From: Convolutriloba macropyga | Lineage: Eukaryota | Assembly: GCF_964194025.1 (NCBI RefSeq) | Contig: NW_027453588.1 | Coordinates: forward strand, 1 to 64,000 | Direction of reading: 5' to 3' | Length of the DNA: 64,000 nucleotides | Part shown: positions 1 to 64,000 of the stretch, one piece after another | Numbering within the stretch: position 1 is the stretch's first letter | How the letters are laid out: each line of letters opens with the position of its first letter | Notes under the pieces: model-generated | Told to the model about the DNA's origin: nothing | The model's database searches: none | The model's input: the letters and a program-made list of their open reading frames with translations, nothing else | Made by a program: the position numbers and the translations under genes

Positions 1-13100: not shown

Positions 13101-13689
13101 CACGAGTTTTCTGAGTAGTGACTACTAAGAAACCCTGCTACAACATTTCATCAAATTCTAAACCTTAATTGCTATAGAGATGGGAAAAATTTCGTCTATA
13201 TGAATAATACTCACAAAACAATTGTTGAGTTTCTAGGAAGCATGCTCAGTTTCTGAGCGGTTCTTTTCTTCTGGGCTGTTTTTCCTACTTTCTTCCAGTT
13301 CCATGAATTAGTGACTTAAGAGGATATTAGTTACGTCAATCCAGTTTCCAGCTAATTGTTATTTTGTTGCTAATTTTGTTTTTTTAAACAATTTTTTAAC
13401 CATTTACCTGTCAGAAGTGTAAATTCTCAATTAGTGACAATTCAGCTTCAATTCTACCGTTTTGCTGAAACCAAAATGGTTTTGATTAAAAATTCTCATG
13501 ATGTAAAAATCGTCTTAATTAGTTACAACAGAAATTTTTGAATCCCACTCTGGTAGTCAACACTGTTGCTATAAATGGTAAGTGGAAACTGCAGTAGTTG
13601 TTCTTTTTTGATGAATTGAAAGCCGGCAAATCAACCTTAACGAAATGATCTCTGTGTTCGAAAATCTTTAGCATAGCGCTGTATTCATT

Positions 13690-15058
13690 GTGTCGCGACA
13701 AAACATACCAGACAAAACAGTCCCTGATAAAATAGTACGAAACTGCAAAACAGACTTAAATCAAAAATTCCCAGATACAAATTCTCCAAAAAAATTAAAG
13801 ATGGCGACTCAAATAATTGATTAACGAAACAAGTTCTTAAGCTCAACGACAAGAAGTTTTTCAATTGATAATTACATATCAGAGGGCGTCACAATTATTG
13901 GTGTCTTGTCTTGACGTAAATTGTTAACATGTATTCAATTAAACAAACAAAAGGAATCAGGATTGACCATCTTTATATGCTCCGAAAACTTATCAGTATG
14001 ATGTTTTGCGCTGTCTTGCCATTAAAGGTGCCATTACTGCATCTGAAAAATTGAAGTCATTTTGCCCAGAGGATCATAAGCCAACTTGTAACTAAATTGA
14101 AGCCAATTAGATCTGTTGATACAATACTATTGGTCAACTGAAGTAACTGCAATTCCCGATTGAACGTTGGAACTGCTTCAATTCTATCAAAATCAAACAA
14201 AACAACCATTGCCGCCAAAAAATGATTGACAAAATCAAGGAAAAACAAAAAAACTCTCGAGTAATGTTGGAGAAGATAACAGAGTTTTCATCAAGTAGAG
14301 GGGCCAGAAAACGAAAAATACGCAAAAAAATGCTGCAAATTGACAAGACCTGTTAAAAATACCACCATCATAACATGATTGATTTCATGAGAGGCTGCCC
14401 CTATAAAGATAGAATTTAAGACAATTCTAATTTTGTTTTTGTCACACGCTATCTTTTTCACACGCTTTCATTTTATGTTAAAAATTTTTAAATTTTCATT
14501 TTACACAAAAATTGCAGCATATTTACAGGAATATTTTACCAATACCAGCGTCCGAATACTATTGATTTCATGAGTGGCTGCAGTTTTAGCAATAAACCAT
14601 AGGACGTTGTGATTTTTTTATGATATACTGATTTCTGTATTTCAACTCTTTCATTGTACATAAAAAACTCTTAACTTTGGATTCAACGCTAGAAGCGATC
14701 TGTTCACTGCAAAATTTCGATCATCAATTAGATTTTCAATTTACCTTCTCTCACTGCTGTGGCCGGGTTCGCCGTATTTTAACGCTTTTCCTTGTTCTCC
14801 CAACGTTCCGATCTGATTAACTTTCATTTTTTTGTTTTGCAAATCTGCTAAATAAATTTGTTCTGCTCACTCAGACTTTAACAAGCTCCCTCCGAACGTA
14901 AATCGAAGTAACCATTGCGCTAGAGTGATTTTGGTTTTGGGACTTCAAAGCATTATTTTAAGATTAAAGCTGCACTGGGACTGTTTTGTCTGGGAGTAGA
15001 TTATAGTTTAGGACGTTTTGTCGGGGACTCTTTTGCCTGGGACTGTTTTGTCTGCACC
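13690..15058. mobile_element. Degenerate TIR/foldback-like element with subterminal ~15 bp repeats
   Basis: Left end carries GACAAAACAGTCCC-type repeats (13697-13790); right end carries their reverse complement GGGACTGTTTTGTC (14977-15053); no coding capacity. Confidence 0.55.
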
Positions 15059-15692
15059 ATATTCATTTCAATCCAAGGAATGTCCATAATTATCGGCACT
15101 TTTCTTGTCTTAGTCAAGTGAATAAGTTATATTTGAAGTTAATGGTGCTTACCGGAATGCGAATTTCACTTACACTGTCTCTGAAAATATTTAACTGCCA
15201 AAGTTATTACTGGCATAAATTATATTTATTCTAACTCCATCTTTTTTCTCATAATCAAATCCTGTACCGTGAGAGTTGCGTCGGTGTTACTTGTTGACAA
15301 AAAAGCACTGAATTGTTGACTTGTTGCTACAATATCAATGTAATAACTTTTATTTATTTTTGTTTTTTTAATCCCATTTTGTTACCTCATCTAATGCTAC
15401 CTCATTTCATTTAAAAAAACTCTGATTTTCTTTGTCTTCTTCAGCTAAAAAATTTTTGGTTGAACAGGTTAACTCAAATCTAACTTCAGAGTTAAATTTA
15501 ACAATCAAAACCTGTATAACTTTACAAATAATCATAACCTCGAGTTATTAAATGTTTCTTTGACTAGCTATTCAAAGCATTTAACAAATGCTGAACTTTG
15601 CCGACTTCTACGATGTTAAAAGCAAAATTGTAATGCTTCTTGTGTTGTAGTTGAATAGAACCTGTCATTAAGATAGTTAAATCTGATCAAAC

Positions 15693-16413
15693 ATGACTTT
15701 TGATTTCGCTTCGAATGTTTCTTCCCCCAGTGGAAAAATACCCGTTCTTTTCACCCAGCTAACAGATTCTTTGCTCAACTTCCAGCAAGATACGGGTGAT
15801 ATTTTTGGCCTTATTTTTGGAGAAGACCCGGAGTGCTTTGCTGGTCACTTGATCGTAGCCGCGTCTCAATTGATTGAAGATTTAAGCGGCGTCAATCTGG
15901 ACAAATGTGACGAAATTTATAATAAATTGGGGGATAAAGTTACAGATTGGGAGCAGCGATGGTACAATGCAGTTTGCACAATCAGAAATGAATCGGCGAG
16001 GAAAGGATGCAAGATCCTTATTGACATGCTCTCACTGTATCCCATGGATCTCATAGCTATCCTGATTGGGGCGTTTTTAATTTCTTCTACGGTGGATAAA
16101 TTAGTGATGCGTGATTTGCTCAGCCGTGTTGAGCCCTACTATGACGCTAACCACCCGTACAGGTATTGGATCGATAGCCTGCTTGGACTGGCGCTGATGG
16201 AAGCGTTTTCAATCGAACAAGGAGCTAAGATGGCTTCTGATGCTTTTGATATGAAACCTCACCACCCAATGACAATCCACGGCAAATGTCACCAATTGGA
16301 GTACACGGGAAACGCGGATAAAGCGTTGGAACTGATGCAGGACACTGTGGAGTTCTACCAAAACTCGGCGTTAGGATTACATAACACATTTCACCTAGCA
16401 TACTTGAATGCAG
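15693..16413 (+). CDS. TTC38: TTC38-like tetratricopeptide repeat protein, paralog A, exon 1
   Basis: ATG at 15693; motifs YPMD, LGLALME, TIHGKCHQLE, LGLHNTFHLAY resemble the TTC38 family; donor GCAG|GTTTGT, intron 16414-17822. Confidence 0.8.
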
Positions 16414-17822
16414 GTTTGTATAATCGGTCATATATTATCTTGAATGATTTCCAAGAAGATTTTTCCACCGCTACAGAAAATGAAAATTTCTTTTTTTGGC
16501 TTTCATATTTTTTGTATGATTACCAGGAAATCGTATATGATCTTTGTATGAATACTAAGAGATCATACAAATCATATATGACCTAGTATGGTGACTAAGA
16601 ATCAAATAAGACCTAGTATGAAATCAAAGAAAGTTGTATGATGAGTGACCTGGGGTGTTATCGAATCTTTTTCCTTTTATGCACCGCCTCATCTTAGCAG
16701 GTGCACATTATTTGCCACCCCCCATAACATGCTGGGGGGTTGGTGTGCATAACGTATTGGTGAGGGGGCACAAGCGGAAAAGATGCGTGCTATCAGTCCA
16801 TAATTTTTTCCCAACGGTTTCTTCCAACAGCTTTTTTTAGCTTAATGAGTTTTGATTGTATCTTTTTCTTGAGACCAGTTAACGTGATAGGTTGTGTCAA
16901 ATTTTTTTGGTGCTCACATCAAACTCCCGATAAGACGTTGCATTTTTTTCTAAAAGAACTTTTGCGTCCAGGCAATGAGTAAATCGAGATTTTCAAAATT
17001 TTTCACAATAGGTTTTCGTTCCAAGTTGGTTGCATACCTAAATCGAACTTTATCTGTTCTGTTTGTGAACCCCTCCCCCCATGCTATTACACGTGCTCGG
17101 TAAGATCCCCCGTGTCAAGTGAACAGTGCTTCAGATAACTATGGGCAGCAATTGATTAAAACTGGAGTGTTCAGAAAGTATCAACAGAATTAAATTGTAA
17201 CAAAAGAATTGATTAAAAACTTCAAGTTCAAATATACAAAATGCGGTTAAGTTTGTTCAGGCATTTTTCAGTGATTATGCGGCGATGTTTAATGTATGGA
17301 TGGTAAGAAAACTTAGCAATGTAATAAACCATTTTTGAGGTTAATTGTAACATGTGAGTTAAAAAGGATAGTAGAACGAGAACAACGAGTCGATGCCATG
17401 CTTCCTTAGCAATGATCAAGGCAATTGTAATATTTTTTAAGATAATATCTCAAATAAAAGTTGCTCTTCTTTTGCTTCGGGAGAAAATGTAAAGCGAAGG
17501 TCCAGTTGAAGTCCAAAAAAAGGTATAAAAATTTTGATGTGCAGGTTAGGACCACAACGCATAATATTTGACTTAATGGAAAAAAAATAGTAATTCAATA
17601 CACTGTTGTCATAAATTTTTTATAAGAAGTTCTCATTAACCTGAGAAATTTAAGGACCTTAGGATGTTGAAAACTTGAAATATTGCTGGAAAAAGACATT
17701 TGTTTTTAGGTATTCGCAAGTTTTCTTAAGTTGGCGAAAGATCGAAGGCTTCCTTCCGCCCGGAATTAGTTCAAAAGACTCCTGTGTTAATTCGTAGTAC
17801 TAATGAAAATACTTGGTTTTAG

Positions 17823-18442
17823 AGTTTGGAAGGTTCGACGAAGCGCTAGATATAATTGAGACAAAACTAATTGATTCAGTTGATAAGAAGGCTGCACTCA
17901 GCGACACCTGTGGTCTCTTGTGGTCCATCAAAATGGCCAACCATACTGTGAACAAATCTTCTTTCTCAAAACTTGTTGAGAAAATGGGCGATAAAATGAA
18001 CAATCACGGTCCTGCTTTCTTCGACACGCATTTTGCAGCTGCAATGATAGGTGCCGAGGATTATGATGCATTGAAGACTTTCAGGAAATCGGTTGACACT
18101 TTTGTTCACGATTTCAACCATCATGATGTTGTTAAAAAGTATGAAACCTTTGGGTTTTCAGTCATGGACTCATTTGAAGCGTATTCTTATCAAGATTATT
18201 CAACTGCATTTGCAAAGATGTACGACGTCGAGCATGAAATTTTTTCCGCCGGAGGAACGCAAACTCAAAGGGAGATTTTCCAAAAGTTGACATACAGTTC
18301 TATGGAAAAAATGGAAACGGAAGAAATTGATAAATGTCTGTTAGGTATGCTAAATCAGCGAGCAACATACAGAGCACTGCCTCCATCGTCGGAACAAAAA
18401 CGACAACAGTTGAAGAAGAAATTCTGTGCCCAAGGACTCTGA
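17823..18442 (+). CDS. TTC38: TTC38-like paralog A, exon 2 (joined CDS 446 aa)
   Basis: Acceptor GTTTTAG|AG gives G+AG = Glu in frame; motifs FFDTHFAAAMIGA and GGTQTQREIF (cf. TTC38 FND.H and GGS.AQRDVF); stop TGA at 18440-18442. Confidence 0.8.
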
Positions 18443-18987
18443 TTAAGGCTTATAACCTGAACTTTGAAGAAATTATTTTATTCAACCTTAACTTTATATT
18501 ATCAAAAAAACAGTGTAGATAGGAATATCACTTAAAATTCATATTTTTGTCTTAAAAAATTGGATCTTTTCCGTTTTGTGCCACACCAACTTAGTGGGTA
18601 TGCATATTATTTGCACCCCGTAGACGAACGTTCCACATTTTTATACAAAGATTTACTACAAACGAAAAAGATACAAAAAATTATTATATCACGAACTTGT
18701 AATTGCTTGATGAGATCAATTTAATTTCGTGGAAATCAACATTTGCAACAATTGTGAGAATAAAAGCATAATGGCGATGAAGCATGCTGCCTAGTTGTCT
18801 TTTTTGCATGCATACGTATTTAAAAAGCGCAGCTTCGATTGAATTAAACTCTGAAGTTAATTTTTAATTTGTGCTGCAATTCATGTCGTTACTGTGATTA
18901 ACGGAATAATGTTCCCGCATTCTTTCACTCCCCTCCAACTTTCATCATTTCACATCATCCCATTCAAAATTTGTTAAATCTTGTTCC

Positions 18988-21900
18988 AACAAGGCGGCTC
19001 GTTAATGTGCATTCGCACATGATGTTCCGACCCGCGCTCATCTACATTTTTGACCTAACTGTCTTCTGACTTAAATTTTTGACAATGAATGTTACACAAC
19101 CAAACTAATAATTGAATTAAGTATTGCCATGCCTCATTACAACGAGATCTGCCATTAAAAAGACTACGAGAAAAAACAACAACAACAAAAAGGAAAAACA
19201 AATTGCACGGCAAAAACTCAATATCTAAAATTAAAAGCACCTAGTATCAACGTCAAATTACAATCAGACAAAACCCTAACTACACAAATTTAATTTTTCC
19301 TAACTTTGCTTCAAATAGTATTTTTCCTTAATAAGACTAGGTTACAAGTCGACAAACAGAAGAAATAATGAGGCGATAATCAAAAAACAATTAACATTTT
19401 TTTAAACCAAATAATTTCAAAAGTCTTAAAAAACAATAGCTTTTAACGAAATAACTTTTTTTTAATTTACTAAAAAGTCATAATGAAACCAATAGGACCT
19501 GATTTTGGTTAGACTAAGCCATTGGAATGGACTAAAGAAGCAGAAACACTAAAAAAATTACGATCAGCAGTTTACAAACAATCCGAAAACACAAACTATT
19601 GGTGCCATTGAAATCATTAGCTTTTGTCTAAAAGTTTTCCACTTTTATTCCATTTTCTAATTTTACTAACTCAGATAAAATTATATTGAATGAACAGATA
19701 AGTTCAATTGGGCCATATTTGAAAGTCATTTGGATCTGTTATTACGCGATTGTGCTAAAGGAACACAAATACACATAATTTTTTTATCAAAACGCATTTT
19801 GTACAACAAACAAAACACTCTTTGTTTCAGAATATCGGTAAACATGGTAATTTTGAAAAAAAACAAGGCATTGTATGGGACCTCTCAATGATGAGAAAAA
19901 GTCATGTTGACGAAAAGAACCACAAAAACTGAAAAAAATGACAAATCTTTTAAGATCTTAAGTATTTATGATATCATAAACTTCAAAACTATTCGCTATA
20001 AACTAACTGCTTCGGGTAATATAATTTATCGATCTTTAATGAGAATGGTCAACACTTTATGGCTACCTAAAGAATAAAAAACACAGGCAAGAGATCAAAT
20101 TCAAAAAAAAATTGAGCGAGAAATTGTCGAAGCAATTAAGAAATGAATTTTTCAGTAAAAACTTTTCTACTTTCAAACAATTTTTAAGCAGTAATGGAAT
20201 ACTTCTTTTTAACAATTTGACTCCAATAAATCAACAAACATGAACAAAACATTAAAACCACAAAATTTTTGAGAAAACCCGTAAAATCAACGCAATTAAA
20301 ATTAATAGCTTTCAACGGAAGCTAATAATGACGCTGTGTTAAGTCATAAGGAGCCAAAAAAGATATTTCTCATTCATAAATCATCAGAAGGACATTACAA
20401 TAAAAATTGACTAGACTATGAAAACCAACAAAAACAGGCAAAATCCAAAAGTTAAGTAGAAAAGTGCGAGAAGAAAGTGTCGAAGCCGTTCAAAGCATAA
20501 ACTTTTCTTTGAAACTTTTATGTATGATCCCTCTAACGTCTTTTCTAAGCCAATGCAACAACCAGAAACAAGATATTGTGTTGAAATTCCAAAGGGAACC
20601 AAAATTATGAGAAAAATTATCTAAAAGCTTAAAAAAAAACTAAAAATTCGTGCATCGAAGTCATAACACCAATAGTTAGCAGATAAAACCGCTAAATAGA
20701 TTAGTTTTAGTTGACCTAGAAAATAAAGGGGTTTGATCATTACTGAGACTGACTTACCGTTCACGAAAATAAGTTTAGGACTGGTTAATGTTAAAAAAAT
20801 TTCCCGAAAAATCATTAAAATGAAAGTCTAAACAGACATTAAATTCAATAGCTTTGAACGAAATTTAATAAATACGCTCAGTTATACCTCAATTGGAGGA
20901 CAAAGATATTTTTCGTGCATAGGTTATCAATAAGACATCACAATAAGTCTGATTGCTATGGAAGCGACAACAAATACAGGCTAAAACCAAAATTTCAATA
21001 GAAAAGTGCGAGAAGAAAGTGTCGAAGCCATTTAAACCATAAGCATTTCTCTGAAAACTTTAACCATGATCCATTGAACAATTTCTCTCAGCCACTGGGA
21101 GATATCAGTATCAGGATAATGTAGTATAATTTCAAGAGGGACCAATAATCAGAAAATATCGAAACTTTTTTTTTAATTTTGAAATCTTGTGGCATTGAAG
21201 TCATATAACGAATAGTTATTTTTTTAATTTTGAAATCTTGTGGCATTGAAGTCATATAACGAATAGTTAGAAAATAGAGCCACTAACTAGATTAATTTTG
21301 GTTGCAGTAGAAAGGAAGGGGGTCCTTTCATTACTGAAATTGACATACAGTTCGCGAAAAGAAGTTTAGGACTGGTTAACGTTAAAAAAATTTCCCGAAA
21401 AATCATTAAAATGAAAGTCTTAAGAGACGTTAAAATTAATAGCTTTGAACGAAATTTAATAAATACGCTCAGTTATGCCTCAATTGGAGGAGAAGAATAT
21501 TTTTCGTGCATAGGTAATCAATAAGACATCACAATAAGTCTTATTGCTATGGAAGCAACAACAAATACAGGCAAAAACCAAAATTTCAATAGAAAAGTGC
21601 GAGAAGAAAGTGTCGAAGCCATTTAAAACATACGCTTTCCTCTGTAAAAATCAACCACGATCCAATTGACGACTTTTCTAAGCCAATGAGAGGTATCAGT
21701 ATCAGGATAATGTGAAAGGAGTTCAAGAGGAAACAAAAATACAGAATGTCCATTTTTTTTCTAAATTGTGAACTCTTGTGGCATTGAAGCCATATAACTA
21801 ATACTTAGAAGAAGGAACCGCTAATCAGGTTAATTTTTGCTTCAGTAGAAAGGTAGGAGGTCTTGTCACTACTGAGACTTGCTTACAGCTCACGAAAATG

Positions 21901-24900
21901 AGTTTAGGATCGGTTAATGTTAAAAAAAATTTCTCGAAATATTTTTTTAAAGTCCTAACAGCCATTAAAATCAATAGCTTTGAACAGAAGTCCATTAATA
22001 TGTTCAGTTATGCCTCGATTGGATGCAAAGGATAATTGCCGTGCATAGTTAATCAATAAGACAATACAATAGGTCTTATGACTATGGAAACAACAGCAAA
22101 CACAGGCAAAAACCAAAAATTCAATAGAAAAGTGCGAGAAGAAAGTGTCGAAGCCATTAAAAACATAAGCATTTCTCTGAAAACTTTAACCATGATCCAT
22201 TGAACAATTTCTCTAAGCCACTGGGAGATATCAGTATCAGGATAATGTAAAATAATTTCAAGAGGGACCAATTATAAGAAAATATCAAAACTTTTTTTTC
22301 TTAATTTTGAAATCTTGTGGCATTGAAGACATATAACGAATAGTTAGAAAATAGAGCAACTAACCAGATTAATTTTGGTTGCAGTAGAAAGCAAGGGGGT
22401 CCTTTCATTACTATTATTGACATACAGTTCACGAAAAGAAGTTAAGGACTGGTTAATGTTAAAAAAATTTCCCGAAAAATCATTAAAATGAAAGTTTTAA
22501 GAGACATTAAAATTAATAGCTTTGAACGAAAAATAATAAATACGCTCAGTTATGCCTCAATTGAAGGACAAAGATATTTTTCTTGCATAAGTAATCAATA
22601 AGACATCACAATAAGTCTTATTGCTATGGAAGCAACAACAAATACAGACAAAAACCAAAATTTCAATAGAAAAGTGCGAGAAGAAAGTGTCGAAGCCAGT
22701 TAAAACATACGCTTTTCTCTGAAAAAATCAACCACGATCCATTTGACGTCTTTGCTAAGCCAATGAGAGGTATCAGTATCAGGATAATGTGAAAAGAGTT
22801 CAAGAGGAAACAATAATATAGAATATCCATTTTTTTTTAAAATTATGTACTCTTGTTGCTTTGAAGCCATATATCTAATAATTAGAAGAAGGAACCGCTA
22901 ATCAGGTTAATTTTTGCTTCAGTAGAAAGGTAGGAGATGCTGTCACTACTGAGACTGACTTACAGCTCACGATAATGAGTTTAGGATCGGTTAATGTTAA
23001 AAAAAATTTCTCGAAATATTTTTTTAAAGTCCTAACAGCCATTAAAATCAATAGCTTTGAACAGAAGTCCATTAATATGTTCAGTTGTGCCTCGGTTGGA
23101 GGCAAAAGATAATTGCCGTGCATAGTTAATCAATAAGACAATACAATAGGTCTTATGACTATGGAAACAACAGCAAACACAGGCAAAAACCAAAAATTCA
23201 ATAGAAAAGTGCGAGAAGAAAGTGTCGAAGCCATTAAAAACATACGCTTTCCTCTGTAAAAATCAACCACGATCCAATTGACGACTTTTCTAAGCCAATG
23301 AGAGTATCAGTATCAGGATAATGTGAAAGGAGTTCAAGAGGAAACAAAAATACAGAATGTCCATTTTTTTTCTAAATTGTGAACTCTTGTGGCATTGAAG
23401 CCATATAACTAATACTTAGAAGAAGGAACCGCTAATTAGGTTAATTTTTGCTTCAGTAGAAAGGTAGGAGGTCTTGTCACTACTGAGACTTGCTTACAGC
23501 TCACGATAATGAGTTTAGGATCGGTTAATGTTAAAAAAAATTTCTCGAAAAATTTTTTTAAAGTCCAAACAGCCATTAAAATTAATGGCTTTGAACGAAA
23601 TTTAATAAATACGCTCAGTTATGCCTCAATTGGAGGAGAAGAATATTTTTCGTGCATAGGTAATCAATAAGACATCACAATAAGTCTTATTGCTATGGAA
23701 GCAACAACAAATACAGGCAAAAACCAAAATTTCAATAGAAAAGTGCGAGAAGAAAGTGTCGAAGCCATTTAAAACATACGCTTTCCTCTGTAAAAATCAA
23801 CCACGATCCAATTGACGACTTTGCTAAGCCAATGAGAGGTATCAGTATCAGGATAATGTGAAAGGAGTTCAAGAGGAAACAAAAATACAGAATGTCCATT
23901 TTTTTTCTAAATTGTGAACTCTTGTGGCATTGAAGCCATATAACTAATACTTAGAAGAAGGAACCGCTAATTAGGTTAATTTTTGCTTCAGTAGAAAGGT
24001 AGGAGGTCTTGTCACTACTGAGACTTGCTTACAGCTCACGAAAATGAGTTTAGGATCGGTTAATGTTAAAAAAAATTTCTCGAAATATTTTTTTAAAGTC
24101 CTAACAGCCATTAAAATCAATAGCTTTGAACAGAAGTCCATTAATATGTTCAGTTGTGCCTCGGTTGGAGACAAAAGATAATTGCCGTGCATAGTTAATC
24201 AATAAGACAATACAATAGGTCTTATGACTATGGAAACAACAGCAAACACAGGCAAAATCCAAAATTTCAATAGAAAAGTGCGAGAAGAAAGTGTCGAAGC
24301 CATTTAAACCATAAGCATTTCTCTGAAAACTTTAACCATGATCCATTGAACAATTTCTCTCAGCCACTGGGAGATATCAGTATCAGGATAATGTAGTATA
24401 ATTTCAAGAGGGACCAATAATCAGAAAATATCGAAACTTTTTTTTTAATTTTGAAATCTTGTGGCATTGAAGTCATATAACGAATAGTTATTTTTTTAAT
24501 TTTGAAATCTTGTGGCATTGAAGTCATATAACGAATAGTTAGAAAATAGAGCCACTAACTAGATTAATTTTGGTTGCAGTAGAAAGGAAGGGGGTCCTTT
24601 CATTACTATTATTGACATACAGTTCACGAAAAGAAGTTAAGGACTGGTTAATGTTAAAAAAATTTCCCGAAAAATCATTAAAATGAAAGTTTTAAGAGAC
24701 ATTAAAATTAATAGCTTTCAACGAAAAATAATAAATACGCTCAGTTATGCCTCAATTGAAGGACAAAGATATTTTTCTTGCATAAGTAATCAATAAGACA
24801 TCACAATAAGTCTTATTGCTATGGAAGCAACAACAAATACAGACAAAAACCAAAAATTCAATAGAAAAGTGCGAGAAAAAAGTGTCGAAGCCATTTAAAC

Positions 24901-27900
24901 CATAAGCTTTTCTCTGAAAACTTTAACCATGATCCATTGAACAATTTCTCTAAGCCACCGGGAGATATCAGTATCAGGATAATGTAAAATAATTTCAAGA
25001 GGGACCAATTATAAGAAAATATCGAAACTTTTTTTTCTTAATTTTGAAATCTTGTGGCATTGACGTCATGTAACGAATAGTTAGAAAATAGAGCCACTAA
25101 CCAGATTAATTTTGGTTGCAGTAGAAAGGAATGGGGTCCTTTCATTACTATTATTGACATACAGTTCACGAAAACAAATTAAGGACTGGTTAATGTTAAA
25201 AAAATTTCCCGAAAAATCATTAAAATGAAAGTTTTAAGAGACATTAAAATTAATAGCTTTGAACGAAAAATAATAAATACGCTCAGTTATGCCTCAATTG
25301 AAGGACAAAGATATTTTTCTTGCATAAGTAATCAATAAGACATCACAATAAGTCTTATTGCTATGGAAGCAACAACAAATACAGACAAAAACCAAAATTT
25401 CAATAGAAAAGTGCGAGAAGAAAGTGTCGAAGCCAGTTAAAACATACGCTTTCCTCTGAAAAAATCAACCACGATCCATTTGACGTCTTTGCTAAGCCAA
25501 TGAGAGGTATCAGTATCAGGATAATGTTAAAAGAGTTCAAGAGGAAACAATAATATTGAATATCCATTTTTTTTAAAATTATGTACTCTTGTTGCTTTGA
25601 AGCCATATAACTAATAATTAGAAGAGGGAACCGCTAATCAGGTTAATTTTTGCTTCAGTAGAAAGTTAGGAGGTCCTGTCACTACTGAGACTGACTTACA
25701 GCTCACGATAATAAGTTTAGGATCGGTTAATGTTAAAAAAAAATTTCTCGAAATATTTTTTTAAAGTCCTAACAGCCATTAAAATCAATAGCTTTGAACA
25801 GAAGTCCATTAATATGTTCAGTTGTGCCTCGGTTGGAGGCAACGGATAATTGCCGTGCATAGTTAATCAATAAGACATTACAATAGGTCTTATGACTATG
25901 GAAACAACAGCAAACACAGGCAAAAACCAAAAATTCAATAGAAAAGTGCGAGAAAAAAAGTGTCGAAGCCATTTAAACCATAAGCTTTTCTTTGAAAATT
26001 TTAACCATGATCCATTGAACAATTTCTCTAAGCCACTGGGAGATATCAGTATCAGGATAATGTAAAATATTTTCAAGAGGGACCAATAATAAGAAAATAT
26101 CGAAACTTTTTTTTCTTATTTTTGAAATCTTGTGGCATTGAAGTCATATAACGAATAGTTAGAAAATAGAGCCACTAACCAGATTAATTTTGGTTGCAGT
26201 AGAAAGGAAGGGGGTCCTTTCATTACTGAAATTGACATACAGTTCACGAAAAGAAGTTTAGGACTGGTTAATGTTAAAAAAATTTTTCGAAAAATCATTA
26301 AAATGAAAGTTTTAAGAGACATTAAAATTAATGGCTTTGAACGAAAATTAATAAATACGCTCAGTTATGCCTCAATTGGAGGACAAGGATATTTTTCTTG
26401 CATAGGTAATCAATAAGACAGCACAATAAGTCTTATTGCTATGGAAGCAACAACAAATACAGGCTAAAACCAAAATTTGAATAGAAAAGTGCAAGAAGAA
26501 AGTGTCGAAGCCATTTAAAACATACGCTTTCCTCTGAAAAAATCAACCACGATCCACTTGACGTCTTTGCTAAGCCAATAAGAGGTATCAGTATCAGGAT
26601 AATGTGAAAAGTGTTCAAGAGGAAACAATAATATAGAACATCCATTTTTTTTTAAATTGTGAACTCTTGTGGCATTGAAGCCATATAACTAATACTTAGA
26701 AGAAGGAACCGCTAATCAGGTTAATTTTTGCATCAGTAGAAAAGTAGGAGATCCTGTCACTACTGAGACTGACTTACAGCTCACGAAAATGAGTTTAGGA
26801 TCGGTTAATGTTAAAAAAAAATTTCTCGAAATATTTTTTTAAAGTCCTAACAGCCATTAAAATCAATAGCTTTGAACAGAAGTCCATTATTATGTTCAGT
26901 TCTGCCTCGGTAGGAGGAAAAGGATAATTACCGTGCATAGTTAATCAATAAGACATTACAATAGGTCTTATGACTATGGAAACAACAGCAAACACAGGCA
27001 AAAACCAAAAATTCAATAGAAAAGTGCGAGAAAAAAAGTGTCGAAGCCATTTAAACCATAAGCTTTTCTCTGAAAATTTTAACCATGATCCATTGAACAG
27101 TTTCTCTAAACCACTGGGAGATATCAGTATCAGGATAATGTAAAATGTTTTCAAGAGGGACCAATAATAAGAAAATATCGAAACTTTTTTTTCTTAATTT
27201 TGAAATCTTGTGGCATTGAAGTCATATAACGAATAGTTAGAAAACAGAGCCACTAACCAGATTACTTTTGGTTGCAGTAGAAAGGAAGGGGATCTTTTCA
27301 TTACTGAGACTGACTTACAGTTCACGAAAAGAAGTTTAGGGTCGGTTAATGTTAAGAAAAATTCTCGAAAAATCACTTTTAAAGTCTTGACAGCCGTTAG
27401 CTGTCCACTCAAAGCTCTAGATAGGTTCAATTATTGCTCCTTACGAAACTTATTGCACCTATAGTCAAAAAGTCTAGGCAATAGGACTCCAAAAATTTAG
27501 TAAAACCTCAAAATGAAATCAAAAATTCATTTGAAATTACGAAAACTATGAGTCGAAGCCAAAAAAATACACGAGCGATTCCCTGAAAACAATTTTTTTT
27601 GTTCATTGGGCTTCATTAGACTGTAAATCAGGTTTGTCATTAACGGAACCGCGATTTGAGAAGTGACTAGTCTCTAGTGCCGTAAGAAAACAAAAAACAT
27701 ATCAAAAATTTATAAAAAAAAAGAGCTCCAAAAAAAATAATTTTAATTTTTTTGATAGTCAACTTCCCTATGAGACCATAACTAGACTTTTAATCGCCTT
27801 TCGTCTATTAGGGACTCGTAATTGATCGATTTTGTGGCTTGAAATCAAATTTTGAATTAATATTTTTATTTAAAAAGATCTTATTTTGAAGAAAAGTTAC

Positions 27901-28143
27901 ACTAAATGTGACCAAAATCATGCTAATTATCCCGTTTTCGCACAAAACTTCAATCCTCGATAACTCCTCGAAAAACACGAAGTTCAAAAAAATCTTTTGA
28001 ATTTTGAATTCTACGCTGAACGAGCTTTTTAATGATACCACTCACATTTTTCTACGATGAATATATCGATCGGCCAAAATTGACTGAAAAAAAACCCCAT
28101 TTGAGTGTATAGTTCCTCCCCCCCACAAGTGGGGTCGGAACAA
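18988..28143 (-). mobile_element. Non-autonomous Helentron/DINE-1-like element (copy A) with greatly expanded central tandem repeats
   Basis: 5' end (minus) TTGTTCCGACCCCAC..GGGGAGGAACTATAC (subTIR plus partial IR); 3' end subTIR GGTCGGAAC (19024-19032), imperfect palindrome 19005-19020, terminal CTTGTT (18988-18993); both ends homologous to copy B. Confidence 0.7.
20400..27400. repeat. Satellite-like tandem array, 13 units of ~535-590 bp, two unit types forming a ~1077 bp higher-order repeat
   Basis: Anchor GAAAAGTGCGAGAAGAAAGTGTCGAAGCC recurs at about 20459, 21001, 21592, 22126, 22669, 23204, 23738, 24273, 24864, 25405, 25941, 26483, 27018. Confidence 0.95.
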
Positions 28144-30296
28144 TAAGTCACCTAATGTTTGAATTTGATGTCATTTTAAGCACGACCAAGTTAGAGATGA
28201 AAAAGCTTTTCTCGCTCATCAAAGGTAAGAAAACGTAACTTCTGCTATGCATTCAGATGTAGAAAAATTTTCTCCAGGATTAAAACTTAAGGTTTTAATT
28301 ATATTATTCACATATAACTAGCTTGAAAAAATGTGATAGAAGTTTTGAGTTCATTTCGAGCGGATTGATTTTTAAATAGACGTTTGCAGTCAACAAGTAG
28401 CTGTCTGTTCTAAATACTTCCTCTTTGCAACGTGGGCCGACGCAATGCTTGTGAAGTTCGAAGTGATATCCAAAGATTCTTTGTCCCAAAGCAAGCTGAA
28501 ATTCTGTGCAAAACTCTAAAAGACATAAAACGAACTCGAAAACTTCTGTTTTCTTATTTATCATTTCTTGGCTATTTATCTTAGGCAAAAAAGAAAATTT
28601 TCATAAAAATTGGACAAAGTGAAATGGCGCAAAGAACCTCACTTTTTAGATTACTATTCTTTTGTCGTTGTTGGTTGAGTTAAGCATCATTTTTAAACAA
28701 ATTAGGATTTTTATGTTCGCATGCAATATTTCGTTTTTTTTTGTAATATAGTTGCAATATTTCATTAATGCCAACTAATGCGGGACATGGCAATTTTTTT
28801 CAGAGTAGTTTAAGTATCAGGAGCTTTCATGGTTTTGCATTTTCAATTTTTCAGATTTTTAAAAAAAATCACTGAATGTTACCAAATGAACAAGGATAGT
28901 AAAAAGACTTTTGGCCTTTAATCAGTTGAATCTTCAGTTTCGAAGCTAAGTGTGTATAAAATAAAAACTGAAATTTTCTCATGTATGTGCAAAACACCAT
29001 TTTTTACTAAAAAAGAACTTTTTGTTCCGACCCACTTTAGTGGGGAGGAACTGTATACTCAAATGGTCTTTTTTGTTCAGACAATTTTGGCCGATCGATA
29101 TAATCATGGTAGAGAGTTGTGAGTGGTATCTTTATACAGCTCGTCCAGCGTAGAATATGGAATTAAGAGGATTTTTTCAATTTTCGCTTTTTACAGGGAG
29201 TTATCGAGGTTTAAAGTTTTGGGAATATTAGACGTATTTCAGCAGTTTTTATTCACATTTTCGGTATTTTTGACCTAATTTTAGTCAATTTTGCTAGATA
29301 TTGTTCAAATTGTTAGCTGCAGTATTATTAATTTTGTCTCTAAAAATAGAGGAGGATTGCTGAATTGTACGATCTGAGGTCTTTGGCTAGATTTTAGGCT
29401 AAATTTTTCCAAAATCGGCTTTTTTGGGACCAAATTTGCTTTTTTTTAGCCGATTTGCTTTAAATTGTCGGAAACAGATACTTTGAAACTGTGGCGATAT
29501 TCGTTTTGAAGCCGAGAGACGAGTTAGATGTACACCCACTGGCTTTGAGAGTCTTCTGGAGAAATAGTATTGTCTTTTTTGCAAATTTAAACTAAATTAA
29601 TATACAAAATGCATTTTTATTTCAGTCAAACTAAAAAATTTTGTTAAAAATTGATCTATATCGCAACCAATTGAACAAATGAGTATTTTGTAAGACCCGC
29701 AACAACATTTGAATTGATCTTGATCTTGCCACGGATCCTTACAATAAAAAATTTTAGATTTTAATGGGGCGCGACTTTTTTTTCAAAATGTTTCCGAAAT
29801 GCAAAAGTTTCTTTGTAATTTTTTTTACTTACAAGAATTGCAGGCCAACCGAGATTATATTACGGCTTCATAGCTAAGCGCAAGTCTTTTATGGCTCTGA
29901 CCAATTGTTTTCGTAAAATTTTTTTACTGTACTTATTGAGTTTTGCTTTCATTTATTATCTTTTTCGTAGCCCAAGGACTTATTGACCCTAGTCACAGAT
30001 CGGGTTATATTAAAGGAGGTATAAATCAAACTTGACAATTCTTTCAGATGTTATCTAATGCCTTTTATGACTTTGAGAACTTTTGTTTAAAAAAATCGAT
30101 TAATTTTTTGAATTTTGCCATTATTTTATCTTATTTCTCTCAACGTCGGGTGCAGTCTTAGTAAAAACAGACAGAAACCAAACTTCTGTGGGTTATATAT
30201 TAATTTCCGTAACGGTTTCATCTTCAAATAATGGCCTCTTTGTTTTGATACTACGCCTTTTCAACTTTTTTTATATTTTTGAGATAATTTTGTTTC

Positions 30297-31321
30297 TGTT
30301 GGCGCCTCTTCAACTCAGCTACAAAAGCCATCAGATAGCAGGAAATAACGTTTGAAACTGAAAAAACTTAGAATTTGTCAAAACTCAAAAATGTTCAAAA
30401 CTGAAAATTTTTACAAGTTGGGACCGAAAATCTGTACAACCCCCCAATTTTTGGAAGGGAAAACCTGAGCAACCCGAGGTTATGGCACACGGTTAGGGTT
30501 ACCTCTAAGCTACTCATGGAACCAACGAACGTTATTGCATCAAACCCACAAGTGTGGCTATTAGCACTTGTATGGTGCAAAATTGGCATTTTTGATATTT
30601 TGTTATTTATTATTAATTTCTTATTAATTATTTATTATTAATTTACTTATTATTAATTAAGTTGTTTATTTTATGATACTTTAGGTGACCATTAAAGGTC
30701 AAATACCGTTCATTCGAGGCATTTACAGCCACGTAATAACCATCCGTGCTTATGTCATCAAAAGTAAATATTGCAGTAATTTGACATTTACTATGTAAAC
30801 AATGATCTAAATCATTTTCTTGATTAACCAATCAGAAACCAGTAGTGATGATGTTATAAATGACAAACATTTGATAATTTACTCTAACCCAATTGTTTTA
30901 TTACTGAAACCAAATTGTATTTAGAACGATTAGAAACTGTGATACAGAGCAGTTGGCTCTCAGATTGACAAAAATTTGATTCTTTAACAATTTTATTATT
31001 TTTTGCTAAATTTTGCTAGATCTTAACATCTTGCGAGTTTTATGTCAGTTGAGCTTACTTGACGAGAAGTTACCAACAATACTAGCTACTAGCTGAAGCC
31101 TTTTAAACTTCAGCACAAGATTGAACATAGATTATCACTAAGGATTTTCTTAACTTCAATCAACAAAAATTAAAGTTACAGTCCTTTAATACGTCCGAGC
31201 AGCTAATTATTTCTGTGAGATCATTCGACAATCGGATTCAGTGAAGAACCAGGCCGGCGTAAAACTTGACAACCAGGCTGTGATATATCGGTTCCGCTGA
31301 TATTCTTGAGCAGCCGCAACA
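30297..31321 (+). repeat. BEL/Pao 5' LTR (1025 bp)
   Basis: Starts TGTTGGCGCCTCTTC, ends GAGCAGCCGCAACA; direct repeat of 37652-38640, roughly 90% identical by eye, with an extra AT-rich slippage tract at ~30600-30660. Confidence 0.92.
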
Positions 31322-31323
31322 AT

Positions 31324-31340
31324 TGGTCCGCCGACCCGGA
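31324..31340 (+). promoter_or_regulatory. BEL primer binding site (tRNA-Tyr-like)
   Basis: TGGTCCGCCGACCCGGA 2 nt after the LTR, resembling TGGTCCTTCGAGCCGGA (complement of tRNA-Tyr 3' end). Confidence 0.6.
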
Positions 31341-31441
31341 CAAAAACAATAACACGAACAGCAACAAATCTTCGATTCAATTTGGTGGACTAGAACGAAA
31401 TCTTTACGATGGCAGGAAAGAGCCCCGATAGACATTGGAAA

Positions 31442-32403
31442 ATGACTGACTACAAGATGTCAGGCCAACTCAAGAAGCTAGAAAACGAGCAAGATGACTT
31501 TTGACGGACACCTTGCTGATGTGAAAATTCACTTGGCTGAGAAGAAACCAATACCTCTGGAAAATATCAATGTTTCTTCGAGACGTACGATGATCTTAAG
31601 GAAAACAGAAAGCAGCAGAGGCAACACTTGAAGTCAAAGTACTTAGAAAGTTTCAATGGCGACACCGAACAAAAATTGGGCGAAAAGAAGCATACACACA
31701 AATGGTTGGTTGAACAAATACCAAAACTTAGAAAAATAGAAGACTATCACAACTGCGTTTTCAACCCACGAAAACACACCTTGCGGCTCTACACAATGGC
31801 GAAAAAATGTGAATCGTTTTTATAGAGAAGCAAAAAAAGTGGAAGAAGAGTTGGGATCAGAAAATTTAGACCACTCACGCAAGCAAGCTTTGTGCAGTAA
31901 ACTGGAACAAATAGTAACGAAATTAGATTCAAGTCACGCAGCAATTATACAAATTGTGAAATCAGATCTTGCTACGGATTGGTTGAAAAGTTTATGTGAG
32001 ATTAAAATCTATTTTCAAGGCCTACTAAAGCAATATCAGCAAAGCGCAGAGAGTGGAAATCAAACGTCGTTAGTTTCATCAACATCGGCTGGTGATAAAG
32101 ACCCAAAAAAACTGTAATTGATACATGAAATGGAGCGATAGAAAACGCCGAAGGGAACGCGGAGGTCTCTTCCAGGCCTTCTGCTACACACGGAAGCCGA
32201 AAACAACCCAGTATCGCCAACTAGCGATCATCGAGAAGGCGACAGATAGATGAAATGGAGCTCGAAAAACTAAGAGCTAAGAAGGAAACATAGCAGCGAC
32301 TGCGAGAGCGGCAGTTGGAGTTAGAGCAGGAGCGTGAAGAAATATAACTTCGTTGCCAGCAAGAAGAATTACGTTTACAACAACAGTAGAGCGAACAAGA
32401 GTT

Positions 32404-32445
<42 letters not shown>

Positions 32446-35400
32446 GCAACAGGAGTTACGTGTAAAGATTCAACAACAAGAAGACGAACTGCGTCTTCGA
32501 CAGCATGAGCGATCCCTTGAAAACGAAAGAAAGAAAGCAGAGGCCGACGAAGAACAAAGACGTCTGAAACTTGATCAAAGGAAGCTCACGGGCATCCGGA
32601 TCAGTGGCAGATGAGATAGAAAGTGTTGGATCAAGACGCAATCATGAAAGAACAGCCGGATGGGCAGAATTAGTGCTCAACAGTCTGTCCCTAGACGACC
32701 ACTATCTCCAAACGTTGTTATAGACCCTCCAACGAATGTCACACAAGAGAGAGTTCACAAACGTTTCAGCAGCTACCCGAAAACTTCCCCGCCGTTCCAA
32801 CCGGGTGAAGGACTCTTCTCAACGCAACTGACAGAACCGAGCATTCTCAAGAAACCAGAAATCCGTCATCAATTAGAGTAACGGACCCACCAGCGCGGTT
32901 GACAAGGACTACGTTTCAGCAGCAGGGAACGTCAGCAGTTCAAGACAGAAACAGGAGTCAGAGTCCCATTAACAACTCTCGTAACAGGTCTGCCGAGAGC
33001 AGAAACAGGAGCACAATGAATCAAACCACTTCCCAAGTCAATTACCAACCAGTACCAAGCAGTGGTGCCATTGACTTGCCAAAACTAAAACTGACTGGGC
33101 TTTCAGGAGACCCACTGGAATGGCCAGAGTGGTCAGGTCTTTTTGATGTTGTTGTTCATCAAAAATCAATCAGCAATGCGGAAAAGATGCAATAACTGAA
33201 GACCAGTCTAACGGGTTAAGCCAAAGCAGCAATATCGGGAATCGGATCCAGCCCGCAATCATACTATCATGCTCGGGATATACTATGTGAGAACTATGAA
33301 ACTTCAGATGTTATAGTCAACGCGCAATTCAAGAAAATACATACTCATCTTCCAATTCGGCACGACGAGTCTACGAGCATTGTCAAATTGCAAATGTGGT
33401 TACAAATGTGGTGAATATCTTAACTCAAATTGGATACACATCCGACCTAGAATCAGAATGAGGGCTAAGTTCAACAACGAGAAAGCTTTCGCCGCAACTG
33501 AGAGAACAGTGGTTGCAGCATACGCAAGATCTTTGACTACTGAGAGGCAACCTGATCATTTACAAAGAATGGCTTGCCTCCAAAGCATTAACTCAGGAGA
33601 TCTTGTTAGCACAGACAAGCTCGTCGTTTGACGGAAATAGGTTTCAAAGCCGTGATAAACCGAAGACGAGTGCCTTTGCTTCAAACGCTGAAGAGTCAAG
33701 CAAACCCAAAAATTTCTAATGTCCCTTCAAAGATGGCCAACACCCTATTTGGACGTGTGAAAAATTCACGTCACTGAAAGTAAATAATGAAGGACGAGAG
33801 CATGTCCAGAAGTTCCGACTGTGTTTCAATTGTTTGAGACCAGGTCACATGTCGAAGGATTGCAAAGGCAGGGCATGCAGTGTACCCAACAGCGGAAGGT
33901 GACAGAACAAACTGTTGCACAGCGACTTACCGAAGAAGGATACTACAAAGAATGTCTCTGATGCTACAACGGCATCAGCAACTAACATCACCCAAGGAGG
34001 ACTCCCAGTGGTGAGAATCAAGCTGACAAACAGAGACTTAAGCCTAAATGTACTAGCAAGGTGTGATTCAGGCTCCTCCATTTCATTTGTAGACAAGTCA
34101 GTGGAGACTGAACTTCAAATTCAAGGCCGAAAAGCGTCCTTATCAGTAGCAGGGATCCATGGCGCACAAGATGTCAAGATTGAAATAGTGCCAATAGCTG
34201 TTTCAGTGCATGAGAAGACTCAACCTTTGACAACAGTGCAATTCTATGTGCATGAGAAACTGGAGTTGGTTGGCCAAATTGTGGAGCTGCAAGAATTGAA
34301 GGACCGTTACCCAAATCTGAGGAACTTGCCAAATCAGAGCTACAATCTAAACGATGTTCAAGTGATTCTTGAACTAGACTGTTACGACATTCATCACCCT
34401 TATGAATTCAAGAAGTCACAAGACAAATCTAAGCCATGGGCAATGAAATCAAAGATCGGCTGGACCTTAAGTGGTCCGCTACCAGCGAAGCAGGCAGCAA
34501 CTCTTGCCACAACAGCAACATCAATTGCAGATGTTAAACTAGCAAACCAGTCGAGTAAATGGTGGGATATCGAGTCCCACGCTTCAAACTACAATGCCAC
34601 CGGCCATTAAAAAGAGGAACAACGAGCAATCAAAATGTTGGAGCAAACAACACGAGTCAACGGTGAAAGATATGAGGTAGGACATCTGTGGCGAGAGGAC
34701 GAAGTGAAGTTACCGAACATCTTCTACTCAGCAATGGGGCAACTCAAGTTTCTAGAACGGCGCCTGCAGAAAGACGAAACACTAAAAAGTGCTACCAGGA
34801 GACCATCGACACGGATGTCAATGCTCGTTACGTTCCGAAAGTTGACCAAACCGAACTGAATAAAACCAAAAACAAACTGCAGTGGTATTTACCACATCGT
34901 CCTTTCATAAACCAGCATAAACCTGAATAAGTCAGAAGAGTATGCAACGCACGCTGTAAAGTAAAAACGCCCAGTCCTGAACGGCAAATTTCTATCTGGA
35001 CCAGACCTGCTGCAGAGTCTGATCGGAATCATTTTTTGCTTCCGATAACACCCAATAGTTTTATCAGCAGACATAGAAGCGATGTTTCTTCAAATCGCTG
35101 TCACAAAATCGCTGTCCCGAACAAATTATTTTGTGAAAAGATGCAGAGCAGAAAATAGAATCTTACGTGGGCACACGAAACGTTTTTTGGCTAAAAGCTC
35201 GCCAACTTGTGCAAATTACGCTTTGCACCAAGCGACCAAATGTAATGCAGTCAACGACGAAAGTCTCGTCAGAATTCTTCAGCAAAACTTCTACAAGGAC
35301 GAAATCCTAAAGTCAGTCAAAACCCCTCAAGAAGCAGTCGAAATCAAACAGAAAGTCAGAGATATCCTCATTAAAGCTGGTTTCAGTTTGACGAAATGGA

Positions 35401-37703
35401 TAACAAATAACGATGAAGTCAAGTCGCAGATCCCAGAGACAGACAAGTTAACGAAAGTTTTGAAAACTATCGAAGCAGAACCACAATCATCTTCAATCCT
35501 AGGACTCAACTGGAATGTGGATACAGACAGTCTCATTGTCTGTCGTGGAACTTAGCAATAAGTTCCAGCAAAAATAACACAGAGAATTGTCCAATCCTTC
35601 GTCTCAGCAGTGACTCTGATTGATGCTCTGATTTGAGAGAAATAAGGACGATGTCAATTAATCGACTTTGTATCGGAAACGGATGTTCAAACTTGAGACT
35701 ACACATTTTCACAGACGCTTCAGAAGAAGTGATGTGCATCGTCGCATATATGCAAGACTAGGTGACGTTGAAACTCACTTATGTGACAGGAAAAAGTCGT
35801 GTGGCACCCATCAGACACATGACAGTACCAAAGGTAGAACTCCAAGCGGCAGTTTCCGAAGTTTGTCTCAGAAAGCAGATACTCAGCGAACATGATGTCA
35901 GAATTGACAAAGTCTATCATTGGACCGACTTATCAACAGTGCTGCAGTGACTACAAGAAGCGCACAAGAAACAACAAGTGTTCGTTGCGAACAGAGCAGC
36001 GGAAACACTGGAAAACTCATCGAGGGATGAATCGAGACACGTCAAAGGTGTCGAAAACCATGCCGACATCAGAACCATGGCTACAACAGAGCCACGAAAA
36101 CTGGCCAAAGCCGTGGTGCCAAGTGATCGAACTCGAACCCGAGCAAGTTACGAGTACTGTAGCAACAGAAACTAAACTAGACCAACTATTTGGCTGGAGA
36201 CGATACAGTGCCTTCAACCGAATTAGAAACTTCCTTGCCTCATGCAAGAGGTTCAAGACGAAGCAGAGGGGTACCCTCAAAGCAGACAAAAATAATCAAG
36301 CAGAACAAATACTGTTTCGATTTGTTCAAAACGAAAGCTTCCTGAATGTTTCAAAGTCGATAGCAAACAGCAAATAAATCTCCAAAACATTCAACATAGC
36401 CACCCTTCATAGAGGAAGATGGAACCATTAGAGTGAAATGCCGACTGAAGCATTCAAACCTTGACTACAATGGAAAACATCCAATATTGTTAACCGCGAA
36501 ACATCCAGTTGTACAAATTCTGTTGGAGAAAGCACATCGAGACAACCTACATGAGGGCACAGAATACGTGAGAAACTTGCTCCAACAAGAATACTGGATC
36601 ATCGGATTAAGAAATGCATTAGAAAATCAAATCGAGGTGCTTCAAATGGAGACACAGAAATGCCAACCCAATCCACCCACCGATGGCCGACCTACCCCGA
36701 GAATGACTTGATGAACATGTGTTCCCACTCACCCATAACGGAGTCAACTATTTCGGACCCTTTGAAGTGAAGTTACTACGACATACCTTGAAGAGATGGT
36801 GCTGCCTCTTCACTTGCCTGACACCGAGAGCAGTGCACATCGAAGGTGCACAGTCATTGGACACCGAGTCATATCTAGCTGCAGTGAAAAAATTCATTAC
36901 AAGACGTGGCTACCTGAACACCATCATCAGTGACAACGGAATAAACTTTGTTCGAGCAGCCAATGAGCTGAAAGCATTCATGAACGAGTGGAACAAAGCT
37001 AAGATTGAAAGTGAATTAGCACAGAAAAAGATAGTTTGGAAATTTAATCGTCCCGGAGCTCCTCACTTTGGTGGAATCTGGGAAAGACTGGTTCAAAGTT
37101 GCAAGAAGTTCATGATTGCAATCTGGAACAACTGAAGCCTCACTGAAGAGGTACTCAGCACAACGATGTGTCTTGTGGAGCAAACACTCAATGCAAGACA
37201 CCTGACAGCAGTAAGTAACGACGCAAAAGATTTGACAGCACTCACATCTAATCATTTCTTGCTAGGAGGAAAGAGCGCAAGTGCACCATTCAAGCCTTCC
37301 AGGGAGGGCTACAGTGACCTGAAAAAAATCATTCGAAACGGCTCAAGCACATGCCGACATGATCTGGAAAAGATGGACTAGCGAATGTCTTCCACAATGG
37401 AACCAGAGATCGAAGTGGTCAAAAGAACATATGCGAAACCTGAGAGAATGCGAGTTATTATGGCTAGTAGATGACTCTCTGAAGCCCTGTGAGTACAAAC
37501 TGGGACAAATCATTGAGATCTTCACTGGTAACGACGGTGTAGTGCGATCAGCGAGAGTCAAAATGGCACATGGAGAGCTAAACCGGCCAGTCGTGAAGAT
37601 AGCGGCAGTATTCTACGATGGTGTTTCTGAGATCGAAAACAGGGTCGGCGATGTTGGCGCCTCTTCAAATCAGCTAGAAAAGCCATCAGATAGCCAGAAA
37701 TAA
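31442..37703 (+). pseudogene. BEL/Pao gag-pol polyprotein, many stops and frameshifts
   Basis: DUF1759-type LPKLKL..GDPLEWPEWSGLF; knuckles CPFKDGQHPIWTC and CFNCLRPGHMSKDC; protease CDSGSS; RT WYLPH, GPDLLQSL; RNase H HIFTDASE, VPKVELQAA; integrase GVNYFGPF, ISDNG, PHFGGIWERLV; C-terminal DUF5641-like region. Confidence 0.92.
32403..32451 (+). repeat. (CAA)n microsatellite encoding poly-Gln in BEL gag
   Basis: About 13 perfect CAA units within a Q/E/R-rich coiled-coil region. Confidence 0.9.
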
Positions 37704-38640
37704 CGTTTGAAACTGAAAAAACTTAGAATTAGTCAAAACTCAAAAATGGTTAAAACTGAAAATTTTTACAAGTTGGGACCAAAAATCTGTACACACCCTC
37801 CCCGATTTTTGGAAGGGCAAACCTGAGCAACCCGAGGTCATCGCACACGGTTAGGGTTACCTGTAAGCTACTCATGGACCTAATGAACGTTATTGCATCA
37901 GACCCACAAGTGTGGCTATTAGCACTTATATGGTGCAAAATTGGCATTATTTGATATTTTGTTATTTTTTGTTAAATTTCTTAAGTTGTTTATGTTATGA
38001 CACTTTAGATGACCACTAAAGGTCAAATACCTTACATCCGAGGTGTTTACAGCCACATAAAAGCCATCCGTGCTTATGTCAACAAAAGTAAATACTGCAG
38101 TAATTTGACATTTACTATGTAAACAATGACCTAAATCATTATCTTGATTAAACAATCAGAAACCACTAGTGATGATGTTACAAATGACAAATATTTGATT
38201 ACTTACTTTAAACCAGTTGTTTGATTAGTGAAACCGAATTGTATTTAGAACCATTAGAAACTGTTATACAGAGCAGTTGGCTCTGAGATTGACTAAATTT
38301 TGATTCTTTAACAACTTTAGTCTTTTGCTAAGTTTTGTTAGATCTTAAGATCTTGCGAGTTTTAAGTTAGTTGAGCTTATTCACAAGAAGCTGGCAAGTT
38401 AACTAACTTTGGCTGAAGCCTTACAAACTTCAGCACGAGATTTGACATAGATTATCTTTAAAAATTTTCTTAACTTCAATCACGAAAATTAAAGTTGCAG
38501 TCCTTTAATACGTCCCATCGACTAATTATTTCTGCGAGATCATTAGACAATCGGCTCCAGTGAACAACCAGGCCGGCGTATAATTCGAGAACTAGGTTGT
38601 GATGTATCAGTTCCGCTGAGATTCTTGAGCAGCCGCAACA
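37652..38640 (+). repeat. BEL/Pao 3' LTR (989 bp)
   Basis: Same termini as the 5' LTR; preceded by purine-rich GAAAACAGGGTCGGCGA. Confidence 0.92.
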
Positions 38641-41175
38641 GTTTTCTTGTCAAATTATCGTATTATTGACAAGTCCAATTAAAGGAAAACATAGTAGGGA
38701 AAAAGCATAGCGTTAGAAAAAAGTGTATCTGATTTTTAAATTGCTTTTGATATATAGTGTATGCTTTTTGGGCTGAGAAAAATTTACCACGCAAAATTGT
38801 GTGGATTTTTTTGTTTTTGCCTATGTTTTTCTTTCTTTTTGTTGCTATACGCCATATACCTAATATTAATAGATCTCGATTGCATCCCTTGGACGTAAAA
38901 TTCAACTTAATTAAAGATTTCAGTTCACAGCTGTTTGTTTTAAAGACTTTAAAATTGAAATAATAGAAAAAAATTTCAACTGTTTCATTTTTGCTTTCAT
39001 TTTCGTAACCGTGTAGCTCAACCTCACTTATTAGAAGTCTCAATTACTTTTTTTTATTCAAACAATTTTTTGCGCTGGATTATACGTTGCGACTGATTGC
39101 TTCGCACATTAATTTCATAAAAATTTTTAGGCTTTTATACTGTTCATTTTCTGGGTCTTTTCTGTTGTCATGTCTACGTAATCCTTTTATAAGGAAGACT
39201 TATTGATGCTAAAAAGAAGACAAAGTGAGAATTTACAGTTCTTGCAGGTAACATCTCATATTTATAGTGCCTTGAAGAGTGTGATCTCGTAAAATTGTTT
39301 CAGGTTTTGGCTTCTTCCTATAATTTTCATTTCGTAAGGTCGTGACTTAGTGTCATTTTTAACAGGCCCAATTGGCTTCCTTAGGTATTGCAACCCAATC
39401 CATAGCTGTTTGTTGAAATCTTAAGTTAGTCTGTTATGACTTTTAAAAATTTTTGGTTTTCAGAAAAATAATTGGGTTTTTGAGCTTCGTCATTTTCTTA
39501 AATAACTTTTCGGTCGGTTAATAGCTCAGTCTCTGTAAACACGGGTCACAACCCGTTTCCAGTGACTTATAATTTAATCTCTATAACGGTTTTAGCTTCA
39601 AACGTTTGTTTCTTGGCTTTGTTATTACTCTTACTATGAGATTTGATAAAACATTTGAGATTTTTTTAATTTGTGAATTTTATATTATTTTTGTTTTCTT
39701 TTTGATTTAAAACAATAATCGTAGGTAACAATTGGCTTTGAAATTTTGCGTAATTGAACTTTGGATAATGACATGTCTCAATTGCTTCATATGGAGATAT
39801 AAATGAACATTTTAGGGATTTCATCGAAATTATTTCTTTTCAAGAAAAGAAACGTATTTTTGAGCTTCGCTCATCTTTGCTCTTTTTGTCGACCTATTAA
39901 CGTGTCGCATTGAGGACAGATCCAATATTTTTTCTAATGATGTATAGGTTGAAATGTGTTTTTAGGTTTTATCTGATGCGAGTTTGATTTTGGTGTAATT
40001 TTATTATTATAGAAATCGAGTTTTGGTGGTTAGCAATATTTGTTGTTTGATATTTATTATTGTCCTTTCTAGCAGTCCTGTTATCAATAACGTTAATCGG
40101 CCCTCTATGGTGACATTATTGTATTCCATTGGTTGTATATGGAGCGATATGTATGGTTTTGAAAGTTTTCTATCTCTTCATCATTTGGTAGCCAATTAAA
40201 TCAAGAATGTGGATGAGCGGGGTCGGAACCTTATGTGCGTACGCACATTACCGGGCCTCCTTGTTTACTACGAACTTATCCAACTTTTGATATTTAAACT
40301 TATTTGATCCTCGAGCCCTAGTTATGGGCATGTTTATATGCATAAATTTTCTTTCAGCTTGACATACATTGCCGAAAAGCATAATTGTCTCACAGTGTTC
40401 GAACACTATAAAATTACATCATTAACCGAGACTCCACGCTAAATTGAATATTCTTCGAAAGTTGAGCTGATTTTTCAAAAAAGCTTTTATTTTCAATTGG
40501 ATAATATAACGTCTTACTCTATGATAATTAATTATTTACAGGCTTTATGTATAATCAAACTTTTTTGGTATTGAGCAATATTGTGGTTGTTTTATATCTC
40601 TTCAGTTACTGTCACTTTAAAGTTGAAAAAAGATACGAATCGCAATAAATGTATCAATTTTTCTAATTTAAAAATATTTGTAGCATTGTTATTAATGCAT
40701 GTTGGTAATCAATGAATTTTCTTTATTAAACCCTCAAACCTCTGGTCATTTATTTTCACTTCAATTTAGAAACGTCATTATCTCAGAAAGTTCCAAGATA
40801 ACTTTTGCTGCTGAAAATAATTTTTTGTCAAGACGATCCGATCAAAACTAATATTTGACGAGGTTTTATAGATTATATAAAAATCGCATTCTTTAAGTAG
40901 TTGCGGGAACATAATTTGTTCAAAAGTTTGTTCTACCTTGCTGCTGTTTGAAGCCAATTTTAGCCAAATTTAATTAGTTGGCTAAGAGTTCAATTCAATT
41001 TAATTTTGTTTTATATTCTTCATTTTTGATTCGAACGTAAATCGTATGGCAAAACTGAACTAAATTTCCACTGCTAAGTTATCATAAGTTTTTAAAACGA
41101 GAAAAGTCGAATCATTCTGTAATACTTTATTGTATCAACTAAAAATTTAACTAAAAAGAACTAAATTTACAAAAA

Positions 41176-41896
41176 ATGGCCTTTGATTTTGCCGCAAACA
41201 TTTCTTCACCAAATATAAAGCTGCCTGCACTTTTTAACCGGCTAACTGATTCAATGCTTAATTTTAAATTGAACACTGCAGAAATTTTTAGCTCAATTTT
41301 TGAAGAGGACCCGGAGTGCTTTGCTGGTCACTTGATCGTAGCCGCGTCTCAATTGATTGAAGATTTAAGCGGCGTCAGTCTGGACAAATGTGACGAAATT
41401 TATAAGAAATTGGGGGATAAAGTTACAGATTGGGAGAAGAGATGGTACAATGCCGTTTGCACAATCAGAAATGAATCGGCGAGGAAAGGTTGCAAGATCC
41501 TCATTGACATGCTCTCACTGTATCCCATGGATCTCATAGCTATCCTGATCGGTGAATCGATAATGTCAGCTTCGGTTGATAAACTATTAGTTCGCGATAT
41601 GTTCAGCCGAGTCGTGCCCTATTACGACGCCAATCACCCTTACAAATATTGGGTCGATAGCATGCTCGGGTTCTCATTAATAGAAACATTTTCGACTGAA
41701 CGTGGTGAGCAGATGGTTCTCAAAGCTTTTGATATGGAATCAAAACACCCCTTGACAATTCACAACCTCTGTCACGCTCTAGAATATACTGGAAAAGCGG
41801 AAAAGGCACTGGAGTTGATGGAGGACAACTTGGAATATTATGAGAACACAGCCATGGGAGTGCACAATTGTTTTCACATTGCCTACTTACAGGCAG
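41176..41896 (+). CDS. TTC38: TTC38-like paralog B, exon 1
   Basis: Same length (721 nt) as paralog A exon 1 and same donor context GCAG|GTTTG; TIHNLCHALE, MGVHNCFHIAY. Confidence 0.8.
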
Positions 41897-42747
41897 GTTT
41901 GAACACTTTTATGTTAATTATTATATTTGTAGCTATTAGGGTACTCAAGAGAACCCGGGTTGAGTTTTCAACTCATAATGTAGAGAGTTTTGTTAATTGC
42001 AACGAAAGCATAAGTATTTTCATCACACAACTTATAAAGCGGTTTGAGGTGAATGATTTTTATTCACTACAATTAATAAAAACATAGCAGGACATACATT
42101 TCAAAAGAATTTTCATTGTTTAAACAAAAAATAGACCTATAATGGACTATGGCTGGAGTGGGCAAACCATTTCGAAAACTATTCTATCAAAAAAATTGAA
42201 AAAACAGTAAAAATCGAGCCAAAAATGCCTCATGTGAACAAAAAACCACTAGCAAGAAAGCCAATATTAGCTCATACACAGTTTTACGCTCTACTTAAAA
42301 ATTAAAAAGAAAAAAGTTCACACCGCAAAACCACTCGCTTCTTCATTCAACTTCCTGTTTCGGCGTGACCAAAATCATCACTCCAATTTGACTTCAAAAA
42401 TTATAAAAAAATTTTGAACAGATCTTAACAATGACACCGGAAACGACTCGGAGTATTAAATTGACAAACCTAACTAACATAATCAGCCTCATAACTCTTT
42501 ATGTTAATCAATTTTATACAATAACAGACAAATTAACAATGGAAAAATAACTGACGACAAAAGTTGACAGGGAATTTGATAAAAAATTTCAATGAGAGGA
42601 GCAACTCCAAAACAACTACCTGCAAAAACCATTCGACACAGTTTGTTCTCATGCAACAAACAACTGCCGATTGACAGAAAAAGCGACAAAATAGCTGAAA
42701 TAACTTAAAAACGAACTGATTCAGCAACGATAAATTCTTGCCAAAGA

Positions 42748-42751
<4 letters not shown>

Positions 42752-42797
<46 letters not shown>
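42752..42797. repeat. (TA)n microsatellite in paralog B intron
   Basis: About 23 TA units. Confidence 0.95.
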
Positions 42798-42798
<1 letters not shown>

Positions 42799-42945
42799 CA
42801 AAAATTTCACAACCAAGTTTAAATAAATTTAAATCAAAAGATTTGCCATGCGTTCTAGAGGTACCCGTTTATATAACTGTTGTAGCATATTCAGACCTCG
42901 TTCAGAATACCATCCGATCTGTGAAACACTTTTTTGTTTTTTCAG

Positions 42946-43574
42946 AGTTCGGAAGATTTGACGAAGCGCTAGACATTGTTGAGACTCAAATAATTGACTC
43001 TATTGACAAAATGTCTACACTCAGCGACACATGTGGTCTGTTGTGGTCTATGAAAATGGCCAATCATACTGTGAACAAATCGTCATTCTCAAAACTTCTC
43101 GAGAAAGTTGGCGATAAAATGAACAATCACGGTCCTGCTTTCTTCGCGGCTCATTTTGCGGCTGCAATGATAGGTGCTGAAAAGTATGATACATTGAAGG
43201 CTTTCAAGAAATCGGTCAACACTTTTGTTCAAGATTTCAATCATCATGATGTTGTTAGAAAGTATGAAAACTTTGGGTTTTCAGTCATGGATTCATTTGA
43301 TGCGTATTCTTATCAAGATTATTCAACTGCATTTGCAAAGATCTACGACGTTGCACATGAAATGTTTTCGGCTGGCGGAAGTCAAACTCAACGCGAAATT
43401 TTCAACAAACTAACTTACAGTTGCGTGGAGAAGATGGAAACGGAGGAAATGGATAGGAAATTGTTCGGGTTGCTAAATCAGAAGGCTGCATACAGGGCTC
43501 TTACTCCATCTTCGGAACGAAAATATCAACTGCTCAGTCAAAAATTGTGTTTTAATTTATATGAATGTCAGTGA
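42946..43574 (+). CDS. TTC38: TTC38-like paralog B, exon 2 (joined CDS 449 aa)
   Basis: Acceptor TTTTTTCAG|AG in the same phase as paralog A; EFGRFDEALD, GGSQTQREIF; stop TGA ending 43574. Confidence 0.8.
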
Positions 43575-44409
43575 ATCACAGATATTTTTTACTGAACATC
43601 AAAGTAGGTTAATGCCGCAACTTTGAAGTAAAACTTCAGCTAGTTGGGTAAATTTATGCCAATCTCAGACCATATTTTGAGAATCTAAACATAACACTAA
43701 CTTACCTGGTCAAAAAATCGTCCGATATTAAAATTGTTGAACTCAATTTCGCTGGCCCCTGTCTCAAAATATGTATCACAAAATGAGTATTATCATAAGT
43801 TAGTTATCATATGAACGAACTTACCTTCCCGTTAAACATTATAGAAAGTACTGTGAAAAATTGTTCTGGTCCATAAAATTTTTTTTCTTTATTTGTTGTG
43901 ACACTGGGATTGAGTTCACCAGTTTTACATTGGGATATTGGTAAGTTTCAATGCGTACAATCTGAGTTTTCTAGAAACTTTCAGACTAGATACTACTAGA
44001 AGAATTTTGTAATTGAAGAAACAATTTGAAAATTGTTTTCAGAATATGAAGAAATTGGTGAGGTATCGCGTCAATAGTCAGCATTTTCACTACCCAAAAC
44101 GTCACGATGCCCACGTGCATTTTAAATTTGTATAGCATTGCTATAGGTTTTTCTACGCCAATATATAAAAAATCTAGTTAACAAGGATCGTCGTTATTGT
44201 ATTTTTGTATAAAGTTCAGTACAAGTTCATTTCAACGTTTTTGATTACCAATAAAGCTCTGCTTCAACGCTTTTTTGATTAGGTATGGCTTTCTGAATCC
44301 CAATGGAAACAAACTTGTCGTGGTATAAGTTACAATCTTGTGACTTTGTTAGGCCACATGGTAAATGTTGGTTACAGTTGAAGTAGAAATCCATAGAATA
44401 GAAATGAAT

Positions 44410-45255
44410 CCCTAGTGATGAAAAAATTTTGAATCTTGCAAGAATCTTGCATGAAATCTAATTACTGTTGTATTTTTTATATTAATTTGTATTCGTCTTG
44501 CAAGATTCTTGGAAGATTTTGAATCCGTCTTGTAAGAATCTTGTAGGATTTCGAATGCACATTTTTGTCCTGGTTAGTTGTCTGCTTTCTGTGGTTGGTA
44601 GCGCTGAAATAGATAATCAACTGTCGGAAAATCTAAATCCACTGAAGTCAAGTTCAAACCTGATTTTTTGAGATTCTCTGGTATGATTTTTGTGGTTCTT
44701 CTCTCCTCCTTTTTCATTCCGGGCATGGGACCGGCAGTGAGGGAGTTACTGATATAAGAGAACTGATACAGTACGGTAAAAAATCCGCTCTTACACAGTT
44801 CTTCAAAACAAAAAACGACAAAAGTCAGATTAAATAAATCACTAAATATAAAATATTAAAAATTTTTATTCAAACTTTAGGAATAAACTTGCAAGATTCT
44901 TGCAAGATATGACATTCGAAAGGTATTCAAAAAAAATTCAAATAGAATCCGTTCCGCTGATCAAAAATTTTGGTGAGAGCCAAATCATTTGTTTTTCAGT
45001 TAGTTTTAGCTGCCAAAAATACACAAATAAATTCTAAATTCAAGAATTTGCAAGACTCTTGAAAGATTTTGAATCCGGGCTAAAATTTTTTCCATTGATT
45101 TTGGTTTTGCAACTTGTTTAATAAACAATAGTTTGTCCAAAAGGTGTTTTCTAAATCACTAGTACCCTAATTTACTTTTTTACCTGGAAGAATCTTGCAA
45201 ATTTTGAATTATCTTGCAAGATTCTTTCAAGATTTGAATCCACTCATCACTAGGG
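44410..45255. mobile_element. MITE/foldback-like element, 846 bp
   Basis: Perfect 12 bp TIR CCCTAGTGATGA...TCATCACTAGGG; many internal copies of palindromic TCTTGCAAGA-like motif in both orientations; flanks TGAAT / TTAAT. Confidence 0.75.
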
Positions 45256-45899
45256 TTAATGATACCAAAGGTTATTTACTCGCTGCATCCGTATTTCCGT
45301 TGTTTTTTGGTTGGGTAATTGAGTGACAAGAAGCATTCTATGGCACTCAAATTTCAGGTAATGCTTTAACTGACTGACTCACTTTTGAGCATCTTGGTTG
45401 TTTCAGTCAAATGTCGTAGTCCACATAACATACAGCATAACTAGGATTCAAACATTAACTAGAAATCAAAAAATTGCACCGTAGTGCGAAAAGCCCAATC
45501 TGTTTATATGATTTTGTTTGTCAGGCTGCGTGAACAGATCAGAGATACCACTGTAAAACTATTAGTCTGGTACCTTTCCTTATTTTTTCAATATGGAGTG
45601 TCGAACAGACTTTGTGTCCAAGCCTGAGCATTTTTTTAGGCACCTTAAGCTTGTGTTTCCAACTCAGTCTTCGCTCTTTGGTGTCTCCTGTTGTGTCAGC
45701 GGTCTTGTTTATTATCAAATCTATTGTTAAAAATTAAATGAACGAACAGCGAGCACCCCTGCCCGCCACGCTCCCAAAAATGAAAGTTAAGTTGCAAAAA
45801 TTGTGACTAAAATGCACTATGGTACCAAACTGCATTTCACCGCAAAATTTCTGATTTTAAAGCACAATTCGTTCTTCTTAAGCATGATTTAAACCAAGG

Positions 45900-46990
45900 C
45901 GCAAAAAAGGTTTGAAATTTAGAAGTTTCAACAGAAATATCAATCTTATTTTCTCCGTTTACACAGAAAAGTTGGATGAAACGCTTTGATCTTCCACTCT
46001 TTGACCAGTTGTTACGCTGAGAAATGTCGGATTTTCATCAGCCAATATATAAAAACGACTCAACTTGAAATCAAGATCTAGTGCACAGTATACTTAGTAA
46101 CGTTGCCTACAAAAATCTAAAAAAAGTTAGTCAACGATGATATAAAAACTCCCAAAACCTCACTGGAGCGCTCTAGAGTAAATCATAACGCTTTATTTTG
46201 GTACAATTTCTAGAGGACAAATTTCAAAGAATATGGTGTTCTTACAAGAATTGCTGAAAAAAGTTCAGTTGAATAAGAAAATCAAGTGTTTTGGTTCGAA
46301 ACGGTGTATTAATATACTAAAGAATTCTTTATTTTGGTAGCAGAAAGTGGTTTTTCCTGTTAAATCTGGAGTGCGCATCTTCGGTAACAGAATTGTTCGA
46401 AGTTTTTCAAAGAAATGGTACGAGAATTTTTGAAATTTTTAGTTCGGGCAAACAATCACTTATGTGTTTGTGTGCAAAGCAAGCCCTTGGACGGAAAGTA
46501 TTTGTTAGGTGATCAAAAAAAATTAAAATTTTGAATAATTACGAAGAAGAAAATGCTTTTTCAGGAATTTATTTTTCAACAAGATAAAATTCCGCCGTTT
46601 AAATCAAAGACTATCAGTAATATTTTGCAAGGGAAAAACAAGAGAGTACTTCATTGGCCGGTTTACACTTCAGATCCAAATTCTATGCAAAATTTTTGCG
46701 ATTACTGAAACAGACATTTTTTACGAAAAATTAAGATTAAAATTTGTCAGAAGCTTGGAACAAAATTGACGCAGTTGCTGTGAGAAACCAATATAAAAAC
46801 CATATAGACCACCTTTTAGACGTTAAAAAGCTAAAAATGTAGTGACCTCTTATAAGAGAAGAAATTTGAACTCCAAATGTTGTTTTATTTGTTCTATGTA
46901 ATGCTTTTTAAAAACATTCAGGTGTACATAGCCTTTTGGTTGTATAAACGGTTGTATTAACTTTTAGCTGCATAAACTTTTGGTGTATAA
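45900..46990 (+). mobile_element. Tc1/mariner (Tc1-like) transposase relic; boundaries approximate
   Basis: From 46568: FIFQQDKIPPFKSK..VLHWPVYTSDPNSMQN, matching Tc1 FQQDNAP.H..VL.WP..SPDLNPIEN; many stops; TIRs not resolved. Confidence 0.7.
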
Positions 46991-47218
46991 ACGCTCCCAT
47001 CCAGAAGAGTTTTTCAAATTTTTATAGTAATTAAAAACGAAATGCTAGCAGTAATATTACATTTAGTTTCTGTATAACCCGTATTTGAAGCATTGTATAT
47101 TTTAACACTATTTGAAAGTCTGTGTTAATGATTTGTTTGAAGCACAATAATAGGATAAAAAACCAGTAAACTGCTGACAATATATTCGACTATGGGATGA
47201 TTTGAAAAAGTGAGGTTT

Positions 47219-47490
47219 TCCTAGGTTGAGGTCCTCGTTTATGACGCAGACCGTTTTTGAGCGCACACAGGGGGTACGGTGCGTTCAAAAATACACAGGC
47301 AAGGAATTTTTTTTAACGGGCAACATAAACGCATCAGTACTTACGGTCCAGCCAAAGTCTGCCCCATAGACAAGACAAAAACGGCCCCATAGACGCACCA
47401 ACTCTGCAACATAGACGAGCCACTTTCATCACATACGTGAGCCAAGTTCTCCCAAACAAACGAACAAAACTTTGTCATAGGCAAGCTAAC
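47219..47490 (+). mobile_element. Fragment of a TIR element family with ~21 bp subterminal repeats
   Basis: Starts CCTAGGTTGAGGTCC (like the TIR at 1960/2146), followed by degenerate ..CATAGAC.. tandem units at 47350-47490. Confidence 0.4.
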
Positions 47491-48594
47491 TTAAGTGAAG
47501 GATAAAATGATCCTTAATTTTTTAGTCTCAGCAATGCTTTAATGCTCTAGTCTCTAAGTTCTCAGATCCCGACAAGGCGTTTCAGAACACTGAGTTTATC
47601 AGAATTTCACTTCACAGGAATGGAGTTTGATATAATTGTACGTATATTCATTGATCGTGTGGTACATTGAGCAGTGCAAACCCCTCATTTTATAGTTTTG
47701 CCATTCACTTTAGATCTGATTTAATCTTCATTTATTTGTTGACTTGATCTCTAAAATTTTACTACTTTATTTGAACCAAATTTAGAAACCCGTCACCAAC
47801 TTGTAATTGCATGTTTAATTGCAAGTTATCACATGATACATGATTAATTGTCTGAGGCGGAAGAAAATTTTAAATTTGTTCATCTCTTCTAAATTTGTTT
47901 ACCCAGTTGTCAGACAATTCGTGAGAAAACGTAATCTAAATTCCAGTTGAAACTTGTAAATTGACCATAAATCGTATCCTCAGTTTTCAATTAAATATTC
48001 AGTTGATTTTCTTATGTGTAAAATTCATCCAGCAGATCCTGGTTTAAATTTCTAATAAAGTATACCTGTTTTAACTAGTTAACCAAACAACCAGAATTTG
48101 CGTTCTAACAAGAACGAATTGAGCAACACCTCGGAAGACACTACTTTCTATTGAGCCCTTCGTGTAACGAACAAATTCAGAGCCACAAATACGATAGGAG
48201 AAATAGAGGATTTAGTTGAGACTGGCAGCTCTGGATGGGAAAAACATAGTCAAACTGTCACCCGAGCCCCAAATTGTGAATCCAAATAAATATCCGACAA
48301 AAAAGTGGCAGACAAATAAGTCAAAGTCAACTGAAGCTACAAGGGGACCATAAATCCCACCAAATCTCAAGAAATTTAAATCCTGCGTGGAGAGTGCCAA
48401 TAGGCTTTATGGGATCAAAAATTTGTTGTGCTTCGAAAAATTTCCATCTGTTTCGATTTTGTTTTGTTTTTGGGAGAAAACTTTATAGCAATCCAAAATT
48501 ACAATTCCCATTTTCCTAAAGGAGTTTTTCAATAATGCTCTGTTTTTCAGATGACCTTGTGGGGAAGTTTTTGGGTCCGAATTAGTCTCCTTTC

Positions 48595-50116
48595 TGTAGA
48601 ATTTGAAAAAAAAACTGGGGTGGGGGAAATTCCTTATTCAAATCCCAACAATTGTAATTATCTAAATTTTCGCTAAAACAGAGAACTAGAGTAGTGGTAA
48701 CTTCGAGTGCCTATTATCCTAAAATAACAGAAAGGGTTATACCAGGCCCTTCTATTACTCCTAAGATTCAGATTGGAGGCAGTCGTTTGTATTAAACAGT
48801 AATTATAAGGTTCGATTGAGAGTTGTCTAACCTCAGCTAAGACCTAAATATATGGAAAAGAAAACAATTATGAAATAGGTGGCACTATAATTGAGAAGTA
48901 TACCAAGTTCCCATACAACTATTTAATACTAAGAGATCAATCTAAGATCCTAAAACTACTAAGTGTGAAGATGAAGGGAAGCTCGTCGTAGTTCACTCCA
49001 CAACCCAACCAGCCGAGTATTAATCAACTTGAATAGAACACTAAGACATTGCCCATCATGTACTTCAGGCTACTGCAGACCGTGACAATGTCTACCAGGT
49101 TCGCCATTCCATACTACATGGGTTAACTTAGCTCGCCAAGTCGTCAACGATCAGGCAGCCCCGACCTCAGAGTGGCTTTCACTATTCAGTCTCCTAAAGG
49201 AGCGCGGCCGATTAATACTCTCAGAAGCACTCGTCTCGAAAGCGTCTGTAGTTCCCTTCTCCAAGTCCAAGTCCCGGAAATCTTAACTTAACCTAATAGT
49301 GATTGATCTCTGTAAAACCACCTATGTATCCTAAGATAGACATGTTAAGTTCTGGTTTAATGCCAATTTATAACTCTAAGAAATTACTTGACTTAGAAAT
49401 TAAAGATTGCAAAGTTACCACAGACCTTATTCCTAACTAAATCAAAGTTATATTCAACCAAGGTGTATTCTCAAAAAGTCTACTAACTATTTTCTATTTC
49501 TCTATTCGATCTCTGAGTCTACACCGACTCTATCGAATAATCCTAAGAAGTTAGAAAAATCGAAACTAAGGAAAGACTATTACCGCTGAGAATAACGAGG
49601 ATTGTATAATAAGCAGTGAATTAAGAATCAGGAAATTGGGTTAAGAAAACGGCTCAAAAATCAGCCCTATTTATACTCATTATCAGTGCGAAAAATCAAG
49701 ATACAATACTAATCTTAGCACCATGATTTATAGTGGGGGTCGTACGGGATACCGAATATGGTTTACTTCTACAAAATTCCTAGAAATCAGTCGCGAGGAA
49801 TACCATTTATAGAATGCATTTGCATTTTTCTAAGAATTCATTCACACTTCCAGAGATATCAAAATCAGTTAAAACATGCTGAGGAGAATAATCTGATTTT
49901 AATAATAGCTATCTAGAATCATCATTTTGAACCGAATATTGGTTAACAGTACCATTTCTCAAAGATTCATTTATATTAATTTACTCTTGTCTTGATAAAA
50001 CTGGTAAGTTAAATTTTCTATAGTTTGAATCAAGATTAATTTCGGATTCGGTTTATACGGTTCAAATATTAAAGGTTAGTTCAATTTTCTACGTTTCTAA
50101 GTTTCTATATTCTACA
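48595..50116 (-). repeat. Gypsy 3' LTR (1522 bp)
   Basis: Direct repeat of 58805-60325; adjacent to PPT. Confidence 0.95.
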
Positions 50117-50128
50117 CTTCTCCCTCGG
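50117..50128 (-). promoter_or_regulatory. Gypsy polypurine tract
   Basis: Minus strand CCGAGGGAGAAG immediately before the 3' LTR TG. Confidence 0.75.
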
Positions 50129-50229
50129 ACTCAACTATTCACCTGAATAGTTATAATTTACCCCAAGTGATTAGCGCCAATATGTGAGATACAGGGTAAT
50201 ATGAGATTACAAGAAATGTACAACACTCA

Positions 50230-52318
50230 TTAAAATGTGGAAGACTCTAGTTTATTCTGATCCCTGACCCTACAAAGTAACTCTGTGTGCTGTGTTGGGT
50301 GTATATTGTTCCCTGATTCTTCATTGTTATCTTCACGACAAGGCTGTTCCTTTTGTTTAGAGCATAATTTCTTGTGTTTCTATAGTAGAAAAGCTGCTGT
50401 AATACAGATAGTTGAAATCCATAAAAACAGTCCCAGATAACTTATCGCATTTTTGAACGTTCCACCGGCTGCGTTTTTTATTGATCGCTCTTGACTGTGC
50501 TGGTGAAACTCCCGTACTAATTTTCTGATAGTTCCGGTGTCTATTTCTAGTGGTGGTTGCGCCTGTAGTTCAACTTTTACATGTTCCAAAACTTTTCTTT
50601 TGTAGTCAAATGTGGCACTTAGTGAGTTCAGATTGTGGGTTTCTGGGGTTGGCAAGGTAAATGCTTCCTCAAGTAAGGGGTTGAGGCTGACCTTCATGAC
50701 AAGCCCAGATTCGTTCTGACAACTGTCTGTCGAGAGACGAAGAATCAACCTTCCGTTAGGTATTTCAATTCTCCCATTACAAGAAGGTTGTACAATGCAA
50801 CTCTGACATCCTCTCAATTTACTGCTCTTTAAGGTGTTTTCTGCGATGTCAGTTATCCAGTATTTTGTAAATGCCGACAAAATAAGGAATTTTGAGTGCT
50901 CCAGATAGGTTGCCGTAGGTATTATTGGTAGATGAATGACATCAAATTTGCAAGTTTGTAAAACAGCTGCCTCGTGACCGGAAAACAGACTGATCAGGCA
51001 ACCAGCTTGTTGGTTTCCAGTCATTGGGAAGGGTTGTTCGCAAAGTTTCAGTCGTTTCGAACCTTGACAGGAGAGAATATGTGTTTCATCAACTTCGGCA
51101 AAGTTTGTCGTAGCTTCCGAGACGACAAGAAGTTCATGCTCGAGTACAAGCACTGAAGCTGTGGTTGAATTTGTAATAGGTTGCGGAAGGGGCACTCCTT
51201 TAAAGACCTTATGGATAGGGCTTTGACTTGACATAGGGATTTCGATTTTCAATAGGAGTCCATTGTTTCCAATAAAAACATTACGAAGTAGTTCAAGTTC
51301 ATAGTAGAGACTAACATGCTGGAGTGGTATTGACATCGTCTTGCGATGGAATCGAAGGGATTGTAAAATTTGTCGTAGTTTGTCTGGTTCAACAAGTCTT
51401 GATGGTATTCTTCCGTTCGACATGTCCTGAAAAGCCTCTCGAACATTACTATTGAATTGCTTCAGCTCATATTTGAAGGATTGCAGTTCCGAATGAAGAG
51501 ATACTAGCGGGAAGGAAACGTTATTGAACACACTTTGTGTTTTGAGAAAGAAGGTGAACACGTCGCTCCCCTTGTGGTCGCAGACTTGGGCCTGCTGTAC
51601 TTGTTCCATATCTTGTTCAAGATTGTTAACAGGGTTCTCTACGGTTCCGAAGTTCCCAGCCCTATAGTTCAAGATAGTTTTCATTTGTTCCTGCTGTTTT
51701 AGTTTTTCGTTGCCCAGGATGTGTATTGTGTTGTCTGTGTCGCTCGTTAAATGGTGTAGCTTGTACTCCATGCTGTCTAAGTGACTTGCAATTCGCCGCA
51801 TCTTTTCTTCTGAGTCCTGACAAAGATGGAAGATGGAGAGCATTTTGCAAGCTGTTTTTTCTACTATGGGCTCCAAAACAAGTGCGGCAGCAGCTCCCGC
51901 TGCAAGCAAGGTTACTGACCTTCTCATCTTGTCCGAGAGCTTGGTAGAGTTTGCAAAAATCTTCACATCTCGAATCAGCTGTGTCCTGTCTTCTTCGATC
52001 TCGGAAATATCTTTTTTGCAGTGACGTGATCAGGGTATTCTGACTGTTTTCGACGATGCCGTTCAACTTTTGGTTATTGCAATATCCCCATTGCGCTTCT
52101 CTCCACACACGAGTCTCCATTTCCTTCAGGGTTTTTGAAAAATTGCTAAAGGCGCTCCAGTTAATGTCCAAGGGTTTTCGAAAGGGTACTGCAATTTCGA
52201 TCAATTCAATTGAATCAGCCAGAGCAATCGGAGTCTGTGGGACAAATGCAATGTTTGCTCGGGTTGTTACTTCTGCTAGAGTCAACCGGATAACAAGAAA
52301 AAGATAGCACCACTCCAT
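50230..52318 (-). pseudogene. env: env-like class I fusion glycoprotein (F-type), ~695 aa reconstructed; one frameshift and one premature stop
   Basis: Signal peptide MEWCYLFLVIRLTLA; KMRR|SVTLLAAGAAAALVL cleavage site plus fusion peptide; heptad repeats; Cys-rich ectodomain; TM YLGLFLWISTICITAAFLL; removing one base from the T6 run 52012-52017 joins ORFs 52318 and 51966; TAG at 50380-50382 interrupts a basic cytoplasmic tail that stays open to TAA 50230-50232. Confidence 0.85.
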
Positions 52319-52907
52319 CTAAATACTTCCAAAGTTAGAAAAACTGCACTTGAAGCGAAAAACTTTTTCTATACTGAGACCTAATTTTTTTTATTCTAGG
52401 TTGTTTCATATTGCTCTTTCTTTTTTTCAAAGAACTATTTTTTTTCTAACTAAAACTAGGCTATTATTGAATTGCCTTTTGTTCAGTTTTTCTTTCTAAT
52501 GCCACAATTTCTTATGCTTATTTCTAATATTTTTGTTGTTGTCTGAAACTCTAATTAAACCTTAAAAAACTCAGATGAAATTCAAATGCAATCTGGAATC
52601 CGTTTCGACGACTGTTGTTTTGCCTAAAACGTTATCTGAAGTCTTAATCAAGACTTTTTTCTTTAAGGAAAATTTTGATACTTTTATTTTTGGTTGGCTA
52701 CAAAAAAAAGGAGAAAAATTTTATTAGTCCATAGTGATTATTATTATAAAAGCGTTCAAAGTACATAATCTAGAAAATTAGTTTGTTCCTGTCTTAAGTC
52801 TAAAGTCGAGTTTGTTATGATGATTCTTCATAGGTGCTCAGATCAGGGTTTCATTCGTCATTGATTCCGTATCTCTTGGGGAATCGTTTTGCTCGTTTTG
52901 GACGTCC

Positions 52908-55900
52908 TTATGTTTCCGAGATCAGACTTGGGCTCGGTGATTCAAGGTTGAGTGTTGTTGGTGCTCTCTTTACCCCTTTCAATACATGAGGTCTCTGCAT
53001 GTCCATGAACTGCGTGTTGATAGTCTTCTCTGGAGTAGTGTTCAGTTGATGCGTTGTCTCTGGTAGGTTTGCAAGTTCAGAGGTTGAGGGTGGGGTCTCC
53101 AGATTGACCTCTGTCATGTCCTTTCTCCCATCAGATGCGGTCAGTTCGGTTGCCTGCGTTTCTTCAACATCCTGGGTCTTGTTGTCCACCTCTTCTCTGA
53201 CAGATGAAGTTCTCTCCCGTTCCTCAAACAGGTTGTGAAAGAAGTCATCTTCTTCCTTCATCCATCTGTATCTTTCCAAGTTTCGAGGGAGAACCCTTCG
53301 TGCAGAGTTCCTCGAGAAGAATCACGGATTTGCTGTTTCCTCCTGGTCATCCGCTTCTCCAGCTGGTGGCCGTCTTCCTGGTGCTGGGCGAGTGAGGACT
53401 CTGTGTTGATCAGTTTCTTCTTTTACGGGTTTCAGTCTGTTATAATGTACAATCTGCCATTTGTTACAGGTACCCGTTTTCGATTTTTTATAGTGCACAT
53501 CAGAAGTTTTCTCTAACACAACGTAGGGGCCGTCCCACGGCAGAAAGAACTTTCTCGATTTGGCTTTGTGGGGAGCGAACAACCAGACGCGATCACCGTT
53601 GCTGTAGCTTTCTCCAAAAATTTCTTTATGATGTCGGTCTTTTTGTCTGTCCTGGTTGCATCCCAATGTTTCCCTGGCGTTCATGTGGGCTTCAAGAAAT
53701 TGTTCCTCTAGCCATCGGGTGAATTCGTAACTTTGGCTTTCGTGACCTGGTGCTTTGGGTAGAAGTAGGTCGATTGGGTATTTGCACTCTTGTCCGTATA
53801 CCAGAGAAAAAGGGGTATGACCTGTTGTTCTGTGCACTGTTGTGTTGTAGACGAAGCTCAGATATGGAAGCATTTCGTCCGAAGTGTTCGGATTTCCAGC
53901 GCAGTACTTCGATACAACATCAGCAATTACCCAATTGTGTCGCTCAACCATTCCGTTGCCTTGAGGGTGGTAAGGCCAGGTCTTTGTTTTCTCCATTCCA
54001 AACAGCTTGCAGAGTTCCAAGATCAATTCACTGCAAAAATTTGAGCCCTGGTCAGTGTGAATTGAGTCCGGGGCCCCAAACATAAGAATCCATTTCTCCA
54101 CGATTGCTCTTGCCACGATTTCAGCAGTTGTGTTTTGTAAAGGTGTGCTAACTACATATTTTGTTAAATAGTCCGTGAGTACGAGAATATATTTGTACCC
54201 TCCTTTTGTTTTGGTTACTGGACCCAAAATGTCTGCGGCAATTTTGTTGAAACAAATTCCGACGTTGATCATTTGCAAGGGTACTCTCCGTTTTTTCCCA
54301 GCTGTGGATCGCGACTGACAAGTTAAGCAGTTCTCACATTTCCTCTCGATGTATTTTCTCATGTTTGGCCACCAGAATCGTTGCCTGGCTCTGTCGAGTG
54401 TTTTCTGAAACGCAAAGTGTCCTCCACTGATCTTGGAGTCGTGTAGTTGTTCTAACACCTTTTCTCTTAGACTAATGGGCACTACAAACTGTCTGATAAT
54501 TGTATTTGTTCCCTCCACAAGGCACTTCCGGTATAGAACCCCATCTGCAAGTTCCAGTTGTTCCCAAACACTCCAGAGTGCCACCGCATCTTCCCTGGCT
54601 GCAATAGCTGCTGCTTTCTTAACGTTGAGTTTGCCAAGGGATGTTTGAGTACCATTCTCGTCTGCGTTGGCCCATTGAAAAACGATTTTTATTGCAGGGT
54701 CCTGAGCTTGGTGTTCTCTTGCTGCTTCGCTGCCCTCCTAAAGGATAATTTCCATTGATGCCTTTTCGTTTTCGGGACTGTTCAATTCGAGTCCATCAGA
54801 ACAGCCAGGGTTTGTGGGTTTGTGGTCATTCGAACTCTTCCCCATTTGGTATTGCTTGGGGAGTCGTTCTCCTTGACAGCTCCACAATTTTCGAGCTGGG
54901 TTTCGTTGGGGTAGTTAGTGTCTTCGGTGATCTCCGGATTCCCATAAAACTCAGTTTGGCTGGAGTAATCACTCTCCACATCGGTTGACCAGCTGAGTCC
55001 AATTTTGCTTCTTGATGCCCGCTCTGCCAGTGCAGCTTCAAAAAGTTTCTGGAAACTCATTCCGTAGGGAATTTCGTATTCGTCGTCGTCGTCGCTTTCC
55101 TGCTTCGTCGTCGAGTTTTATTTTGTTGGAGCAATTCGGAGTCCGCGTTCTCAGGTCCGCAATCTGAATCTGTGTCCGTTTCTATCCATTCTGTAGTCCC
55201 ATCTTCGAACTCGTGCCTGTTGAACGTACGAGTTGTTGCTATTTGAATTTTGGAGAGTCGTTTAGTCTCTGAAGAACATGGATTAAGTTCCGGCGAAGTC
55301 ACCATTTGGATATGGCCCAGAGCTTCGCTCAAACTTTCAGCTGGGGGCAGTCGCCAAACATCTCTTTCTTCTCCTCCTCAGTCAGTTCGGGGGTCTGGCT
55401 ACACTGTTGTGAAAGTCCGTCTGCATTTCCATGTTTTTCGCCAGGGCAATGAACCACCTGGAAGTCAAACTCTATGAGTTTTTGTAGCATTCGAAAGATC
55501 ATTCCATCGTTGTTCTGCCTGAACAGCCATTGAAGCGAAGCATGGTCCGTTCTCAACACGAATTTCGTACCCCATAGGTATGGCTTGTACCATTTCATTG
55601 CCTGGATTACAGCTAGGGCCTCTCTTTTCGTTGTTGAATATTTACATTCTGCTGGCGATAGCACTCTGCTTGCAAAAGCAACGGGATACTCAACACCATC
55701 TATGACATTTGAAAGTACTGCGCCCAAACTGTTGTCACTTGCGTCTGTGTCCAGCACGAATGGTGAGTTGTAGTCCGGATGAGATAAAACCGTGCTTTCG
55801 ATCATTGCAGTTTTTGGACTCTCGAAGGCAGCTTGACAGTCTGGTGTCCAGGTGAATCTCCTATTCTTCTTCGTGATCTCGTGTAAAGGTTTGGCTATTC

Positions 55901-57310
55901 CTGCGAAGTCCTTCACAAATCTTTGAAAATAGCTGCAGAATCCAATGAATGATCTCACTTCTGTGACGTTTTCCGGCCTTTTCCACTCCTTTAGGGTTTT
56001 GATTTTCCCCTCATCGGGTGATATTCCTTTGGCACTTAATTTATATCCTAAGTACGTAACTGAGTTTTGGTACAATTTGCATTTCTTTGGCTTCAACTTC
56101 GAGTTTGCTTTCCTGAGGGCTTCAAACACAATTTGCAGATGTTCCTCGTGTTCTTCCTCTGACTTCCTGAAGACTAGATTATCGTCCAAAAAGATGAGAA
56201 CAAAGCTGAAGATTTACACGTTAAAAATTGCTGTCATCAATCGTTGAAAAGTGCCTGGGGCATTGCAGAGTCCAAACGGTAGTCGCAGGAACTCGTAGTG
56301 ACCACCATCTGGAGTAACGAATGCGGTTTTGGGTATCGCTGGCTCTGCTAATGGGACCTGCCAGTATCCGGAGGCTAAATCCAGGCTCGAAAAAACCTTG
56401 GCTCCATGATGATGATCGAGGATTTGATCGATTCTGGGTAACGGGAAGGCGTCTTTTCTCCTCACTTCGTTAAGTTTTCTAAAGTCTACACACATTCTGT
56501 TGCTGCCGTCCTTTTTCGTAACAAGTACAATAGGTGCGCTGTAGGGGCTTTTGGATGGCCGGATAATATTCCGTGAGAGCATATCTTCAATTTCTTGTTT
56601 CACAACTGCCATCTTCCCTGGCGCGAGTCAATAGGGAGCAAGTTTAATTGGTCAAGCGTCTCCCGTATCATTATCGTGTGCCACTAGATGAGTTTGACGC
56701 AATTCCGCATCGTTGAGGGCAAAAACATCTCGAAAACAGGCAACTGTACTCAATGTCTTGAGTCCAGTTTCGTGATCAATTGATCAGTTGAATCGGATTT
56801 CACTAGATTGCAGATCACGTTGAGCTCATCTTCTGACGTTGGTTCGAGAGGGTCGTTTTTCTCTGTTTGTAAGGGATCACGGCCTTGTAACTCACTCTCC
56901 GCGCCGCAAACCTTGACTTGTCCGGGTTTTTTTTGTTTTCCAATGGAATGTCAAACTCACTGTAATGCTCTCTGTGCCCATCATTAGTTGCCTGGACTGA
57001 AAGTTGATCGACATTTGATTCTCTTGAGTATGGTGTCCCTAATATCAAGGGTACATCTGTGTCCGGGGTGACAAGAAATTCCGTCTGAACAACCATACCC
57101 GGACCGAATGCAAGGACTCCGGTGAATTTTCCTAGAATGCGGAATGGTTCGTTCGTTGCTGATAAGACTGTATCGTGGAAGTCATATAGTAACATTGGGG
57201 GTGAATAAAGTTTGTACGTCTGTTCAGATATAACATTCACGTTGCTACCGGTGTCTAGCAGCGCTCTGTGCAACTTCCCGTTCAGTTTAGCATCAACATA
57301 AACAGTAGGT
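52908..57310 (-). pseudogene. pol: Gypsy pol (PR-RT-RNaseH-INT with GPY/F), several stops and frameshifts
   Basis: ALLDTGS; RMCVDFRKLN, LPFGLCNAPGTFQR, FLDD; LDTDAS, HGNADGLS; HHCC zinc finger, DQGSNF, GMVER, WDGPY, VHYNRLKP; acidic C-terminal tail 53279-52908. Confidence 0.95.
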
Positions 57311-58364
57311 CCAAAGATGCTGCTATTGTTCTCGATACTCGGACTGTTAAAACTTCATGTCTCCGCGCCCTCTGCAAAATCATCTTAACAACTGGCTGCG
57401 TTTCGGCGTTTCCATCTTCTTGTCGTCTTGGAGCAGTGCTACGCTTAGGGCAGCGACTCGCAAAATGCCCCCAATCTTGACAATGATAGCATTGTACGTT
57501 GCTGTTCCGATCCACTCTTGCAGGGCTGCGCGATGTTCTCGGGGCTGGTGCAAATTCTGTTAGAAACCGACTCTGTCTATCTAAGATCCGTTCCAAGATC
57601 TGCGTGTGACGTTCCTGTTGCTCCAGTAACTTGTTGAAACTCCTGATTCGGTTTTCCATCAAGTCACTGAGTCCAATGCCAACATTGGTTGATAGGTCTC
57701 GGATTTCAGTTTTTCTTCCACTTTCATCGTCGTCACCTTGGGTCCAACGCACATGTCTTGTCCGCCTTGGTCGATATCGGGCATTCTCATCTTTCGCAAT
57801 TGCTTCGAGGGTTATGGCTCTTTGGGCGGATGCATTGAAAGTGTCTGGGTCTTCCTTGAGGAGGGTGTATCGTATTTCACTGTCCAGCAGTCCATCGATG
57901 AACGCGTCCTTATTAGCTTCCTGCCTTCCTGCTGCGTTCAAGTGAGCGTTTGCTGCTTCGCCCAATTTTCGAACTCTTCGAGAGAATTCTTGAATGCTCT
58001 CCCCTTCATTTTGCTGGAGGTTCTTGAACTCGGTTCGTGCACTTCTTGCATTAGGAAAATCTCCAATTCGATTGTTAAGTGCATTGAGAACCCGCTCGAT
58101 CGTCGGTACCGGCTGTCCTTATACTTGAATAAGGTACTGATTTGGAAGGTTGTAGTACTCGTCCAGTGCGTAGTTGTTCAAGCAAGTGGGGAGAACTGCT
58201 CGCTGCCTGGCATCGTTCCAGTTGTTCGCCTGAGCCATCGCTTCGAAATGGCGTATCCATCGCTCGAAGCAGTCGAAGTCTTTGCTCGGATAACTTAATG
58301 GAGTTAACGGTGGAGCAGCCACTACTATTTGCTGCTGGGCGTTGTTGTTGTTTGCGTTTGCCAT
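57282..58364 (-). pseudogene. gag: Gypsy gag (capsid plus one CCHC knuckle), one in-frame TAA at 58119-58121
   Basis: ORFs 58364-58119 and 57965-57282 are in the same frame; FERWIRHFE, LQQNEGESIQEF, FIDGL, CYHCQDWGHFASRC. Confidence 0.9.
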
Positions 58365-58785
58365 TTGTTTTTCAAATTGTGTTCTACGCTGGTAATGTTA
58401 GTTTCTCTTTCTCGCAAAACTGTTTCAACACTTTGCCTTCGTTTTGAGACCCCGTGTCAGCGATTTTGATTTTCTTTTCAAAACAGAAATCAAAAGCAAA
58501 AACTAGAAACTACGAGTTGTTGATTTGGATTCACAGTAATTCAAAAATTAAAACTTTTTTACTATTGTGTTAGTTAGCAGTCAATTTTTGTTAATGCCGT
58601 GCTGATGTAACTTTTCTACTTGGATCAGTCTTTATTTCTTAATTCATCCTTTTTTTTGTTAGTACAAAAGTATTTTTTTTTGTTTTCACTGACAGTTCGT
58701 TAGCCCGGCTCGCGATCTTTATTCTATACCCAATTACTATCTTTTTTGCTAGTTTCTGATAAAAATTGTTTTTTTAACAATAAAT

Positions 58786-58803
58786 ATCCCTCTGTGGTCG
58801 CCA
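58786..58803 (-). promoter_or_regulatory. Gypsy primer binding site, tRNA-Arg(TCG)-like
   Basis: Minus strand TGGCGACCACAGAGGGAT 1 nt from the LTR; plus strand ATCCCTCTGTGGTCGCCA resembles the 3' end of animal tRNA-Arg(TCG). Confidence 0.75.
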
Positions 58804-58804
58804 A

Positions 58805-60325
58805 TGTAGAATTTGAAAAAAACTGGGGTGGGAGAAATTCCTTATTCAAATCCCAACAATTGTAATTATCTAAATTTTCGCTAAAACAGAGAACTAGAGT
58901 AGTGGTAACTTCGAGTGCCTATTATCCTAAAATAACAGAAAGGGTTATACCAGGCCCTTCTATTACTCCTAAGATTCAGATTGGAGGCAGTCGTTTGTAT
59001 TAAACAGTAATTATAAGGTTCGATTGAGAATTGTCTAACCTCAGCTAAGACCTAAATATATGGAAAAGAAAACAATTATGAAATAGGTGGCACTATAATT
59101 GAGAAGTATACCAAGTTCCCATACAACTATTTAATACTAAGAGATCAATCTAAGATCCTAAAACTACTAAGTGTGAAGATGAAGGGAAGCTCGTCGTAGT
59201 TCACTCCACAACCCAACCAGCCGAGTATTAATCAACTTGAATTTAACACTAAGACATTGCCCATCAGGTACTTCAGGCCACTGCAGACCGTGATAATGTC
59301 TACCTGGTTCGCCATTCCATACTACATGGGTTAACTTAGCTCGCCAAGTCGTCAACGATCAGGCAGCCCCGACCTCAGAGTGGCTTTCACTATTCAGTCT
59401 CCTAAAGGAGCGCGGCCGATTAATACTCTCAGAAGCACTCGTCTCGAAAGCGTCTGTAGTTCCCTTCTCCAAGTCCAAGTCCCGGGAAATCTTAACTTAA
59501 CCTAATAGTGATTGATCTCTGTAAAACCACCTATGTATCCTAAGATAGACATGTTAAGTTCTGGTTTAATGCCAATTTATAACTCTAAGAAATTACTTGA
59601 CTTAGAAATTAAAGATTGCAAAGTTACCACAGACCTTATTCCTAACTAAATCAAAGATATATTCAACCAAGGTGTATTCTCAAAAAGTCTACTAACTATT
59701 TTCTATTTCTCTATTCGATCTCTGAGTCTACACCGACTCTATAGAATAATCCTAAGAAGTTAGATAAATCGAAACTAAGGAAAGACTATTACCGCTGAGA
59801 ATAACGAGGATTGTATAATAAGCAGTGAATTAAGAATCAGGAAATTGGGTTAAGAAAAGGGCTCAAAAATCAGCCCTATTTATACTCATTATCAGTGCGA
59901 AAAATCAAGATACAATACTAATCTTAGCACCATGATTTATAGTGGGGGTCGTACGGGATACCGAATATGGTTTACTTCTACAAATTTCCTTGAAACCAGT
60001 CGCGAGGAATGCCATTTATAGAATGCATTTGCATTTTTCTAAGAATTCATTCACACTTCCAGAGATATCAAAATCAGTTAAAACATGCTGAGGAGAATAA
60101 TCTGACTCTAATAATAGCTATCTAGAATCATCATTTTGAACCGAATATTGGTTAACAGTAACATTTCTCAAAGATTCATTTATATCAATTTGCTCTTGTC
60201 TTGATAAAGCCGCTAAGTTAAATTTTCTTTAGTTTGAATCAAGGTTAATTTCGGATTCGGTTTATGCGGTTCAAATATTAAAGGATAGTTCAATTTTCTA
60301 CGTTTCTAAGTTTCTATATTCTACA
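58805..60325 (-). repeat. Gypsy 5' LTR (1521 bp)
   Basis: Direct repeat of 48595-50116; about 28 substitutions and 2 small indels by eye (~98%); adjacent to PBS. Confidence 0.95.
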
Positions 60326-63185
60326 CTTTCCGTTTTAATGGTTAAGCAAAGAACTCAATGGCCTCAAAAAAAACGTAGATCATATCTGTCCACGAAAAGG
60401 TAAATTAGTTCATTCAAGGAAAGCTTGTTCAATCAGTTATCTCTCTTTACTAAAATAAATAATGTTTGGCTGACCAGACGCTAAATAGTCCAAGAAAAAC
60501 AAAAGGAATTGCAAAATTTTTTGAATGAGGAAAATAAAACAGTCAGCAGTCTCGAGATAACAGTCTCGATAATTTGCAAAAAAAATTAAATTCTTAGTTG
60601 TTGCTTTTTTTTCTATAACCAATCCCAACAACAGCGTAAGCTGCGTTGCATTTAAACTATAATATTAAAAAGGAAACAACGAAGAATTCAGGAAAATGAA
60701 GAATCGAAACGGAAAAAGCAAACAACAAACAGTTAAAATGAAATTCCACAATAGTTATGCAGATATTTATAAATAACAAAAAGTTTATATAGTGATTAGC
60801 TAAAAACCAAAAGCAAAACTGAAAGAATTACGTAAAAAAGATCATATGGGAAACACTATAACTACTCTGATCAGAATTTTAATTTGGCCAATTGTAGAAA
60901 CGGTAAACAATGATCAGTCAATTAGCTCTGGATTCGAAGATGCTGAAAAAAACAAATTTCAAATGTCAAACATTGACTCTATTATCTGGAGAATTTCTCA
61001 AAATTTAAGCCAAAATTTATTGCAAGCCCCAGCATGCCTTTTGCCGATAGTTTTGAATTCTGCTTAAAGTCGATTTTTTCATCTTGATGAAGTCCGCCAT
61101 TCCAAATTAAAAATTGTAAGCAGTGATATGACAAGCGCATTCCACTTCAGATTTTACAGTGTAACTGATATGCCTGCTGAGTTACATAGAACAAATGACT
61201 CTACACTAACAGTTCACAAAAAAACGTCATGTTGCCTTGCAAATAATTTGATACCGGGTAAGGGCGATTAAGACGATCATATTAAATTATCTAAGAAAAT
61301 TTGAGCTAATTTGGATGAAGAAAAACAAATTTTCAACTTAAAAAAAAACAATTATTATAATAATTTCGCGTCGGGAAAACAAGCAATTAATGAGGAAAAC
61401 TCTAAAACGGTGAATCAAAACAGCAAAAAAGGAACTCAGTTAGAAAAATTGTAATTACAACTACTTCTCCAGCATTATATATCGGTAATTCTAATCTAAA
61501 ATACAGTAGTCTTACTATAAAATTTGGTTAACCGCTTTGTGCCAATTTACGCGCCAAAAAGAAGTGTAGTTTAAAAACAGTATATTACATTAAAATTTCT
61601 CCGATTTACCTAAAAATTTTAACAATGTACTGCTCAGACTGAGAAAAAAACTACAAAAAACCAAACACACGGCTCCCATAAGTCAGATTCATTGATAAAC
61701 CTGGCCTCCCAAAGCACCCCATATTAATACGACATCTACACCAGCCTCAAACGCTTCTACCTCAACCGATGTTACCTCTTCAACGAACTTACACAGTGAT
61801 TCCTTCAATTTCGTACAGTCAAAAATCTGTACCAACAACCTCTCTGCCAGCGTCACATCGAAAGACGTCGCCTAAAATTAACAAGAGGCTGCATCATCAC
61901 TGAGAATGATGTCACGTATAAATTTTTGTTGCCACAAAAATACATCGTTTCGGGAAGGATTTGCACGTCAAATCAGAAATGCGTAGACGATTAAATAACA
62001 ATACCCAACTCAAACAAAGACGGCTGCGTCAAAGTTTTAGACGTCACTATCTTGGGAGTTGGGGAATGACGGATCTAGCCGCTTTTTTTCAATTTGGCCG
62101 TACATGAACAGGGAAATTTTGACAAAAACGGCAAATGGCAATTCATGGGTCAAAATAGGTAAAAATTTGTTACCTATAATAATTTGTTACCTTATTCAAA
62201 ATGGCATTGATAGAAGAATTTCAATTAAAATATTCAGATTTTTTTTAAAGCTATATGCAAAGGCAAAGCGTTTCTGGGCAATTAGTTTGGATCAAGCATG
62301 ATGTCAAAACTGACAAGAAAATCAAGTATTTTGCGAACAAAAAAATGGTAACCGCGACGCCAATACACGATTACGGAGAAATCGAATAGTGGGCTCGCTA
62401 ACGCAGACAGAAAAGAGTCGTCTAGCGTGTATTGAGGAAACAGCTAAAAAATTTTATTCGAAAGCATGATGTAAATAATTTATATATCAACTCTGAATCT
62501 ACAGACAAAACATTAAAAGAACATCGCTTGAACCATGCTACGGCCGCAAACCAAATACAGCCATGAGCAATATAAAAACATTTCCAGATCTGAATAAATT
62601 GTACTATAAACCAATATTCAGCAAAATTATAGACCTCAAGACACTCAGTTGGGATCAGCTGCTATCTGATAAAAATGGAAGGTAGTAGGACTGAGCAACT
62701 ATGAACTGGAGGTCAAAAGAACAAAGGACCGAATTAAATGCAAGATGAAACAACCCGGAAAAAAGTCCCGAATGATTAATCACACGGATAAATTTTGCCA
62801 ATCCCAATCGCTTAGCCATCTCATGCTCTGAAGTTGGCTAAAAACTAGCCTGCGAATAATAGAGCTATAATAGGTTGGGACGGCTGGTCTGAAATTTTCG
62901 ATCCGAGATTGTCAGTAATCAATCCTGACGAATACACATCAATTATCCAAGAGCCGGGTAACATATTGAAAATTTGACATCGTAAAAATTAGGACGAAGG
63001 CAGAAAAACTATTGATCTTGCCGAATGTATCAAAATAAGAGCTACCCCAATAACTGAGAAAGCAACCGACAACAAGAACCTAAAATACGCTTAGGACGCA
63101 CGAAATAAATTGAAAGGAAAATTGACAAAGTAAAGTAAAAAAAATCGAATGACTACGCGAAAGGCATTTCTTCACAACATTCAAT

Positions 63186-63239
63186 TGTTTTTACGAGCGT
63201 TGCATGTTTTTACGAGCGTTGCATGTTTTTACGAGCGTT
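63186..63239. repeat. 19 bp tandem repeat x ~2.8
   Basis: TGTTTTTACGAGCGTTGCA repeated. Confidence 0.9.
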
Positions 63240-63955
63240 CCAAAAAAGTCACGAAGTTAGTGTCAGCAGCAAGACAAAACAGAATAGAAAATAAGACAAC
63301 GGCAGCGTAAAAAAGGTTGTTAATCCAGAAAATAAAGAGAAAACGGCCACAAACACCTCTCATCACACAACAAAAAAGCAAACGTAGCTTGTCTCTAATT
63401 TCAGCCCTACGCACAAGCACACTCAAGAAAAAATGAGGACAGAGTTTGAAAGAGCAACAAAAGAAAAATAAACAGAGCTTAATCCGTATCATTCAAACGA
63501 TTGCACAGCAAAATCCAACACCCCCTGAATTAAGCCTAAAAATCGGTTATTGCTCCCCAACCCAGCCATGACCTGTTCAACATTACGCCGCGCCAAAAAA
63601 CGAGGAAACTCAGATCTCAGTTCGGTAAGCCGGATTAAGAAAGGTATTAAATACTGAAAACAATACACTTAAACTATGATAAATTTAATTATTAAATCAT
63701 TAGTTATGGTAACCACCAAATATGTTTGTAGTTTGCAGAAATGTACAATAAATAAATACATTGTCTAATTGTTTGTTTCTGGTCAAGGGAAGTTTGTTAT
63801 AATGGTGAGTACCACTCCCTTAATTCATAGCTTTGAAATTCATTGTAGTTCTGATTTAATCTTTTTTTTATTTTTTATTTTGAAAATTGTTGCTATTTCA
63901 TTTGAAACGTACTTGGTAACTTTTCAGCCTCTTGTCATTTCTTGTTTATAAAAGA

Positions 63956-64000
63956 GCATCACGTGTTACATAATTCATTGTCTGAGGCGGAAGAAAAATT
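63956..64000 (+). repeat. Dispersed repeat also present at ~47829-47870
   Basis: ATCAC(G/A)TG(T/A)TACAT..TT(C/A)ATTGTCTGAGGCGGAAGAAAA shared; this copy is truncated by the window edge. Confidence 0.7.

Follow-up and report, generated by a model that had tools for sequence, protein, structure and literature searches.

A disabled Ty3/gypsy provirus of the acoel Convolutriloba with a predicted F-type env, most likely of the 'ancient errantivirus' kind

Introduction

The locus described here raises the question of what a provirus with a third reading frame after pol represents in an acoel genome: a young and possibly infectious retrovirus-like agent of a separate, undescribed lineage, as the initial annotation proposed, or a copy of a kind already known. 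Ty3/gypsy elements with an F-type env, the 'ancient errantiviruses', have been described across most animal phyla, in a sample from which Xenacoelomorpha are absent (Chary & Hayashi, eLife 2026, PMC13524379). No env-bearing element of acoels was found in the openly accessible literature searched. The element occupies positions 48595-60325, on the minus strand, of the window, i.e., the whole 64,000-nucleotide stretch of DNA that was analysed. The suspicion of a non-insect, acoel host was confirmed at the sequence level by the TTC38 gene in the window, which is up to 97% identical to Convolutriloba macropyga TTC38; the host is an acoel of this genus.

Results

The element has TG...CA ends, and all its features lie on the minus strand, the 3' LTR (1522 nt, TG...CA) at 48595..50116 and the 5' LTR (1521 nt) at 58805..60325. 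The two LTRs are 97.96% identical (K2P 0.0187), in agreement with the pair of ~98% identical 1.5 kb LTRs first annotated; the polypurine tract and the tRNA-Arg primer-binding site were also found as annotated. The former adjoins the 3' LTR (50117..50126), and the latter (58786..58803) is an 18-nt complement of the host tRNA-Arg(TCG) plus CCA. The target sequence CTTTC is present on both flanks, at 48590..48594 on the left and 60326..60330 on the right. Elsewhere in the assembly (G000:C6) an allelic site lacks the element and has only one CTTTC, which proves the 5-bp target duplication that had been read as perfect. The same length of duplication was seen in 9 of 9 family copies with resolved ends, the ends of 5 of the 14 copies being unresolved. 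Its insertion took the usual course for an LTR element: tRNA-Arg primed the reverse transcription, and the integrase made a 5-bp duplication. The empty allele remains.

Between the LTRs, gag is followed by PR, RT, RH and IN (gag-pol, 52851..58364), and in a natural sister a single frame spans gag through RNase H. The gag region (57444..58364) has a PNMA/Retrotrans_gag-like capsid and a CCHC zinc knuckle; in a sister, PNMA scored 25.6 bits against a cut-off of 25, and zf-CCHC scored below its cut-off. There follow an aspartyl protease with a DTG motif (57031..57297; E 1.5e-4, below the Pfam cut-off), reverse transcriptase and RNase H (55467..56627; RVT_1 and RT_RNaseH, both above cut-off), an acidic low-complexity stretch in the bridge between RNase H and integrase (54750..55330), and a 'mini' bridge domain succeeded by the integrase with its H2C2 zinc finger, rve core and p58_C (53427..54740). 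This PR-RT-RH-IN order between LTRs, with a primer-binding site and a polypurine tract, is that of Ty3/gypsy (Metaviridae), the class originally assigned, and the RT matches carry gypsy-type domain sets. The acidic stretch exceeds its counterpart in related families by ~120 aa; family F2 has a similar insertion. The fold of the bridge was computed with AF2 on a close relative, family F3, which in this region is 68% identical to F1, the family of the window copy. The model consisted of one RNase H, followed by helices and three short strands, and a second (pseudo-)RNase H was absent from it.

The gag-pol of the window copy is interrupted by 8 frame-shifting indels and ~8 in-frame stops, and with env counted in, the copy has ~18 frameshifts and stops in total. 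Programmed readthrough or frameshifting was considered as the source of the pol breaks and rejected, since the break sites differ among copies. The window copy gathered these lesions after integration, and it can make neither gag-pol nor env; the insertion is a haplotype-specific, disabled Ty3/gypsy copy.

Past pol, a non-coding spacer of ~0.5 kb, rich in indels among the copies (52319..52850), leads to env (50230..52318), which encodes 695 aa in unbroken sisters. A cleavage site and the hydrophobic fusion peptide behind it map to 51862..51930 (hydropathy peak at sister residues 134-135), and the transmembrane helix to 50383..50450 (peak at sister residues 616-629, with a long C-terminal helix in the model). 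At the N-terminus of the sister protein, where a cleavable signal peptide would be expected, there is a short apolar segment (helix 3-10 of the model) whose hydropathy is below the 19-residue threshold. Where the initial annotation saw every hallmark of a class I fusion protein in the third ORF, the ORF after pol is indeed F-type, but in the window copy it is frameshifted near 52,020, its furin motif is degenerate, and a stop at ~50,382 falls directly past the transmembrane helix. The motif is canonical in sisters, and together with the apolar peptide it was found in 6 of 7 families, the canonical form being absent from the one F2 half examined. Furin motif, fusion peptide and transmembrane segment are kept across families that are only 25-59% identical.

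Homology searches and structure prediction both bear on the identity of this protein. The window env ORF alone matched the PDB 'fusion protein' entries 9w4c/9w4d at E 1.2e-4, and a profile of 83 env sequences matched them at E 7.8e-9; an env profile retrieved 1,654 relatives at E<=1e-3. Pfam assigned no fusion-protein family to the window env ORFs, the Baculo_F signal being seen in relatives only, namely in a paralogue at E 6e-5, under the cut-off, and above the cut-off in 2 of 21 relatives. The natural sister env was modelled by AF2 as a monomer (pLDDT 82.2, pTM 0.74), and when the model was compared with the PDB by Foldseek, all 39 of the 39 rows listed were paramyxo- or pneumovirus F proteins (best E 1.3e-9). 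By VIA it aligned to hMPV F with Z 11.7 (rmsd 7.1, 354 residues aligned) and to RSV F with Z 11.4 (rmsd 8.8, 412 aligned). The BFVD matches comprised chu-like and other viral glycoproteins along with baculovirus F (E 7.7e-17), and the top feature match in Atlas was Fusion_gly (0.96), which is weak owing to low recognition. The TM-scores to solved F proteins were low (0.2-0.3 over the query), and given these scores and the VIA rmsd of 7-9, the fold match is one at the level of domains. Long heptad helices, a cysteine-rich beta head, a C-terminal transmembrane segment and an F-like fold are present in the sister model and sequence. The third ORF is predicted to be an F-type class I fusogen, and the PDB, BFVD and Foldseek matches bear out the F-type env of the initial annotation. 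On the model, it appears to share fold and element order with pneumo-/paramyxovirus F and baculovirus F; it differs from them in being encoded by a retrotransposon and in its identity to viral proteins of 7-14%, full-length F-type relatives being ~22-31% identical.

The family of the window copy is multicopy, with 16 distinct F1 insertions (env ~91-98% identical in amino acids to one sister) and at least 43 LTR matches in the genome at 93-100%; the total of env-bearing copies is a lower bound. The window copy is 95-96% identical in nucleotides to five sisters, and it is the 6th youngest of the 12 copies in the family for which LTR divergence could be measured (K2P 0.004-0.056), so that the term 'young' first applied to it holds only in a relative sense. 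It is dead and mid-aged. None of the 23 copies examined from the three closest families, F1-F3, has an unbroken gag-pol, and the full env frame from its start Met is kept in only 2 of the 16 F1 insertions. The genome contains at least seven env-F families. The intact sisters that had been proposed as a check were missing, at the level of gag-pol, from the F1-F3 copies examined, but three other families have copies in which gag, pol and env are all unbroken; of 8 loci selected by pol in related families, 3 are uninterrupted in all three genes. Env is also carried by all 8 of 8 loci that were chosen on pol similarity alone, and it was always found within proviruses, never as a single-copy host gene.

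RT and env trees were built with FastTree, midpoint-rooted, from a hand-picked subset of 29 of the 120 RT hits and 24 env relatives. The acoel RTs formed a clade with support of 100, apart from all named hosts, and the acoel env families formed one clade with two unassigned proteins (SH-like 99). The main groups agree between the pol and env trees. The RT neighbours P0023 and P0035 and the env relative P0130 have best matches in this genome of 72%, 60% and 55%, respectively, and hence come from other genomes. Insect-labelled proteins were absent from the best 120 RT hits. The acoel elements appear to form a clade of their own among the sequences compared, this subset of RT hits and env relatives.

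Discussion

Chary & Hayashi (PMC13524379) define errantiviruses operationally by an F- or gB-type env beside a Ty3/gypsy pol, and ask for multiple similar copies; both were found here. The bridge that they describe for ancient errantiviruses, with one RNase H and a 'mini' domain and no pseudo-RNase H, was also recovered, in the AF2 model of F3 (region 68% identical in F1). The window copy falls outside their filter for uninterrupted gag, pol and env, with its ~18 breaks, and outside their >98% nucleotide copy rule. It is to be noted that the uninterrupted-ORF filter bears on the state of a copy, not on its lineage. Further likeness to ancient errantiviruses lies in the gag-pol-env order, the Ty3/gypsy pol, the F-type env in which a furin site precedes a fusion peptide, the multicopy families and the host-specific clades. 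The Arg(UCG) primer is shared with the polychaete members, in which env-F elements with an Arg(UCG/UCU) primer-binding site are placed in RT clade G, a likeness by description; the Arg_UCG rows of the published table comprise 9 polychaete and 1 collembolan element (PMC13524379). The acoel element differs in its ~120 aa acidic bridge insertion and in its LTRs, 1.5 kb here as against ~0.25-0.8 kb in the polychaete rows and 1.25 kb in the collembolan one. What holds of the earlier suggestion of a separate or undescribed env clade is that the acoel elements group apart among the sequences compared and belong to a phylum that this survey did not sample. Arg primer and non-insect host mark no new kind, because both are already described (PMC13524379). 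Since Xenacoelomorpha lie outside the published sample, the finding extends the range at phylum level. Overall, we consider it highly probable that the locus represents an acoel Ty3/gypsy family with a predicted F-type class I env that most likely belongs among the ancient errantiviruses, with the window copy as a disabled, haplotype-specific insertion.

In active members of such a family, RNA from the 5' LTR would be translated into one Gag-Pol polyprotein, and a separate env message would yield a glycoprotein cut by furin ahead of its fusion peptide. The Env trimer on budding particles would then fuse them with the membrane of a neighbouring cell, and new copies could reach inherited cells, whether those of the germline or the stem cells of this budding genus. 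When env was compared with a subfamily 69-77% identical to it, dN/dS was 0.23-0.33 for all 7 of its 7 loci, and env is under purifying selection between subfamilies; such selection during family divergence implies that env aided the spread of the element. Within the family, shared and private env variants (16 distinct insertions, strict codon filter) differed in pN/pS, 0.39 vs 0.73, which is a trend only (Fisher p=0.064).

That non-significant signal, the breakage of gag-pol in 23 of 23 F1-F3 copies, and the statement of Chary & Hayashi (PMC13524379) that the transmission mechanism of env outside Drosophila is unknown would all suit an Env that is a mere passenger, the elements spreading inside cells and the F-like ORF being slowly lost or retained for other uses, such as restriction of related elements or a service to the host. 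We find this unlikely in view of the low dN/dS between subfamilies, the persistence of furin motif, fusion peptide and transmembrane segment across divergent families, the env in every pol-picked locus, and its confinement to proviruses.

Less probable still is that the acoel lineage captured its F gene from an exogenous virus in an event separate from the origin of the errantiviruses already described. The well-supported acoel env and RT clades and the chu-like and other viral glycoproteins at the top of the BFVD matches could be read in this way. Against it stand the 1,654 profile relatives and the F-type proteins among them, far closer to env than are viral proteins (8-14%); moreover, host-specific clades are also the pattern reported by Chary & Hayashi, and the polychaete elements combine Arg primer and F env (PMC13524379).

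Drosophila gypsy, ZAM and Idefix resemble the acoel element in gene order and in an F-type env related to baculovirus F, but they live in insects, are primed by Ser, Lys or Leu tRNA, and have demonstrated infectivity. Drosophila gypsy-type errantiviruses also have a 4-bp target duplication, as against 5 bp here. The distinction from Drosophila gypsy drawn at the outset from primer and duplication was upheld, and the lack of a pseudo-RNase H adds to it. Despite the shared gene order and F-type env, horizontal transfer of a true Errantivirus of the gypsy/ZAM clade into the acoel is hardly credible, given the bridge, the Arg primer, the 0 insect-labelled proteins among the best 120 RT hits, and at least seven deeply diverged families within one genome.

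Another parallel, outside insects, may be Tor3/Tor4 of Oikopleura dioica, by description also Ty3/gypsy elements with a transmembrane Env as third ORF; this Env is glycosylated, with products consistent with furin cleavage, its expression has been mapped, and infection from soma to germline was proposed (Henriet et al. 2015, PMC4402516). The acoel elements differ in host.

Returning to the ancient-errantivirus reading, it is conceivable, though rather doubtful, that acoels host an old F-env radiation of their own, comprising at least seven families in this genome, among which relatives of other genomes are nested and three of which have lately multiplied with their frames unbroken, and that it still moves between cells as enveloped particles, into stem cells inherited via budding and gametes. 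If so, a culturable, deep-branching bilaterian phylum would harbour infectious endogenous retrovirus-like agents. Apart from this reading, env is retained across a whole clade within one acoel genome, and the finding closes a phylum-sized gap, that of Xenacoelomorpha, in the argument that F-type env and Ty3/gypsy pol were already linked before the Cambrian. Acoels are culturable and have piwi-positive stem cells (PMC2806412), and the genus Convolutriloba reproduces by fission or budding (PMC3789126); they therefore offer a system for studying the role of env beyond Drosophila. As for the window copy, it is a dead insertion of the ordinary sort, in an acoel genome whose repeats are dominated by LTR elements (PMC9911081).

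Structure and insertion of the provirus

The window copy spans 48595-60325 in minus-strand orientation. Its two LTRs (48595-50116 and 58805-60325) start with TG and end with CA; in agreement with the initial annotation, their identity is 97.96%, the differences being 28 substitutions and 3 gap columns (K2P 0.0187). The other structural elements described there were also recovered: CTTTC stands at both ends as a perfect target-site duplication (TSD), 18 nt of the primer-binding site (PBS) match the 3' end of host tRNA-Arg(TCG) genes after CCA addition, and a purine tract adjoins the 3' LTR. Pfam domains for gag, protease, RT, RNase H and integrase are ordered as in Ty3/gypsy. The sequence left of the element matches another host contig (G000:C6) at 98%; there, a single CTTTC is followed directly by the right flank with no element between, which shows the CTTTC duplication to be a product of integration and restricts the insertion to one haplotype-like contig. 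Alignment of window 45800-62500 with locus L052 gave flanks 94-98% identical, a high divergence between haplotypes; the window contig looks like the alternate haplotype of G000:C6, with the insertion in only one of the two. The window copy was inserted via a tRNA-Arg-primed, integrase-mediated route, and then decayed. Duplications of 5 bp were found in all nine copies of its family (F1) with resolved ends; the Drosophila gypsy TSD is 4 bp. The Arg PBS of F1 is also present in the closest families of the host genome, F2 and F3, and the primer tRNA of all three is tRNA-Arg(TCG) of loci L056-L064. These genes form a tandem array with a spacing of about 410 nt (G000:C1, about 20.08-20.13 Mb).

Decay and age of family F1

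Compared with its natural sisters, i.e., other F1 copies in the host genome, the window copy has nine private frame-shifting indels in its coding regions, eight in gag-pol and one in env, along with about nine in-frame stops. Its env is split near 52,020, terminates directly past the transmembrane helix and is devoid of a canonical furin motif. Because of these indels, stops and the broken env, the window copy has no polyprotein or envelope product. LTR-pair K2P was 0.004-0.056 in 12 of the 14 F1 copies examined whole, the window copy being the sixth youngest. No unbroken gag-pol was found in the copies examined (14 of F1, one of F2, eight of F3), and 2 of 16 distinct F1 insertions retain env complete from its start Met (695 aa). 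Since the genome searches scored the best candidates only (for env, the best 79 of 1,751), F1 may still possess an intact copy elsewhere in the genome. In one sister, a single 1,229-aa frame spans gag, protease, RT and RNase H; thus, F1 likely makes a single Gag-Pol.

The third ORF encodes a predicted fusion protein

Homology of the third ORF to fusion proteins was borne out, as the longer window env piece matched the PDB 'fusion protein' 9w4c/9w4d (E 1.2e-4), improving to E 7.8e-9 with an 83-sequence env profile. The env profile search retrieved 1,654 relatives at E<=1e-3, and the Baculo_F cut-off was passed by 2 of 21 long env relatives scanned. For the unbroken env of a natural sister, L005, a model was predicted (pLDDT 82.2), for which all PDB matches listed were F proteins of paramyxo- or pneumoviruses (best E 1.3e-9, TM 0.2-0.3); VIA comparison with hMPV F and RSV F gave Z of 11.7 and 11.4, respectively (350-410 residues, rmsd 7-9). 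Among the matches to predicted viral structures were baculovirus F and chu-like glycoproteins. The sister env is ordered as canonical furin motif, apolar peptide, long helices, cysteine-rich beta region, TM helix and tail; the claim that the third ORF bears every class I hallmark is not confirmed for the window copy, with its split frame and lack of a canonical furin motif. Env dN/dS was 0.23-0.33 between F1 and seven loci of a subfamily 69-77% identical. Within F1, shared env variants were more constrained than private ones as a trend only (pN/pS 0.39 vs 0.73, p=0.064).

By analogy with class I fusogens and errantivirus biology, env would be expressed in active members from a message of its own, and the Env protein would be cleaved by furin and trimerise; Env-bearing particles would fuse with neighbouring cells, bringing new copies into heritable cells. 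For the Tor elements of Oikopleura, Henriet et al. (PMC4402516) showed that Env is a membrane glycoprotein, whose products would fit cleavage by furin. We hold the proposed identity of the element with high confidence; F1 would work like an errantivirus, and env probably served cell-to-cell spread in the history of the lineage; present-day infectivity is less likely.

Host and classification

The suspected non-insect, acoel host was verified by TTC38-like proteins that share 97% and 91% of their residues with named proteins of Convolutriloba macropyga and are encoded by two paralogous genes of two exons each (window 15687-18442 and 41155-43574). The genus Convolutriloba is confirmed, and the species is likely C. 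macropyga.

The survey of Chary & Hayashi (PMC13524379) describes 1,512 intact env-carrying Ty3/gypsy elements covering most phyla; F-type env is found in, among others, cnidarians, ctenophores, tunicates and annelids. The Arg_UCG_UCU PBS occurs in 10 of the rows listed, all F-type (nine polychaete, one collembolan). In that survey, a single RNase H together with a 'mini' domain marks the ancient errantiviruses, and a pseudo-RNase H marks the insect group. The ancient pattern of the bridge, the pol stretch between RNase H and integrase, appears in a predicted model of F3, and this region is 68% identical in F1. F1 is outside the insect errantivirus clade, as had been suspected; it belongs to a kind already described, agreeing in all lineage features tested with the operational 'ancient errantivirus' group. 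The window copy itself fails the survey's intactness filter. Xenacoelomorpha is missing from the survey's taxon list, and six acoel or xenacoelomorph names looked for occur nowhere in its seven supplements; no report of acoel env elements was found in the literature searched, including the accessible text of PMC9911081, PMC11097642, PMC9040795, PMC3789126 and PMC2806412. F1 thus extends the range of known env-F elements at the phylum level, to Xenacoelomorpha.

Related families

The RTs of F2 and F3 are 81-86% identical to that of F1, and in env searches the identity to F1 env was about 50% for F2 and 36% for F3. All eight further loci picked by pol similarity alone, which were top matches and not a random sample, carried an F-type env; they add at least four families, and at three of the eight, gag, pol and env are all unbroken. 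In the RT tree, all seven families and further proteins fall in one clade (SH-like 100), apart from every named host. Three further clade members tested were not from the host genome, and therefore the radiation reaches beyond it; we infer that their hosts are acoels. RT and env trees agree on (F1, F2, F3), on a fourth family and on the grouping of the other three, but disagree at one point within F1-F3. F1 (window 54750-55330) and F2 (L047/L048) share an acidic insertion of about 120 aa in the bridge and have the closer envs (54%), yet RT joins F1 with F3 (SH-like 93), possibly through recombination between families.

A related-env search of the genome gave 57 matches, 35 of them without a stop. 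Loci L085-L090 (G000:C6, C2, C11) represent three env-F Ty3/gypsy families besides F1-F3 in which gag, pol and env are separate, unbroken frames, pol of 1413-1432 aa and env of 780-804 aa; in two of the three, the LTRs share about 99.6% identity. These families are younger and better preserved than F1. Downstream of env in L085/L086, L087/L088 and L089/L090 are acidic open frames of 158-188 aa, in two of the families within a 1.8-1.9 kb gap ahead of the 3' LTR (in the third, no LTR was located), and two of the frames have a motif-like stretch in common; these may be accessory ORFs. At L091/L092 (G000:C2, about 17.28 Mb), units of about 11.9 kb repeat in tandem, each with a 1513-aa frame in which RT/RNase H is fused to env sequence; this array probably arose by internal deletion followed by tandem amplification.

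Elsewhere in the window, a decayed plus-strand element at 31740-37703 retains ORF fragments that, by their motifs, resemble a BEL/Pao LTR retrotransposon, and short palindromic repeats, both direct and inverted, cluster at 44432-45243, possibly a MITE or satellite remnant.

Follow-up and report, generated by a model that had tools for sequence, protein, structure and literature searches.

The 64,000-nucleotide stretch analysed here (the window) very probably contains a dead copy of a Ty3/gypsy retrotransposon that carries env and has the architecture of the 'ancient errantiviruses', residing in the genome of a Convolutriloba acoel or a close relative. The direct basis of this reading lies in the anatomy of the element, the F-type fold of its family's envelope protein (Env), the decay of the copy and the host genes found in the same window. 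The copy would have been inserted whole and have decayed afterwards without selection.

Anatomy and class of the element

The env-bearing LTR element lies at 48595–60325 on the minus strand (11.7 kb) and comprises the following features, given from its 5' to its 3' side:

60326–60330, no strand: target-site duplication on the 5' side of the element (CTTTC on the plus strand)
58805–60325, minus: 5' LTR with TGTA...TACA ends
58792–58803, minus: primer-binding site (PBS), tRNA-Arg (UCG/UCU) type
52854–58364, minus: gag-pol, with gag (including a CCHC knuckle), protease, RT, RNase H, an acidic spacer, a 'mini' domain and an integrase with a GPY motif
50117–50126, minus: polypurine tract (PPT)
48595–50116, minus: 3' LTR
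48590–48594, no strand: target-site duplication on the 3' side of the element (CTTTC on the plus strand)

The LTR pair is 98% identical, with 28 substitutions and 3 gap columns among 1523 aligned columns (K2P 0.0186), and transitions equal transversions (14 vs 14). The LTR holds no ORF longer than 66 codons, and a search of Rfam returned 0 matches. Contigs from four of seven listed related sequencing runs (X1, X2, X5 and X6) were compared with the window; in X1 and X2 the summed contig depth over parts of the LTR (48595–50116) was 10–100 times that over the internal region, which suggests many solo LTRs or an embedded repeat.

Pfam domains in gag-pol follow the order gag, CCHC knuckle, protease, RT, RNase H and integrase, which is that of Ty3/gypsy elements, and a GPY/F module is present. 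The closest named pol relatives are Ty3-G type polyproteins (~39%), and env, whose ATG at 52318 lies ~535 bases past the end of pol near 52854, forms a third ORF (ORF3). On the sequence features of LTRs, PBS, PPT and target-site duplication, together with the order of pol and the position of env, the element is an env-carrying Ty3/gypsy element, i.e. an errantivirus in the operational sense. The last 10 letters of its PBS are the same as those given, under Arg_UCG_UCU 3' ends, for nine polychaete F-env elements (PMC13524379, supplement 1). Among the pol relatives, P0193–P0207 form a tight group at 52–62% identity, with clusters of up to 624 members, after which identities fall to 40%; the group is possibly an acoel-wide gypsy clade.

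The survey of Chary and Hayashi (eLife 2026; PMC13524379) covers 1512 env-carrying Ty3/gypsy elements across metazoans, with Env of F-type or gB-type, and describes an 'ancient' errantivirus group with one RNase H and a 'mini' domain made up of a helix plus three strands. A structural model of a sister pol piece (P0316) has helices at residues 188–241 and strands at 246–249, 252–258 and 265–270, all at a pLDDT of ~90, preceded by a disordered acidic spacer at residues 1–185 (pLDDT under 50), and neither Pfam nor the model revealed a second RNase H (pseudo-RNase H) in this piece. The predicted structure of P0316 therefore fits the single RNase H plus 'mini' domain of the 'ancient' group, as matched against the description in that paper only (PMC13524379). 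In the window copy the pol bridge, at ~54750–55330 on the minus strand, includes an acidic unstructured stretch ~150 residues longer than in the closest relatives.

The envelope gene and its predicted fold

Between integrase and PPT lies the gene for which the original prediction had proposed an F-type envelope protein of ~695 aa with an Ala/Gly-rich fusion peptide, interrupted by two lesions. Its features, including the bases just upstream, are as follows:

52319–52342, minus: candidate 3' splice acceptor immediately upstream of the env ATG (branch-like CTAAC, then TTTAG)
52013–52318, minus: env N-terminal piece, with signal peptide and first part of the F2-like subunit
52012–52017, minus: break 1, a frame switch in a six-base run
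50383–52017, minus: env main piece, with the end of F2, fusion peptide, heptad-repeat helices, Cys-rich beta head, stalk and transmembrane segment (TM)
51919–51930, minus: basic cleavage site KMRR, off the furin consensus
51874–51918, minus: Ala/Gly-rich hydrophobic fusion peptide (hydropathy 1.9)
50383–50451, minus: TM, from hydropathy scan and model
50380–50382, minus: break 2, a premature TAG directly behind the TM, at which the sister proteins continue into a tail
50230–50379, minus: cytoplasmic tail, 49 codons plus the normal stop of the family

The layout and the cysteine clusters named in the prediction could all be located on the minus strand, where a single frame of 549 codons (52029–50383) contains every motif: KMRR at 51930, SVTLLAAGAAAALVL at 51918, CQGSKRLKLC at 51069, GCLISL at 51003, TCKF at 50955, GCQSC at 50811 and SCNG at 50784. 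The signal-peptide piece begins at ATG 52318 in a different frame and has its hydrophobic stretch at residues 3–18 by hydropathy scan. The signal peptide, hydrophobic fusion peptide and TM that define an F-type Env are thus all found, by hydropathy scan and predicted model, and the frame said to stay open for ~50 codons past the TAG does so for 49.

The env cluster has 25 members, and among the 15 listed four are full-length and uninterrupted (P0011, P0013, P0016 and P0018; 680–695 aa), while a fifth uninterrupted relative, of 628 aa, covers both break sites. P0011 and P0016, natural proteins of 695 aa from public assemblies, are 96–97% identical to the window env over residues 1–102 and 94% over residues 101–695; each differs from it at 31 of 694 residues, compared to 16 differences between the two. 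Since these uninterrupted sisters align to both pieces, the prediction was right, by the standard of the family, about the length of ~695 aa and about both breaks. A second uninterrupted env family of 702 aa, represented by P0022, is 46% identical. In total 521 relatives were found at E ≤ 0.001, of which 128 at E ≤ 1e-10, and cysteine positions are kept across the aligned rows (C417 in 65 of 69, C426 in 66 of 68), so that the resemblance is not due to chance.

The window env retains 17 of 17 cysteines relative to P0011 and lacks one of the six N-glycan sequons of that protein. Its cleavage site KMRR does not match the furin consensus R-X-K/R-R, which is matched in six of the eight sister proteins spanning the site and is present in 32 of 44 env homologues with letters there. 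A functional F-type Env is expected to have a single open frame and a furin consensus; the window copy has two breaks and KMRR.

Pfam assigned no env family to either window piece or to P0011. The Baculo_F family (PF12259) matches 13 of 69 env homologues, and P0022 scores above its curated cut-off. An env profile searched against PDB sequences matched a 'fusion protein' (9w4c, E 9e-14); haemagglutinin HA2 and spike S2, also among the PDB sequence matches, were rejected as relatives as their coverage is limited to the coiled coil. The ESM Atlas returned Baculo_F and Fusion_gly clusters at 0.91–0.92 with low recognition (1611), and this assignment is therefore a lead only. No relative was found in the viral_contigs database.

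The fold was modelled on the natural sister P0011 as a monomer, rather than on the window copy, using an alignment of 68 homologues (the longer ones among 150 listed of the 521 matches at E ≤ 0.001). In the model (pLDDT 82.1, pTM 0.74) the fusion peptide lies between long helices, the Cys head is rich in beta structure, and the helix at the C-terminus leads into the TM. The best Foldseek matches in the PDB were henipavirus, respirovirus, mumps and human metapneumovirus (hMPV) F proteins, with E values of 1e-9 to 5e-7 at TM-scores of 0.2–0.3. In BFVD a myriapod-virus glycoprotein was best (4e-20), with granulovirus F at rank 3 (9e-17) and further matches to baculovirus, chu-like and paramyxovirus F proteins, while the top match by VIA-align was RSV F (Z 10.0, rmsd 7.8, 395 residues aligned). 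TM-scores of the structural matches of P0011 are low throughout (0.2–0.46) and rmsd values are high. As predicted from this model, which bears out the class I fusion fold expected of the gene, the Env of this family is an F-type class I fusion protein.

The composition of the fusion peptide had been said to recall paramyxovirus F, and the cysteine spacing to recall baculovirus and errantivirus F. Both resemblances stand, in that both groups are F-type, but they do not amount to a mixture: according to the available part of the survey, paramyxovirus and baculovirus F belong to one F superfamily, and a protein with a paramyxovirus-like fusion peptide and baculovirus-like cysteines is therefore not a chimera (PMC13524379).

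By analogy with such proteins, Env in working members of the family most likely acts as a class I fusogen. As we infer from paramyxovirus F, baculovirus F and Drosophila gypsy Env, its translation would start at a separate ATG, on an RNA that is probably spliced. A host intron in the window has an acceptor similar to the bases just upstream of the env ATG, and env RNA may accordingly be spliced; no splice joint was seen among the contig rows listed from the four of seven runs. None of the seven was an RNA run, which has no bearing on expression. The protein would then enter the ER via its signal peptide, be glycosylated (at six sequons), form trimers and be cleaved at the basic motif to give F2 and F1. 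Once free, the Ala/Gly peptide could insert into the membrane of a target, with refolding of the heptad helices. Fusion of a particle, or of the producing cell, with a neighbouring cell may in this way carry the element into germline or stem cells.

Decay of the copy and alternative readings

Compared with sister pol pieces, gag-pol in the window copy contains at least seven in-frame stops (near 58121, 56654, 56630, 56216, 54740, 53324 and 52910) and ~5 frame switches (near 57354, 57020, 55345, 55110 and 54815), although the reference sister copies for some of the frame switches are broken themselves. A further four stops at 56786–56894 probably reflect a local frame disturbance and were left uncounted. 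Env carries two of the 13–14 lesions on 27.5% of the coding length (P 0.22–0.26), and is no better preserved than pol in this copy. Six of 17 listed env differences are synonymous, compared to 22–30% expected under neutrality; this is a weak test (P 0.16–0.40 for an excess) in which 660 further rows lay outside the listing and run X6 did not carry the alternative letter at four of the 17 sites.

Translation from the env ATG would yield an out-of-frame product of 218 aa (P0327). As the downstream piece also lacks a signal peptide, the window copy is not expected to make a fusogen. The copy also falls outside the definition of an 'intact' errantivirus as one with uninterrupted gag, pol and env (PMC13524379). 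Nor was a copy with gag, pol and env all intact seen among the matches listed, the longest pol pieces among the 15 members listed, out of 53, being of 1060 and 813 aa. The 31 differences in 694 env residues and the seven or more gag-pol stops represent more decay than would be expected from an LTR divergence of 1.9%, perhaps because the LTRs underwent gene conversion or because the copy was made from a template that was damaged beforehand.

It had been proposed that the copy is near-functional, the break at 52012–52017 being an assembly error and the locus still making a TM-anchored, tail-less Env able to fuse membranes. We consider this unlikely. The break does sit in a six-base run, the cysteines are all kept, the 5' LTR is whole, and the other run length at 52012 is found in contigs of X1 (44.9 of 84.2 depth units), X2 (599 of 778.9) and X6 (7.55 of 10.4; 0 of 2 in X5). 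However, the X1 and X2 contigs contain 0.40–0.42 of the window's words and lack its letter at the listed env sites, and by these letters they are other copies of the family. The gag-pol frame switches lie mostly outside runs of six or more, and the three gap columns in the LTR pair indicate that real indels occur in the window copy, for which real decay is also the simpler reading because of the many point stops. Moreover, env has not been spared relative to the decayed gag-pol, the cleavage motif KMRR is non-canonical, and the TAG deletes the basic residues behind the TM, which normally aid membrane anchoring.

The count of two breaks in env against 11–12 in gag-pol, and the presence of uninterrupted env proteins but no whole gag-pol among the matches listed, might instead point to domestication of env by the host as a syncytin-like cell-fusion gene, for example in the syncytial gut that acoels possess. 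This we regard as highly improbable, since the difference in breaks fits length alone and the gene lies inside a complete, young, multicopy element and is broken near its start; a syncytin would be a fixed locus whose frame is intact and under purifying selection, which does not describe the window copy. It is hardly credible that env was inserted on its own as an F gene of viral origin, or that it is part of a BEL/Pao or lokiretrovirus element: it lies between integrase and PPT within one LTR pair flanked by a target-site duplication, its companion pol has Ty3/gypsy domains with Ty3-G type polyproteins as closest named relatives, and no second RNase H was found, even though glycoproteins of invertebrate RNA viruses are among the top matches of Env by predicted structure and the Env of lokiretroviruses is likewise F-like (PMC9040795). 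A decayed copy of an env-carrying Ty3/gypsy element thus remains the reading we prefer.

Relation to known systems and to the host

The acoel element shares with the 'ancient errantiviruses' the order LTR-gag-pol-env-LTR and a multicopy state, an F-type Env with signal peptide, basic site, fusion peptide, F fold and TM, an RNase H followed by a 'mini' domain, and an Arg-type PBS as in the nine polychaete F-env elements (PMC13524379). It differs from them in that the window copy is not intact and the bridge of the acoel family has an additional disordered acidic stretch. Insect errantiviruses mostly carry a pseudo-RNase H (PMC13524379), whereas the sister pol P0316 does not. Lokiretroviruses similarly combine an LTR retroelement with an Env resembling Mononegavirales fusion proteins, but their hosts are vertebrates and their RNase H is dual (tether plus new RH), neither of which holds for the acoel element (PMC9040795); membership of that group was ruled out by RNase H arrangement and host.

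The solved structures of paramyxovirus and pneumovirus F proteins (Nipah, PIV, RSV and hMPV) share with the acoel Env the class I F fold and the F2/F1 layout. Identity is ~10%, however, the acoel Env is encoded by a retroelement, and no gene for an attachment-protein partner was seen in the element. The closest Pfam family is PF12259, that of baculovirus F and Drosophila gypsy Env, and granulovirus F ranks high in BFVD, as noted above, but the acoel family itself has no direct Pfam match.

Acoel genomes are dominated by LTR elements, and the Xenacoelomorpha branch at or near the base of the bilaterians. We found no earlier report of an acoel env element in the literature searched, subscription journals and repeat libraries being outside reach. 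The available text of the Symsagittifera genome paper does not mention env, envelope or gypsy (PMC9911081), and in the accessible part of another study two xenacoelomorph genomes were screened for relatives of retroviruses and none was reported (PMC9040795). The genome list in the available part of the errantivirus survey does not include Xenacoelomorpha, and acoel terms occur zero times in its text and seven supplements (PMC13524379). As that survey did not sample the phylum, the acoel element is a new phylum record of a known kind. F-type env gypsy elements are already published and the protein is therefore unsurprising; the value of the finding is taxonomic, in that the acoel F-type family is a further case on which to test whether env and pol have stayed together since the Precambrian, as has been claimed.

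In acoels both the germline and asexual offspring arise from neoblast stem cells. It is possible, if rather doubtful, that acoels host their own still-infectious enveloped Ty3/gypsy lineages which use an F-type fusogen to enter neoblasts; the suggestion is based on uninterrupted Env in two or more env families that are 46% alike. If true, env-pol partnerships would extend to the only major bilaterian phylum that the published survey lacks, and acoels would provide a non-insect system for the role of Env in inheritance.

The host genes in the window are two paralogous TTC38-like genes on the plus strand with one intron each (15693–18442 and 41176–43574), which are 97% and 91% identical to proteins of Convolutriloba macropyga, an acoel of the phylum Xenacoelomorpha, and 72–80% identical to each other's best match. 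The assignment of the host to that genus or a close relative is based on these two paralogues. A second, older LTR element lies at 30297–38643 on the plus strand, with LTRs ~86% identical and remnants of protease, RT, integrase and DUF5641, the last of which we take to point to BEL/Pao; it contains no env-like match. The window also includes a satellite-like array at ~20300–27470, composed of ~13 units of 535–591 bp of alternating types, with occasional internal duplications of 51 bp and no long ORF, and a fragment of a rhodopsin-family GPCR at 2229–2651 on the minus strand (7tm_1, E 2e-12).
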